A stretch of 63,232 nt of DNA, filler included, from Actinomycetota bacterium (GTDB lineage: Bacteria; Actinomycetota; Actinomycetes; JAKEEW01), in NCBI GenBank assembly GCA_046725875.1. It is 5 parts of 5 records of this genome, joined end to end, with 100 filler letters (N's around TTAATTAATTAA, not from the genome) between each part and the next. Parts side by side here need not be neighbours in the genome. Positions count along the whole stretch, not along the records: positions 1 to 18,589 come from JBKOZJ010000183.1; 4 more parts are not named here. One strand, written 5' to 3'. This document shows positions 1-63,232 of the stretch, in pieces. The notes below the pieces were generated by a model. It did no database searches. It was not told the origin of the DNA and saw nothing but the letters and a program-made list of their open reading frames with translations. Position numbers and translations under genes: made by a program. Position 1 is the stretch's first letter. The number at the start of each line of letters is the position of its first letter.

Positions 1-1
1 G

Positions 2-418
2 GAGATCGGGGTATCAGAGCGGATAGTGGAGGCCGAGCGGGACGGGTGGATCCTGGTTGTTGCTGCCTGGCCCGAACACATCCCCGCGGTTATGGCCGCA
101 AAATTCGCGCAGCTCGATGACCCGCAACTCGTTCGGCTCTACCGGATCCTGTCGGAGATCATCGAAAACGACGACGCAGGCGACGACGACCCGCGTCTGG
201 CAGAAGCCGCCGATATCATGGCCGGCCTGGCCGAGCAGGCATACACCTCCGGCGAGATCAACCCCGACGAGGTCGCGCACGACGACCTACCGATTGACCT
301 TCTGGACGCACTTGCCGTCGAGTCCGACCCGCGGGCGGAGCGGCTGCTGGACCTGATGCGCGAGCGCGGCTGGGCCGGTTGGAACCGGATGGAGCGGCTG
401 GCGGAGCCCCCCGACTAA
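2..418 (+). CDS. MerR-family transcriptional regulator, C-terminal part (5' truncated by window edge)
   Basis: Frame is open from position 2 (EIGVSERIVEAERDGWILV...LMRERGWAGWNRMER) and resembles the C-terminal domain of actinobacterial MerR regulators; the HTH is outside the window. Confidence 0.6.
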   Translation, partial: EIGVSERIVEAERDGWILVVAAWPEHIPAVMAAKFAQLDDPQLVRLYRILSEIIENDDAGDDDPRLAEAADIMAGLAEQAYTSGEINPDEVAHDDLPIDLLDALAVESDPRAERLLDLMRERGWAGWNRMERLAEPPD

Positions 419-539
419 CCTGCGAGCGTCGTTTCACACCTGGACGTGGACTACTCATGTCGGCGGGCGACGGGGTGCAGGACCAGGCTGGTGGAGCGCG
501 GCACAAGGCCGGCGTCGCCCCGAGACAGCAGGATGGCAG

Positions 540-876
540 CCAGCCACTGTCCGGCTCCATGAGCGCGCCGCTGACCGCCTCGGCGGCGACGTCGATGACG
601 GCACCGGCGAACGTGTCCGGGCCGACGTGGTCGTCGGGCCCGGCGTCGTCCAGTTCGGCCAGGATCCTGCCGAGGCGGAGACAGACCTGGTCCTCCAGGT
701 TCGCATCGGACAGGGTGGCCGCCAGCCCGACCAGGTCCGAGATCATGGGTCGGGCCGCCGCAGCGGCCAGAGCCGCTCGCCGCTCATCCATCTGGCGGCG
801 GTACCCGGCGAACCCCGCCAACGCCGCGGCCACCTCCTCCTGCTGCCGGTAGCCGGGGCCGTGACGCCTCGCCGGC
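540..876 (-). pseudogene. Internal fragment of a hypothetical protein gene
   Basis: Protein-like stretch GYRQQEEVAAALAGFAGYRRQMDERR...GALMEPDSGW inside ORF 258..1100, with no credible start or stop. Confidence 0.4.
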
Positions 877-1227
877 CTGCCATCCTGTCCGGCCACACCA
901 CGCGGCACGCCCTGACGATCACGAAAACCGGCACCGAGGTGATCGAGCGCGAGCGGGTCGCTGGTCGCGGACCTCATCGACCCGGTCACGGGCCAGATCG
1001 TCGGAGGGTACGTCGGTCCCACCACCTTGGAGCTGATCATCAGGGCCGTTGCGCCGGGCGTGACCACCGACGTTCCCGTCCTGGTCGGTACGACAAGCAT
1101 CCGCCCCGAGCTCGGTTACGCCGTCCCGCCCGGCGAGTGGGCCGCGAAGGTCACTCTGGGCCTGGCCGAGCAAACCGTCAGCACACCGCCCCTTCCGATC
1201 ACCGTCACCGACTCTCCCGAAAAGTAG
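876..1227 (+). pseudogene. Frameshifted 3' fragment of an actinobacterial hypothetical protein
   Basis: SGHTTRHALTI in one frame continues after a shift near 945-950 as LVADLIDPVTGQIVGGYVG...VLVGTTSIRPELGYAVPPGEW to the stop at 1227. Confidence 0.45.
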
Positions 1228-1239
1228 CCAGGACATGGG

Positions 1240-1381
1240 GCGACAGTCCGCTCTGCACGGAGCAGATTCAGGTCTTGCCTATCCCGTTCGGGCCAGTAAC
1301 AACGGTCAGGCCCTGGCCGACCTCCAGGTCCAGTGTGTCGAAGGACAGGAAGTCGCAAGCTTGCATCTTCGTCAACCGCAC
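1240..1381 (-). pseudogene. N-terminal remnant of an SMC/RecF/OLD-type ABC ATPase
   Basis: GAGGT RBS and GTG at 1381 give MRLTKMQACDFLSFDTLDLEVGQGLTVVTGPNGIGKT*, with Walker A GPNGIGKT; NLLRA follows in a shifted frame. Too short for the ORF track. Confidence 0.75.
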
Positions 1382-1747
1382 CCGTATACACCTCACGAGG
1401 TTGTCCCAGTAGTTGTGGTTTGGATGGTGGCGGTCGCCCACCGAGCCTTGCCTTGCGGTACGTGTTCGGGGTGACCTGCGAAGTCAATTCGATCCGGGCG
1501 GGGACTACCACGATGGGAGGAAGCTATCTGTCATCACTGTCGGCGAGCGAGCGGAATTGGCGCGGCTCGGCCCAGGACTGGGCTCCGCGATCGCCGTCCG
1601 CTTCCTCGCGTGGGCGTAGGAGTACACGACCGTGCCGAGGAATCCCCGAGACGGCCCAGGGCGGCGGCCGTCAGCAGCAGTAGGTGAAGGCGTCCTGGGA
1701 TTCTAGGGGGTCCGTTCCGTCAGGATGGACCTCTGTTGGAGAGGTCG

Positions 1748-2900
1748 CTAGGCCCCGCGATCCTCGGCTGATGGGGCACCTGCGCTCGCCCGCGGCGGAG
1801 CGTCGCCAACGTCGTCTGCCTCGGCGCGCATGTCGGCCATCAGGGTCTCGAGCAGCCGGTAGGCGGGGGTGCGCTCGAGCCGGTTGCGGCCGAGATCGTA
1901 CCGGCGGGTGGTGCGGGGGTCGGCGTGGCCGAGGTAGTCCTGCACCTCGTGCAACGGGACGCCCTCGTTGAGGGCGAGGGTGGCCATCGACCGGCGGATC
2001 GAGTGCGGGGCCAGCCGGCTCGCGTGCGGGATGCCTGCGGGCGCGGGCGACCCGTTGCAGCAGCCGGTACACGCTCGGCTGGTCGAGCGGCCGGCCGGTG
2101 GTGGTGGCGAACAGCGGCGCGTCTGCGCCCACCGGGCCGCGGTCGCCGAGGTAGGTATCGAGGGCGTCGTTGACCGCCGGGGGCAGCGCGAACCGGCGGG
2201 TGGCGCCGCCCTTGACGGTCAGGTCGATCACCTGATGCCCCGAGTCGTAGCCGAGGTTGCCAACGGTCGCCCGCAGAATCGACCCCACTCGTCCGGCGGT
2301 GGCGACCAGCAGCATCAGAAGGGCGAAGGTACGCGGCGACTCGTGCGCCCTGGCGTGGGCGAGCAGCCGGGCCAGCTCGGCGCGGGACAGGCCACGGGTC
2401 GCGGTGTCGTCGCCGACCCGGGGCCGGTCCATTCCGTCCAGCGGATTGCCCGCGGTGAGGCGGGCCCGGCCGTGCAAGTACCGGTACCAGGAGGAGACTA
2501 CGGCCAGCCGGCGGGCGACGGTCGAGTCGGCGAGGCCGAGCTCGCGCAGCGCCCCGGCGTACAGGTCCGCCACGGCCGGCCCGGCCTGCGCCGGGTGGAC
2601 GCCGCGGAGCACGCAGAACTTGACCCACCGGGACAGGTCCTGGGCGTACGCCTGCCGGGTGCGGGCGGACGCGCGGCGGCCGGAGATCATCCAGGTGCCG
2701 GTCGCTTCGACCAACTCGGGGTCGGCGCCGAGCTTGCGCAGGTACGAGGCGAGCCCGGCCGCGGTCCGCACCGGCGGCTGGCCCGCCAGCGGCGGCCGGG
2801 CCCGAAGCCGCGCCGGCGCCACCACCGCGCCGGGAACCGACGGTGCCGGAAGGTCGCCGGGACCGTTCTCGGGGTGCCGTTCGAAGGAGATCACGACCAC
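1748..2900 (-). pseudogene. XerC/XerD-like tyrosine recombinase with a +1 frameshift near 2040
   Basis: SAM-like N-domain (TRQAYAQDL, STVARRLAVVSSWYRYL, NPL), catalytic R (AGRVGS) and K (VKGG); removing one C (GCC C GCA) restores AGIPHASRLAPHSIRRS...LGHADPRTTRRY (HxxR, H, Y). Confidence 0.9.
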
Positions 2901-2924
2901 ATGATAAGGTCGCTTATCATGCAT
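2897..2924. other. Candidate dif-like recombination site (11-6-11)
   Basis: CCACATGATAA-GGTCGC-TTATCATGCAT; perfect CATGATAA/TTATCATG inverted arms around a 6-bp spacer, overlapping the recombinase start. Confidence 0.7.
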
Positions 2925-3122
2925 CGATCTCGCGGCTGGCCAACCTGATCCGGAGACTCGGCGAGCCGCCGACAGAACCCAAGGGATGACCGACCCGGTT
3001 CGCGGTGCTTTGGGAGGAAGCAACCGCCGGTGACCTTGCTGAGGTCCGCGCTCACGCAACTGTCTCGACATCAAGACGATCCGACGCGCGGTCGGTTTTC
3101 GTGTTCGAGCCCGTCGGTCTGC

Positions 3123-3806
3123 TTAGCCGGTCGGCGCGGACAGGTCGATCACCTGGTTGGCTGGCGGGGTTTTGATGGAGACGGGCTCGCCCCAGTCACG
3201 GAACTCGATGGTGTCGCCCCAGGGGGCCACGACCTGCGTCGGAAGCGGCTTGCCCTCGACCGGAATCCGCAGCGTCCAGCCGCTCACGGTGTCGATGAGC
3301 CCGATCGCCTCCTCACCGTTGATCGTCTTGGTCTCGCCCTTCGTGGTGAGGCCGTCTTTCATGATCTCCTTTTGGACGAACCTGTCCCAGTCGACGAATC
3401 CGCGCAGGTCCGCGAGCTCATCCGCGGTGGTGGGGACCTTCACGTATCGGCCCTCGAGCACCTCACTGAGAGCGGCGTTGCGGGTGAGCGCAGTCCATGA
3501 CTCCTTGTCCGCCTTTATGAAGAAGGCGTCGCCTGCGAGCAGCATCTCGATGGTGGCGCCTTCCGCGGTCAGCGTGCCGGTCGACCCGGTCTCGGAGACC
3601 TGGAGGTCGACTTTGAAAGTGGTACCTCGGTCGATGGTGTCTCCGGTCGCGTGAACCGACTTCGCCGCCGCCACCGCCGCGTTCGTCTTATCGAAGATCT
3701 CGTCTGCGCTGAGGCTGGCAAGGTTCTCGCCGTCGCCCGCGCAGGCGACCAGGCCCGCTCCGGCCAGGCATGCTAAGAGCAGCCGTGCGCGACGTGCTGT
3801 CGTCAT
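3123..3806 (-). CDS. Lipoprotein (LppX/LprAFG/LolA-like fold likely)
   Basis: MTTARRARLLLACLAGAGLVAC signal peptide with lipobox; AAKSVH..G and C-terminal DWGEPVSIKTPP..VID pattern. Confidence 0.7.
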   Translation of the reverse strand: MTTARRARLLLACLAGAGLVACAGDGENLASLSADEIFDKTNAAVAAAKSVHATGDTIDRGTTFKVDLQVSETGSTGTLTAEGATIEMLLAGDAFFIKADKESWTALTRNAALSEVLEGRYVKVPTTADELADLRGFVDWDRFVQKEIMKDGLTTKGETKTINGEEAIGLIDTVSGWTLRIPVEGKPLPTQVVAPWGDTIEFRDWGEPVSIKTPPANQVIDLSAPTG

Positions 3807-4011
3807 CGGCTTCTCCAGGGTCGGCTCGAGTGTCGGCACAGGCCGCGGTGGTGAGGGCTCCCAGCCACCAAGGTCGACGGTGAGCCTAGACCTACTCGGC
3901 GACTGAGACGGCATCGGACCCGGTCGGCGGCTACCGCGGGGCGTATGGGCCGCGCCGGGCGATCACCACACGGCAACCTGACTGGAGCCCAATCACCGTC
4001 GGCGGGTGGGC

Positions 4012-4194
4012 GAGCGCCAGAATTTGTTGTTTGGATCGTCCTCTTCGACCTGCTCGCGAATATGGGCGAACACCCGATCGCTTGTCCCTTGCCGACGTAG
4101 AAGGTTTCGCCGTTGCGAGGGTCGATGAGCCGATACACATAGGTCTTGACTTCTCCGCGACACCAGGGGGAAACGCGTTGACGTCTTCGGTCAC
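4012..4194 (-). pseudogene. LEM-3-like GIY-YIG endonuclease remnant (two -1 frameshifts, truncated)
   Basis: Three frames stitch to MTEDVNAFPPGVAEK(L)KTYVYRLIDPRNGETFYVGKGQ(G)DRVFAHIREQVEEDD, giving YVY...YVG...R GIY-YIG motifs. Confidence 0.8.
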
Positions 4195-4546
4195 CTCGTG
4201 CTCCTCCCTGTGCCTGGTTCGAGCGACGCACAAAGCGGTCGGAGGCCGGCCAGGTGGGTATCACCCCTGTGGCCTCCGCTGTACTTGTCGCAGCTGATCC
4301 GCTGCCAGGCGACCAAGATGACGACTCGGCGGGAGATCCGGCCCTCACCGCAGCGCTCTCCAAGCAGGTCAAGGTGTCGGCGGGCGCGACCGGTGGCTGC
4401 GGTGAGCCGGCCGGCGGAAGTAGCCATGCGAGCGGTTGCGGCGCGGCCAGCCCGGGCGGATCGAAGTGCCTGTGAAGTACATTCCGCGGCGGTCTTGCCC
4501 TCTGTTGCGACGTTCGTACGATCCGATCGTGCGGTCAGATCGATCG

Positions 4547-5008
4547 ATGCGCGCGGAGCCCGCTCCCGTGGTGCGGACTCCGAACCGTCGGTTGCGGGGG
4601 TTGCGAGAGCGTCGAAACGAGTCCCGCGCGGAGTTCGCTCGTGCGCTGCGGGCGCAGGCGGCGGCGTTGGGGGAGAACGTGGCGATCGGTGAGCGTCAGG
4701 TGGCCCGGTGGGAGCGGGGCGAGGTGCGGTGGCCGCGAGGGGCCTACCGGCGAGTGCTGTCGGCATTGCTTGGTGTCGAGGTCGGTGCGCTCGGTTTTGA
4801 GCCGCCGCAGGAGGTGGCGGAGGCGATGTCCCAGGCGCCGCCTAGCCCCCTTCCGATGCGTCGGCTGGTTGGCGCACCGACCACACCGGTGGCCCCACGA
4901 ATACGAGAGCCGGCAGGTCATGGCCGATCCGGGTCCATGCGTGTGTCTCCCGACAAGGCCGGCGCCGTGTCGTCGAGCGTCGAATGTCCCACGTCGCCCC
5001 CGACATAG
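4547..5008 (+). pseudogene. XRE-family HTH regulator, probably truncated after the HTH domain
   Basis: PNRRLRGLRERRNESRAEFARAL...VARWERGEVRWPRGAYRRVLSALLG...LGF; the tail degenerates and overlaps an opposite-strand fragment. Confidence 0.7.
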
Positions 5009-5069
5009 ACCGCCTCCACCGCGACGTACCTCTGGCGTGCCTCCTCGACCGCGACCCAGAGGGCGCGCA

Positions 5070-5381
5070 GATCAGCGGGGCCGTTCCCATGAGCATCGCG
5101 GCCCGCGTTGGCCCGGCATGGCGGACAGAGAGCGTCAGTAGGATCTGCGAGGCGCCCGGAGCGATCAGTCCCGCCGCGAAAAAAGGCCAGAGCTCAGCGC
5201 GGTCGACGTCCGCACCGGCGAGCGAGGGCGCCGCAACCACGGTCGAAATGGCGACCGCCAGGGTCGTGGCAACAAGCGCGGCCACCTCGGAGTCGCCGCC
5301 GCCGCGGAGGCCCCACCGCACAGCCACCGCAAGTGCGCCGAAGGACGCGCCGGCGAGCGCGGCAAACAGGAGCGCAGCCAC
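5070..5381 (-). pseudogene. EamA/DMT transporter (PecM-like), only the first ~104 aa remain
   Basis: Hydrophobic EamA repeat ending HAGPTRAAMLMGTAPLI, then an abrupt switch to unrelated sequence. Confidence 0.75.
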
Positions 5382-5401
5382 TTATTCTCGTACTCCCAAT
5401 T

Positions 5402-5419
5402 TACCTTTCTAGAAAGCAA
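5402..5419. promoter_or_regulatory. MarR/PecS-type operator palindrome
   Basis: TACCTTTCTAGAAAGCAA contains the perfect palindrome CTTTCTAGAAAG (CTT-N6-AAG), between the divergent EamA and MarR genes. Confidence 0.6.
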
Positions 5420-5444
5420 TCTCGATAGATAGTACGCTTGCCTG

Positions 5445-6028
5445 ATGCAGCAGTGGGATCACGTCCACCACGTGGTCGAGCAGTGGCGACGCGCGGCGCC
5501 CGAACTCGACCGGTCGGCATTTGCTGTCGTTGGCCGCATCTCTCGGGTAGCCCAGCTGCTGCAGGCTGACCTGGAGCGCGTGTTCGCCGGGCACGGGGTG
5601 AACGGAGGAGAGTTCGACGTCCTCGCCGCCCTCCGCCGGCGCGGACGGCCCTACCGACTAACCCCTACCGAGCTGGGCAAAGCGCTCGTCGTCTCGAGCG
5701 GCGGGATGACCAAGCGCCTCAGGATGCTCGAAGCTCGTGGACTGATTCGCCGGCAGCCAGCCCCAAACGACGGTCGATCGACGACCGTGTCGCTAACGCG
5801 CAAGGGGAAGGTTTGGTTGACGTGATCCTGCCCGAGCACGTGGCCAATGAAGAGCGACTACTCAGCGGTCTGACCGACGAGGAGCACGGGGTACTCGCAA
5901 GCCTCCTCGAGACACTGGCCATCTCACTCGGCGATGACGCGGACGAGCGCGTCGACGGTGTCGCGCGACCCGGCCGGCACCGACGCGCAGCGGTCAGGAA
6001 ACGATCTCGGCTTCGGCCGTCCGCCTAA
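5445..6028 (+). pseudogene. MarR-family regulator (PecS/TamR/UrtR type) with a 1-nt deletion near 5811
   Basis: EQW...PELD, GEFDVLAALRR.G.PY.L.P.EL, SGGMTKRL, DGR; ORFs 5445..5825 and 5813..6028 are the two halves. Confidence 0.85.
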
Positions 6029-6190
6029 CATGCGCCACTTCTGGAGATATCCCGACCGGCTAGTGCGGCTGGCTTGATGTGGTTTCAGCACCACGGGCTG
6101 ACGAGGCGTGCGTACGCAATGGACAGTGATGGCTGTGCCGTGCACCGTGACCCTCCGCGAACCCGCGTTTGATTACACGCCCGGTCGGGA

Positions 6191-7186
6191 TTAGTCAGCG
6201 AGCACTTCCGGGAAGCCGAACATCACGACCAGCGCCGGATCGTGGAACGCGATCACGCGGCAGACGCCGGTGGCGGTTGGGGTCAGCACCACGATGTCGT
6301 TTGCCCGGAACACGCCGTCCGCGTCCCGGTGGTACACGACGGCGGCGGGCTCGCCGTTGGCTGTAGTAGCGATCATCCGCCAGTCGCCCGGCGCGCCCAG
6401 CACGTACGCGTCGAGCATGTGGATGCAGTTCACCCGTCCGGCCTGCCATTCGCGGAATGGCGTCGCCTCCAGCGTGGCATCCGTTCGCAGCACCTGTTCC
6501 AGCAGGCTGGCGTCGGAGCGCTCGAAGGCTGCGATGTAGCCGTCGAGCAGCGCACGCGCCCGCTGGTCGGTCGGTTCGAGCAGTTCCTCAGGCTCCGGGT
6601 CCAGTTCGTCCAGCCGGGCGCGGGCGCGCTGCAGACCGCTCTTGACCGCTGCCGTAGTGGTGTCGAGGATCTCCGCGGTTTCAGCCGTGGAGAACGCCAG
6701 CACCTCGCGCAGGATGAGGATCGCGCGCTGGCGGGCGGGCAGGTGCTGCAGGCTCGCGATGAGCGCCAACCGCAACGACTCGCGTGCGACCACTACGGCG
6801 GCCGGATCGTCGGCGGCCGGGGCGATCCATCGGTCCGGTAGTGGTTCCAGCCACGAGACCTCGCCGGGCGCAACGGGACTCGGCGGCCGATCGGGTCCAC
6901 CGTAAGGACCCGCCAGCCCGGAGGGCAGCACCCGGATCCGGCGCGGCTCCAGCGCAGTCAGGCAGACATTGGTGGCGATCTTGTAGAGCCAGGACCGAAT
7001 CGATGCGCGGCCCTCGAAGCCGGCGTAGGAACGCCAGGCCCGAAGATACCTTTCCTGCACCAGGTCCTCGGCGTCGTGCGCCGAGCCGACCATGCGGTAA
7101 CAGTGCGCCAACAGCTCCCGGCGGAACCGCTCGGTCTCGGCTGCGAACCGGTCCTGGTTCGTCGCCTCCCGCACGTGCGCTGTCAT
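6191..7186 (-). CDS. ECF sigma factor with SnoaL-like C-terminal domain (SigG/ECF56 type)
   Basis: ELLAHCYRMVGSAHDAEDLVQE, WLYKIATN, WLEPLPD, LQHLPARQRAILILREVL, C-terminal ANGEPA. Confidence 0.9.
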   Translation of the reverse strand: MTAHVREATNQDRFAAETERFRRELLAHCYRMVGSAHDAEDLVQERYLRAWRSYAGFEGRASIRSWLYKIATNVCLTALEPRRIRVLPSGLAGPYGGPDRPPSPVAPGEVSWLEPLPDRWIAPAADDPAAVVVARESLRLALIASLQHLPARQRAILILREVLAFSTAETAEILDTTTAAVKSGLQRARARLDELDPEPEELLEPTDQRARALLDGYIAAFERSDASLLEQVLRTDATLEATPFREWQAGRVNCIHMLDAYVLGAPGDWRMIATTANGEPAAVVYHRDADGVFRANDIVVLTPTATGVCRVIAFHDPALVVMFGFPEVLAD

Positions 7187-7417
7187 GCCGCGAGCTTAGG
7201 CCGCGGCCAGTCGGCCAGATGCGCGATGGCATCCCAGTCGTTTGTCGACGGGTGGTTGTCTCGCGGCCTCCGCTCGTGGTCCGCCGCCGGAACCGTCAAC
7301 CACCGCCGGTACAGCTCCACTACCGCCGCGGATTGCTTGCATGCCATGCGCTGCTCCTTGTCCGGACCAGTCCCGCCGGTCGGGACCTCGCCCATCAGCG
7401 GTGTTGTGCCGGTGTGC

Positions 7418-8410
7418 TCAGGGCAGCAGGGCCAGTTTGCCAATCGTGGCGCGGGTTTCCAGTTCCGCGAGGGCCTTTGGACCGTCGGCCAAGTCGTAGG
7501 CGGTGGGGCGAGTGGGGGTGAGGACGCCGGCGGTAACGAGGGCGGATAGCTCACCCATGAGCTCGCCGAAGATCTGGGGTGCGGCCTGGATCAGCACGCC
7601 GATGTTGAGGCCGATGATGTGGACCTGGTGTTTGTACACCAGCTCCCAGTTGGTGATCGCGGCCTCGCCGCCTGCCATGCCGTAGACGACGACCCGACCG
7701 GTGACCCGCTTGGCCGCGGCCAGGCTGGCATTGAAGGTGGCACCACCCGCCGACTCCAGCACCAAATCGGCACCTGCACCACCAGTCAGCCGTAGCACCT
7801 CGGCGGCGAGGTCGCCATCGAGGGAGTCCATGACATGATCGGCGCCGAGTGCCAGCACTGTCTCGTGCTTGCCCGGCGAGGCGGTGGCGATGACCGTTGC
7901 GCCGTAGTGCTTGGCCATGGTCATCGCGGCCTGGCCGGTCGCGCCAGCCGCAGCGTGGACCAGCACGGTCTCCCCGGTGGCGATGTGGCCCAGGGGCTTG
8001 AGCGCGGCCAGCGCGGTGGGCCAGTTCACGACCAGGCCTAGCGCCTGCTCGGCTGTCCAGCTGGCCGGCACCGGCGTCGCCGCGGCCGCGGGCAGGACCA
8101 TGTACTCGGCGAAAGCCCCGGATCCGACGCCGATGACGCAAGTCCCCCGTCGTGGGCCGGTCACCGCCTCGCCCGCCGCCACGACCTCGCCGGCGGCCTC
8201 GAAACCCGCCAGATACGGTGGCAGCGGGCCGCCCAGGAACGTGCCGTAGGACTTCGAGATGTCGGCGAAGTTGACACCGGCGGCGGCGACCCGGATCAGG
8301 ACCTCGCCCTGGCCAGGGCTCGGTACCGGTGCGTCGGTGATCAAACGCATATCCTGCGGACCCTTCAGCGAGGTCTGCTGCAGGGCGCGCATGGTGGCGG
8401 GAATGCTCAC
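7418..8410 (-). CDS. NADPH:quinone oxidoreductase (MDR/zeta-crystallin family)
   Basis: EVLIRVAAAGVNFAD, GFEAAGEV, VLVHAAAGATG, C-terminal IGKLAL. Confidence 0.9.
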   Translation of the reverse strand: MSIPATMRALQQTSLKGPQDMRLITDAPVPSPGQGEVLIRVAAAGVNFADISKSYGTFLGGPLPPYLAGFEAAGEVVAAGEAVTGPRRGTCVIGVGSGAFAEYMVLPAAAATPVPASWTAEQALGLVVNWPTALAALKPLGHIATGETVLVHAAAGATGQAAMTMAKHYGATVIATASPGKHETVLALGADHVMDSLDGDLAAEVLRLTGGAGADLVLESAGGATFNASLAAAKRVTGRVVVYGMAGGEAAITNWELVYKHQVHIIGLNIGVLIQAAPQIFGELMGELSALVTAGVLTPTRPTAYDLADGPKALAELETRATIGKLALLP

Positions 8411-8477
8411 GGCAACCAGCTCTCTCTTCTTGGCTTGCCTCATCGCGGCTTGCCTCTTCGGCCGGCCGCGTCGACCA

Positions 8478-8508
8478 TGTAGACCTCGGCCACCGCAGAA
8501 AGGAATCG
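8478..8508 (-). promoter_or_regulatory. Candidate SigG/ECF56-type promoter
   Basis: CGATTC-N18-GTCTACA upstream of the oxidoreductase-sigma unit, resembling the SigG consensus CGATGA-N18-GTC. Confidence 0.4.
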
Positions 8509-8812
8509 GCAGCCGCTGAAGCGTCCGAGCTACACCAGCCCGGCCCGCTGCCCAAGCAGCCCTCAAATACGGCTTCGATCGAGAGACCCCGCGCCTGCCC
8601 GTCAGCGTGTCGTCGGCCAGTGACCTCGGCGTCGCGCGCCCGGCGAACCGACAAGCCCAGCTCTTCCAACCAGGACAGGGACTTCCGCGCGTTACGCGCC
8701 GTACTCAACCCGAACGACGTGAAAGCGCGAGGCCAATGGCCAATGGCGTTCGTCGCAGCCGCATTCGCTGCGAGCTCTTCGGCTCCGAGCTCGCCCCTGT
8801 ACGGGTCGGACC

Positions 8813-10120
8813 TCAACGCGGATCGTCGTAGCCCACCTGGAAAGGCAGCGGCGCCGGCACCGTAGAAAGCAGCCGTCGGGTCGTCTCCAAACCCCAGGTG
8901 TCGAGATCGAGTATCCGGTCGCCGGATGCGCGCAGCCCGCCGTACCGCTCGATGGTCGTCGCCCAAGCTGCGCGATGCGAAATCGAGGGACGGGCCAGGA
9001 GGCAATCCGGATCGTTGATCCAGAAGCGGCCATGCTGCCACCCGCGCCCAGCGACCGAGGTGGTCGCGGCGTGCAGCGACGGTCGGGACATGTCGCCGTC
9101 GACCGGGTCGACGCGCTTGTCGATGTCAGGAGAGACGCGCATCGCGTCCACCAGGCCCACACTGAGCAGAATCGGTGCGCCCGACCCGACCAGGTATGCG
9201 GTCGGTCCAACCGTTTCACGGATCAACTCGAGCGCGTCGCGGTAAGGCTGTTCCCGGAGCGCCCCCGCATAGAGGAAGTCAAGCTTGAAGTAGTCGAAAC
9301 CACCTTCACATAGGGTCATGAAGACTTCGCGAAGGTACGCCGCCGCTCCCGGACGGCGGACGTCGAGGGCGAACAACCGCTGTTGCCAGTTGTGTCCGGC
9401 ATCCGCTTGCGAAACCAGCCAATCGGGATGATCGCGCGCGAGGCGACTATGCGCTCCCACGACGAACGGAGCGATCCAGACGCCGGCCCGGCGGCCGGCA
9501 CCGCGGATTCCGCGGACCAGCGCGGTGAGGGATGGAAAGCTGGGCGCCGGCTCCAGCCAGTCGCCGACCTCGGCCTGCCAGCCATCGTCGATCTGGATCA
9601 CCTCAACCGGCAGGTCGAGCAGGTCGATCGCATCCAGGTTCTCGATGATGTCGGCCTCGGTCACCTCACCGAAGTACTGGTACCACGAACACCAGACGGT
9701 TGGTGCGGCGCGGAGCCGACGAACGCCTGAGCGAGCTGCGAAACCGTCGGCCCACTCGGCGAGCGCCGCGCCGATAGTGGCACCGGTGCTCTCCTCGACT
9801 TCTCCGTCCGTACTTATCACGAGACCGTCCTTGGACAGCTCGGCGCGAATGGACGGCACGACACCCGGCATGTCGCAGCCCGCGAGGACACGAACCGGGC
9901 CACCGTTGCCCGGGTCGATCGCGAGCAGGCCCTCGCCCTGGAAGCCGCGGGGCGGCCCAGGACGCTCGGGCCGCCAGCACATGATCTGAAGCTCGGGGCG
10001 ACTCGGGCGGAAACCGGTTGCCGTGACGGGATACGCGGTGGTCGGGCTCCAGCTCTGCCAGCCGTGCTCGTAGACACGGGCATGCGCGGGATCAACGGCA
10101 AGCTCGAAGATGCGCTGCAT
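8813..10120 (-). CDS. GH36-like (clan GH-D) glycoside hydrolase, alpha-galactosidase family
   Basis: WCSWY, IQIDDGW, GVWIAPF, YFKLDF (nucleophile), MRVSPD (acid/base), NDPDC. Confidence 0.85.
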   Translation of the reverse strand: MQRIFELAVDPAHARVYEHGWQSWSPTTAYPVTATGFRPSRPELQIMCWRPERPGPPRGFQGEGLLAIDPGNGGPVRVLAGCDMPGVVPSIRAELSKDGLVISTDGEVEESTGATIGAALAEWADGFAARSGVRRLRAAPTVWCSWYQYFGEVTEADIIENLDAIDLLDLPVEVIQIDDGWQAEVGDWLEPAPSFPSLTALVRGIRGAGRRAGVWIAPFVVGAHSRLARDHPDWLVSQADAGHNWQQRLFALDVRRPGAAAYLREVFMTLCEGGFDYFKLDFLYAGALREQPYRDALELIRETVGPTAYLVGSGAPILLSVGLVDAMRVSPDIDKRVDPVDGDMSRPSLHAATTSVAGRGWQHGRFWINDPDCLLARPSISHRAAWATTIERYGGLRASGDRILDLDTWGLETTRRLLSTVPAPLPFQVGYDDPR

Positions 10121-10128
10121 CCTCCGCC

Positions 10129-10959
10129 TCATCCCTTGGTGGCCCCGCCCGTCAACCCCCTGATGAAGTGCCGTTGCAACGCCAGGTAAAAGATCAGCAC
10201 AGGCAGGGTCGCGAGGAACATGAGCGCAAACATGGCACCGAAGTCAGCCTGATACTGGCCGATCGAGCGGTAGATCCCGGTTGTGATCGTGGTACCCCGG
10301 CTGGGACCCAGGATGATCAACGGATTGAGGAAGTCATTCCAGATCCAGACCCCGAGAAAGATCAGGACACTAGCGGTCGCGGGCCGCAGCAGCGGGAAGA
10401 CAATCCGCCAGAAGACTTGGAAGCGGCTCGCGCCGTCGATTGCCGCCGCCTCCTCGAGCTCGACCGGGATCGCCCGCGTGAAGCCGGCGAAGACAAACAC
10501 GCCGAAGGGGATGTAATAGCCCACATTGAATAGAACGAGACCCTGCACCGTGCTCATGAGGTCGAGCGCCCTCAGCACCCTGGTGATCGGCAGGAGAATC
10601 ACCTGGGGTGGGATCATCAGGCCGGACAGCAGCAGCAGCGTGACCCAGCGGACCCACCACGCGCGGGTGCGCGCAAGGTAGTGGCCGAGCATCGCGGACA
10701 GCGCGGTGAGAATGAGGATCGACAGCGAGGTGACGATAAGGCTGTTGGTAAGGCTCACCCAGAACAGCCGGTCAGAGCGAGTAAGAACGGCGTCGATGTT
10801 CTCAAGAGTCGGCGGGATAGGCACCGACATCGGCTCGGCCGAGATCCTCGAGCCTTTCTTGACGACGTTGACCAGCGCCACATACAGCGGCAGAAAGAAC
10901 GCGGCGGCGACGGTGATTGCGACAGCCGGCCGAAGCCAGGGCAACCGGGCGCGGTTCAC
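10129..10959 (-). CDS. Carbohydrate ABC transporter permease (MalG-like)
   Basis: EAA motif IPVELEEAAAIDGAS, WNDF; GTG start overlaps the upstream stop. Confidence 0.92.
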   Translation of the reverse strand: MNRARLPWLRPAVAITVAAAFFLPLYVALVNVVKKGSRISAEPMSVPIPPTLENIDAVLTRSDRLFWVSLTNSLIVTSLSILILTALSAMLGHYLARTRAWWVRWVTLLLLSGLMIPPQVILLPITRVLRALDLMSTVQGLVLFNVGYYIPFGVFVFAGFTRAIPVELEEAAAIDGASRFQVFWRIVFPLLRPATASVLIFLGVWIWNDFLNPLIILGPSRGTTITTGIYRSIGQYQADFGAMFALMFLATLPVLIFYLALQRHFIRGLTGGATKG

Positions 10960-11900
10960 AGCTCGACCTCGCGCCTCTGCAGCACCTTGAGCGTGACGGC
11001 CGAGGCCGTCGCAATGATCACCAACATCGCGATAGCCATGGCCGACGCGTATCCCTGCCGGTTCTCGGTGAAGCCGGTATGCAGGACGTTGTAGGCAATC
11101 GTCGCGGTCGTTCCGGTGCCGGGTCCACCGCGCGTCATGACCTGGACATGATCGAAGATCTTGAACGCCGAGATGAGCAGCACAACCGTGTTGATGGTCA
11201 GCGCGGGCGCAAGCAGCGGCCAGGTTACGTGCCAGAAGCGTCGGACCGGCCCGGCGCCGTCGATCGCGGCGGCTTCCAGCAGCTCGTGCGGTACGCCTTG
11301 CAGGCCGGCGAGGTAGACGACGACACAGAAGCCGAGCATCTGCCATGCAACGACCGAGCTGAGTGAGTAGAGCGCGATGTCTGGGTCGGATAGCCAGCCG
11401 GGCGGGTTGTCGACTCCGACCCCGCGCAGTGTCCGGTTGATCGGGCCGTTGTTGTCGAGCAGGCGGATCCAGATCACGCTGACCACAACTGAGCTGAGAA
11501 CCATCGGCACGAAGAAGACACTTCGCAGGCCGTTGTAGAGCCAGCCACGCCGATCGACCAGCATTGCAATGGCGAGCCCCAGTACGTTCGGAACGATCAC
11601 AACGATCAGCGTCAAAATGGTCGTGACCCGAAGCGACATGAGGAATTCCGGATCGCTGAACAACCGCCGGTAGTTGTCGAGCCCGACGTACTCGGTCGGC
11701 GGACTGAACGGGTTGTAGTCGGTGAGGCTGTATCCGAAGCTGATGACGATCGGCGCTAGCACGAAGCAGAGATAGACAAGCAACCCCGGCGACGCGAAGG
11801 TCGCGAAATGCCGCACGCCCGGTAGCTTCGGCTTGCGCCGGCGTCGGCTCGGCGTACGGCGGGCGGCGGCCTTAGGAGGTGCCGCGATGTCGACGGCCAT
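10956..11900 (-). CDS. Carbohydrate ABC transporter permease (MalF-like)
   Basis: YVGLDNY, YLAGLQGVPHELLEAAAIDGA, GGPG. Confidence 0.92.
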   Translation of the reverse strand: MAVDIAAPPKAAARRTPSRRRRKPKLPGVRHFATFASPGLLVYLCFVLAPIVISFGYSLTDYNPFSPPTEYVGLDNYRRLFSDPEFLMSLRVTTILTLIVVIVPNVLGLAIAMLVDRRGWLYNGLRSVFFVPMVLSSVVVSVIWIRLLDNNGPINRTLRGVGVDNPPGWLSDPDIALYSLSSVVAWQMLGFCVVVYLAGLQGVPHELLEAAAIDGAGPVRRFWHVTWPLLAPALTINTVVLLISAFKIFDHVQVMTRGGPGTGTTATIAYNVLHTGFTENRQGYASAMAIAMLVIIATASAVTLKVLQRREVEL

Positions 11901-11923
11901 CTAGCCGGTCCTCCCTGAGATGG

Positions 11924-11967
11924 CAATGCCGGCCAAACGCTCGTAGCGAGCGCTCCGGCCGGCATTG
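11924..11967. terminator. Intercistronic stem-loop after the solute-binding protein gene
   Basis: CAATGCCGGCC...GGCCGGCATTG outer stem with an inner CGCTCG-tag-CGAGCG stem. Confidence 0.65.
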
Positions 11968-11981
11968 TAGGAACGACGGGC

Positions 11982-13265
11982 TCAGGAAGCCGCATCCCAC
12001 TCGGAGTCGAGGAACGCGCACACCTGGTCGACAGACTTGTTCCCGGTAACGAGGTCCACCGACGAGGAGTCCCACTTCTCGACCATCCCCGGCAGCATGC
12101 CGTCGTCGCCGGCCTCGAATCCGAACGCCGGGACGATAGCGTTCGTCTGGACTCCCTGCTCGTAGAGCCGGTATCCCGCCTTGTAGGCAGCACCGGTGTC
12201 TGACGGCGGCGTGTAGCCCTTGACGGCCGGGAACAGCCCGTCGAACTTCGCGGAGGCGTCGAGATTCTGCCGGTCCAGCTGGAACTCGAGCGCGAACGTC
12301 TTCGCGGCGTCGAGATTCTTCGCCTTCGCGCTCACCGAGAGCCCGCCGCCGGTGAACGCTGGGACGACCATGCTGCCATCATCAGAGGGCCAGTTGAATT
12401 GGCCGACCTCGAAGTCAGGGGTGGTGTCCGGGCTGTCTAGAGCGGCGGCGAACCAGTTACCCATCGCGTACATCGCCCCATCGCCGTCGAGGAAGGCTTG
12501 CTGGCCGGCGGCGTAGTCGCGAGACATGTCCCGACGGTCCACGTAACCCTTCGCACCGAGGTCCGCCAGCTTCGCGGCGGCCGATTTGTACTTGGGGTCG
12601 CAGAACGACACGGTGCCGGCCCGGCGGTCGTGCATCCAGTCCGGGTTCTTGGCATACAGGTCGGTGCCCAAGATGCCCGCGAAGAGCGGGCCCAGCGAGT
12701 CGTGGACACCGGCGGTGACGAACGGCTTGACCCCGGCCGCATCGAGCCGCTTGGCGACGCTGAGCAGCTCGGCGTACGTAGCCGGCGGCTCGCTGACGCC
12801 GGCCTTCGCGAACAGGTCCTTGTTGTAGTAGACAACCGGAATCGTCTGCGTGTTCGCGGGGATCTGGTAGACCTTCCCCCCGATCGCGCCATTGTTCGGG
12901 AAAAGGAAATCCGCGAGCTCTTCGGATGACCATGCGTAGAGCTCGCCGGCCTCGGCGAAGCCAGCCGGAGAGACAGCGATCATTACGTCCGGAAACTGGC
13001 CTGAGGTCAGCAGCTGCCGAGCGTAGGTCGTCCGGTCTTGGGTCGGCGAAACGATCTTCTTGACGCTGATCTCCGGATGCTTGTCGGTGACCCGCTTGAT
13101 CGCTGCATCCCAGTATTGCGGCGTCAGATTCGGCGTCTCGAACACGAGGAAAGTGATCCGCTGGCTACCCGCGGCCTTGCCAGCGGAATCGTCATCGTCG
13201 TCGCCGACGGCGCACGCGCTCAATCCGACGACCAGTGCGCTTGCCAGCGCCAAGAGTCTCTTCAT
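11982..13265 (-). CDS. Sugar ABC transporter substrate-binding lipoprotein
   Basis: LSAC lipobox, YYNKDLFAKAG, P.TY.EL (SBP family 1). Confidence 0.92.
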   Translation of the reverse strand: MKRLLALASALVVGLSACAVGDDDDDSAGKAAGSQRITFLVFETPNLTPQYWDAAIKRVTDKHPEISVKKIVSPTQDRTTYARQLLTSGQFPDVMIAVSPAGFAEAGELYAWSSEELADFLFPNNGAIGGKVYQIPANTQTIPVVYYNKDLFAKAGVSEPPATYAELLSVAKRLDAAGVKPFVTAGVHDSLGPLFAGILGTDLYAKNPDWMHDRRAGTVSFCDPKYKSAAAKLADLGAKGYVDRRDMSRDYAAGQQAFLDGDGAMYAMGNWFAAALDSPDTTPDFEVGQFNWPSDDGSMVVPAFTGGGLSVSAKAKNLDAAKTFALEFQLDRQNLDASAKFDGLFPAVKGYTPPSDTGAAYKAGYRLYEQGVQTNAIVPAFGFEAGDDGMLPGMVEKWDSSSVDLVTGNKSVDQVCAFLDSEWDAAS

Positions 13266-13344
13266 CTAGCCAACCCTTCCATCGCGTCGGCGTGCCCTTT
13301 GTCGAAGGATTGGACGGTCGTCACAATCGCCGCCCATCGTCATT

Positions 13345-13419
13345 AGATCGGATGTGTACGGTCCGGTCAAGCAGCTCAGAGCACTGCTAGGCCGACTTAT
13401 GCCATGATTCATGGGATGT
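13345..13419. promoter_or_regulatory. Two candidate FadR/GntR operators (ACATCNGATGT-like)
   Basis: AGATCGGATGT (13345-13355) and TCATGGGATGT (13409-13419) in the divergent intergenic region. Confidence 0.55.
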
Positions 13420-13485
13420 ATCTTGACATCGTGGCGGGATCGGCGATGTCGTTGAGTTGCCCACAGGTCCAGGAGAGCCGGCCGG

Positions 13486-14787
13486 ATGACAGTGAAGATC
13501 ACCGCGATGGAGACCACCGACGTGCGCTTTCCGACGTCGCGGGATCTCCATGGGTCGGACGCGATGAATCCCGACCCGGACTACTCCGCGGCATACGTCG
13601 TCGTACGCACCGACGCCGGCGATGGGCGCGAGGGGCACGCGTTCGCGTTCACAATCGGGCGCGGAAACGATGTGCAGGTCGCGGCGATCAAGGCGATCGC
13701 GCCGCTCGTTGTCGGCCGTCCCCTCGACGCAACACTGGTAGGCCTCGGGGACCTCGGGAAGGAGCTCGTGCACGACTCGCAGCTTCGCTGGCTCGGCCCG
13801 GAGAAGGGCGTAATCCACATGGCGGTCGGCGCCGTCGTCAATGCGCTGTGGGATCTGCGCGCCAAGCGGGCGGGCAAACCGCTCTGGCGGCTGCTCGCGG
13901 AGCTTGCTCCACAGGAAATCGTCGACCTCGTCGACTTTCGCTACCTGACCGATGCGTTGACTCCCGAGGAGGCACTCGCGATTCTCCGGCGATCCGAACC
14001 GGGCCGCGCCGAGCGAATGGCGGAGCTCCAGGATGGGGGCTATCCGGCGTACGCGACGACACCGGGCTGGCTCGGCTACGACGACGACAAGCTTCGGCGT
14101 TTGTGCAAGCGAGCTGTGGAGGACGGGTTCGGCCACATCAAGCTGAAGGTCGGCCGGGAGCTAGCCGAAGACCGGCGGCGAATGGCCATCGCTCGCGAAG
14201 TGTGCGGCGCGGGCGTGCGGATCGCGGTCGACGCGAACCAGCGGTGGGAGGTGGGCGATGCGGTCGACTGGATTACCGCGTTGAGCCCGTACGACCTCTG
14301 GTGGGTCGAGGAGCCGACGAGTCCGGACGACGTGTTGGGCTATGCCGCGATCGCTCAAGCCGTCGCCCCGGTGCCGCTTGCTGCCGGCGAGCATGTACAT
14401 AACCGGGTGGTCTTCAAGCAGCTGCTGAAGACGCGCGCGATCTCATACCTCCAGCTTGACGCGACCCGCGTGGCCGGAGTGAACGAGAACGTTGCAATCC
14501 TGCTGCTGGCGGCGAAGTTCGGCGTGCCGGTTTGCCCGCATGCGGGCGGCGTCGGGCTCTGCGAGCTCGTCCAGCACCTGGCAATGTTCGACTATGTAGC
14601 CGTGAGCGGCTCGATGGACGACCGCGTAGTCGAGTATGTCGATCATCTCCACGAGCATTTCGTCGATCCGGTGATGGTCCGGAACGGCCGCTACGCTGCC
14701 CCGTCCGCTCCCGGCTTCAGCTCCACCATGCGCCCGGCCAGCATCGCACGCTATGCGTTCCCAGGCGGGTCGGCCTGGGCTCGTTGA
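13486..14787 (+). CDS. fucD: L-fuconate dehydratase (enolase superfamily)
   Basis: [67 protein letters not shown]. Confidence 0.92.
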
Positions 14788-14792
14788 CCACC

Positions 14793-15815
14793 ATGATGCG
14801 AACGATCCGGCTTGGCACAAGCGACGTGCGGGTCACCGCTCTCGGCTTCGGCGCGGCGCCGATTGCCGGCTTGTACGAGGCCGTGGACGACGAGACGGCC
14901 CGCGCCGCGATCGAGGCGGCATGGGATGCCGGCATCCGCTACTTCGACACTGCTCCGCACTACGGGCTCGGCCTGTCTGAGGTGCGGCTTGGTCGGGCTC
15001 TTTCGACCCGACCGCGCGGTGGGTACGTAGTCTCGACGAAGGTCGGCCGCCTCCTCGTACCCGAGACAGCCGCCCCCGATCGCCGTGACCTTGCGCACGG
15101 CTTCGATATCGCGACCACGCACCGGCGAAGGTGGGACTTTAGCGCCGATGGCGTTCGCAGGTCGTACGAGGCAAGCCTTACCCGCCTCGACCTCGACCGA
15201 ATCGACGTGGTCCTGCTCCACGATCCAGATGATCACTGGCGGCAGGCGCTCGAAGAGGCCTACCCAGCTTTGCATGACCTCCGCATGCAGCATGTCATTG
15301 GCGCGATTGGCGTCGGAATGAACCAATGGCAGATGCTGGCCGACTTCGTCCGGGAAGTCGAGCTCGACGTCGTCCTTTTGGCGGGTCGGTACACGTTGCT
15401 CGACCAGTCAGCGCTCGATGTCCTCCTACCGCTCTGCTTGCAGCGGAGCGTGACCGTGGTCGCCGCGGGGGTTTTCAACAGCGGCCTGTTGGCATCCGAT
15501 GATCCAGCCGAGGGTGGGCGGTTCAACTACCGGGCGGCGCCACCCGAGGTGCTGGAGCGGGCACGCCGGATTGCCGCCGTCTGCGCAAGCCACGGGATTA
15601 GCCTGCCGCAGGCCGCGCTGGCTTTCCCATTCGGGCATCCGGCCGTCGGGGCCCTTCTGGTGGGAATGCGGTCGGTCGTCGAGGTTGTCAAGGATGTCCA
15701 GCTCGCCAACCGCCCGGTGCCACCCGACCTGTGGGGTGAGCTCGTCGCGGACGGTTTGCTGCGACCCGACGCGCCAGCGCCACGGCGGGGAACCGGGCCG
15801 CTTGCTCCCGGCTGA
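14793..15815 (+). CDS. Aldo/keto reductase, D-threo-aldose (L-fucose) 1-dehydrogenase type
   Basis: LGFGAAPIAGLY, YFDTAPHYGLGLSE, STKVGR, LHDPD, LAGRYTLL; supported by gene context. Confidence 0.85.
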   Translation: MMRTIRLGTSDVRVTALGFGAAPIAGLYEAVDDETARAAIEAAWDAGIRYFDTAPHYGLGLSEVRLGRALSTRPRGGYVVSTKVGRLLVPETAAPDRRDLAHGFDIATTHRRRWDFSADGVRRSYEASLTRLDLDRIDVVLLHDPDDHWRQALEEAYPALHDLRMQHVIGAIGVGMNQWQMLADFVREVELDVVLLAGRYTLLDQSALDVLLPLCLQRSVTVVAAGVFNSGLLASDDPAEGGRFNYRAAPPEVLERARRIAAVCASHGISLPQAALAFPFGHPAVGALLVGMRSVVEVVKDVQLANRPVPPDLWGELVADGLLRPDAPAPRRGTGPLAPG

Positions 15816-15820
15816 GCGCA

Positions 15821-16504
15821 CTACGAGCCCACGTAGAGGGCGGTCCGAAGCCAGTCCTCGACTCCCGCGATGTGCACGGTCGCCCACGCCCTGGCGACGT
15901 CAGGCTGGCGGGCCGCGATCGCTTGGTAGATCGCGTTGTGCTGCTCACGGGTCCGGGCCACCGCGCCCTCTTGGGTAAGGCCACGCCAGATCCGTGCCCG
16001 GGTGGTCGGCGCCGACAAGGTGTCGAGCAGAGACGTCAGGACGGGATTACCTGAGCCTTCGGCTATCCGTTGATGGAACTTCAGGTCGTTCGCCACAAGT
16101 GCTTCGACGCTCGCGTCGTCCTCGAGTGCGTCGAGGATGCCGGCCAAGTCGGCGATCTCGTCGTCGCTCATGTGTTGAGCAGCCCGGGAGGCCGCGGCGG
16201 GCTCCAGGATCCGCCGTACCTCAAAGAAGTGCAGGACCGTGTCGTCGCGGTGGAAGTCGACGATGAACGAAAGGGCCTCGAGGAGTAGCTGCGGTTCCAA
16301 GCTCGTGACGTAGGTGCCATCGCCTTGCCGAACGTCCAGGACATTGATCAACGAGAGCGCCCGTACGGCTTCCCGCAGCGAGTTGCGGGACAAGCCGAGC
16401 CGCTCGGCCAGATCGGCCTCCTTGGGCAGCCGATCACCTGGGCGCAGGTCCCCAAATACGATCATCTGCTTGATGCGGTCGATCGCGTCGTCAGTAACAG
16501 CCAC
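15821..16504 (-). CDS. FadR/GntR-family transcriptional regulator
   Basis: PGDRLPKEADLA..LGLSRNSLREAV, RQGDGTYV, FCD domain. Confidence 0.93.
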   Translation of the reverse strand: MAVTDDAIDRIKQMIVFGDLRPGDRLPKEADLAERLGLSRNSLREAVRALSLINVLDVRQGDGTYVTSLEPQLLLEALSFIVDFHRDDTVLHFFEVRRILEPAAASRAAQHMSDDEIADLAGILDALEDDASVEALVANDLKFHQRIAEGSGNPVLTSLLDTLSAPTTRARIWRGLTQEGAVARTREQHNAIYQAIAARQPDVARAWATVHIAGVEDWLRTALYVGS

Positions 16505-16525
16505 GCTGCCCTCCCTGTGCCGTAG

Positions 16526-16633
16526 ACATCCGACGTAAAAGGATCGTTAGACGGTCCAATCTAGGCGTAAACCGGCTCATCCGGTGCCTTGAGTGGACCA
16601 TTCGGGCTGGCCTAGCCTTCATTGATCCGATAA
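16526..16633. promoter_or_regulatory. Three candidate FadR operators
   Basis: ACATCCGACGT (16526), TCATCCGGTGC (16577) and TGATCCGATAA (16623); same motif as 13345-13419. Confidence 0.5.
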
Positions 16634-16718
16634 GTGGTGATAGCGGGGGTCTGGAGATTCTTGTGGAACTCGTGCTCGAAGACAGGGCCCGCAGGGTCAG
16701 GCGATGTGGAGCCGAGCC

Positions 16719-17471
16719 GTGAGCGTCGACTTCGCCGGCCTTCGGATCGTCGTGACCGGCGGTGCGTCGGGCATCGGGCTCGCCGCCGCGCGGATGTTCG
16801 CCGAGCACGGCGGGCAGGTGGCCTGCCTGGATCTCAATCCGCAGGTAGCGCCGCCGCTCCACGGTGTCCTGGCAGACGTCGCGGATGAGGCGACGGTCAG
16901 GGGGGCGGTGGCGGAGGTGGCCGACCGCTTCGGCGGCATCGACATCGTCGTCAACAATGCGGGGATCGGCGCTCAGGGCAGTGTCATGGACAACGATCTG
17001 GACGAGTGGCGGCGGGTTTTCGACGTCAACGTCTACGGCGTCGTTCGGGTCGTGCAGGCGACGGTGCCGTACCTCCGCCGCAGCGCGCACCCGGCCATCG
17101 TCAACACCTGCTCGATAGCCGCGTGGGCGGGCCTACCGAACCGGGCGCTGTATTCGGCGACGAAGGGCGCGTTGCTCGCGCTCACGCTCGGGATGGCGGC
17201 GGACTTCGCCGCCGACGGCATCCGGGTGAATTGCGTAAATCCCGGCACCGTGGACACTCCATGGGTGGCTCGCCTGCTCGCGGCGGCACCGGACCCAGCA
17301 GCCGAGCGGGCGGCGCTGGAGGCCCGACAGCCCATCGGACGGCTCGTCACCGCCGAGGAAGTGGCCGCCGCGATCGCGTACCTCGCGAGTCCGCTCGCCT
17401 CTGCAACCACCGGCGCAGCACTCGCCGTGGACGGCGGGATGTACGGTCTGCGGCCGCGGAGTCGGCCTTGA
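16719..17471 (+). CDS. SDR oxidoreductase, likely 2-keto-3-deoxy-L-fuconate dehydrogenase
   Basis: TGGASGIG, NNAG, YSATK, PGTVDTP, RQPIGRL; supported by gene context. Confidence 0.85.
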   Translation: MSVDFAGLRIVVTGGASGIGLAAARMFAEHGGQVACLDLNPQVAPPLHGVLADVADEATVRGAVAEVADRFGGIDIVVNNAGIGAQGSVMDNDLDEWRRVFDVNVYGVVRVVQATVPYLRRSAHPAIVNTCSIAAWAGLPNRALYSATKGALLALTLGMAADFAADGIRVNCVNPGTVDTPWVARLLAAAPDPAAERAALEARQPIGRLVTAEEVAAAIAYLASPLASATTGAALAVDGGMYGLRPRSRP

Positions 17472-18337
17472 TCCGAATCGATGCACACCACCACCTGTGG
17501 GATGTGACACGTCGCAGCTATGGATGGATGGACGGCCCATGGGCGGATCCACTGCGTGCGTCGTTCACCACCGCGGACCTGGGGCCGCTCGCCGCGGCCA
17601 GCGGAATCGGTGGGACGGTCGTCGTACAGGCGCTTGGCGAATCCGGTGAGACCGAGGAGCTCGTCGCGACTGCAGCGCAGTCCGCACTGATCGCCGGCGT
17701 CGTCGGCTGGGTCGACCTCACCGCCCCTGACCTGAACGAAGCGCTGGGCGGGCTGCGCAGTCGGCCAGGCGGCGAAAAACTGGTCGGCATCCGCCATCAG
17801 GTCCAGGACGAGCCTGACCCGGAGTGGATAGTACGCCCCGACGTGCTGGCCGGCCTCCGAGCGGTGGGTGCGGCAGGGCTCGCGTACGACCTCCTCGTCA
17901 AGCCGCCCCAGCTACCGGCGGCGGACCGGGCGGCACGCGAGCTACCCGAGGTACGTTTCGTCGTCGACCACCTCGCAAAGCCAGCGATCGTCAGAGGCGA
18001 CTGGGAGCCTTGGGCGTCCGGGCTGGCGCGCCTCGCAACCTGCCAGAACGTCACCGCGAAGATCTCGGGCCTCGTCACGGAGGCCGGCTGGGATACGTGG
18101 TCGGTCGATCAGCTCCGTCCCTACGTGCGCCACGCCTTGGATTGCTTCGGCCCGGGCCGGCTCATGTTCGGCTCGGACTGGCCCGTATGTACGCTCGCGG
18201 CCAGCTACGGGCTCGTCGTTGAAGCCGCCGAAGTCCTAGTCGACGACCTCAGCACCGCCGAGCGGCAGGCGGTCTTCAGTCATACCGCGATCGAGGTCTA
18301 TCGGCTCGACACCGGCTCTGTCGTGGGCTTGCTCTGA
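17468..18337 (+). CDS. Amidohydrolase, L-fuconolactonase type
   Basis: IDAHHHLW, VVGWVDL, GIRHQVQDEPD, DHLAKP, KISG, MFGSDWPVC; TTG start coupled to the SDR stop. Confidence 0.88.
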   Translation: MIRIDAHHHLWDVTRRSYGWMDGPWADPLRASFTTADLGPLAAASGIGGTVVVQALGESGETEELVATAAQSALIAGVVGWVDLTAPDLNEALGGLRSRPGGEKLVGIRHQVQDEPDPEWIVRPDVLAGLRAVGAAGLAYDLLVKPPQLPAADRAARELPEVRFVVDHLAKPAIVRGDWEPWASGLARLATCQNVTAKISGLVTEAGWDTWSVDQLRPYVRHALDCFGPGRLMFGSDWPVCTLAASYGLVVEAAEVLVDDLSTAERQAVFSHTAIEVYRLDTGSVVGLL

Positions 18338-18405
18338 ACGGCGCGCCGAGGGCTGGACCGGATCGCGCAACGGCGGCAACCAGATCTAGAACCCGCTACT
18401 AGAAT

Positions 18406-18589
18406 TTAGAACGGCGGTGGATCCGGGTCGTCGGCGCGGCCGTATGGAGCAGCGCTATCGTCCCTAGGCCTGGACTCTTCGGCATATGGCAAGTCATCTC
18501 GATCTTGTGTCCCGCGTTCAGCCGGTGGTCCGACCATCGGCCCGATGGGGTCGGGGTGTTTGGTGTAGCGGTGGCCGGTGGGCGAGGTC
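18406..18589 (-). CDS. C-terminal tail of a DUF222/HNH endonuclease (REP13E12-like), cut by the contig end
   Basis: TSPTGHRYTKHPDP...DDPDPPPF*, the typical (W)TSPTGHxY and terminal PPF motifs; not in the ORF track. Confidence 0.7.
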
Positions 18590-18689
18590 NNNNNNNNNNN
18601 NNNNNNNNNNNNNNNNNNNNNNNNNNNNNNNNNTTAATTAATTAANNNNNNNNNNNNNNNNNNNNNNNNNNNNNNNNNNNNNNNNNNNN
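18590..18689. other. Artificial contig spacer
   Basis: 44 N + TTAATTAATTAA + 44 N. Confidence 0.99.
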
Positions 18690-18881
18690 CCAGCGAAGTG
18701 ACGCTTGTCGCCCTGCTGGGATATCCATAGACTCGGCAATCCGCCGAGTGCCGACGCCTTCTTCGCACGCAGCTTATGCCATGCGCCGTCCGGACTCGGC
18801 GGTCGCCGCGTCGACGGGAGGCGTTGCGAACTACATGGGGGAGTCGAGTGGCGTCCCGTCCGCCGGAGGCGAGACGCCGCG

Positions 18882-20291
18882 ATGGCCCTTGACCCGAAGC
18901 TCATAAAGGAGAGCTTTGCCCTGGTGGAGGCACAGGGCAGCATCGTCATCGAGCACTTCTACGCGCATCTGTTCGCGCACCATCCCGATCTGCGCTGGAT
19001 GTTCCCCGCATCGATGAGTGGCCAGCGCGATCGGCTCTTTCGTGCACTCGCGGTCGTCGCACAACAGATCGACAATCTCGATGCGCTCACGCCGATCCTT
19101 GCTCAGCTTGGCCGCGACCACCGCAAGTTCGACGTGCTGCCCGAGCACTACGACGCGGTGGGGTCGAGCCTGCTGGCCACGCTCGAGCTGTTCGCGGGCG
19201 AGGCGTGGACGTCCGACGTCGCGGCCGCCTGGCAGGCGGCGTACGACCTCGCCGCCAAAACCATGCGCACCGCGGCCGTCGAGCTGGAGGCGGGAGCACC
19301 GCGCTACTGGCAGGCCAATGTAGTCGCACACCGACGACCAACGTGGGACATCGCGGTACTCACGCTGGAACCGCTGCCGGCACTTTCCTACACGCCGGGA
19401 CAGTACCTCACCGTCGAGACACCACAGTGGCCGCGGCTTTGGCGGTCGTACTCCATCGCGAACGCTCCCCGCGCCGACGGGACCATCGACCTCCACGTCC
19501 GCCAGGTCGATGGTGGCCAGGTCAGCTGGGCCTTGGTTGATGCGGTCAGGCCGGGAGACGCGCTTAAGCTCGGTCCGCCGGTCGGCTCGATGGTGCCCAC
19601 CGCGAGCCCGTGCGACTTAGTGCTGATCGCCGGCGGGACCGGACTCGCGCCGCTGAAGGCGATCATCGAGCATCTGGCGAGGCAAAGCGCCCAACGCGCA
19701 GTCCATCTTTTCGTCGGCGCGCGACACCCGGGGGACCTCTATGACCTGTCGGCGCTGCGAGAGCTTTCGCAACGCAACCGCTGGCTGTCGGTTACCCCTG
19801 TCATCTCGGGTGATCTCACCTACTCAGGCCTGCGTGGACCGGTTGGTGAAGTGGCGGCTGGACACCAGTCGTGGATCGGGTACGAGGCGTACGTCTGCGG
19901 CCCTCCTGCGATGGTGGCGGCTACCCGCCGTGCACTGGCAGAGGTCGGTGTAGCGGACATCCGCATCCATCACGAAGCGATACAGCTGGACCAGGAGGGC
20001 GAGGCAAGAAGGGCTCCGCTGGCACCGTCAGGCCAGCCAGTCGCGGCAGCTAGTCGGGAGCCGCTGCCATCGCGTGCCGCCGCTCACGAAGCAGCGCATG
20101 CGTCGGAGGCGTGGACCGTAGTACTACCCTCCCAGCGACCGGCCCAGCATGTCGGCCATGAGTGGAACGGCGCGCCGGAGGAAGATCCGCGGGTAAAGCT
20201 GGCCCGGATCCGAGAACTGATCGACCAACGCCGGAAGATGCGGATCGTCCATTCCACACAAGCAAGAGCTTCTAGGCGGACCATGATCTAG
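18882..20291 (+). CDS. Flavohemoprotein (globin + FAD/NAD-binding reductase)
   Basis: FY..LF..HP....F, LGRDHRKF (proximal His), PGQY, RSYS, AGGTGLAP, YVCGPPAM. Confidence 0.9.
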   Translation: MALDPKLIKESFALVEAQGSIVIEHFYAHLFAHHPDLRWMFPASMSGQRDRLFRALAVVAQQIDNLDALTPILAQLGRDHRKFDVLPEHYDAVGSSLLATLELFAGEAWTSDVAAAWQAAYDLAAKTMRTAAVELEAGAPRYWQANVVAHRRPTWDIAVLTLEPLPALSYTPGQYLTVETPQWPRLWRSYSIANAPRADGTIDLHVRQVDGGQVSWALVDAVRPGDALKLGPPVGSMVPTASPCDLVLIAGGTGLAPLKAIIEHLARQSAQRAVHLFVGARHPGDLYDLSALRELSQRNRWLSVTPVISGDLTYSGLRGPVGEVAAGHQSWIGYEAYVCGPPAMVAATRRALAEVGVADIRIHHEAIQLDQEGEARRAPLAPSGQPVAAASREPLPSRAAAHEAAHASEAWTVVLPSQRPAQHVGHEWNGAPEEDPRVKLARIRELIDQRRKMRIVHSTQARASRRTMI

Positions 20292-20344
20292 TCGCCAGTT
20301 GCGAGCGGCGAACGGGCGCCAATCCGGCAAGGTACTGTCTCCCA

Positions 20345-20392
20345 GGGCCCCCCGCGAAAGCGGGGAGCGCCGGTGGAGCGCTTTCGTGGGTG
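20345..20392 (+). repeat. REP-like palindrome, family A copy 1
   Basis: GGGCCCCCCGCGAAAGCG-loop-CGCTTTCGTGGGTG. Confidence 0.6.
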
Positions 20393-20456
20393 AAGTGGGC
20401 CTCATAGCGGCGCTACATGGGCCAACGAGAACGCGGCCGCGCGGCGTCCTGGTACT

Positions 20457-20494
20457 CACCCCGCGAAAACGTTGCGGGTCTTAGCGGGGACCCC
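20457..20494 (-). repeat. REP-like palindrome, family A copy 2
   Basis: Minus strand GGGGTCCCCGCTAAGAC-loop-GTTTTCGCGGGGTG. Confidence 0.6.
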
Positions 20495-20531
20495 GGGGCG
20501 CCGGACAGCAGAGCGAGCAAATCAGAGGGCG

Positions 20532-21383
20532 TTACTTGTAGACGTAGAAGCCGCGGCCGGCTTTGCGGCCGATGTCGCCGGCCGTGACCATCCGGGACAG
20601 CAGTTCGGGCGGGAAGAACTTCTCGTCCTTGGTCTCGTCGTAGATGTTCAGCGTCGCATGGCGGAGGATGTCCACCCCGGTCATGTCGACCGTCGCAAGC
20701 GGTCCCATCGGGTGGCCGAAGCCGAGCTTGCAGGCTGTGTCTATGTCCTCGGCCGAGGCGACGCCCAACTCATAGAGCCGCACCGCCTCCATGGCGAGCG
20801 CGCAGATCAGCCGGGTTGTAACAAAGCCGGCTACGTCCTTGTTCACGACGACACATGTCTTGCCGATCGACTCCGCGAAGTCCCGAGCAGCTGCCAAAGT
20901 CTCGTCCGACGTCTTCAGTCCGCGGACCAGCTCACACAGCTTCATCAACGGCACCGGAGAGAAGAAGTGCGTGCCGACAACTCGGTCGGGCCGGCCAGTA
21001 ACCGAAGCGATCCGCGTGATGGGGATCGCCGAGGTGTTCGTCGCGAGCACGGCGTCGTCCCGGCAAATCCGGTCGAGGGCGCGGAACACCTCGTGCTTGA
21101 CGTCGATCTGTTCGAAGACCGCCTCGACCACCAGTTCCGCATCGGCCACCCCATCCAAATCGGGTGTGGCATGGATCCGCCCGAGCGCCGCAGCGGCTTC
21201 CTCGCCGGTCATCCGGTCCCTCTCGACGAACTTGGCGTATGACCTCTCGATCGCCGCACGCCCGCGGTCGAGGGCGTCCGCGGCCGCGTCCTGCATTACC
21301 ACTTCATAGCCTGCCTGCGCGGCGACCTGGGCGATTCCCGACCCCATCAACCCCGCACCGATCACCGCAATCTTCTTCGGCAC
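20532..21383 (-). CDS. 3-hydroxyacyl(butyryl)-CoA dehydrogenase
   Basis: GAGLMGSGIA, VEAVFE, NTS, GTHFFSPVP, GHPMGPL, G.K.G.GFY. Confidence 0.95.
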   Translation of the reverse strand: MPKKIAVIGAGLMGSGIAQVAAQAGYEVVMQDAAADALDRGRAAIERSYAKFVERDRMTGEEAAAALGRIHATPDLDGVADAELVVEAVFEQIDVKHEVFRALDRICRDDAVLATNTSAIPITRIASVTGRPDRVVGTHFFSPVPLMKLCELVRGLKTSDETLAAARDFAESIGKTCVVVNKDVAGFVTTRLICALAMEAVRLYELGVASAEDIDTACKLGFGHPMGPLATVDMTGVDILRHATLNIYDETKDEKFFPPELLSRMVTAGDIGRKAGRGFYVYK

Positions 21384-21502
21384 CGACGTCTCCTCACTCG
21401 TCCAAGCCCGTACCGGGCGTGGCGATGCTACCTGCTGCGGACCCAGTGATCATTGGGTACCAAGCGAGCGAAGATCTCGTGGGGGTGTCTAGGCTCGAAC
21501 CC

Positions 21503-22078
21503 ATGGTCAACCTCACGCGGATCTACACCAAGACCGGCGACGACGGCACGACCAACCTGGGCGACTTCTCGCGTACGAGCAAGAACGACCCCCGGCTGAT
21601 CGCCTACGCCGACGTGGACGAGGCGAACTCGGCGATCGGGGTGGCGCTCACACTCGGCGATCTTCCGGTGGAAATCGCGGGGTTGCTGACCCGAATCCAG
21701 CACGACCTCTTCGACGTGGGCGCCGACCTCTGCACTCCGGTCGTACTAAACCCGGAGCACGAGCCGTTGCGGGTCGAGGAGGCGTACGTCGAAAGGCTCG
21801 AGGCGGCCTGCGACGAGTACAACGAGCGCCTCACCAAGCTGCGCAGCTTCATCCTGCCCGGCGGCACGCCGGGCGCCGCGTTGCTGCATCTCGCCCGGAC
21901 TGTGGTACGGCGGGCGGAGCGGAGTGCCTGGACGGCGATCGAGATGTACGGGGAGACGATGAGCCCGCTCACCGCCAAATACCTGAACCGGCTGTCCGAC
22001 TTGTTGTTCATCCTCGCGCGGTCGGCGAACGCCGAGCGCGGTGACGTCCTGTGGGAACCCGGCGCCAACCGAACCTGA
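21503..22078 (+). CDS. Cob(I)alamin adenosyltransferase, PduO type
   Basis: IYTKTGDDGTT, VDEANS, FILPGG, RTVVRRAER, YLNRLSD. Confidence 0.95.
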   Translation: MVNLTRIYTKTGDDGTTNLGDFSRTSKNDPRLIAYADVDEANSAIGVALTLGDLPVEIAGLLTRIQHDLFDVGADLCTPVVLNPEHEPLRVEEAYVERLEAACDEYNERLTKLRSFILPGGTPGAALLHLARTVVRRAERSAWTAIEMYGETMSPLTAKYLNRLSDLLFILARSANAERGDVLWEPGANRT

Positions 22079-22083
22079 CGAGG

Positions 22084-22130
22084 CACCACGAGGTTTTGCT
22101 CGCTTCGCTCCAAAACTTCGCGGGGACCCC
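22084..22130 (-). repeat. REP-like palindrome, family A copy 3
   Basis: Minus strand GGGGTCCCCGCGAAGTTTTG-GAGCGAAGCGAG-CAAAACCTCGTGGTG. Confidence 0.7.
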
Positions 22131-22204
22131 GCCGTTGTGGCTGAGGCCAGTAGGAATCAGCACGGTGGCCGCTGGGTCAGACGGCGGGTCGAACAGCTGG
22201 TGAC

Positions 22205-22636
22205 CTAGGCGACGAGGTGGTGGCCGGGCGGGGCGGCCTCGAGCCAGGCGAGGAAGCCGGTCATCGCGTCCGGGCTCATCGCGAGCTCCAGCGGCCGGCC
22301 GGCGTCGCCGCACTCCACCACGATCGATCCGGGCAACAGGGCCATGACCTCCGGCCCCTTCGGGGCACGTCGTCCGCGCACCGAGAGATCACGTCGCGGG
22401 ATCGACCGGTGTGGGCGCAGCGAGAAGCTGAAGACCCGGTACCACTCCAAGCCGTCGTTGCGGTAACGCGCGATGCCGTAGACCCAGCCCTGACCGTGCC
22501 TCTTGACTTTTAGTCGCATGCTGCAGTCGAAGGTGCCGCCTTGGCGGCGGAGGATCCGCCGACGGATGGCAAGACCGGCGAAGGCAAGCACCGCGAGTGC
22601 GAGCAGCAGGCCCAGAGCCCAGGCGATCTGCGTCAA
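22205..22636 (-). CDS. DUF2550 family membrane protein
   Basis: N-terminal TM, GGTFDCS, GW..G.ARY, WYRVFS, GFLAWLEAAPPG; usual position after atpC. Confidence 0.9.
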   Translation of the reverse strand: MTQIAWALGLLLALAVLAFAGLAIRRRILRRQGGTFDCSMRLKVKRHGQGWVYGIARYRNDGLEWYRVFSFSLRPHRSIPRRDLSVRGRRAPKGPEVMALLPGSIVVECGDAGRPLELAMSPDAMTGFLAWLEAAPPGHHLVA

Positions 22637-22677
22637 GCCGGCCCCCTCATGCTTCGCCGCCGCCCGCCGCAGTCGCC

Positions 22678-23061
22678 TTAGTGCACCACGCCGGCTGCCC
22701 GCAGGCGGGTCTCGGCCCGCTTTTGGGCGGCGACGTCGGCTTGGTCGCCGGCCGCGCGCTCCCGCTCGAGATCCTCCTCGGCGCGCGCCACGTCGATCTC
22801 CTCGGCGAGCTCGGCGACCTCAGCGAGGATCGAGACGTTGTTCTCGGCCACCGAGAGGAAGCCGCCGTGGACCGCGGCCATGATCGTGTCACCCTCGACC
22901 GGGTCGATTCGCACCGGCCCAGACTCGAGCACGCCCAGGACCGGGATGTGCCCGGGCAAAATGCCGATCTCACCGTCGAGCGTGCGCGCGATCACCATGC
23001 GCGCATCTCCAGACCAGATCTCGCGATCTGGCGCAACTAGCTCGACGTGCAGCTGTGCCAC
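22678..23061 (-). CDS. atpC: ATP synthase epsilon subunit
   Basis: LHVELVAPDREIWSG, GEIGILPGH, HGGFLSV. Confidence 0.97.
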   Translation of the reverse strand: MAQLHVELVAPDREIWSGDARMVIARTLDGEIGILPGHIPVLGVLESGPVRIDPVEGDTIMAAVHGGFLSVAENNVSILAEVAELAEEIDVARAEEDLERERAAGDQADVAAQKRAETRLRAAGVVH

Positions 23062-23226
23062 AAAGGCTCCTACAACCGTGTTGCCTGTCGAGTCGAAAGG
23101 AGCATTTGCCCCCTCCGCAATTCCCCACACTTGGTCCGAGGATATCGAGCGGCCGCCTGCATGCGTCTTTGGCCTACGCGAGCGCGAAGCAACCGCTCGA
23201 TATCGCTCCTCGAGCTACGAGGCCTT

Positions 23227-25577
<2,351 letters not shown>

Positions 25578-25589
25578 GCGATGCCGTCC

Positions 25590-27251
25590 CTACTGCTGCT
25601 GTTGCTGGGGCGGGCGACGAACGTGCTTGCGTACCTTCTCCTGCCCGATCTCGGCCTCGTCCAGTGCCTCCACCGGCTCGTCTTTCACCAGCAGCTCGCC
25701 TGAGCTGGTCTCGAACTGCTGCTTAAACGTGTTGATCGCGTCTTCCAGCGCGACGGTCGTGTCGTCGCTCAGCTGGCCGGTCTCGGCGATCGTGTCGAGC
25801 AGGGCCTTGTGCTCCCGCCGCAGGTAGTCAAGGAACTCGCTCTCGAACCGGTGGATGTCCTCGACCGGTACCTCGTCGAGCTTGCCCGAGGTGCCAGCCC
25901 AGAGCGAGACGACCTGCTCCTGCACTGGAAACGGCGTGTACTGCGGCTGCTTGAGCAGCTCCACCATTCGGGCCCCGCGGTCGAGCTGGGCCCGGGACGC
26001 CGCATCGAGATCGGAGCCGAAGGCCGCGAACGACTCGAGCTCGCGATACTGCGCGAGGTCGAGCCGGAGCCGGCCGGCGACCTGCCTCATCGCTCTGACC
26101 TGTGCCGCGCCGCCGACCCTGGAGACCGAAATGCCGACGTTGATCGCCGGCCGGACGCCCTGATTGAACAAGTCCGACTCAAGGAAGCACTGGCCGTCGG
26201 TGATCGAGATGACGTTGGTCGGGATATAGGCCGAGATGTCGTTCGCCTTCGTCTCGACGATCGGCAGACCGGTCAGCGAGCCGCCGCCCATGTCGTCGGA
26301 GAGCTTGGCGCACCGTTCGAGCAACCGCGAGTGCAGGTAGAAGATGTCGCCGGGGTACGCCTCGCGGCCCGGCGGACGGCGCAGCAGCAGCGACACGGCG
26401 CGGTAGGCCTCGGCCTGCTTGGAGAGATCGTCGAAGACGATCAGGACGTGCTTGCCCTGATACATCCAGTGCTGCCCGATGGCGGAGCCTGTGTACGGCG
26501 CAAGGTACTTGAAGCCCGACGGTACGGAAGCGGGCGCGGCCACGATGGTCGTGTAGTCCATCGCACCGTTCTCCTCCAATGCGCCCTTGACCTGTGCGAT
26601 CGTCGACCCCTTCTGGCCGATTGCGACGTAGATGCAGCGCACCTGCTTCTGTGGGTCGCCCGACGCCCAGTTCTCCCGCTGGTTGATGATCGTGTCGACG
26701 CAGATCGCGGTCTTGCCGGTCTGCCGGTCGCCGATGATCAGCTGGCGCTGCCCCCGCCCAATCGCCGTCATCGAGTCGATCGCCTTGATCCCGGTCTGCA
26801 GCGCTTGGTTCACCGGCTGCCGCTGAACGACGCTCGGTGCCTGCACCTCGAGCTCCCGCCGCCCCTCGATCGGCTCGATCGGCCCGAGCCCATCGATCGG
26901 ATTGCCCAGCGGGTCGATCGTCCGGCCGAGGTAGCCATCGCCGACCGGCACCGAGAGGACCTCCCCAGTCCGGCGCACCGTCTGCCCCTCGTCGATGCCG
27001 GCGAACTCGCCGAGGATCACCACGCCGATCTCGCGGACGTCGAGGTTGAGCGCGAGGCCGAGAGTGCCGTCCTCGAACTCGAGCAGCTCGTTGGTCATTG
27101 TCGAGGGCAGGCCCTCCACGTGCGCGATGCCGTCACCGGCGTCGGTGACCTGGCCGATCTCCTCGCGCGCGGCCGCCTCGGGCCGATACGACTCGACGAA
27201 ACGCGAGAGCGCGTCCCGGATCTCGTCCGGACGGATCGTGAGCTCCGCCAT
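25590..27251 (-). CDS. atpA: ATP synthase alpha subunit
   Basis: [26 protein letters not shown]. Confidence 0.99.
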
Positions 27252-27320
27252 CTCTTGTTGCTCCAAACTCTGTGTTTCGTTGTCAGTTCAGGTCATTTTG
27301 TATGGGAAAGGGCGCCGCGG

Positions 27321-28139
27321 TCAGCCGGTCATCCCGCGTCGCGCGTCGTCCAGCCTGGTTGCGACGGTGCCGTCGATGACCTCGTCGCCCACCTGCACGC
27401 TGATCCCGCCCACGACGTCTTTGTCAATGATGATGTTCAGCTGGACTTCGTGGCCATAGATCCGCTGCAGGGCTGCGGCGAGCCGCTGCCGCTGCTCGTC
27501 GGTGAGCGGGCGGGCCACCCGGACCAGCGCGACGACCTGGCGTCGGTAGGTCGCGGCGAGCTCCGCATACTCCTCGAGCACCACATCGAGCCTACGCCCA
27601 CGTGGCTGGGTCACCACCTGCTCGATCAGCCGCATCGTCGCTGGCTCGACCTTGCCTTCCAGGAGAGACCGAACCAGCTCGGCCTTCCGCTCGGCGGGGA
27701 TGGTGGGATCGGCAAGCACGCCGCGTAGCTCGGGATTGCCGTTGACGACCCGGCCAAACCGAAACAGCGTGTCCTCAAGGTCGTCGATATAGCCGCCGCG
27801 CTCCGCCTCGCCGACGCTCGCCAACACGGAGAGGGTCTCGATGGCGTCGGCCAGGTCGCGGGCGCGGGACCAGGGCGCGGCGGCGGTGTCGGCGACGATG
27901 CCGACGGCCTGTTCGCCGACCCGGCCCTCGAGCAGCGCTCGCACGAGCGCTGATTTCCGCTCACCACTCGCCGCCGGGTCGGTAAGGACCCGGCGCAGCG
28001 AGATCTCCCGGTCGAGCAGCCCGACCACCGCAGCGAGGTCCTCGGCGATCTGGCCAGCGGTCTCCGGCGCGGCCCGGCCGACCAGCCGTTCGAGCCTGCG
28101 CTGCGCGTCGGCGAGCGAGTCCCTGCTGACACCTTGCAT
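27321..28139 (-). CDS. atpH: ATP synthase delta subunit (long actinobacterial form)
   Basis: MQGVSRDSL, WS..RDL.DA.E, VGDEVIDGTV. Confidence 0.97.
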   Translation of the reverse strand: MQGVSRDSLADAQRRLERLVGRAAPETAGQIAEDLAAVVGLLDREISLRRVLTDPAASGERKSALVRALLEGRVGEQAVGIVADTAAAPWSRARDLADAIETLSVLASVGEAERGGYIDDLEDTLFRFGRVVNGNPELRGVLADPTIPAERKAELVRSLLEGKVEPATMRLIEQVVTQPRGRRLDVVLEEYAELAATYRRQVVALVRVARPLTDEQRQRLAAALQRIYGHEVQLNIIIDKDVVGGISVQVGDEVIDGTVATRLDDARRGMTG

Positions 28140-28141
28140 GA

Positions 28142-28774
28142 TCAGGTACCCTGCCCCTCACTGCTTGGGACGCTTGCCGTTCCATCGCCCGATCCGGAGG
28201 CGCCGGCCCCGGTCCGTACACCGGCGCCATCGCCCTGAGCGGTGGTCTGCTCGAGCTCTTCGAGGAATCGGTCGACCACTCGGCGCTGCCGGGCATCGTC
28301 CTCGAGCGCCTCGCCGACCACCCGACCGGCGAGGCTCACCGAGAGCTGGCCGATCTGCTCCATCAACTGGGCGATGGCCACCCTCCGGTCTGCCTCGATC
28401 TGCTGGTGCGCAGCGTCGGTAATGCGGCGCGCCTCGGCCTGGGCCTGCTCCCGCAGCTCGGCGATGATGGCCGCTCCCTGCTCGCGGGCCTCCTCACGCA
28501 GCCGGGCCGCCTCGTGGCGCGCATCGGCGAGCTGTGTGCGGTACTGCTCGAGCGTGCGCTGTGCTTCCGCCTGCGCCTCCTCGGCGCGCTTGATGCCGCC
28601 GTCGATTTTGTCAGTGCGCTCCTCGAGCGTCTTGCGGATGTTCGGCAGGAGGATCTTGGAGAGGACGTAGAGAACGACCAGGAATGCAAGGCCGCCCACG
28701 ACGAGTTCCGCGGTGTCCGGGAGAAGTGGGTTCGGGTTCGACTCCTCCTGAGCCCGCAGCAGAGCCTTGATCAT
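28142..28774 (-). CDS. atpF: ATP synthase b subunit
   Basis: NPLLP + TM + long coiled coil, VVDRFLEEL. Confidence 0.97.
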   Translation of the reverse strand: MIKALLRAQEESNPNPLLPDTAELVVGGLAFLVVLYVLSKILLPNIRKTLEERTDKIDGGIKRAEEAQAEAQRTLEQYRTQLADARHEAARLREEAREQGAAIIAELREQAQAEARRITDAAHQQIEADRRVAIAQLMEQIGQLSVSLAGRVVGEALEDDARQRRVVDRFLEELEQTTAQGDGAGVRTGAGASGSGDGTASVPSSEGQGT

Positions 28775-28807
28775 GGTATTACGCGCCTTTTCTGTGGACT
28801 GGTCTTG

Positions 28808-29116
<309 letters not shown>

Positions 29117-29944
29117 CTAGTGCGCCTCTTCCAGTGCGCCGCCGATATAGCTGGCCGCCAGGAGCGTGAAGATGAAGGCCTGCAGGGCCTGGATCAGCAG
29201 TTCGAAGGCCGTCATCACCACCGTCATCACCGCGCCCAGGATTCCGACGCCGAAACCGAGCACGGTCGGTTTCTCCACCAGGAAATGCCACGCGGTGACG
29301 GCGAACAGCGCGAGGAGCAGATGCCCGGCGAACATATTTGCGAACAACCGGACCGAGTGCGTGAACGGGCGGACGATCAGGTTCGACGCGAACTCGATCG
29401 GGATGATGAGCGGATAAATGCCGATCGGCAGCCCGCGGGGGATCATGTTGCTGAAGAACTTGCCGGCACCGTACGCTCTGATACCCACGCCGATCCAGGT
29501 CACGTACACGATCCCGGCCAGGACCGCCGGAAAGGCGAACCTAGAGGTAACCGGGAATTGCACGAAGGGTATGACCGCCGCGAGGTTGAAGATCCAGATC
29601 AGGAAGAAGAGCGACACGAGGAACGGCACGTACTTGTCGCCCCTCCTGCCGATGAGGTTTCGCGCGATGTCGTCTCGCACGAACAGGTAACCGACCTCGG
29701 CAATATTCTGCATGCCCCTTGGCACGATTTGCGGCTTGCTGAACGCGGCCCAGAAGAGCGCGATGAGCACGCCCGACAGGACGACGGCCAGCAGCATCGG
29801 CTTGGTGACGCCGACCGGGCCGATATGGAAGAGCGGCTCCCACTCGAACAGCCCTAGGCCGGGCGCCTGGAACTCATCCGCGGCCAGCAGCCGGGTGGTC
29901 TCGCCGGCCGGTGCCGCCCCCGCCTCCAGTACGAGCGCGCTCAT
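29117..29944 (-). CDS. atpB: ATP synthase a subunit
   Basis: RLFANMFAGH, LQAFIFTLL. Confidence 0.98.
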   Translation of the reverse strand: MSALVLEAGAAPAGETTRLLAADEFQAPGLGLFEWEPLFHIGPVGVTKPMLLAVVLSGVLIALFWAAFSKPQIVPRGMQNIAEVGYLFVRDDIARNLIGRRGDKYVPFLVSLFFLIWIFNLAAVIPFVQFPVTSRFAFPAVLAGIVYVTWIGVGIRAYGAGKFFSNMIPRGLPIGIYPLIIPIEFASNLIVRPFTHSVRLFANMFAGHLLLALFAVTAWHFLVEKPTVLGFGVGILGAVMTVVMTAFELLIQALQAFIFTLLAASYIGGALEEAH

Positions 29945-30074
29945 GACCGCTCACCGCGCCCTGGCGCCATTCGTACTCCCTCGAGATCGGATTGGATCCG
30001 TTCTGGGCGGCCGGGTCGGGGCGGCGCCCCACGCGGCACAGTTTGCGTTCCCCGGACGGCCGGCGGACGCACGG

Positions 30075-30293
30075 CTATGGCCGGGAGTACCGCACATACG
30101 CGAGGTAGATGCCCAGCCCGGACCCACCGAGGATGCCGACCACGGTCAACAACGGGTCGGTTCCCAGCCAGCGGTCGAGCAACCAACCGACGCCCCCCCA
30201 CACCAGAATCCCCGAGAGCACATAGCTGAAGATCCCCCACCCGATGTTCTGCGGATCGCGTTGATGCTGCCCGTCCGGCCGATCCGTACCCAT
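30075..30293 (-). CDS. AtpZ/ATPase gene-1 family small membrane protein
   Basis: SYVLSGILVWGGVGWLLDRWLGT; lies before atpB. Confidence 0.85.
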   Translation of the reverse strand: MGTDRPDGQHQRDPQNIGWGIFSYVLSGILVWGGVGWLLDRWLGTDPLLTVVGILGGSGLGIYLAYVRYSRP

Positions 30294-30388
30294 GTGCCAC
30301 CCCGTGAGCCATTCGCTCAGGTTTCCAGTGACTGTCTGAAAGCAGGCTGGGAGCCCCGCGGAACCCCACGGCGATCAGCCACGAGGAC

Positions 30389-30437
30389 GGGATCCCGGCG
30401 AGGTTTTGGAGCGCAGCGATCAAAACGACGTGGGGTG
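30389..30437 (+). repeat. REP-like palindrome, family A copy 4
   Basis: GGGATCCCGGCGAGGTTTTG-GAGCGCAGCGAT-CAAAACGACGTGGGGTG, closely similar to copy 3. Confidence 0.7.
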
Positions 30438-30471
30438 CCGACAGCCGCCGCTGGGCCGGGCGAGGCAATGC

Positions 30472-30876
30472 TCAACCCTCCCGGCCAGGCTCGACGTACA
30501 GCATCTTTTCCCGGCTGAACGCGCGCAGTTGGAAGATCATCCAGGCGAGGGTGCAGACGATGACGGACCAGCCGAGCGCCCGGGTGTCCAGCGCGGAAAC
30601 GTCCTTGACCAAGACGATGAAGACCCCGACCACGATGAGCTGCACGAGGTAGGTGCCGAGCGCGATCGGCAACAGCATCATCGGGTTGTTCCGGCCGAGG
30701 CGGGCGAGGGTAATCCAGCCAGCGGCGAAGAAGGCGATGACCACGGCCCCCCCGACGAGCGCCCCGACCAGCCCGTCGGCGCCCGACACGACGGCGGCGA
30801 CGAGCGCAACCACCGCGGCGACTACCGCTGTGGGAATCGCGGCGCCGCGGAGGATCCGGGCGTCGTGTGCCTGCAT
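30472..30876 (-). CDS. atpI: ATP synthase protein I
   Basis: 4-TM protein MQAHDARIL...KMLYVEP, first gene of the atp operon. Confidence 0.85.
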   Translation of the reverse strand: MQAHDARILRGAAIPTAVVAAVVALVAAVVSGADGLVGALVGGAVVIAFFAAGWITLARLGRNNPMMLLPIALGTYLVQLIVVGVFIVLVKDVSALDTRALGWSVIVCTLAWMIFQLRAFSREKMLYVEPGREG

Positions 30877-30967
30877 ACGCGCAAGTCTCCGGCAAGGTCG
30901 GCGGCTGGTGCGCGGCTACGACACTAGAGCGCCGCGCTCGGGGGGTTGTCGGGAACTGTCCTAACGC

Positions 30968-30985
30968 TCGTGAAAACTATCACAA
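30968..30985. promoter_or_regulatory. Rex/CRP-type operator upstream of the atp operon
   Basis: TCGTGAAAACTATCACAA versus Rex TTGTGAA-N4-TTCACAA and CRP TGTGA-N6-TCACA. Confidence 0.65.
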
Positions 30986-31093
30986 GCTCTTGGTCCGCCT
31001 CTCGGCGACCCCTCGCCACACCGGCACGCGGATCTTCATTCCATGGGTTGCACCCCGCGACGAACACGAACATATGTACTGGTCAGCGCGACC

Positions 31094-32422
31094 TTACGTT
31101 ACTTGCTGCACCGGCTCCGAGGTGGACGGCTCGGGCTGACTACCCAACGGGCTCGGCTCTCCGGCTGGGGATACCGCGACGCCCGAGCCGGCCGGTATGC
31201 CCACTTGAGTTTGGCCGTCGACTGCGGCCTGTGCCGTGGCGGCCGCCGCCGCGCGGGCCGCGGCAGCCTGGGCACGGGCGGCGGCGTCGGCGGCCTTACG
31301 TTCGGCAACCTCCGCCGACGTACGGCGCCACCAGGTGATCAGGCGCGGCCAGCGCAGCAGGAGTACTCCCACAACAGCGAGCCCAGCGGTCAGCCCGAGC
31401 AGCCAGCTACGGAACTGTCCGAGGGACACCGCCACCTCGCCGAAGGCGACGAGCGCCGCCCAGAAGTACATGGTGAGCACGGCCCGCCGGTGAGAGTGGC
31501 CGATCTCGAGCAACCGATGGTGCAGATGCTTCTTGTCCGGCGAGAACGGCGAGCGCCCCGCCCTGGTCCGGCGCACCACCGCGAGCAGCAGGTCGAGGAA
31601 CGGGACCGCGATCACGAGGAAGGGCAGGACGAGGGGGAGCAGGGCCGGCGACAGGTTGAGCGAGTCGAGGGCACCGGCGTCGACCTGGCCGGTGAGGCTG
31701 ATCGTGGAGGCGGCGAGCAGCAGCCCGATCAGCATCGACCCCGAATCGCCCATAAAGATCCGGGCCGGGTTGAAGTTGTGCGGCAGGAAGCCGATGCAGA
31801 CCCCGGCGAGGACTGCGGTGAACAGCGGGGCCGCCCCGAACCGGGGCATGTTGTTCTCGACGGCGAGCAGGTAGGCGTACGAGAAGAAGGCAAGGCCTGC
31901 GATGGCCGCAACTCCAGCTAGCAACCCATCAAGGCCGTCGACGAAGTTCACCGCGTTCATCGTGAGCACCACGATGAAAACGCTCAGCACGATGCCCTCG
32001 GTGCTTCCCAGGGCGATCGTGTTTGCGCCGGGGAACGGCAGCCAAATCATCTGGATTCCCTGCATCACCATTACGCCGGCGGCGATGCACTGGCCGGCGA
32101 ACTTAGTCAGCCAGTCCAGGTCCCACTTGTCGTCAGCAATGCCGAGCAGCACGGTGAGTGCAGCGCCGGAGAGCAGGGCCACCGGCTCCTGGTAGCGCTC
32201 GTACACCGTCCGCATAAGTGGCAGCTGGCTGGCCACGAGAAGCGCGGCGCACATGCCGCCGAACATGGCGACGCCACCCAACCGCGGGATGGGGATGGCA
32301 TGCACGTCCCGGTCCCGGATGTCGGCCATTGCCCCGGCGCTGATCGACACCCGCCTGACCACGCCCGTCAGCAAGTAGGTCACCGCCGCGGCGATGACCA
32401 TGACCAACAGGTATTCGCGCAC
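31094..32422 (-). CDS. wecA: Polyprenyl-phosphate GlcNAc-1-phosphate transferase (MraY/WecA family)
   Basis: RDVH..P.PRLGG, G..DD, NAVNFVDGLDG, IFMGDSG, DK.HLHH. Confidence 0.92.
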   Translation of the reverse strand: MREYLLVMVIAAAVTYLLTGVVRRVSISAGAMADIRDRDVHAIPIPRLGGVAMFGGMCAALLVASQLPLMRTVYERYQEPVALLSGAALTVLLGIADDKWDLDWLTKFAGQCIAAGVMVMQGIQMIWLPFPGANTIALGSTEGIVLSVFIVVLTMNAVNFVDGLDGLLAGVAAIAGLAFFSYAYLLAVENNMPRFGAAPLFTAVLAGVCIGFLPHNFNPARIFMGDSGSMLIGLLLAASTISLTGQVDAGALDSLNLSPALLPLVLPFLVIAVPFLDLLLAVVRRTRAGRSPFSPDKKHLHHRLLEIGHSHRRAVLTMYFWAALVAFGEVAVSLGQFRSWLLGLTAGLAVVGVLLLRWPRLITWWRRTSAEVAERKAADAAARAQAAAARAAAAATAQAAVDGQTQVGIPAGSGVAVSPAGEPSPLGSQPEPSTSEPVQQVT

Positions 32423-32642
32423 CTACCGCCTCACCCGGCTAACAGCCTCTTGGAGAACACACGCCTGCGGCCCAACATGGAGTTCCACCCTAGCCCCGCC
32501 GCATGGTGCTCTTCGATGATGCTGCGCCGATCGATCCGCGTCGACGACTGTTGGAGTTGTCCGGCTCTCCGGTTGGTCCAGCGAGCTGAACGGCGGGCCA
32601 GCGCGTGCCGGCGCCACGAAAGCTCCGATGCGTCGGCGGGCG

Positions 32643-33263
32643 CTACGGCGGCGAGGGCACCACGACGTTAGGGGCAACCTCGCGCAGGGACTCGACCGAG
32701 ACGGCACCGACCCGCACCACGCGCGGCTCCGCGGCGGTTAGATCAACGATCGTGGAGGCCACCGTCTCGCCCGTTGGACCCGCGTCGAGATAGACCGAGA
32801 CGGCCTCGCCGAGCTGGTCGATGGCTTCGTCGCAAGTCGTGGCCGGCGGCGCGCCGGACTTGTTGGCGCTGCTCACCGCCATCGGCCCGGTCTCGGTCAG
32901 CAGCTCAATCGCAACCGGGTGGAGCGGCATCCGGACCGCGACCGTGCCTCTCGTGTCCCCTAGGTCCCACTGCAGCGAGGGCTGGTGCCGTACAACAATG
33001 GTCAACCCACCCGGCCAGAAGGCTTCGACCAATGCACGGGCGGCGTCGTCCAGACCGGCCGCGATGCCGGGCAACGTCCGCGGTGAGCCGATCAGCACCG
33101 GCACGGGCATATCCGGACCGCGGCTCTTCGCCGCGAGCAACAGATGGACGGCATTGCCATTGAACGCGTCCGCTCCCAGGCCATACACCGTGTCGGTCGG
33201 AAGGACCACGAGCTCGCCGCGGCGGACCGCGCCCGCGGCCAGGTCGAGGCCGCGTTTGCGCTC
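32643..33263 (-). CDS. tsaC: L-threonylcarbamoyladenylate synthase (Sua5/YrdC), 5' truncated
   Basis: PTDTVYG, K.R, FWPG.LT, AVRMP, SSAN.SG. Confidence 0.95.
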   Translation of the reverse strand, partial: ERKRGLDLAAGAVRRGELVVLPTDTVYGLGADAFNGNAVHLLLAAKSRGPDMPVPVLIGSPRTLPGIAAGLDDAARALVEAFWPGGLTIVVRHQPSLQWDLGDTRGTVAVRMPLHPVAIELLTETGPMAVSSANKSGAPPATTCDEAIDQLGEAVSVYLDAGPTGETVASTIVDLTAAEPRVVRVGAVSVESLREVAPNVVVPSPP

Positions 33264-33363
33264 NNNNNNNNNNNNNNNNNNNNNNNNNNNNNNNNNNNNN
33301 NNNNNNNTTAATTAATTAANNNNNNNNNNNNNNNNNNNNNNNNNNNNNNNNNNNNNNNNNNNN
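33264..33363. other. Artificial contig spacer
   Basis: 44 N + TTAATTAATTAA + 44 N. Confidence 0.99.
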
Positions 33364-33465
33364 AGCGACGTCGACGAGCAGCCCTGGGGCCGGTTCGTAC
33401 GGTTCGACGACCCGGATGGGAATCGTTGGGCTCTGCAGCAGATCGTCGTGCCGTCCGGCCCGTAG
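33364..33465 (+). CDS. VOC/glyoxalase protein, C-terminal fragment
   Basis: SDVDEQPWGRFVRFDDPDGNRWALQQ. Confidence 0.85.
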   Translation, partial: SDVDEQPWGRFVRFDDPDGNRWALQQIVVPSGP

Positions 33466-33485
33466 CCGTCTCGTGTGGTAATACT

Positions 33486-33550
33486 GCGGTCTTCATCAGC
33501 CACCGCCATCCGGACGATTGCGCCGACCTGAACCCGCTCCCGCGCGCGAC
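33486..33550 (+). pseudogene. Small remnant of an MBL-fold hydrolase
   Basis: AVFISHRHPDDCADLNPL resembles a degraded SHxHxDH motif. Confidence 0.4.
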
Positions 33551-33749
33551 AACCCGCGCAAGTCACTCCGACCGACGGCGTCCTCGCCGGGTCCGGTGCT
33601 CGTCCGCCCGCGCGTGCGGCCACAGTCGCATGCACCCGACGTCCGATCCATAGCGATTTCACAGGGACAGCACGGCCTGTGCCCAGGTCGCGCGCAAAGC
33701 CTGGCCGGGAGCGGCTCGAGAAAGAGCCCCCGACAGGTTGGAGAGCAGC

Positions 33750-34214
33750 ATGAGTGATTCCATTGGCGCAGGTACTGACGCCGTTGGAGGAGGGCGGAGA
33801 CAGTGGCGCCGCTCTGCCGCATTCGCCGCGGTTGGCCTGCTGGCCGGAGGCGCGCTGGCCGGCACCGTGACCGCAAACGCCGACAGCTCGGAATCGACCA
33901 GCTCGGCGAGCGAGGACAATCGTCAGCATCCTGGCGGGGTTGACGAGTCGAAGCCGCAACGGCAGGACGAGACGCTTCTCACCGGGGACACTGCGGAACG
34001 CGTTCGCGCCGCAGCGCTGGCCGAGTACCCCGGCGCCACGATCCAGCGGATTGAGACCGACTCCGACGGGGTGTACGAGGCGCACCTGGTAACTGCCAAC
34101 GGTGAGCGGGTCACGGTAGAGGTAGGCGAGGACTTCGCAGTTACCGGTACGGAGTCAACGCCCCGCGACGACCACCACCCTAGGCCCACCGACACCGAAA
34201 CGAAGAGCTCCTAA
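33750..34214 (+). CDS. Secreted PepSY-like protein
   Basis: Signal peptide ending ANA; ETLLTG..A.RV.AAALA.YPGATI.R.ETDSDG.YEAH. Confidence 0.75.
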   Translation: MSDSIGAGTDAVGGGRRQWRRSAAFAAVGLLAGGALAGTVTANADSSESTSSASEDNRQHPGGVDESKPQRQDETLLTGDTAERVRAAALAEYPGATIQRIETDSDGVYEAHLVTANGERVTVEVGEDFAVTGTESTPRDDHHPRPTDTETKSS

Positions 34215-34421
34215 TACTGGAGGTGCCGAGCGGATGGTGGGCCGTGTAAACAGGCTCGCCACCTGCCCGGTCCGGGGGAAGCACGGTGCTCCTCGCTGAC
34301 GGCTCTGCGTGGGCGTCTTCCGAGCCGCACTCGGAGACGCCCACTCGACGGCGACGCTGTTGACGTCGAGCTGGAGTGGTCCTCGTAGCTGGGGGGGCGA
34401 GGCTGAGACTCGGGCGCATTC

Positions 34422-34444
34422 TTGTCGGTGGGACCGCCTAGAAT
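34422..34444 (+). promoter_or_regulatory. RecA-NDp (PafBC-dependent) promoter
   Basis: TTGTCGGTG-N8-TAGAAT, an exact fit to tTGTCRgtg-N8-TAnnnT. Confidence 0.8.
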
Positions 34445-34459
34445 CGAACGTGAGTTCGA
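34444..34459. promoter_or_regulatory. LexA SOS box
   Basis: TCGAAC-GTGA-GTTCGA, the perfect actinobacterial consensus. Confidence 0.85.
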
Positions 34460-34555
34460 AAGGGGTGGCAATCATTCCGAAACGCTGACTGCGAGAGGGC
34501 GGTCGCCGGCTCGCTTGACCCTGCTGTCGAGGGCGTCGGCCGCGCGGCCGTCCTC

Positions 34556-34996
34556 TTGCTGGGGGCCGGCGTGCTCGCCCTCATCGCTGGCCCCTGGAGC
34601 GGGCGTGCGTGGGATCGGAACCGCCTGCGCGGTCGACTCATGCCGGGGCTGATATTGATCGCGCTTGGGATCGGCGGCGTCGTCTGCATCTCCCATGCTT
34701 TGTACGGCTTCGCCACCAAGGGCCTCTACCTAGCCGGGTACGACACCATCGACTTCCCGGATATTGGCGACGGCTGGTCAGAGGCGGAGAAGCACAGGGC
34801 GGTCGTGCTCGACCTGGCGGTGTTCGAGCCGTGGTTCCTTATCGAGGGTGTGCTGCTCGCGCTAGTCGGCTGGCAGTTCATCGGGACAGCCCAGCGCCGC
34901 CGCCTCTGGACGACCGGAATCGCAGCCGGGACGCTGGCGATCACGCTATTCGGCGCCATCCTCGCGCTGACCGGCGCGAGGTTGGCAATCGGCTGA
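34556..34996 (+). CDS. Membrane protein (DUF3995-like), probably 5' truncated
   Basis: Several TM helices and DL..FEPWFL.EG; no convincing start. Confidence 0.55.
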   Translation: MLGAGVLALIAGPWSGRAWDRNRLRGRLMPGLILIALGIGGVVCISHALYGFATKGLYLAGYDTIDFPDIGDGWSEAEKHRAVVLDLAVFEPWFLIEGVLLALVGWQFIGTAQRRRLWTTGIAAGTLAITLFGAILALTGARLAIG

Positions 34997-35038
34997 GGTG
35001 TCGATCTTCGGCTTCATGCGGCAGGCGACGTGTCTTAA

Positions 35039-37894
35039 TCAATGCCAGGTGGTGCGGATCGCGGCGGTGGTGTCGAATGGGTCGTTGCCGCGCTGGGCGG
35101 CCAGGATGCCGGCACCCTCGGGCGAGTTGACGTACATGAGTCGGCCGGGTGCAACCCACCGGCGCCAGGTCTTCAGAAAGGCTTCGGCGCGCTCGCGGCG
35201 CGAGGCGAGCACATCGGGCACGGCGTGCCATACCTCCGCGCCTGGTGTACCGACGCCGACAGCTCGCCGAAGCGCGAGGTGCAATGCCGCGCCCATCCGC
35301 AACGGTGGGTTGATTATTGGTCGTGAGACGACATACCGCGGACTGGCGAGCGGCGACAGCACCTGGTCGAGCGCGTCCGCGAAGGTCGCCGAATCCTGCT
35401 CGGCGGCGTCGCGCAAGGTCGCAACGTAGCTACCATCTGAGCGCGGGGTTACCTCGACGACCGCGCCCGTGACCCCAATTACGCCGGCTGCGTGCAGACC
35501 ATCGGCAATGGCAGCGGCGATGTTCCACAGCGAGCTCGAGCGGTCGAGAGTACGGAGCCGGGCAAGAGCGAGCAGACCGCTTCCGATTCCGTATACGAAG
35601 ATCGTCGGCACGACGCCGGCTGCTCCGACCACCCAAGCCGGCAATGCCGCGGCGGCCCCGATGACGAAGCCGAGTAGGCCAACGACGAGTGCTGCAACGG
35701 CCGGAAGCTTCTGTGAGTTCAGGCCGCTGCGCCAGGGCGGCACGACCGCCTCGAGGTCCGATCCGGTGAGTCCGACGTGCCGAGCAGTGAGAATGCGTAG
35801 GACCCGCGATGCCTTGTCCTCATATGGCTGACCGATGCGCCATAGCTGCCGCGCCAGCTCGCGCTCTTGCGCTCGCGACCGCATACGCATGTTGAGACTG
35901 GGGAACTCCGACGGCGGTGGCGGGCCGTACGGTGAGAGCGTAGCGTCGACGTGCGCGACTCCTGAGGTGATCTGCCCGTCCCCGTCGGGCGCGAAGAACC
36001 CGTCGTGCTTGGCGACGAACCGCGCGTAGTCCGCGGCGCCCTTCGGGTGTCCATCCGCGACTGTCACCACCGTCCACGTGTTGGCGACCTTCTCGGGCCA
36101 GGTCGGGTCGACGCGGACGCCACGACCGCGCAGCTGCACGACGGCGGTCGACGTCGTCGCGGTAGTGAGGTCAATTACGACATTGACCCGTTTGGCGTCC
36201 CATCCCTCGCCGAGCAGACCACGGGTGCCGACCAGGATGCGCGAGTGACCTTCTTCAAAGAACCGTGTGATCGGCCCGACCCGCTGCCGTGCACTCCATC
36301 GCCCAGAGAGCTCGACGGGCGCGGTGAGGCCGGTGGTTGTCGGCAGCGGCGGACGGTCGAGGTTGAGGTCCGGGTGGTGTACGCGCAGCCAACCGTCGAG
36401 CCGGTTCGCTGTCGAGTGCGTGCACGCGAGCGTACGGGCGGTCATCAGGATCGGATCCAGCGCGGCGGTGGCAGGATCGCGGATCAGCTGCTCGAGCACG
36501 AGCCGTGCGGAGCCGGCCTGCTCGTCCATTACGTGACGGAGGCTCGCGGACACCTGACCGGTCGCCCGCTCGAAGTCGCAGACCACGATCGCACGCAGCC
36601 GGTCACCGAGCGCTGCATGCTCGACGCCGAGGATGTCGAGAACCGCGGTCGCCTTGCCGGCGGATCTGGCGAGAACGCGGTCGACCGGGCTGCGGCCGAC
36701 CCGTACTCCTCTCTTCGTTACCTGATAGCCAACGGAGGGAAGGGCACGACGGAGCGCGTCCAGGGCCTTGTCGTCTCGCTGGTAGGTCGATGCGGCGAGG
36801 CAGCCGCGGACCCAGTCGCCGATTAGTACCGCCCAGTCCTTGGCGTCGAGACCGCGCCGATGCTCCTCCCGTACGCGTGCTCCAGGCGGAATCTCGAGCA
36901 GACCCGCGACGTGCAGGCGAACGGCCGCGCCCGCGAGCTCGGGCTCTTGGCGCTCGAGCGTGTCCCACCCGACCGGTGCCTGGCTTTCGGGTACGGGACG
37001 CGCGATGAAGCGTCGGTCGCACCATGCGAGGAACGGTGTAGTCCCGAAATCGCCGGCGGTCAGATCGGTGACAAGCTCAGCGAAACGCTCTGCCGCGGCC
37101 TTGATGTAGTAGCGCTCGGCCTCGGTGGGCTCGGTGAGCATGACGAGCTCTTGGTACGGGGCAATGTGTCCGGTCTTGACCACAGCGGGCGTGGATACCG
37201 AGTACGTGAGGTCACCGAACAGCTCGCGAACGATCGCATGTTCTTGTGTTGTGAGTCGGGTCGCCGGTGTGGCGGTCAGGCCGATCACGACGACTCTTGT
37301 CAGCTCGTCGTTCGCGATGTAGCCGATCAGGTCGACGAGCAGATGTCCCCACACATCAAGCAGGTGGTGGCACTCGTCGAGCACGAGCGTCCACGGGCCG
37401 CGGGTGCGCAGCCGCTCGACCAGGGCCTGGCCGTTTTCATGCAGCCGCTCGAGAAGCGCGGTCTTGGTGATGCCTCTCGGATGTGGCGACTTCTTCTCGC
37501 GGCCCTCCGGGTCGACCTCGGCATCCGGATCGAAAGTGGCCACCGATTGGTAGGTCAGCACAGTCAGCGGCGTCGGCAGCTCACGGCTCGCGGTGGGCGT
37601 CATGCCCGTTGGCCGCTGTGGGCGCTGTGTGTCATGTGCAGCAGGTGGGCTGATCGGTGACTGGAAGTCGCGCCATGCTCTCATCCATTGGGCCTGGATG
37701 GCGGTGTTCGGACAGAGGACGAGGGTGTCCCGGCCAAGCCTTCGCGCGATCTCCAGGCCGACGTGCGTCTTGCCGGCGCCGGGCGGCATGACGACGTAGT
37801 GATTGTGGTCATCACCGGCGTGGCTCGCCTCGAACGCGGCCAGCGCCTCCGCCTGATGCCGCCGCCACTCCCCTACGAACCGCCCGTCCCACAC
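35039..37894 (-). CDS. SF2 DEAD/DEAH (ResIII-like) helicase with an internal transmembrane hairpin
   Basis: Q motif, PPGAGKT, LTYQ, DECHH, LTATP, LLGEGWD, QLRGRGVR; long hydrophobic segment in the C-terminal third. Confidence 0.88.
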   Translation of the reverse strand: MWDGRFVGEWRRHQAEALAAFEASHAGDDHNHYVVMPPGAGKTHVGLEIARRLGRDTLVLCPNTAIQAQWMRAWRDFQSPISPPAAHDTQRPQRPTGMTPTASRELPTPLTVLTYQSVATFDPDAEVDPEGREKKSPHPRGITKTALLERLHENGQALVERLRTRGPWTLVLDECHHLLDVWGHLLVDLIGYIANDELTRVVVIGLTATPATRLTTQEHAIVRELFGDLTYSVSTPAVVKTGHIAPYQELVMLTEPTEAERYYIKAAAERFAELVTDLTAGDFGTTPFLAWCDRRFIARPVPESQAPVGWDTLERQEPELAGAAVRLHVAGLLEIPPGARVREEHRRGLDAKDWAVLIGDWVRGCLAASTYQRDDKALDALRRALPSVGYQVTKRGVRVGRSPVDRVLARSAGKATAVLDILGVEHAALGDRLRAIVVCDFERATGQVSASLRHVMDEQAGSARLVLEQLIRDPATAALDPILMTARTLACTHSTANRLDGWLRVHHPDLNLDRPPLPTTTGLTAPVELSGRWSARQRVGPITRFFEEGHSRILVGTRGLLGEGWDAKRVNVVIDLTTATTSTAVVQLRGRGVRVDPTWPEKVANTWTVVTVADGHPKGAADYARFVAKHDGFFAPDGDGQITSGVAHVDATLSPYGPPPPSEFPSLNMRMRSRAQERELARQLWRIGQPYEDKASRVLRILTARHVGLTGSDLEAVVPPWRSGLNSQKLPAVAALVVGLLGFVIGAAAALPAWVVGAAGVVPTIFVYGIGSGLLALARLRTLDRSSSLWNIAAAIADGLHAAGVIGVTGAVVEVTPRSDGSYVATLRDAAEQDSATFADALDQVLSPLASPRYVVSRPIINPPLRMGAALHLALRRAVGVGTPGAEVWHAVPDVLASRRERAEAFLKTWRRWVAPGRLMYVNSPEGAGILAAQRGNDPFDTTAAIRTTWH

Positions 37895-38275
37895 GGGCTT
37901 GGATCATGCCAGATCAACCCTCTGGTCTCGTCGGACACAGGTCGTGATCCCGGACGGGTCTCCATAACCATGGACCGCAGCGATCTTGCCGAAAGCCGGG
38001 TGATGGTCCGGCGAATCAACCCGTCCGGATCGGGTCGAGACCAAGGGTCGTCCAATCCTCCAGCGGCGATCAATCCGAGGAGGCTCGCGACCTGAGCCGG
38101 CACAATACCGCGATCGTCGTACGGATCCCCCGTCCAGTCGTCCGCCATCTCGTCGTCGGGCGCAGAGGAAGTCCGCCTCCTCGTGATCCCCCGCCTGCCC
38201 ATGCGTCCGGTCACGCGAGTGGCCGGTTGCCGACGCGGGTGGTCTCCTCGTCTACACCGAGGTCGACGCGGGTGA

Positions 38276-38503
38276 TCAGTGGCCGCAGGCGCAGGCGCCT
38301 CCACCGCAGGCACAGCCGCCGCCGGAGGTCGCGAGCGGAGCCGAGGATGATCCGGCGCGGCCGGTCAGCGCCACCGTCGAGAGCAGCTTCACCGTGTCGT
38401 CGTGTCCCTGCGGGCAGAGCGCCGGCGCGGTGGCCTCGATCATCGGGCGGGACACCTCGAAGGTGGCGCCGCAGGCGCGGCACCGGTAGTCGTACCTCGG
38501 CAT
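38276..38503 (-). CDS. FmdB-family zinc ribbon protein
   Basis: MPRYDYRCRACG.TFE...CPQGH, Cys/Gly-rich tail. Confidence 0.9.
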   Translation of the reverse strand: MPRYDYRCRACGATFEVSRPMIEATAPALCPQGHDDTVKLLSTVALTGRAGSSSAPLATSGGGCACGGGACACGH

Positions 38504-38740
38504 ACAGCACAGGATAAGCGAAGCCGCACACCGATCAGCGGGTCGATCTCGTCGCTGAGCCGGAGCAGCAGAACGAGCTCGCGGGCATGAGCCATCCGCA
38601 GCCGCCCGGTCTGGGTCAACCGCCGCCCATCGTCCACTCACGCGACCAAGTCACGCAGCTGCCGGATCAGCTCGGCCTCGGACGCTCTGCCGGAGAGTTC
38701 CCCATCCATGAGCTCCGGATGCTATCCGCGATGGTCGGGG

Positions 38741-39664
38741 CTACTTGCTGGCGGGGAGTGGGGGATTGAAGCGCAGCGGGATCGACGAGCTGGTCTCGAC
38801 ATCCTCCGGCCAGCTCGCCGTGGCTGTGTAGCGCTCGTCGTCGAGCTCGAGCTCGACGCGAAGGCCGTACGGCGGCCGGCCGATCTCCTCGACCACCCGC
38901 CCCCGGGGAGCCGGCGCGCCGAGCGCCACGGTGCCTGGCGTCACGCAGGCGCCGTTGGCGTCGTTCGTCACCGGGGTGAGGGTGTACGAGGACACCCGGC
39001 CGTCGGCCGGCGTCACGGTGAGGCGGGCGTCCGCTCGCGATGGCGTCGTCGCCAGGTAGGACACGGTCAGGTCGAAGCGGTAGGCGTCGGGTACGCCGTC
39101 GCGCTCGAAGAACGTGGTCAGCGATGCGACCGGCGCGGGCAGCGGTCCCCCGGTCGTGGTCTCCACCGCGAACGATGCGGCGGCGTTGCCTTCCGGGCCC
39201 CTGCCGAACAGGTGAACGGCATACCGCCCCGGCGCTCCGGCGAGCGAGATCCGCCACGTCCGGCCGCTCGCTTGCGTGACCGTCGCCGGGAGCGCCTGGG
39301 CACATCGCACGTCGCGGCCCTGGGTGCTCGCCTCGAAGGTCCAACCGTCGCTCGCGAAGGTCACCGTGATATCTCCGCCGACCTTCCCCAGGTCCGGCAA
39401 CTGGTCGGGCGGTGTGCCGTCGGCGCAATTTCCGCCGTCACCGCCTGGGGTTTCTTCTACAGACCAGCAATAGCTGTACGGGGAAAGGGAGAGCCGCTGG
39501 TTCCCGTACTCGACGACCACCGGTGGTGGCCGGCCGCTCTCCGCCGACGGAGGCGATGAGCTCGGTTGGTTACCGGCCGAATCGCCAGAATCATTGCCGC
39601 AACCCACGACCAAAAAGGCGCCGACAGCCAGCAGCGCGAGCGTCCTGCCCGCTCTCGCACGCAC
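38741..39664 (-). CDS. Hypothetical lipoprotein
   Basis: VVGC lipobox; L.PYSYCW....C.DG motif. Confidence 0.7.
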   Translation of the reverse strand: MRARAGRTLALLAVGAFLVVGCGNDSGDSAGNQPSSSPPSAESGRPPPVVVEYGNQRLSLSPYSYCWSVEETPGGDGGNCADGTPPDQLPDLGKVGGDITVTFASDGWTFEASTQGRDVRCAQALPATVTQASGRTWRISLAGAPGRYAVHLFGRGPEGNAAASFAVETTTGGPLPAPVASLTTFFERDGVPDAYRFDLTVSYLATTPSRADARLTVTPADGRVSSYTLTPVTNDANGACVTPGTVALGAPAPRGRVVEEIGRPPYGLRVELELDDERYTATASWPEDVETSSSIPLRFNPPLPASK

Positions 39665-40090
39665 TCGACACTCCCGGCTGTTGTCAACGCGATGCCCCTC
39701 AGACGCTCTGCGCTGTCAGAGGGTTCCACCGAAGGCAATCCGCGATGCGCGGTCAATGCAACCGCTACGCCTGAAACTGCGACAAATTCGACGCATTGTC
39801 GACACCCGATCGGGCGAAGAGTAGATGCGTAGTTTCTTTCCGATCTTCGAGGATCGGCAGGCACCGACCGCTGGCGTCGTGCTGATCGCGGGGATGACGA
39901 CGGCGCCCGTACACAAGCATGCGGATCGGCCTGGGAGGCCGAAGGAGTACGTGAGCTGCTTCTAGATCGTCGCGATCGTCCGAAGTCGCCGTGATGATCT
40001 ATCGGCAGTCACCACGAACGATCCACTCCTGGATGGTGATCGATCACGGAGGTGCTCGGACCTTCGATTGAAGGGGGCGCCTGATGCGGT

Positions 40091-42700
40091 TCAGGCTGGC
40101 CCAGCGGCGGCGTCGGTGGCGCGGGCGCGAAGGGCGCGCGCGAGACCGTCGCGGCACTCGAGAACCAAGCGTGCAAGTACGGGCGGGAGCCCTTCGGTCG
40201 CCAGGAAGGCGTCGGTACGGTCCAGCGTCGACTGCTCGATCCGCCACCGCGGATACAGCTGCGGCGTCACGACCAGCTTCCCGGTGGCGAACACCCGCTC
40301 GAAGAACTCCGGCGCCTCGGCGAAGTAGCGCTCCACATAGGGCTCGAGCACCTCCGCCTGGCCCGGCTGGACGAAGCCGAAAGCGGCCGCCATCTGGATC
40401 GAGTTGACCACCTCGACCTCGCCGACCGACTTCGCCCAGGCCGCCGCCTTGGCGGCGGCCGTAGGCCGCGCCGCTCGGGCGGTCGCGGCGCGCTCCTCGC
40501 CTTGAGAAGTCGCATCCCGGGCGAGCTCGGCATCAATGTCCGAGTCGTCGAACAGCCCGACCGCGGCCAGCCGGGTGACCGCCCGCCAGCGCAGGTCGGG
40601 GTCGACCGCGCAGCCTTCGAGCACCACGTCGCCGGAGAGCAGGCCCCGGACGAACGCCAGGTCGTCGTCGGTCCCGGCCGCCCAGACCAGGGTGCGTACC
40701 CAAGCAAGCTGGTGGTCGCTACCCGGCTCGGCCGCCTCCAGCAGTTCCCGCATCCGGGCCGCCACCTGCCGCCGGCCTTCCGGCCGCCACGCCGGGTCGG
40801 CGTACTCGTCCAGTGCCGTCGCCATTCGCCGCCCCAGCTGCGCATCGACGAGATTGATGTCCGGCTCGGTATCAATACCACCGAGGATCATGGCGACGTA
40901 CTCCCGGGCCGGCATCTCGCCATCCCGCACCATGTCCCAAGCCGACATCCAGCACAGCGCCCGGGCGAGCGATGACTCCAGCCCGGAGACCGATCTGACC
41001 ACGGTGGCGAGCGACGCCGGGTCGAGCCGCACCTTCGCGTAGGTCAGGTCGTCGTCGTTGAGCAGGATCAGGGCGCCGCGAGCGAGACCGACGAGCTCGG
41101 GCACCTCCGTCCGTGACCCCAAGACATCCAGCTCCACACGGTGCCGCCGGACCAGCCGACCGCGACCTTCGTCAGATCCCCTGGGGCGCTCCTGCTCGTA
41201 CACCCCGATCGCGAGACGGTGGGTACGCAGGGTCGGCCACCTCGGGTCGGCCTCCTGCAAGACGGCAAACGACGTGATAACCCCGTGCTCGTCGACCGAG
41301 AGCTCAGGCCGCAGGGTGTTCACTCCCGCAGTGGTGAGCCACTCCGCCGCCCACGCGCTCATGTCCCGGCCGGAGGTCTCCTCGAGGGCGGTGAGCAGAT
41401 CGGCCAGCGACGTGTTGCCCCATGCGTGCCGCTTGAAGTAGTGCCGCAGCCCGGCGAAGAACTCGTCGTATCCGGCGTAGGCGGCCAGCTGCTTGAGCAC
41501 CGACGCGCCCTTTGCGTACGCGATGCCGTCGAAATTGGCCCATACCTGGTCCAGGTCGGGGATGTCCGCGACGATCGGGTGGGTCGAGGGCAGCTGGTCC
41601 TGGACGTACCCGTAGGCCTTCCACCGGTTGACGAAGTTGGTCCACGCCTCGGTCCATCGGGTGGCCGAGGTCAGGGCCACGGTTGACGCATAGGTGGCGA
41701 ACGACTCGTTCAGCCACAGCTCGTCCCACCATCGCATGGTCACGAGGTCGCCGAACCACATGTGCGCCATCTCGTGCAAGATCACGTCGGCTCGGTCTTG
41801 ACGCGTGGTGTCGGTGACCTTCGACCGGAAGACGAAGTCGTCCCGGAAGGTCACGCACCCGGCGTTCTCCATCGCGCCCGCGTTGTACTCGGGCACGAAC
41901 AGCTGGTCGTACTTCTCGAAGGGGTACGGGTAGTCGAACGTCACGGTGAAGAAGTCGAAGCCCTGCTTCGTGAGCTCGAATATTTCGTCGGCGTCGAGAT
42001 ATTCGGCGAGTGACTTTCGGCAGTAGAGCCCGAGCGGGATGACCTTGCCCGCGACCGTGTGGGCGTCGTGGACGGCGTGGTACGGGCCGGCGACCAGCGC
42101 AGTGATGTACGTCGAGATGCGTGGTGTCGGTGCGAACTCCCAGCGGGCGCGGGGAGAGCTGCCGGCGTCGTCGCCGCGCACGTCGTCGATCGGGATCGGT
42201 GTGGGCGTCGGCGAGTTCGAGATGACCTGCCAGGTGGCGGAGGCCGTGACGGACAGCTGCCAGGTCCCTTTGAGATCGGGCTGCTCGAAGTCCGCGTACA
42301 TGGTCCGCGCGTTCGGCGCCTCGAACTGCGTGTAGAGGTACACCTCGCCGTCGACCGGGTCGATCGCGCGATGCAGCCCCTCCCCCGTCCGTACAAAGCC
42401 GCAGTCCGCGACCACCCGCACGACGTTCGTCTCTTGGAGCCCGTCCAGGGTGATCCGGCTGTCCGCGAAAACGGTCGCCGGGTCGAGGCTGCGGCCGTTG
42501 AGGGTTACCTCTTGGACGGTCGGCGCGATCAGATCGAGGAAGGTCGACGCACCGGGCTGGTTGCAAGCGAAGCTGATCTCGGTGACGGACCGGAAGGTCT
42601 CATCGCTGAGGGTCAGGTCGAGGTCGACCTTGTACGAATCCACCTCGAGCAGTTCGGCCCGCCGCGCTGCTTCCGCCCTGGTCAAGTTGATTCCCGGCAC
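40091..42700 (-). CDS. pepN: Aminopeptidase N (M1)
   Basis: GAMEN, HEMAHMWFG...WLNE, YAKG. Confidence 0.97.
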   Translation of the reverse strand: MPGINLTRAEAARRAELLEVDSYKVDLDLTLSDETFRSVTEISFACNQPGASTFLDLIAPTVQEVTLNGRSLDPATVFADSRITLDGLQETNVVRVVADCGFVRTGEGLHRAIDPVDGEVYLYTQFEAPNARTMYADFEQPDLKGTWQLSVTASATWQVISNSPTPTPIPIDDVRGDDAGSSPRARWEFAPTPRISTYITALVAGPYHAVHDAHTVAGKVIPLGLYCRKSLAEYLDADEIFELTKQGFDFFTVTFDYPYPFEKYDQLFVPEYNAGAMENAGCVTFRDDFVFRSKVTDTTRQDRADVILHEMAHMWFGDLVTMRWWDELWLNESFATYASTVALTSATRWTEAWTNFVNRWKAYGYVQDQLPSTHPIVADIPDLDQVWANFDGIAYAKGASVLKQLAAYAGYDEFFAGLRHYFKRHAWGNTSLADLLTALEETSGRDMSAWAAEWLTTAGVNTLRPELSVDEHGVITSFAVLQEADPRWPTLRTHRLAIGVYEQERPRGSDEGRGRLVRRHRVELDVLGSRTEVPELVGLARGALILLNDDDLTYAKVRLDPASLATVVRSVSGLESSLARALCWMSAWDMVRDGEMPAREYVAMILGGIDTEPDINLVDAQLGRRMATALDEYADPAWRPEGRRQVAARMRELLEAAEPGSDHQLAWVRTLVWAAGTDDDLAFVRGLLSGDVVLEGCAVDPDLRWRAVTRLAAVGLFDDSDIDAELARDATSQGEERAATARAARPTAAAKAAAWAKSVGEVEVVNSIQMAAAFGFVQPGQAEVLEPYVERYFAEAPEFFERVFATGKLVVTPQLYPRWRIEQSTLDRTDAFLATEGLPPVLARLVLECRDGLARALRARATDAAAGPA

Positions 42701-42784
42701 GCCCTGCTCCCTCGTCCCTGCTTCATTGCGGCGACTACCGTCGTCGATCGGCCCGGTCAGGATATGAGGTGCCCGTCCGCCAAC

Positions 42785-42863
42785 AGCAGAAGGGCCCCTT
42801 GCTCCAATAAGTTCGGAGCAAGGGGCCCTTCTGCTCGGGCGCCTTTGAGCAAGGGACCCTTCT
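42785..42863. repeat. REP-like perfect 21-bp inverted repeat plus a third arm (family B)
   Basis: AGCAGAAGGGCCCCTTGCTCC-N9-GGAGCAAGGGGCCCTTCTGCT, then GAGCAAGGGACCCTTCT. Confidence 0.8.
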
Positions 42864-42914
42864 ACCGGGTGGCCGGCGCAAACATGGGCTGCCCGAACAT
42901 CCAGGGAGCGGCTC

Positions 42915-44096
42915 GTGGAGGATCAGCGGACGCTGCTTGTCACGATCAGCGGACGGGACCGGCCGGGGGTGACGTCAGTGATCTTCGACGTGCTCGCCGC
43001 CCATCCCGTTGACGTCGTCGACGTCGAGCAGGTGGTGATCCGCGGCCGCCTGGTGCTCGGCGTGCTGGTGACCGCGCCGCACACGGAGGGCGCGCTGCGG
43101 GCCGAGTTGACCGGCCGGGCGCGGGAGCTCGGCATGGATGCCGAGATCGTCTCGGGCGTCGGCGACAGCCCGCGTCGGGCCGCCGGACGGCTGCACGTCA
43201 CGCTGATCGGCCAGCCGTTGCGCCCGGCGGCCGTCGGCGGCATTGCCTCTGTGATCGCCGATTGCGGCGCCAATATCGACCGGATCGTCCGACTATCCCG
43301 GCGCCCGGTGACCAGCCTAGAACTCGACGTGTCCGCAGCTGATCCCGTTGTGCTGCGGAGCGCGCTCGCCGCCGAGGCGGCCCGGCGTCGCGTCGACGTG
43401 GCCGTACAGCCATCCGGTTTGCAGCGGCGGGCCAAGCGGCTCGTCGTCATGGACGTCGACTCGACGCTCGTCCAGGGCGAGGTGATCGAGAAGCTGGCCG
43501 CTTATAGAGGCAGTGCCGATGAGGTCGCGGACATCACCGCAGCGGCGATGAGCGGCGAGCTCGACTTCGAGGAGTCGCTGCGCCGCCGGGTCGCCTTGCT
43601 GGCAGGGATGGAAGAGTCAGCGCTGGATAACGTGCGTGACTCGATTGAGCTGATGCCAGGCGCCGACACGCTCATCCGTACTCTCCGACGTCTCGACCAC
43701 CGCATCGGCATCGTCTCCGGCGGGTTCACCCAGATCACGGATGGGCTCGCCGCCTCCCTCGAGCTCGATTATGCCGCGGCCAACACGCTCGAGATCGAGG
43801 GCGGGCGGCTCACCGGCCGGCTCGTCGGACCCGTCATCGACCGGTCCGGCAAGGCCGACGCGCTGCGGCGGTTCGCGGCCGAGGCCGGCGTGCCGCTCGC
43901 CCAGACCGTAGCGATCGGCGACGGCGCGAACGACCTCGACATGATCGCCGCCGCCGGCCTCGGGGTCGCGTTCAACGCGAAGCCGGCGGTGCGTGAACGC
44001 GCGCACACGGCGGTCAACGTCCCCCATCTCGACGTCATCCTGCTGCTGCTCGGCATCCCACGTGCCGAGGTCGAGGAGCTCGAGGCACCGGATTAG
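42915..44096 (+). CDS. serB: Phosphoserine phosphatase with ACT domains
   Basis: GRDRPG ACT domain, MDVDST, SGGF, GDGAND. Confidence 0.96.
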   Translation: MEDQRTLLVTISGRDRPGVTSVIFDVLAAHPVDVVDVEQVVIRGRLVLGVLVTAPHTEGALRAELTGRARELGMDAEIVSGVGDSPRRAAGRLHVTLIGQPLRPAAVGGIASVIADCGANIDRIVRLSRRPVTSLELDVSAADPVVLRSALAAEAARRRVDVAVQPSGLQRRAKRLVVMDVDSTLVQGEVIEKLAAYRGSADEVADITAAAMSGELDFEESLRRRVALLAGMEESALDNVRDSIELMPGADTLIRTLRRLDHRIGIVSGGFTQITDGLAASLELDYAAANTLEIEGGRLTGRLVGPVIDRSGKADALRRFAAEAGVPLAQTVAIGDGANDLDMIAAAGLGVAFNAKPAVRERAHTAVNVPHLDVILLLLGIPRAEVEELEAPD

Positions 44097-44260
44097 AGAA
44101 CGGTGCGCGTGGTTTTGCACCATATTGGGCGAGACATCCGGGTGGATGTTGGTGACGGCTCCTACCTCGCGGACTAGGTTCCGTTAGGAGGTGTACGGCG
44201 TCGGCGCCGGCGCCATAGTGATGACATAGAGGCGTAGGAGCTGAGGAGGAGGTCGAGCCG

Positions 44261-44647
44261 ATGCGAATCAAACTGGCCGGAGTCTTCGTCGACGACCAGG
44301 ACAAGGCCCGCGAGTACTACACGAATGTCCTCGGCTTCCAGGTGAAGACCGACGCGCCGTACGACGACACGTCGCGCTGGCTGACCGTCGTGTCGCCTGA
44401 GGACCCGAACGGCACCGAGCTGCTGCTCGGGGTGCCGAGCGAGGCCGCGCGTGACTTCCAGAAGAAGCAACGCGACATAGGCGCACCGGCGACATCGTTC
44501 TCGACCGACGACATCCAGCGCGACTACGAGCAGCTCAAGGCGAAGGGTGTCAACTTCGTGATGGAGCCGACGAAGATGTCATACGGCGGCACTGATGCCG
44601 TCTTCGACGACACTTGCGGCAACCTGATCAACCTGCACCAGGACTGA
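44261..44647 (+). CDS. VOC family protein
   Basis: VDDQDKA..YY..VLGF, FDDTCGNLI. Confidence 0.92.
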   Translation: MRIKLAGVFVDDQDKAREYYTNVLGFQVKTDAPYDDTSRWLTVVSPEDPNGTELLLGVPSEAARDFQKKQRDIGAPATSFSTDDIQRDYEQLKAKGVNFVMEPTKMSYGGTDAVFDDTCGNLINLHQD

Positions 44648-44813
44648 CCGGCGTCTCCAGCCCTGCGGCCCTGCTCACATCGGACAGCGCGATCGTTCGT
44701 GGCGGTTCTAGATGGGTCGTTCGTCGGTGAGTTGTCGACCTGTCCTCACCCGACCTGATTCGCACGGCTAAGGCGATCGGCCGCCAACCGGCGACCGGCC
44801 CATGCCGCCAGGA

Positions 44814-45200
44814 TCAGGTGCCGGGCGTGTTCTGCCAGAGGCCGACGACGTTGCCCTCCGGGTCGGTGAAGTAGGCGGCGATGCCCATGCCACCGACATC
44901 GAACTTGTCCCGGGCGGTCTTGCCGCCGAGTTCCTCGATCCGGCGCAGCGCATCGTCGATGTCCTCGACGTCGACGGTGATGACCGGCGACGTGATCGGC
45001 GTCTGACGCTGTAGCAGTCCGCCGTTGATCGCCCCTGGCTCCGTCGGCATGCCTGCTTCGTCGGTCGGGGTTGTTCTGACGATCGTGTAGGCCATTTCCG
45101 GCATCGCGTTGATCGTCCAGCCGAACGCGTCCCGGTAGAACGCTTGCGCCCGCTCGACGTCGTCGGCGGGAATCTCGAAGTGCACAACCTTGCCGCTCAT
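44814..45200 (-). CDS. VOC family protein
   Basis: VVHFEIPADD..RA..FY, INGG, FTDPEGN. Confidence 0.92.
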   Translation of the reverse strand: MSGKVVHFEIPADDVERAQAFYRDAFGWTINAMPEMAYTIVRTTPTDEAGMPTEPGAINGGLLQRQTPITSPVITVDVEDIDDALRRIEELGGKTARDKFDVGGMGIAAYFTDPEGNVVGLWQNTPGT

Positions 45201-45378
45201 CGCCCACACCTCCACTTGTTCGGCAACGGAATCGGCGCCCGATGGGGGCACTTTCGCGGTGCCTTGCCGATCGTATGCGTCCCGCGACCCAACTCAACCA
45301 CCCAACCCCCCAGACGAAAGGACGAGGACCGACGTAGCCGTTGGCTCGACAACTCGTCTCGCGGAATTTCCGAGGCCG

Positions 45379-45406
45379 TGTCGAAAGGTCCGGCTCGCCA
45401 GACGTA
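45379..45406 (+). promoter_or_regulatory. Candidate ECF42-type promoter
   Basis: TGTCGA-N18-CGTA upstream of the DGPF/YciI genes. Confidence 0.5.
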
Positions 45407-45465
45407 GGACGAGATGAAAGGGTGCCGAACGGCGGTACCCAGCCGATGGACCGAGGAGGCCCTCG

Positions 45466-45816
45466 ATGAAGTACGTCATCCTGATCATGGACACGCCGCT
45501 CGGTGAGGCGATGTCCGAGTCTGAGCGCGAGGCGTGGGGCAAGGAGGTCTACGCGTGGTACGACGAGAACAGCAAGAACGGCAAGCTGGCCGACAACGGC
45601 GAACAGCTGCAGGGACCGGCGACGGCGAAGACGATCCGTGGGACGACTGTCATTGACGGGCCGTTCGTCGAGTCCAAGGAGGTCATTGGCGGCTACAGCG
45701 TGGTAGAAGCCGACTCGATCGACGACGCGGTAGCGGTCGCGCGAACCTGGCCGGGGGTTGACCGCGGTGTTATCACGATCGAGGTGCGCCCGGTCGTCGA
45801 GCAGCCCGGCATGTAG
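45466..45816 (+). CDS. YciI/DGPF family protein
   Basis: DGPFVESKEVIGGY, IEVRP. Confidence 0.92.
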   Translation: MKYVILIMDTPLGEAMSESEREAWGKEVYAWYDENSKNGKLADNGEQLQGPATAKTIRGTTVIDGPFVESKEVIGGYSVVEADSIDDAVAVARTWPGVDRGVITIEVRPVVEQPGM

Positions 45817-45824
45817 GACCGGGC

Positions 45825-46163
45825 ATGCGTTTCATCGTGCTGGTCGTCGGCGACGAGAGCGCATGGGAGTCCCTCACCCCCGCCGAGGGGCAGGCCGAGA
45901 TGGATGCGATCTACGCTTGGCTGGAGAAGCATTCGGACAAGATCCTCGACGGCGGTGCGGAGCTTGACTCGGCGAAGAAGGCGAAGACCGTCCGTCGCGG
46001 CGTGATCATGGACGGCCCTTACAGCGAGGCGAAGGAGGTCGTCGGCGGCCTGGTCTTCCTGGAGACCGACACCATCGACGAGGCCGCCGCAGTCGCGGCG
46101 GAGTGGCCGGGCGTCGCAGCCGGGCGGGTGGCGGTCGAGGTCCGCCCCGCCATCACCCGCTAA
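45825..46163 (+). CDS. YciI/DGPF family protein
   Basis: DGPYSEAKEVVGG, VEVRP. Confidence 0.92.
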   Translation: MRFIVLVVGDESAWESLTPAEGQAEMDAIYAWLEKHSDKILDGGAELDSAKKAKTVRRGVIMDGPYSEAKEVVGGLVFLETDTIDEAAAVAAEWPGVAAGRVAVEVRPAITR

Positions 46164-46331
46164 CGGTCACAGGATTGAGGGGGTAGCAGTCAAATCGGCA
46201 GGGCGGCCGTCGGCCCGTGGGTGTCGGCCGCCACTGCCCCTACTGGGACACCGGGCCGACGCCTACGAAGGGCGATCGAGGCGCTCTTCGGCGCGGGCCT
46301 GCCGACCATGCGGGGCCATAGAGTTGTCGCC

Positions 46332-46804
46332 GTGACGGCACCGGCCGCGGCAGCCTACGCCCTGGACGCCGGTGGCTCGCGGACCGTGGTACGCACCCGC
46401 GGGCCGGACGGCCAGGTGCGGACGTGGGAGGAGCCTTCCTGTGCTATTGCGACTGTGGGTGACGTGCAGGCAGTGCGGCACCTGCGCCAGATACTTGACG
46501 AGGTCCAGGCTGAGCTCGCGGGCGCAACCCCTTTGCAGGGGTGCATCGCGTCCTCGTCCTATCCAGTGGCCGGCGAAGCGCCCCCACCCGAAGTGCTGGT
46601 GCGGACCATCATCGGGTCGGGGTGCACCGGGCGGGTCCTCTTGGTCAACGACGTGGTCCCGCTGCTCTGGTCAGATCACCTCCGCGGGCGCGGGGTAATC
46701 GTCAACAGCGGCACCGGAAGCGCCGTGGTTGGCCGCGGCCAGGACGGCAGCTTGGTCAAGCTCGGCGGGCACGAGCACATCCTCAGCGATCAGGGCAGCG
46801 CCTA
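46332..46804 (+). CDS. BadF/BadG-type ATPase (GlcNAc kinase-like), 3' truncated
   Basis: LDAGGSRT, VND, SGTGS, GG.EH.LSDQGSA; start uncertain. Confidence 0.8.
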
Positions 46805-46904
46805 NNNNNNNNNNNNNNNNNNNNNNNNNNNNNNNNNNNNNNNNNNNNTTAATTAATTAANNNNNNNNNNNNNNNNNNNNNNNNNNNNNNNNNNNNNNNN
46901 NNNN
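46805..46904. other. Artificial contig spacer
   Basis: 44 N + TTAATTAATTAA + 44 N. Confidence 0.99.
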
Positions 46905-46906
46905 TG

Positions 46907-47527
46907 CTCGAGCGTCTGTCTCCGGTGGAGCGGGCCGTCTTCGTCCTGCGCGAGGTCTTCGAGTACGAGTACGAAGACATCGCCGCGGTGGTCGGCAAGG
47001 AACCCGATAACTGCCGGCAAATCATGACCCGGGCACGTCGGCATATCGAAGCGGGTCGGCCCCGGTTCGAGCCACGGCGAGAGCGGCGATCCGAGCTTGC
47101 GCGCCGGTTTCTCGCCGCGCTAGATGAAGGTGACGTGGCGGGCCTGGAACGCGTGCTCGCCGATGATGTCGCGTTCTATGGCGACGGGGGCGGGAAGGCT
47201 CCGGCGATCAAGAAGCCGATTTATGGACGCACCAAGGTGCTCCGGTTCCTCCTCGGCCTCGCTCGGCAGGGCCACGAGATGAGACTGCTGCTTGAGCCGG
47301 TCGAGGTGAATGGGCAGCCCGGCTTCCGGGCGCTGGACCAGGCCGGGCGCTTGATCAACGTGGTCGCGTTCGACATCGTAGCGGGCGCGATCGCGGCGAT
47401 GTACAACGTGCTCAATCCCGACAAACTACGGCATCTAGGTCCGGTCGCGGATCTCAACATTCTGCTGAGCGAGCGTGCCAAACCGATAAGACTTGGCGAG
47501 GAACGGGAACAGTCAGACGGCGCTTGA
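46907..47527 (+). CDS. ECF41 (SigJ-like) sigma factor, 5' truncated
   Basis: LERLSPVERAVFVLREVF, DGGGK, NPDKL signature. Confidence 0.93.
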   Translation, partial: LERLSPVERAVFVLREVFEYEYEDIAAVVGKEPDNCRQIMTRARRHIEAGRPRFEPRRERRSELARRFLAALDEGDVAGLERVLADDVAFYGDGGGKAPAIKKPIYGRTKVLRFLLGLARQGHEMRLLLEPVEVNGQPGFRALDQAGRLINVVAFDIVAGAIAAMYNVLNPDKLRHLGPVADLNILLSERAKPIRLGEEREQSDGA

Positions 47528-47654
47528 CCAGGTGACAGGCAGTCCGGGGATACCGTCCGTCGCGGCCGGGGGAATCCCCCGAGCCGGCGGCAGTCGCTGA
47601 ACCGTACGGTCGGGTGAGGTAGCTGGACGGTCGAGTGGACGGCGAGCGAGCAGC

Positions 47655-48968
47655 GTGACATCTAACGAGGACGACTGGCTGCGGGCGTGGACCCGAGACG
47701 GCAAGTCCCAGGAGAAGCCCGACGAGCCGACGGCTGTCATGCCATCTGGTGATGACGGCTCCAACCGTCCGGCCTACTTCGAGTCCCGCACCTATGGCCC
47801 TAGGCGCCGGGCACCGCGATACAGCGGCCCCGCCGGCCGGCGGGTGCAGAATCCCGCGGAGGATGCAGAGCTGACCCGTTACCGCCAATACGGTAGCGGT
47901 GGGTCGGCAGGCGCAGCCGCGACCGACGATGCAGCCGGCCGGGCGGGCACCGGGTACGCACCGGAGCCGACGGCGCCAACGGAACCGTCTCGTACTGGCA
48001 CGCGGCGCTGGCGGTTTCCGAGGCTTCGCGGGCGGGGCCTGCGCCGCGCGCTGGTCATAGCCCTGGTGCTCGTGCTCGCCCTGGTCGTCGGCGGCTACTT
48101 CTACCTTGACTCGAAATTGAACCGGATCGACGTGCTCAACGATTATTCCGGCCGACCCGCCGCGACGCCGGGCCAGGACTGGCTGTTGGTCGGTTCGGAC
48201 AGCCGCGCCGGGCTGTCCAGGGAAGAACGCAATGAGCTGTCAACCGGCAATGCCGGCGGCCGGCGGACCGACACGATGATGCTGCTGCACATACCGTCGG
48301 GCGGCGGGAAGGCGACACTGGTGAGCCTGCCGAGGGACTCGTATGTGCCGATCCCGGGTCGGTCGCCGAACAAGCTGAACGCGGCCTTTGCCTTCGGTGG
48401 CCCGCAACTGCTCGTCCAGACCGTGGAAAAGGTTACCGACATCAGGATCGACCGCTATATGGAGATCGGCTTCGGCGGCTTCGTTGATGTCGTGAACGAC
48501 CTCGGCGGCGTACACATGTGCATTCCCAGGTCGATCGAGGACCCGAAGGCGGCGCTGGACATCAAGGCCGGCTGCCAGGACCTGGACGGGCCGACCGCGC
48601 TCGGCTACGTGCGAACCAGGGCCACCGCCCGCGCGGACCTTGACCGGGTGCAGCGGCAGCGCGAGTTCTTCCGTGCCGTCGTGGATCGCGCGTCCAGCCC
48701 AAGTGTGCTCTTCAACCCGTTCCGCGTGGTGCCGCTCGCGCGCAGCTCGGCCGACGCGGTTGCGGTTGACGACGGCACCCACCTGTTCGACCTCGGCCGA
48801 TTGGCCTGGGCGATGCGCGGCGATCCGCTGACCACGACCGTTCCGGTCGGCGGCACCCCGACGATCTCGGGGGTGGGCTCGGTCGTCCAGTGGGACCGCG
48901 CGAACGCGCTCCGGCTGTTCAGCGCCCTCGCCGCGGACAAGCCGGTGCCGAACGATCTGCTCAAATAG
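47655..48968 (+). CDS. LCP (LytR-CpsA-Psr) family protein
   Basis: TM, LLVGSDSR, RTDTMML, SLPRD, KLNAA, D..RVQRQ. Confidence 0.95.
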   Translation: MTSNEDDWLRAWTRDGKSQEKPDEPTAVMPSGDDGSNRPAYFESRTYGPRRRAPRYSGPAGRRVQNPAEDAELTRYRQYGSGGSAGAAATDDAAGRAGTGYAPEPTAPTEPSRTGTRRWRFPRLRGRGLRRALVIALVLVLALVVGGYFYLDSKLNRIDVLNDYSGRPAATPGQDWLLVGSDSRAGLSREERNELSTGNAGGRRTDTMMLLHIPSGGGKATLVSLPRDSYVPIPGRSPNKLNAAFAFGGPQLLVQTVEKVTDIRIDRYMEIGFGGFVDVVNDLGGVHMCIPRSIEDPKAALDIKAGCQDLDGPTALGYVRTRATARADLDRVQRQREFFRAVVDRASSPSVLFNPFRVVPLARSSADAVAVDDGTHLFDLGRLAWAMRGDPLTTTVPVGGTPTISGVGSVVQWDRANALRLFSALAADKPVPNDLLK

Positions 48969-49104
48969 CGGGGAGTCTGAGCAGGTTCACACCCAAAGCG
49001 GTCGCGCCGCGGTGTGTCTTGTACGGGTCTGTCCCGGTACTCCCGCACGATTGGGTGCAAAGCTGCTCGCGCGGCACTAGAGATCGGGGAGTGGGTCAGG
49101 CGGC

Positions 49105-51654
49105 TTAGTCGCGGCGTTGAAGCGCGCGACTGAGGCCGGCGACGACCGCTGTTGCGAGCAACCACCCGGCCAGCTCCAGACCACTGGCCACCCATCGATC
49201 GGCACCGTGCATGGCAAAGACGCCTTCCTGCTCGAAGCCGATGATCGGTAGCAAGAGGTCGAGCGTGAACAGCCCCGGCGACCACTGGGCGCCGGCCAGG
49301 TCAGAGTCGATTATCGGGGCCTCGACGTGGCGCATGTATGCGTAGCCGACGGCCCACAACCCGCCGAGCCAAAACAATGCGAGCCAGGGGCGGTAGCCAT
49401 ATCCGACTGTCATGTCGAGCAGCCTCCCGGCAACCCGCCCCACAACGCCTTGGGTTTTGCGCCGATGCCGTTGCTTGGCGAGTAGCACATAGCGCGCGTC
49501 CCGATCGTTGCCGTGCGAGCGGTAGCAGGCGGCGAGCTGCTCGTAGGGCTGCGGTGTGTAGCCGGAGTGATGGCGGCTTCGACCGAACCACCACTGGCGC
49601 CACTCTCTCCAATGCCGCCATTGCCGCCAGTCTCGCCAGTTGATGGTGGCGGTCTGAGTACTGCCGGCCGTCAGCGCCGCTTGCATCCAGCGGACCCGGC
49701 CGCGGGCGCTTGGCTCGCCCGAGGTCGGCAGCGGCACGACGATGGCCGGCCGGTCCGTGTCCTCCTCAGGCTGGTCGGTACCAGCAAGTGTTCGGGCGTG
49801 ACCGCCGTCCTCCGCCGCAATGATCCCGGAATACTCGAAGTCCTCGAGGCGTACGCCACCGGCCGAGGCCCATAGATGCGCATTGTCGTACACCGCCGCA
49901 GCGCGAACCTGCGAGAGCTCTACCAGCCCGTCCGGCGGCGCGCCGACCGCAAGTACCAGCTCCGTGGCCTGCAGGCCGAAGAGGTTGAGGGTGTGTGACC
50001 CGCCCCCACCCTGTAGCACAGCGCCACGGAAAGAGGCCGTCTTGCGGATCTCCGCGCCGCGCAGCCGGACCCCCGCTGCTGCAAAGAACGGCTGCGCGCC
50101 GTGGGCTTGACACTGAATGTCCCGCCCGACATGAGCCGATCGCGCATCCAGGGACGGTCGGACCCTGGCGACGTGATTCTCTCCGCGCGGGCCCTTGCCG
50201 GTCGTTGTGTACGGGTCGGTCAGCCGAGCGCCGTCGAGAATTACGGATCCGCCGACCGATGTGTTCTGCATCCTGATCGTGCCGCGCACCGTGACGCGGA
50301 GAGCTGACAAATTGCCCAGGATCGTGGCGCGATCGATGTTCATCGCGTTTCGCCCCGGGTGGTGGAGTTTCGCGCGGTCCACGAACAGATTTCCCCCGAT
50401 CTTGGCCGTCCGCAGCAGCATCTCCCCGGTCGCCGAGAAACCCGAGCCGCAGAGCATGTCGCCGCCGAGCTCGAGACCGTCGGCCAGGATCGAGAACCGA
50501 TCCGGTCGCCCAGCGGGCGGCAGCCGCGGATCGATCGTGCATTGCGTCGCCCGGATGTTGCCCTTGATCACTGCGTTCGCGAGCCGGATTGTGCCGTGCG
50601 CCACGAACCCGTCGTCCATCTCGAGGTTTCCGCCGATCGTCGCGCGTTCCCCGACGAGAACAGCGGTTGGGTCGGTGTCCGGGTCGGCGTTGGGGCCCGA
50701 CGCGCTTGGCGGCAGGCCGCGGGAGCCGGCCGCCAGGCCGTGGGGTGATAGCTCGAGCAAGGCGCCGGTGAAGTCGAGGTCACCCGCGATGTGGGCGCCG
50801 GCCAGGAACACCCGGCCGACCGTCTTCAATCCTTGGATGGCGTTGCGGCGGCGGTCCGCGAAGAGGCTGCCCCCGACGGACAGGCCGTTCCCGTCGAGCG
50901 CGGTACCACGGTTACTGTCGAGGTTCGCGCTCGCCAGGTTGACGATGCCACCAATCCGGGCACCGGGGAGCCGCACCTCACCGCTTGACTTGAGCCCCTG
51001 GCAGAGCAGTGCTCCTCCGGTACACATCCGTTCGGCCATCAGCGCCGGGCCATCCGGACTGGCTAGAACGGCGTCGATGAGCCGTACTGATCTCGCCACC
51101 GAGGCGTCCGCCAGGTCGACGAGCCCGGCCGAATGCAGCCGCTCGAGAGCTAGCTCTCCCTCCACAGCGATGTTGTGCAGGCGGAGCTCGGGAAGCCACG
51201 ACCCGGCCAGCGACACGCGAAGCGTTCGAGCGCCCCTGGCGAGTACGGGCTCGTCGAAGTAGCACTGGAGCAGCTCGATCTGGTGCTCGATGCCGGCACC
51301 GTCGAGGTCGAGTTGCCCGGTGATGCGCGCACCGCGCAGCCGAAGGTTCGCCACACACCCGGGAGCGGGTGGGGTCCGCTCGAGCAGCAGACGGGCGAGC
51401 GCATGGGCACGGATGGTCCGTTCGGCCGACCACCCGGCCGCGCCACCCGGTTCCCGCCCGCCGCCCAGGCTCCCTAAGTCCAGCTGGCCACCGCGCCGAA
51501 AGTGTTCCCACAGGCTCTGCTCGGATGCTGTCCACTCCGCTGGTGGTGCGACCGCGGACTCTGGCATGACCGGCGTGCCGTCGGACAACTTCACTCCCCG
51601 TGCTGGCGTAATCTCCCTGCGAGCACGGTAGGGAAGATCGCTCGTTCGCGCCAC
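49105..51654 (-). CDS. Large repeat (beta-helix-like) protein with a C-terminal membrane domain
   Basis: Recurring G.(V/I).L..A.I.G.L repeats; PQPYEQLA..YR..G; GYGYRP + TM + LDLLLPII + TM. Confidence 0.8.
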   Translation of the reverse strand: MARTSDLPYRARREITPARGVKLSDGTPVMPESAVAPPAEWTASEQSLWEHFRRGGQLDLGSLGGGREPGGAAGWSAERTIRAHALARLLLERTPPAPGCVANLRLRGARITGQLDLDGAGIEHQIELLQCYFDEPVLARGARTLRVSLAGSWLPELRLHNIAVEGELALERLHSAGLVDLADASVARSVRLIDAVLASPDGPALMAERMCTGGALLCQGLKSSGEVRLPGARIGGIVNLASANLDSNRGTALDGNGLSVGGSLFADRRRNAIQGLKTVGRVFLAGAHIAGDLDFTGALLELSPHGLAAGSRGLPPSASGPNADPDTDPTAVLVGERATIGGNLEMDDGFVAHGTIRLANAVIKGNIRATQCTIDPRLPPAGRPDRFSILADGLELGGDMLCGSGFSATGEMLLRTAKIGGNLFVDRAKLHHPGRNAMNIDRATILGNLSALRVTVRGTIRMQNTSVGGSVILDGARLTDPYTTTGKGPRGENHVARVRPSLDARSAHVGRDIQCQAHGAQPFFAAAGVRLRGAEIRKTASFRGAVLQGGGGSHTLNLFGLQATELVLAVGAPPDGLVELSQVRAAAVYDNAHLWASAGGVRLEDFEYSGIIAAEDGGHARTLAGTDQPEEDTDRPAIVVPLPTSGEPSARGRVRWMQAALTAGSTQTATINWRDWRQWRHWREWRQWWFGRSRHHSGYTPQPYEQLAACYRSHGNDRDARYVLLAKQRHRRKTQGVVGRVAGRLLDMTVGYGYRPWLALFWLGGLWAVGYAYMRHVEAPIIDSDLAGAQWSPGLFTLDLLLPIIGFEQEGVFAMHGADRWVASGLELAGWLLATAVVAGLSRALQRRD

Positions 51655-51795
51655 ATGACACTAACTGAGGACCCGACGTTCAGGAGGCGGTGAACATCGT
51701 GGTGATGTTTGATCGGCGCCGTGGCGGTAACCACGAACCGCGGTGAACAGGTCGCGGGCGACCGGCCCCGGCCTTCACGCGAAAGGTGGGCAGCG

Positions 51796-52260
51796 ATGGT
51801 TGTCCCAACAACGACACCTAGATCAACGGCCGCGGGCATCGGCGCCCGGGTCATCTTCACACTGCTCGGCGCAGCCGGCCTCGTCGTGGCGGCGTTCCTC
51901 GACTGGACCGAGGACATTAAGGGCCTAGACCTGCGCTGGAATGCGCTCTACGAGACCGAGTTCCAGACGACCGATACCATCTACAAGACCGTCGGCGGTC
52001 TGTCGATCCTGCTCGGCCTGCTCTTGCTGATCAGTCTCGCAACACTCTTCGGAGGCTTTACCCGGCTGATCGCGGCACTGGGCATTGTGATGTTCGTACT
52101 GTTCGCGATCCAGATTTACCGCGACTCCGCGAGTCATGACATTCAGATCGGCGCCTGGCTCGCGCTGGGCGGTTCGGTGGTTGCGCTGATCGGAGGGTTC
52201 GTACCTGCTCGGCGCGCCGTCCCGGTTGCGACCGGAGTGGATACCACAGCCGAGCCATAA
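51796..52260 (+). CDS. Hypothetical 4-TM membrane protein
   Basis: Four hydrophobic segments; GAAAGG RBS. Confidence 0.75.
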   Translation: MVVPTTTPRSTAAGIGARVIFTLLGAAGLVVAAFLDWTEDIKGLDLRWNALYETEFQTTDTIYKTVGGLSILLGLLLLISLATLFGGFTRLIAALGIVMFVLFAIQIYRDSASHDIQIGAWLALGGSVVALIGGFVPARRAVPVATGVDTTAEP

Positions 52261-52372
52261 CAGGCGGTTCCGAACCCGCTCGCCCGCCGTCCTGCCGGCG
52301 ATGCGTGCGCGGCTCCGCTCGCACTCCAGCGGGGTTGGTGATGGGCACGTCACTCGATCCCGGTAGCTAGAG

Positions 52373-52410
52373 GGGTACCTTCACTCGGGACCTACCGAGT
52401 GAAGGTACCC
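52373..52410. repeat. Perfect 16-bp inverted repeat (REP-like, related to family B)
   Basis: GGGTACCTTCACTCGG-N6-CCGAGTGAAGGTACCC, with a degenerate arm at about 52340-52356. Confidence 0.75.
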
Positions 52411-52413
52411 GTC

Positions 52414-53382
52414 ATGCGAACGGGACCGGGGCGGGGCCCGGCCCTTAGTCGGCAGGCTGGGCTTGTCGGCGGGCTCAGCGAGACTGCATCTGTGCACGAG
52501 GTCTGGTTGCAGCTGCCCTTCCAGCCGCCGTTGTTCCCAGACAACGTCTTCGGTCATCTCGTCGCCACGGCCGTTCCGGGGGTCGAGGAGTGGCGGGACG
52601 GCGCGTACCGTCGCACCCTCCGGCTTCCGAATGGAAGCGCGATCGTCAGCCTTCGCCCACGCCCCGATTACATCCAGTGCCAGCTCCTACTTGAGGACCA
52701 GCGGGACCAGGCTGCGGCGGTTGCGCGTTGCCGGTGGTTGCTCGACCTGGACGCGGACCCGGTGGTCATCGACGCGGCGCTCAGTCGCGACCGACTGCTC
52801 GCGCCACTGGTTTGGAGGGCTCCAGGCCGTCGAGTTCCGCGCAGTGTCGATGCCGGGGAGTTCGCGATCAGGGCTGTCCTCGGTCAGCAGGTGTCAACCG
52901 CGGCAGCGCGCACGCATACCGGCCGGCTGGTTGTCCGTCATGGCGATCCGATCGACGATCCCGGCGGCGAGCTCACGCACCTCTTCCCGACAGTCGACGC
53001 GCTGAGGGTGCTCGACCCGGCGTCGCTCGCCTTTCCGGAGTCCAGGCGTCGTTCGGTTGCCGCGCTCGTGTGGGTGCTGGCAACGGGTGGGCTTGACCTC
53101 GGAGCCCATGCCGATCGGGAGCGAGCTCGCGAGCGGCTCCATGCATTGCCCGGCGTCGGCACATGGACCGTCGAAGTTGTCGCGATGCGCGCGCTCGGCG
53201 ATCCGGATGCATTCCCCGCAACCGACCTGGGGGTACGGCTGGCCGCAAAGAAGCTCGGTCTGCCGGCCGGCCCCGCGGCGCTTACCAGTCGGGCCGCCGC
53301 GTGGCGACCATGGCGCGCCTATGCCGTGCAACATCTGTGGGCAACCGGTGCTCATCCCATCAACAACATGCCGACAGCCTGA
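52414..53382 (+). CDS. alkA: AlkA-type DNA-3-methyladenine glycosylase (no Ada domain)
   Basis: AVPGVEEW..G.YRRTL, LDLDADP, GQQVS, HhH LPGVGTWT, D.F...DLG, WRPWRAYA; start uncertain. Confidence 0.88.
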   Translation: MRTGPGRGPALSRQAGLVGGLSETASVHEVWLQLPFQPPLFPDNVFGHLVATAVPGVEEWRDGAYRRTLRLPNGSAIVSLRPRPDYIQCQLLLEDQRDQAAAVARCRWLLDLDADPVVIDAALSRDRLLAPLVWRAPGRRVPRSVDAGEFAIRAVLGQQVSTAAARTHTGRLVVRHGDPIDDPGGELTHLFPTVDALRVLDPASLAFPESRRRSVAALVWVLATGGLDLGAHADRERARERLHALPGVGTWTVEVVAMRALGDPDAFPATDLGVRLAAKKLGLPAGPAALTSRAAAWRPWRAYAVQHLWATGAHPINNMPTA

Positions 53383-53490
53383 CGCTCGTTCCCCGGACTG
53401 CAATAGTCGTAACCGGTCCACCGGGGAGAAGTGGCGCGGCTACGGTTGGTCACGTGCGTCCATTGCCGGGCCAGCACGAAAGGAGAGGCG

Positions 53491-53910
53491 ATGTTGCACG
53501 GCCGGGAGCACGTCGAGCGGTACATCGCGACCGACGGTAAGGAAGGGCACGACTGGGTCCGCGGAGCGCCGGTGCTGCTCTTAACAACGATCGGCAGGCG
53601 CAGCGGGCGCCCGTATACAACCCCGCTGATTTACCAGCCGAACGACGGGGACTACCTGATCGTCGCGTCGCATGGCGGGTCGGACTCACCACCGGACTGG
53701 TATGTCAACCTCACCGCCAACCCGCAGGTCGAGGTGCAGATTTGGGGCGACCGCTTCCGCGCTCGTGCGCGCACCGCCAACCCCGAGGAGAAGCCCGCAC
53801 TCTGGCGGAAGCTGCTCGCCGTCTGGCCCGACTACGACGAGTACCAGAAGCGGACCCGCCGGCAGCTCCCCGTCATCGTTCTCGAACCCGTGGGGCAGCC
53901 AGCCGGCTGA
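53491..53910 (+). CDS. Deazaflavin (F420)-dependent nitroreductase family protein
   Basis: LLLTTIGRRSG, VAS.GG, P.WY.NL.ANP, Y..YQ..T.R. Confidence 0.93.
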   Translation: MLHGREHVERYIATDGKEGHDWVRGAPVLLLTTIGRRSGRPYTTPLIYQPNDGDYLIVASHGGSDSPPDWYVNLTANPQVEVQIWGDRFRARARTANPEEKPALWRKLLAVWPDYDEYQKRTRRQLPVIVLEPVGQPAG

Positions 53911-53963
53911 GTGTCACATCGTCGGCTCATCTGCGCAGGTCTAGGTGGAGCCGGCGGCTGGGC

Positions 53964-54701
53964 CTATTTAGGGGCCTTCTGCGCAGAGGAGAGCGCGTCG
54001 GCCACGACGCCGCGAGCCTCGTCCTGGATTTGGGTAAGATGGACGGGGCCGCGGAACGACTCGGCGTAAATCTTGTAGACGTCCTCCGTGCCGGACGGGC
54101 GGGCCGCGAACCAGCCGGACTCCGTAACCACCTTCAGACCGCCGATGGGGGCGCCATTGCCGGGCGCCGCTGTCTCCTTGGCGGCGATCGGTTCGCCGGC
54201 CAGCGAGGTCGCCCGGACCTGGCCCGGGGCCAGCCGGCCGAGCACCGCCTTCTCCTCCCGCGTCGCCGGGACGTCGATCCTCGCGTATGCCGGGTCGCCG
54301 AAGCGCGCCACCAGATCCGAGTACAGCTGGCTCGGCGACCGCCCGGTTATCGCGATGATCTCGGCGGCTAGTAGGCATAGCAGCATGCCGTCTTTATCGG
54401 TGGTCCACGTGCCGCCGTCGCGACGCAGGAACGCGGCGCCGGCGCTCTCCTCGCCGCCGAAGCCGACCGATCCATCGAGCAGCCCGGGCACGAACCACTT
54501 GAAGCCAACGGGCACCTCCACCAGCCGCCGACCGAGGTCGGCGGCGACCCGGTCGATCATCGACGAGGACACCAGTGTCTTTCCGACCGCGGCGTCGGCC
54601 GACCATGCGGTTCGGGTGCGGAACAGGTGCGCGATCGCGACGGCCAGGTAGTGATTGGGGTTCATCAGGCCGGCGTCCGGCGTGACGATGCCGTGCCGGT
54701 C
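53964..54701 (-). CDS. pgm: Phosphoglucomutase, 5' truncated
   Basis: [34 protein letters not shown]. Confidence 0.96.
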
Positions 54702-54801
54702 NNNNNNNNNNNNNNNNNNNNNNNNNNNNNNNNNNNNNNNNNNNNTTAATTAATTAANNNNNNNNNNNNNNNNNNNNNNNNNNNNNNNNNNNNNNNNNNN
54801 N
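54702..54801. other. Artificial contig spacer
   Basis: 44 N + TTAATTAATTAA + 44 N. Confidence 0.99.
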
Positions 54802-55014
54802 ACCGGCCCGGCCAACCCGCAGTACTGCGCGCCGGGCGTCTCGCCCCAACGCTGCGAGGAGTGGCTGGGCACCCTCGGCCTGCGCCAAGACCTGACCTAC
54901 CACCCCACCAGCCACTTCTGGTCACTGCAATGGGCCGAGGCCGGCATCTTCGTTGGTCTGGCGATACTGCTCACAGGGTTCTGCTTTTGGTGGATCCGTC
55001 GACGTGTAGCCTGA
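54802..55014 (+). CDS. ABC-2 type permease, C-terminal fragment
   Basis: TYHPTSHFWSLQWAEAGIFVGLAILL..FCFWWIRRR. Confidence 0.8.
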   Translation, partial: TGPANPQYCAPGVSPQRCEEWLGTLGLRQDLTYHPTSHFWSLQWAEAGIFVGLAILLTGFCFWWIRRRVA

Positions 55015-55138
55015 ACCGGCTCCCACCCTGAAACGGAGGGTGGACGCCAGCAAGCGCGGGCCCCGGGGACATGCTGTCACCCGGGGTCTCCGGCATCGGC
55101 GAACGAACAGCGGCAATCTAGAGGACGGAGGTCGCTCG

Positions 55139-55543
55139 ATGACGTTGCGTATCTCGCTCATGCTGGCCGTCGAGGATGCCGGCGAGGCCGCCGCCTGGTA
55201 CGAGCGCGCGCTTGGCGCGACCGAGGTGTGGAGCCTCGGCTCTGTCATAGGCCTCCGGATCGAGGACGCGCCGTTCTTCCTCCACGAGCCGACGAGTACG
55301 GGATTCGTTAGCCCACTGGCCAACGGGAACACAACCGTACGCGTCGAGGTGTTCGTCGACGACCCGGACGAGTTCGTGCGTCGGGCCGCGGAAGCCGGCG
55401 CCGACGGGTCGATGGTCGCCGTACGCGATCATCAGGTCCCCTGGGGCATCCACCGGCAGGGAGGCTTCCGCGATCCATTCGGCCATATCTGGCTGGTCGG
55501 CGACAAATCACCGCTCGACCCGTACCCCCAAGTCCGACGCTGA
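55139..55543 (+). CDS. VOC (PhnB-like) protein
   Basis: A..WY..ALGA, VDDPD..V.RA..AGA, RDPFGH.W. Confidence 0.88.
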   Translation: MTLRISLMLAVEDAGEAAAWYERALGATEVWSLGSVIGLRIEDAPFFLHEPTSTGFVSPLANGNTTVRVEVFVDDPDEFVRRAAEAGADGSMVAVRDHQVPWGIHRQGGFRDPFGHIWLVGDKSPLDPYPQVRR

Positions 55544-55566
55544 GCGTGCCTCGAAATGCTCGGCGG

Positions 55567-56238
55567 TTATCGCATCGGGCCGGGCCGGACGAATCCCGTC
55601 TCGTAGGCGATGATGACGAGTTGGGCGCGGTCATGCGCGTCAAGCTTGGTCATTGCCCGGTTGATGTGGGTCTTCGTGGTGGCTGGGCTCACCACGAGGT
55701 GCTGTGCGATCTCATGGTTGGACAGCCCGGCGGCGACCAGCGCGAGTACCTCACGCTCCCGGTCGGTGAGAGACAGGAGGCGGCCCGGCGGCGTGGCGGT
55801 GAGGTCTGGCTGGGCCAGATAGTTGGCGATCAGAGTGCGAGTTGCGGCCGGGGAGAGCAGCGAATCGCCCGCGTGGACGGTGCGGATCGCCTCCAACAGC
55901 TCGTCCGGCTCGGCGCTCTTGCCGAGGAATGCGCTTGCACCGGCGCGCAGCGCGCCGAACACGTAGTCGTCGATCTCGAACGTGGTCAGGATCAGGACCC
56001 GGACCCCCGCAAGGTCCTCGTCGCTGGCGATGAGCTTGGTGGCGGTGATGCCGTCCATGTCCGGCATCCGGATGTCCATGACCACGACGTCGGCGCGCGT
56101 GCTGCGGGCTAGCTCGACCGCCTCGCGGCCGGTGCTCGCCTCACCGACGACCTCAATGTCGCCGGTGCCGTCGATGAGAACCTTGAAGCCGCTGCGCATG
56201 AGTGCTTGGTCGTCGGCAAGGAGGACCCGAATCGTCAC
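55567..56238 (-). CDS. NarL/LuxR-family response regulator
   Basis: ADDQ, MDIRMP, LTTF, LTDREREVL, TTKTH. Confidence 0.96.
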   Translation of the reverse strand: MTIRVLLADDQALMRSGFKVLIDGTGDIEVVGEASTGREAVELARSTRADVVVMDIRMPDMDGITATKLIASDEDLAGVRVLILTTFEIDDYVFGALRAGASAFLGKSAEPDELLEAIRTVHAGDSLLSPAATRTLIANYLAQPDLTATPPGRLLSLTDREREVLALVAAGLSNHEIAQHLVVSPATTKTHINRAMTKLDAHDRAQLVIIAYETGFVRPGPMR

Positions 56239-57437
56239 CCGACCAGCACCTCGTGCTTCGATGAAGTCAGCGGAAGGGTGGCCGCAACCCGAAACCCGCC
56301 ACCCGGTTTCGGCCCGGCGGTAAGGGACCCGCCGACCGCGGCCACGCGCTCACGCATCCCGACGAGCCCGTGCCCGTCGCCGTTGTCGGCCGGCGGCGCT
56401 GGACCGTCATCGTCCACGATGATCCGCAGCTCGTCGGGCCGATGGCTGATATGCACGACGGCCCGCGCAGTGCCCGCATGCTTGCGGACGTTGGTCAGCG
56501 CCTCCTGGATTATCCGGTACGCGGTGAGGTCGACGGCGGGCGGCAGCGGCAGTTCGGCGCCTTCCGTATGGTGCTGGACCGACAGGCCGGCGCGGTCCAG
56601 CGACCCGAGCAGCTCGTCGAGCCCGGCCAACCCTAGGATCGGCTCCGTGGGGGCGGGCGGATCGCCGGGTTGCCGCAGGAGGCCGATGGTGGCCCGAACA
56701 TCGGCCAACGCCGCTCGACTGATTTGCCGGATCGTCGTCAGGGCTTGACGAGATTGCTCTGGCCGGTCGTCCAGCTCGTGGGCGGCGACCCCGGCCTGCA
56801 CGTTGATCAGAGCGATGTGGTGTCCAACCGTGTCGTGGACATCCCGCGCGATGCGCAACCGCTCCTCAGCGACCCGACGCCGAGCTTCGGCGTCGCGGTC
56901 CTGCTCGGCGCGCCGGGCTCGTTCTTCGAGCACGGCAGTGTAGGCGCGGCGGTTTCGGGATGCCTCGCCGGCGGCGACGGCAAGCGCGCCGAGTGCGGCC
57001 AACGCCAGGTTCTGCGCACCGAGCAGCGACCATGACCGAGCCGGCGCGACCAGAGCATGCAGCCCCACGAACGTGACGACGGCCAGCGTAGCGACGGTCG
57101 GAGCGAGCCGCCGCGGCGAGCGGTCGGCCACCGTGTAGAGGGCGACCAGCGGCGCGACGAGCACCACCTCCTGCCCAGCACTGATCCGCAGATACGCTTC
57201 CGCGGCTCCAAGTGTCACGACCAGAACCGGGAACGGCCAGCGACGCCGCCACCCGAGGGCGCCGGCCGCGAGCGCAGCCACGCCGACCGCGTGCGGACTC
57301 AGCTCTCCGGCATCCGGTTCCGCGGCCGCGGTCAGCAGGGTTACCGCAAAAACCACCGCGGCAATCGCGATGTCAGCGTGTCGATGCCACCGGAGGACGA
57401 CCCCGGCCTGTCGAAGCGGGCTGCACAGCTGGCCCAT
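56235..57437 (-). CDS. HisKA_3 sensor histidine kinase
   Basis: TM region, ERLRIARDVHD, QEALTNV.KHA, DDG, GHGLVGMRER. Confidence 0.94.
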   Translation of the reverse strand: MGQLCSPLRQAGVVLRWHRHADIAIAAVVFAVTLLTAAAEPDAGELSPHAVGVAALAAGALGWRRRWPFPVLVVTLGAAEAYLRISAGQEVVLVAPLVALYTVADRSPRRLAPTVATLAVVTFVGLHALVAPARSWSLLGAQNLALAALGALAVAAGEASRNRRAYTAVLEERARRAEQDRDAEARRRVAEERLRIARDVHDTVGHHIALINVQAGVAAHELDDRPEQSRQALTTIRQISRAALADVRATIGLLRQPGDPPAPTEPILGLAGLDELLGSLDRAGLSVQHHTEGAELPLPPAVDLTAYRIIQEALTNVRKHAGTARAVVHISHRPDELRIIVDDDGPAPPADNGDGHGLVGMRERVAAVGGSLTAGPKPGGGFRVAATLPLTSSKHEVLVG

Positions 57438-57471
57438 TACCTCACGGTAGGCGTCTGTCGTCGTCCTGACA

Positions 57472-57533
57472 TCACCCCTGCAACGTAAGGGCGGTGCCGC
57501 GCCCGCGGTACGCACCATACGGCGGCCGCGGTA
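57472..57533. promoter_or_regulatory. Three phased response-regulator boxes
   Basis: 16-bp units ending GTA at 57472, 57495 and 57518 (period 23 bp); best copy TAC-N10-GTA. Confidence 0.55.
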
Positions 57534-57594
57534 GCTCGGAAATCGGTCGGCTGGGCGACGACGCCCTCCCACGTGACCGGAGAGGCTGTCGACC

Positions 57595-57795
57595 ATGCGA
57601 ACTCTGAGCACCTCATTGCTGGCCGCCCCCCATGGCGGCGGGGGAGTCGGCATGGCAGTCATGATCACAGTGATGGCGGCCGTGGTCGGCGCGGGCTACT
57701 GGGTCGTGCGCCGTCGCGAGAGGTCCAGCACTGCTCAGAAGTCAGAATCTGAAGCCTGGCCCCCGCCCTCAGGCGAGCGGGAGGAGCAGTCGTGA
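57595..57795 (+). CDS. Small single-TM protein
   Basis: GAGG RBS, one TM followed by RRR; stop overlaps the ABC ATPase start. Confidence 0.7.
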   Translation: MRTLSTSLLAAPHGGGGVGMAVMITVMAAVVGAGYWVVRRRERSSTAQKSESEAWPPPSGEREEQS

Positions 57796-58523
57796 CCGCC
57801 GCGCAAATCTCCGTCCGTGGTTTGACCAAGCTGTTCGGCGACATCCGTGCAGTGGACGGCCTAACCTTCGATGTGCCGGCCGGACGGGTAACCGGGTTCC
57901 TCGGCCCCAACGGTGCGGGCAAGACCACCACGCTGCGAATGCTTCTTGGGCTGGTCCGCCCGACCGGCGGCACTGCGCTGATTGGCGGGCGCCCGTACGC
58001 CGACCTCGCGGCCCCACGCCACATGGTGGGCGCGGTGCTAGAGGCGACGGGGTTCCACTCAGGCCGCACCGGCCGCAACCAATTGCGGATCTCAGCAGAT
58101 GCCAGCGGAATCGCGGCCAGCCGAGTCGGTGAGGTTCTCGACCTCGTCCGGCTGAGCCGGGACGCGGATCGTCGGGTCGGCGGCTACTCCCTCGGCATGC
58201 GCCAACGGCTCGGCCTCGCGGCCGCGCTGCTTGGTGATCCGCAAGTGCTCATCCTCGACGAACCGGGAAACGGGCTCGACCCGGCCGGCATGGCGTGGCT
58301 CCGTGGTCTGCTGCGCGACCTCGCCGCCCGGGGGTGCACTGTGCTGATCTCCAGCCACGTCCTCGCCGAGATCGCCCAGACGGTCGACCAGATCGTGATC
58401 ATCAGCGGGGGGCGGCTGCGCTACGCCGGCACGCTCGATGAGCTTGGCGACGAGTCGCTGGAAGCAGCGTTCCTGCGCCTAACCACCGACCCCGAAGGAG
58501 TGCTCGATGCTGTTCGGCAATGA
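57792..58523 (+). CDS. ABC transporter ATP-binding protein (BcrA/LanF-like)
   Basis: GPNGAGKT, YSLGMRQR, ILDEP.NGLD, SSH. Confidence 0.95.
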   Translation: MTAAQISVRGLTKLFGDIRAVDGLTFDVPAGRVTGFLGPNGAGKTTTLRMLLGLVRPTGGTALIGGRPYADLAAPRHMVGAVLEATGFHSGRTGRNQLRISADASGIAASRVGEVLDLVRLSRDADRRVGGYSLGMRQRLGLAAALLGDPQVLILDEPGNGLDPAGMAWLRGLLRDLAARGCTVLISSHVLAEIAQTVDQIVIISGGRLRYAGTLDELGDESLEAAFLRLTTDPEGVLDAVRQ

Positions 58524-59241
58524 GCTGCTCAAGCTCCGCACCATACGCAGCCCGTGGCTGGTGCTCGTGGCCGCCCAGCTCGTCATCGTGGCCGGCGTCA
58601 GCGGCCTGTTCGCCCAGGGCGCCGACATAGACGATCCGGACACCGTGCAGGGCGCGCTAGCTCATGTAGGCCTGATTTCGCTATTCACCCTCGTGCTGGG
58701 GATCACGGCGGTAGCCGGCGAGCACCGGCACCAGACCATCACCGACACCTACCTGTCGACCCCGCGCCGCGGCCGCGTATTCGCCGCCAAACTCGGCATC
58801 TACACCGCCGTTGGGGCTGGGTTCGGCGCCATCAGCGCCGCCGTGGCCACCGCGGCCACCGCCGCGTGGCTGGCCGCAAAGGGCGGCTCGCTAGACCTTG
58901 GTGACCCCGACGTATGGCGGGCCCTCGGAGGCGGGATCGGCTGGGTTGCCGCGTTCGCCGCGATCGGAGTGGGGCTCGGCGCACTCGTCCGCAACCTCGC
59001 CGGTGCAGTTGCGGCGGGGCTGGCCTGGATCGCCCTCGTCGAAGGCATCGTCGGTCAGCTCCTGGGCGACAGCGCCGCCCGCTGGCTGCCGTTCCGCGCC
59101 GGATCCGCGCTGAGCACGGTCGGAATGAGTGATGACGCCTCGCAGCTCTCCCAGCCGACCGCGGCACTCCTCCTCGCCGCATACGGGATCGCCTTTGCCA
59201 TCGCCGGGCTTGCCGCCGTCTCCCGCCGCGACGTCGCATGA
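58507..59241 (+). CDS. ABC-2 type permease
   Basis: ELLKLRT, GE..H.T......P.R, terminal RRDV. Confidence 0.9.
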   Translation: MLFGNELLKLRTIRSPWLVLVAAQLVIVAGVSGLFAQGADIDDPDTVQGALAHVGLISLFTLVLGITAVAGEHRHQTITDTYLSTPRRGRVFAAKLGIYTAVGAGFGAISAAVATAATAAWLAAKGGSLDLGDPDVWRALGGGIGWVAAFAAIGVGLGALVRNLAGAVAAGLAWIALVEGIVGQLLGDSAARWLPFRAGSALSTVGMSDDASQLSQPTAALLLAAYGIAFAIAGLAAVSRRDVA

Positions 59242-59276
59242 GAGACGCCAAGCTCGCCAACAAATGGGAGTAGGTC

Positions 59277-59879
59277 GTGCAGGAGGTGCTTCACCGGCTC
59301 ATCCAGCGCCATCATTTCGCGGACGGTCAGGCATATGACCGGCACGCCGGCCGAATCTTTGGAGGCATGTATCGGCGGGTCGCCGATGATGTTGCGACGG
59401 CAGCGCCGCGCGGCGGCGTGGTGCTCGATGGTGGCTGCGGCACCGGCCAACTTGCCGTAAGCATCGCGTACCGGCGGCCAGACCTGCTGGTGTACGGGTT
59501 AGACCTGTCGACCGGAATGATCGGGGCAGCCGAGCGACGCGCCAAGCAAGACGGAGTTGCCGGCCGTGTGCACTTTACGGTCGCCGACCTAGCGGCTCTG
59601 CCCTTGCCCGATGCCTGCGTCGACCTGGCCGTGTCAACCGCAAGCTTGCACCACTGGATCGACCCGGGGACCGTGTTGGCCTCCCTGAACCGGATCCTGC
59701 ACCCGCGCGGCCGGATCCTCCTTTATGACCTGCGCTGGGTCCGCACCAATACCGTGAGATCCGCCGCCCGCGATCAGCACGGCCAACTTGACCGCGTACT
59801 CATCCGCACCGGCGCATTCCCCGTCGCGCTCTTCCAGCGTCTTGCGATCGAGCCTGGACCGCAGCGGGCCACACCATAA
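59277..59879 (+). CDS. Class I SAM-dependent methyltransferase
   Basis: VLDGGCGTG, GLDLS, D...LP, SLHHW, L.P.G. Confidence 0.9.
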   Translation: MQEVLHRLIQRHHFADGQAYDRHAGRIFGGMYRRVADDVATAAPRGGVVLDGGCGTGQLAVSIAYRRPDLLVYGLDLSTGMIGAAERRAKQDGVAGRVHFTVADLAALPLPDACVDLAVSTASLHHWIDPGTVLASLNRILHPRGRILLYDLRWVRTNTVRSAARDQHGQLDRVLIRTGAFPVALFQRLAIEPGPQRATP

Positions 59880-59958
59880 GCCAAGCGGATCCACCTGAAC
59901 CATGGCGCGATTGCCGGCAAGTCGTCGTTCGCGGGAACCCTTGTTGCTGCCATCGGCG

Positions 59959-61533
59959 TCACGCATCGGCGATCTGCGCCGGGGCGTCTGCCTTCGCTGT
60001 TGGCTCGCCGGCGGCTTGAACCGGTTGGCGCTCGATCTCGCGTTCGCGGACGAGCCACAGGGCGAGGACTGCGCCGGCGAAGCTGAGGACCCCGCCGAGC
60101 ATTAGCACATCGTTGAGTCCTAGGAGGAATCCCTCACCAGCGGCCTCCGCCAGCGCCGGCCGAGTGCCAGCAGGGAACGCCGCAAGAGCGTGGTCGAGGG
60201 TGCCCGAGGAGGCGGCCTCGAGGAGCTCGCGTGGACGGTTCCCGACAGCTGCCGGGGTCCCCGCCGTCAGCTCGCTGATCTTGTCTGCGCCGCGTCCGAC
60301 GAATATGGCGCCCCAGACGGCGACGCCGACAGCGACCCCGACCTGCCGGAAGGTGTCGTTGATCCCGGCCGCCATGCCGCTCCGCTCCTTCGGGACGACG
60401 CTCACGGCTACTTCTGCGATTACTGGGTTGAGCAGTCCCGATCCAGCGCCCGCCACCAGGAACCCGCCGAGCAGCGTCGTCCACTCGGAGCCCGCGTCGA
60501 TCCCGGACATCAGCAGCAGACCGAGACCGGTGAGACCGAGGCCGCCGCAGAGCAGCAGGGACGCGGGAATGCGCCCGATCAGCGCGCCCGCGATCGCGCT
60601 GCACAAGAAGATCATCACGGTGGTGGGCAAGTAACGCAGCCCGGTTTCGAAAGGCGAGTGCCCAAGGTAGTTCTGGAGATACAACGTCAGGTAGAGGAAC
60701 ATCGCGTAGAGCGATGCGGACAAGGCGAACGCTGCAACTTGTACGCCGGTAAAGGATGGAGTCCGGAAGAGCCCGAGGGGAAGCATCGGTTCGCGGACGT
60801 GACGCTCGATTGCGATGAACGCCAAGAGCAAGGCGGCTGAGCCGGCGAAGAGCGACACGATGAGCCTGCTGCTCCAGCCCTCTTCGTTCCCCCGCAGGAG
60901 CGCGAGGACGAGTAGGAAGAGTGCGCCGCTGAAGGTCGCGACCCCTGGCCAATCGACGCCGGTCGCCGCGGGGTCGCGGCTCTCCCGCAGCCGGAGATAA
61001 GTGATCGCGATCGCCGCGAGGCCGATCGGGACGTTCAGGTAGAAGATCGACTCCCAGCCGAGCGCGTCGGTGAGAGCACCCCCCACGAGTGGGCCAATCG
61101 CGACGGCGACTCCGATCGTGGCGCCGTACACGCCCATCGCCATCCCACGCTCGCGGCCGGCCCGAAACTCTTGGGCGATCAAAGCCAGGGAGACGGCGAA
61201 CATCACCGCTCCGCCCACGCCCTGCAGTGCACGGGAGAGATTGAGGGAGGTCGGCTCGGGCGCGAGCGCACAGAGCAGGGAGGCGACCGTGAAGATCACC
61301 AGCCCCGCGGCGAACACCCGGCGGCGCCCCAGCCGGTCGGCGAGCGACCCCGCAGTCAGCACGAGCGCCGCGAGGGTCAATGCGTACGCGTCGATGACCC
61401 ACTGCAGATCCGTGAAGCTGGCGTCGAGGTCCGCGCGGATCGAAGGCAGTGCCACGTTCACGACTGTGATATCGAGCAGGAGCATGAACGTCGCCACGGA
61501 AACAGCGAGCAGTGTCCACCACTTACGCTCCAC
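59959..61533 (-). CDS. MFS drug efflux transporter (DHA2, EmrB/QacA)
   Basis: LDITVVNVALP, LQWV..AY, G.L.DR.GRR, W..IF..N.PIG. Confidence 0.95.
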   Translation of the reverse strand: MERKWWTLLAVSVATFMLLLDITVVNVALPSIRADLDASFTDLQWVIDAYALTLAALVLTAGSLADRLGRRRVFAAGLVIFTVASLLCALAPEPTSLNLSRALQGVGGAVMFAVSLALIAQEFRAGRERGMAMGVYGATIGVAVAIGPLVGGALTDALGWESIFYLNVPIGLAAIAITYLRLRESRDPAATGVDWPGVATFSGALFLLVLALLRGNEEGWSSRLIVSLFAGSAALLLAFIAIERHVREPMLPLGLFRTPSFTGVQVAAFALSASLYAMFLYLTLYLQNYLGHSPFETGLRYLPTTVMIFLCSAIAGALIGRIPASLLLCGGLGLTGLGLLLMSGIDAGSEWTTLLGGFLVAGAGSGLLNPVIAEVAVSVVPKERSGMAAGINDTFRQVGVAVGVAVWGAIFVGRGADKISELTAGTPAAVGNRPRELLEAASSGTLDHALAAFPAGTRPALAEAAGEGFLLGLNDVLMLGGVLSFAGAVLALWLVREREIERQPVQAAGEPTAKADAPAQIADA

Positions 61534-61548
61534 CGCGGCTCAGCTCCC

Positions 61549-61575
61549 TGTCACATCACCGATATCGCATCCGTC
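61549..61575 (+). promoter_or_regulatory. ECF41 promoter facing the sigma gene
   Basis: TGTCACA-N16-CGTC, the exact ECF41 consensus. Confidence 0.8.
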
Positions 61576-61585
61576 ATCTCTATAG

Positions 61586-61612
61586 GACGGACCGCGAGGT
61601 GGAGATGTGACG
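61586..61612 (-). promoter_or_regulatory. ECF41 promoter facing the MFS gene
   Basis: Minus strand CGTCACA-N16-CGTC. Confidence 0.75.
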
Positions 61613-62497
61613 GTGGACGAGCAGGACTGGGCTGCCGAGCGATTCGAGGAGCACCGGACGCACTTGCGCGCAGTCGCCTATCGCATGCTCGGCTCGCTCA
61701 GCGAAGCGGACGACGCTGTGCAGGAGGCCTGGATGCGGCTCAGCCGGGCCGGCCCTCATGGCATCGACAACCTGGATGGATGGCTCACAACCGTCGTCGC
61801 GCGGGTCTGCCTAGACATGTTGCGGGCGCGCAAGGCGCGGCGTGAAGACTCTTTCGACGGTGTCTACGTCCTCGAGCCGATCGTCAGCTACGCGGACCGG
61901 CTTGATCCTGAACAGGAGGCGCTACTCGCCGACTCCGTCGGTCTCGCCCTGCTTGTGGTACTTGACACGTTGAGCCCAACCGAACGGCTCGCGTTCGTGC
62001 TGCACGACATGTTCGGAGTTCCCTTCAGTGAGATCGCGCCCATGGTCGGACGATCTTCCACTGCGGCCAGACAGCTCGCGAGCCGCGCCCGCCAGCGTGT
62101 ACGGGGGGCGGCCGTTCCCGACCCTGACATCCACCGCCAACGCGAGGTCGTCGACGCTTTCTTCGCCGCCGCCCATGGCGGTGACTTCGAGCGACTCCTC
62201 ACGGTGCTCGACCCGAATGTCGTGCTTCGAACAGACCGTGCCGTGCCACCGGGTTCGCCTGTGGTGTTCAGGGGTGCGCAAGATGTGGCCGGGCAGGCGC
62301 TGTTCTTCTCACGGCTGGCACCGTTTGTGCGACCGGCGCTCGTGAACGGAGCCGCCGGATGGGTCGTCGCTTTGCACCGACGGCCGTTCGCGGTCCTTGG
62401 CTTCACGGTCGTACACGAGAAGATCGTCGAGATCGATGTGATCGCCGATCCCGAGCGCATCAACCGGCTCGACGTGGCGGCCTTCGATGAGCGGTGA
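61607..62497 (+). CDS. ECF41-like sigma factor with SnoaL-like C-terminal domain
   Basis: HLRAVAYRMLGS, WLTTVVARVCLD, LADSVGLAL, ERLAFVLHD, ARQLASRAR, DPERI. Confidence 0.92.
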   Translation: MTVDEQDWAAERFEEHRTHLRAVAYRMLGSLSEADDAVQEAWMRLSRAGPHGIDNLDGWLTTVVARVCLDMLRARKARREDSFDGVYVLEPIVSYADRLDPEQEALLADSVGLALLVVLDTLSPTERLAFVLHDMFGVPFSEIAPMVGRSSTAARQLASRARQRVRGAAVPDPDIHRQREVVDAFFAAAHGGDFERLLTVLDPNVVLRTDRAVPPGSPVVFRGAQDVAGQALFFSRLAPFVRPALVNGAAGWVVALHRRPFAVLGFTVVHEKIVEIDVIADPERINRLDVAAFDER

Positions 62498-62547
62498 GTA
62501 CCACCTCCGGGGCCCATCGCTCCGAAGGAGACGAGAAAGGACGCGAA

Positions 62548-62994
62548 ATGGCAGCGATCAGTGGAAGCACCCAGATAGCCCGCCCTCCCGAGGAAGTCTT
62601 CGCCTACGCAACCGACTTCGCGCACTTCCCAGAATGGCAAGGCGGCGTCGTGTCGGTGAGCTCGGAGGCTGAGACGCCACCTAGGGTGGGCTCGCGGGCG
62701 GTCATCACGCGACGAGTCGGCCCCCGGCGGTTGACGGCCCCCGAAGAGGTCACCGAGCTGAATGCACCCAGGACCTGGTGCGTGCGTGCGGTCGATGGCG
62801 CGGTCGAAGCACGCGCCAGGGGTGTCGTTGAGCCGCTCGAAGACGGCCGACGGTCGCAGGTCACCATCTCCCTCGACTTCCACGGTCACGGGGTCGGGCT
62901 CCTGCTCGTTCCGTTGGTGATCCAACGGCAGGCGCGCAGGCAGCTACCGAGGAACCTGCAGAAGCTAAAGGCGGTTCTCGAGCGAGGCGCATAG
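62548..62994 (+). CDS. SRPBCC (START/polyketide cyclase-like) protein
   Basis: IARPPEEVF.Y..D....PEW, terminal L.KLK..LE. Confidence 0.9.
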   Translation: MAAISGSTQIARPPEEVFAYATDFAHFPEWQGGVVSVSSEAETPPRVGSRAVITRRVGPRRLTAPEEVTELNAPRTWCVRAVDGAVEARARGVVEPLEDGRRSQVTISLDFHGHGVGLLLVPLVIQRQARRQLPRNLQKLKAVLERGA

Positions 62995-63095
62995 CCGACG
63001 TCGCCTCGCCCTGTGAAGGCGCGACTCGGCGGGCGCGATCGAGGAACCTCCATCGGAGCTTGCTCGGTCAGTCGATCTCGGGGAACCGGTCCTGA

Positions 63096-63232
63096 TCAGG
63101 CGGCGGAGTCGGTCCGGTTGGCGGGGAGGAGTCCGTGCTCGCGGGCGTGGTCTTCGAGCAGGTCGCGCAGCTTGTGCCGGCCGCGGTGCAGCCGGGACAT
63201 CACGGTGCCGATCGGGCTGTCGGTGATCTGGG
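63096..63232 (-). CDS. SigR/SigH-like ECF sigma factor, C-terminal fragment
   Basis: [19 protein letters not shown]. Confidence 0.85.

What the first reader, a model, noticed from the sequence alone, without database searches (positions are those of the whole stretch)
1748..2924. Stand-alone Xer-type recombinase with its own symmetric dif-like site overlapping the start codon
Seen: the 28-bp CCACATGATAA-GGTCGC-TTATCATGCAT, an AT-rich palindrome in very GC-rich DNA, abuts and overlaps the GTG of a tyrosine recombinase that has all catalytic residues once one frameshift is repaired. Known: the ATAA-N6-TTAT core with 11-bp arms is the hallmark of dif/Xer sites, and single-recombinase modules (XerS/difSL, XerH/difH, TnpI/IRS) often carry their site next to the gene. 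Inference: the symmetric arms suggest a homomeric, possibly autoregulated recombinase-plus-site module from an actinobacterial mobile element. It could resolve dimers or cointegrates, or integrate at dif-like sites. This is the best candidate for an undescribed system in the window.
Basis: partly seen in the sequence, partly recalled or inferred. Interest (0 to 1): 0.72.

Follow-up and report, generated by a model that had tools for sequence, protein, structure and literature searches.

The report
Broken mobile-element resolvase with symmetric site
A frameshifted DNA-recombinase gene sits directly behind a mirror-symmetric 28-base site, a pairing kept across many actinobacterial plasmids, phages and chromosomes, that likely serves to split doubled mobile DNA circles back into single copies.

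Summary
The 28-bp site (2897-2924) is the only AT-rich perfect 8-6-8 palindrome in the 3.76-Mb host assembly. It abuts a tyrosine recombinase gene broken by one extra base near 2042. The pairing is conserved: a symmetric 11-6-11 site lies upstream in 49 of 125 homologous loci, against 3 of 1548 control windows, and the two arms change together. The likely start is the GTG at 2894, two bases behind the site. The gene belongs to an uncharacterised actinobacterial family (C-terminal GHADPRTTRRYD) on plasmids and temperate phages. One member, pKPAL3 ORF4, is needed for plasmid stability in a published deletion test. It likely works like MrpA/mrpS or Cre/lox, but it is not MrpA (24%), XerC, XerD or XerS. 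The host keeps xerC and a separate canonical dif whose spacer differs at 3 of 6 bases, so integration at dif and replacement of Xer are unlikely. This copy is probably a decaying orphan. The relatives are more striking: chromosomal copies sit 13-67 kb from dif in 15 of 17 cases checked, and some have a divergent zinc-finger coiled-coil partner. The scan noted similar gene-plus-palindrome pairs in two other genomes.

The parts
2897..2924 (.). 28-bp 11-6-11 dif-like site; perfect 8-bp inverted arms at 2900-2907 and 2914-2921, asymmetric 6-bp spacer at 2908-2913; predicted crossover site and operator
   Evidence: conservation and arm covariation in homologues
2901..2906 (-). TATCAT hexamer in the gene-proximal arm, 6 nt before the GTG at 2894; predicted -10 box of a leaderless transcript
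   Evidence: sequence; TANNNT at this place in 15 of 26 non-redundant sites; the sigma-70 scan found no promoter here; -10 consensus and leaderless starts recalled
2043..2894 (-). 5' part of the tyrosine recombinase gene: core-binding domain and first half of the catalytic domain (R 2291, K 2213); likely start GTG 2894, alternative GTG 2900
2040..2043 (-). One-base frameshift in a short C run, where homologues read through
   Evidence: no sequencing run was listed to check it
1748..2041 (-). 3' part of the gene: H-x-x-R (2005, 1996), H (1927), Y (1900), family motif GHADPRTTRRYD, C-terminal helix, stop

Best explanation
This is a frameshifted, probably inactive chromosomal copy of a one-protein resolution module from an actinobacterial mobile element, whose intact form likely recombines two directly repeated copies of its own symmetric 28-bp site to split dimers of a circular plasmid or phage genome. 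Shown: the site, its symmetry, the gene, the break and the conserved pairing in homologues. Inferred from tyrosine recombinase chemistry: one monomer binds each arm, four monomers synapse two sites and exchange strands across the 6-bp spacer, and the asymmetric spacer sets orientation so that direct repeats are excised. Inferred: the bound protein covers the -10 box in the gene-proximal arm and represses its own leaderless transcript. Only one site exists in the assembly, so nothing is left to resolve except a sister-chromosome dimer.
For: Symmetric site upstream in 49 of 125 homologous loci (17 of 79 genome, 32 of 46 viral) against 3 of 1548 control windows. For sites picked on the core alone, outer-arm complementarity is 0.68 against 0.33 in shuffles (0 of 5000 reach it; 15 non-redundant sites) and 0.10 for 10 dif sites. 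Arm sequences follow protein subclades on the tree. An in-frame start lies 2 nt behind the site in 18 of 54 site-bearing loci. A site lies upstream in 6 of 7 plasmid loci, once per repeat unit in a tandem assembly. pKPAL3 ORF4 (41% to the window protein; profile score 306 against 171-189 for XerC/D) has a perfect symmetric site, and its deletion lowered plasmid stability (PMC5711781 passages). In 10 of 30 viral records a second recombinase lies within about 4 kb of a record end, so the module is not the integrase there. Decay: neighbouring marR is frameshifted and eamA truncated against intact paralogues on C65, while 5 of 5 genes tested further along the contig are in frame.
Against: No biochemistry exists for any member I could find. 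76 of 125 loci lack a site within -700..+150, mostly vertically inherited chromosomal clades. ParA (PF13614) occurs in only 1 of 30 viral records, so these are mostly not P1-like plasmid prophages and why they need a resolvase is unclear. In 16 of 30 records the module is the only recombinase of the two families searched. Arthrobacter phage Isolde gp36 scores as a family member (253 bits) but has no site. No replication, partition or transposase gene marks a parent element near the window gene. The loci are related, so the counts overstate independence. The frameshift could be an assembly error.
Confidence: 0.68

Rival explanations
1. The module is a simple integrase and the site is its attP, recombining with a dif-like chromosomal site.
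For: In 16 of 30 viral records it is the only recombinase of the two families searched. One member lies on a Prim-pol/TraB element of AICE type. Simple recombinases can integrate phages (PMC8138268 passages).
Against: No second or hybrid site in the host: the next best match is 16 of 22 arm bases. The spacer differs from host dif at 3 of 6 bases. In records classed as provirus the site is intact and internal, and many carry an end-located recombinase.
Confidence: 0.12
2. The gene is a host-kept auxiliary recombinase of the terminus region, as its relatives in Micromonosporaceae and Thermomonosporaceae appear to be, and the frameshift is an assembly error or recent.
For: 15 of 17 chromosomal copies with a canonical dif on the same contig lie 13-67 kb from it. 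Three more loci have dif within 3.6-6.1 kb. Flanking genes are conserved within Dactylosporangium and within Actinoplanes.
Against: The window gene is on C183 and dif on C46, so the distance is unknown and at least about 26 kb; no contig overlap links them. None of 6 family relatives has the gene or matching DNA. Its neighbours are decaying. The 15 cases come from about five genera.
Confidence: 0.1
3. The module replaces XerCD/dif for chromosome dimer resolution, like XerS/difSL or XerH/difH.
For: Single recombinase next to its site, the hallmark named in PMC5357621 (passages). xerD is not found in the assembly. An earlier scan note reached this reading for another genome.
Against: xerC (C186) and a canonical dif with a full XerD arm (C46) are present. 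6 of 6 family relatives have an xerD-like gene. Its neighbours in relatives, an L,D-transpeptidase gene and ald, have no close match in this 89% complete assembly either, which points to a gap.
Confidence: 0.04
4. The palindrome is only an operator for autorepression and is not recombined.
For: It covers the predicted -10 box. In Dactylosporangium a half-symmetric version stands before a different gene, far from the recombinase.
Against: The exact 11-6-11 Xer geometry with an ATAA/TTAT core, the conserved catalytic residues and the same layout at SCP2 fit a crossover site.
Confidence: 0.06

Closest known systems
pKPAL3 ORF4 of Kocuria palustris (PMC5711781, passages read; Supplementary Figure S1 not seen)
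   Same: Same family: GHADPRTTRRYD motif, 41% identity, 306 bits on the family profile, perfect symmetric 11-6-11 site upstream. Deletion lowers segregational stability.
   Different: The passages read call it XerD-like and name no site or mechanism. Different arm sequence, intact gene, on a replicon.
MrpA/mrpS of Streptomyces plasmid SCP2 (Warth et al. 2011, not held; activity and the match of SCP2.07c to MrpA recalled)
   Same: One recombinase with its own dif-like symmetric site just upstream of the gene. Recalled as resolving, inverting and integrating without accessory factors; mrpA-driven multimerisation is described in PMC4685060 (passages).
   Different: 24% identity, 80 bits on the family profile against 253-417 for full-length members, W in place of the second H, 15-bp arms.
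XerS/difSL and XerH/difH (PMC5357621, passages read)
   Same: Single recombinase genetically linked to its site.
   Different: Those are chromosomal, replace XerCD and are FtsK-linked. An intact homologue scores 43 against the XerS cut-off of 267, and this host keeps xerC and dif.
XerC/XerD and actinobacterial dif (PMC3025954, passages read)
   Same: Best sequence and structure matches: XerD 1a0p at E 6e-45; XerA, XerD and XerH by fold for the homologue P0004. Same 11-6-11 core.
   Different: Far below the equivalog cut-offs (123-125 bits against 330-335). Symmetric arms; dif arms are asymmetric.
TnpI/irs and TnpS+TnpT/rst of Tn3-family transposons (PMC7157771, passages read)
   Same: Site upstream of the recombinase with promoter overlap. 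Some relatives have a divergent helper-like gene across the site.
   Different: No transposase and no divergent partner in the window. Homology of the relatives' partner to TnpT was not tested.

Membership tests
GHADPRTTRRYD family (pKPAL3 ORF4 type) | C-terminal motif and profile score above XerC/D | tested here: met
   Motif present; the two pieces score 279 and 106 bits, XerC/D 171-189; falls in a 40-member clade with support 1.0
GHADPRTTRRYD family (pKPAL3 ORF4 type) | Symmetric 11-6-11 site directly upstream, start codon 2 nt behind it | tested here: met
GHADPRTTRRYD family (pKPAL3 ORF4 type) | Intact reading frame | tested here: not met
   One-base frameshift; reads unavailable
GHADPRTTRRYD family (pKPAL3 ORF4 type) | Carried on a replicon or prophage | tested here: inconclusive
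   Only scraps nearby: PHROG hits to GIY-YIG-like and regulator fragments; DNA absent from 6 family relatives
MrpA/mrpS | Single recombinase with adjacent symmetric site | tested here: met
MrpA/mrpS | Close protein homology | tested here: not met
   24% over 165 aa; 80 bits
MrpA/mrpS | Accessory-free resolution, inversion and integration | not testable with these tools
   needs a recombination assay
XerC/XerD | Score above TIGR02224/TIGR02225 cut-offs | tested here: not met
   68/62 bits for the 5' piece, 123/125 for intact P0004, cut-offs 335/330
XerC/XerD | Asymmetric site with a XerD arm | tested here: not met
   Window site symmetric; the host dif on C46 has the XerD arm
XerS/XerH | Replaces xerC, xerD and canonical dif | tested here: not met
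   xerC and dif present; xerD-like gene in 6 of 6 relatives
XerS/XerH | Site at the replication terminus | tested here: inconclusive
   197-contig assembly, no link between C183 and C46
TnpI/irs | Adjacent Tn3 transposase of about 1000 aa | tested here: not met
   Longest ORF overlapping 1-12000 is 496 aa
TnpI/irs | Accessory direct repeats DR1/DR2 | tested here: inconclusive
   None beside the site among the 20 largest of at least 60 repeat families shown
TnpS+TnpT/rst | Divergent helper gene across the site | tested here: not met
   Profile of the relatives' partner finds nothing in the host, best E 0.097
IMEX / pdif | Site compatible with host dif (XerD arm, matching spacer) | tested here: not met
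   3 of 6 spacer bases differ, no XerD arm

The most novel reading that the evidence does not exclude
This family is an unrecognised third dimer-resolution system of actinobacteria. It travels on plasmids and temperate phages as a self-repressing Cre-like module with dozens of naturally orthogonal 28-bp sites, explains some of the unexplained second integrases of actinophages, and has been domesticated repeatedly beside dif in Micromonosporaceae and Thermomonosporaceae, there working with a divergently encoded zinc-finger coiled-coil helper. The window copy is a failed acquisition of that system.
Probability: 0.2. Interest if true: 0.72.

Novelty: new variant of a known kind. Interest (0 to 1): 0.45.

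Why it matters
A 2012 survey said it could not identify the plasmid families that resolve multimers (PMC3414803, passages). This gives a candidate family with a predicted site per member, which makes the question directly testable. At least 26 distinct site variants that follow protein subclades could be a source of compact orthogonal recombinases for GC-rich hosts. The clustering of chromosomal copies near dif is unexplained. The window copy itself is probably broken and adds one more site variant.

Tried and rejected
Read check of the frameshift: no run was listed. Close relatives in metagenomes: 1 distant locus only. Second site or hybrid att site in the host: none. Contig-end overlap between C183 and the dif contig C46: none of 22 nt or more. 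Divergent zinc-finger coiled-coil partner in the host: none. The tandem ATAA-N6-TTAT on C5 lies before a MarR-type gene and was set aside as a likely operator (annotation by eye, not scanned). Sigma-70 scan: no promoter. Downstream ORF 540-848: no homologue. Translated comparison of the flanks with homologous loci gave only short low-complexity hits. Conserved-column test for decay: 9 differences at 87 covered columns against a median of 2 (0-11) in 36 clade members, inconclusive because the window protein is on a long branch. Rooting on MrpA gave a long-branch artefact, and the deep branching against XerC/D is unresolved (support 0.33-0.55). The Atlas look-up of the partner protein returned nothing usable. 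The Warth 2011 paper is not held. No complex prediction was run.

Full report
Observation. The 28-mer lies at 2897-2924 as stated. Its inner eight arm positions form a perfect inverted repeat around a 6-bp spacer; the outer three do not pair. It is the only ATAA-N6-TTAT in the window (0 of 100 shuffles) and the only AT-rich one among 265 perfect 8-6-8 repeats in the 3.76-Mb assembly. The minus-strand gene behind it is a tyrosine recombinase in two frames, with PF02899 and PF00589 split at the break and all catalytic residues present. The window joins several contigs; 1-18589 is contig C183 of an 89% complete assembly.

Family. Homologues at about 50% come from Streptomyces and Actinomadura. 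A profile of 14 of them retrieved 80 genome loci (best of 476) and 59 viral loci, 497 plasmid records at E 1e-5, most of them weak, and 39 of 401 class genomes at E 1e-58 (5 candidates scored per genome). Members share a C-terminal GHADPRTTRRYD motif and score 253-417 bits on the wider profile, XerC/D 171-189, MrpA 80. All are far below XerC, XerD and XerS cut-offs. A model of the intact homologue P0004 (pLDDT 94.6) matches XerA, XerD, XerH and Cre. The window protein sits in a 40-member clade (support 1.0) with Streptomyces and Streptosporangiales proteins at up to 57%.

The site travels with the gene. Leaving out 13 weak viral hits and one locus at a contig end, 49 of 125 loci have a symmetric site within -700..+150, against 3 of 1548 equal-sized control windows (three pairs of loci are duplicates). 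That score rewards symmetry, so I repeated the test on sites picked by the core alone: outer-arm complementarity 0.68, shuffled 0.33, 0 of 5000 shuffles reaching it, dif sites 0.10. Both arms change together and follow protein subclades, which is what a single protein binding both arms would give. In 18 of 54 site-bearing loci an in-frame start lies exactly 2 nt behind the site, which picks the GTG at 2894 here. The hexamer TATCAT in the proximal arm then sits 6 nt before the start, the spacing of a leaderless promoter (recalled). Autorepression is inferred from this, not shown; TANNNT is kept in only 15 of 26 sites.

What it does. Six of 7 plasmid loci have a site 2 nt to 1.3 kb upstream. pKPAL3 ORF4 is a member with a perfect site, and its deletion alone lowered segregational stability (PMC5711781, passages; the supplementary figure was not seen). 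SCP2 carries the same layout with a distant protein that I recall as MrpA/mrpS. Among 30 viral records the module is usually internal, 14 have a second recombinase hit (one below cut-off), 10 of them near a record end, and 1 has ParA. Phage Isolde has a family gene beside a separate integrase, though without a site; the function of such second integrases is described as open (PMC13097055, passages). The best reading is a homomeric resolvase for circular forms. The 16 records without a second recombinase leave room for an integrase role.

This copy. The host has xerC and a canonical dif on C46 that resembles the published Frankia dif. xerD is missing, but so are its neighbours in relatives, and 6 of 6 relatives have it, so a gap is likely. 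The window spacer differs from dif at 3 of 6 bases and there is no second site. Relatives lack this DNA. The neighbouring marR and eamA are broken against intact paralogues, while genes further along the contig are in frame, and a 100-bp scrap of another family gene lies on C111. Real decay is more likely than assembly error, at roughly 3 to 1 by my judgement; no reads could be had.

Relatives go further. Fifteen of 17 chromosomal copies with a canonical dif on the same contig lie 13-67 kb from it; the exceptions are G009 (439 kb) and a second module in G041. These come from about five genera and are not independent. No canonical dif was found in G210, G091, G433, G198 or the two Streptomyces, only a second site type in G055 and no match at all in G051; in G181 it is on another contig. 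Six of 54 site-bearing loci have a divergent zinc-finger coiled-coil gene starting 61-86 nt across the site, as do G210, G091 and one plasmid. In 6 of 6 Dactylosporangium chromosomes a half-symmetric site stands before that gene, 17-70 kb from a site-less recombinase gene, and one arm matches the sites of sister proteins. This recalls TnpS+TnpT (PMC7157771, passages), but homology was not tested and the window has no such partner.

Literature and verdict. Ten full-text searches listed no paper describing this family's sites or the dif clustering; most subscription papers are not in the library, and eight papers were read as passages only. The finding is real. It is a probably dead member of an uncharacterised but expected kind of system: a new variant of the single-recombinase resolvases, of moderate interest, with most of the surprise in its relatives.

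Noticed in passing
G000:C46:23133-23160: Host chromosomal dif candidate, asymmetric, with a full XerD arm; an HNH/DUF222-like scrap lies beside it (label by eye).
   Followed up: partly
G000:C5:3546-3573: Two tandem ATAA-N6-TTAT units directly before a MarR-type gene, likely an operator.
   Followed up: no
L207:555-1550 and L204, L209, L210, L250-L253, L262: A second, different tyrosine recombinase family with its own symmetric site sits 0.5-2.5 kb from dif in Actinoplanes and in genus g109.
   Followed up: partly
L172, L173, L175, L188, L192, L194: Dactylosporangium: detached half-symmetric site before a zinc-finger coiled-coil gene with no Pfam match, 17-70 kb from the recombinase gene.
   Followed up: partly
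L114, L115, L117, L109: A viral subclade carries the site at the 3' end of the gene, not the 5' end.
   Followed up: no
L021/L100 and L101: A second dif-like site lies 330-890 nt downstream of the gene in two related prophage loci.
   Followed up: no
L012, L013, L037 upstream genes: A small helix-turn-helix-like gene ends just before the site in several Streptomyces-clade loci (label by eye).
   Followed up: no
window 4842-6106: Truncated eamA and frameshifted marR, 90% identical to an intact pair on C65.
   Followed up: yes
window 3931-4372 and 4436-5008: Fragments with PHROG hits: a GIY-YIG-like piece (label recalled) and a transcription regulator piece.
   Followed up: partly
window 2-418: 3' part of a protein matching a MerR-family annotation on Streptomyces replicons at about 42%.
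   Followed up: partly
window 3123-3803: Lipoprotein-like gene with no Pfam or PHROG match and a 69% paralogue on C87.
   Followed up: no
G000:C111:4657-4757: 100-bp scrap, 85% identical to the recombinase gene, without a site.
   Followed up: partly
L216 (NZ_CP108534): The 27-kb 'linear plasmid' is a tandem duplication of a 13.5-kb Prim-pol/TraB element, probably an assembly of a circle.
   Followed up: no
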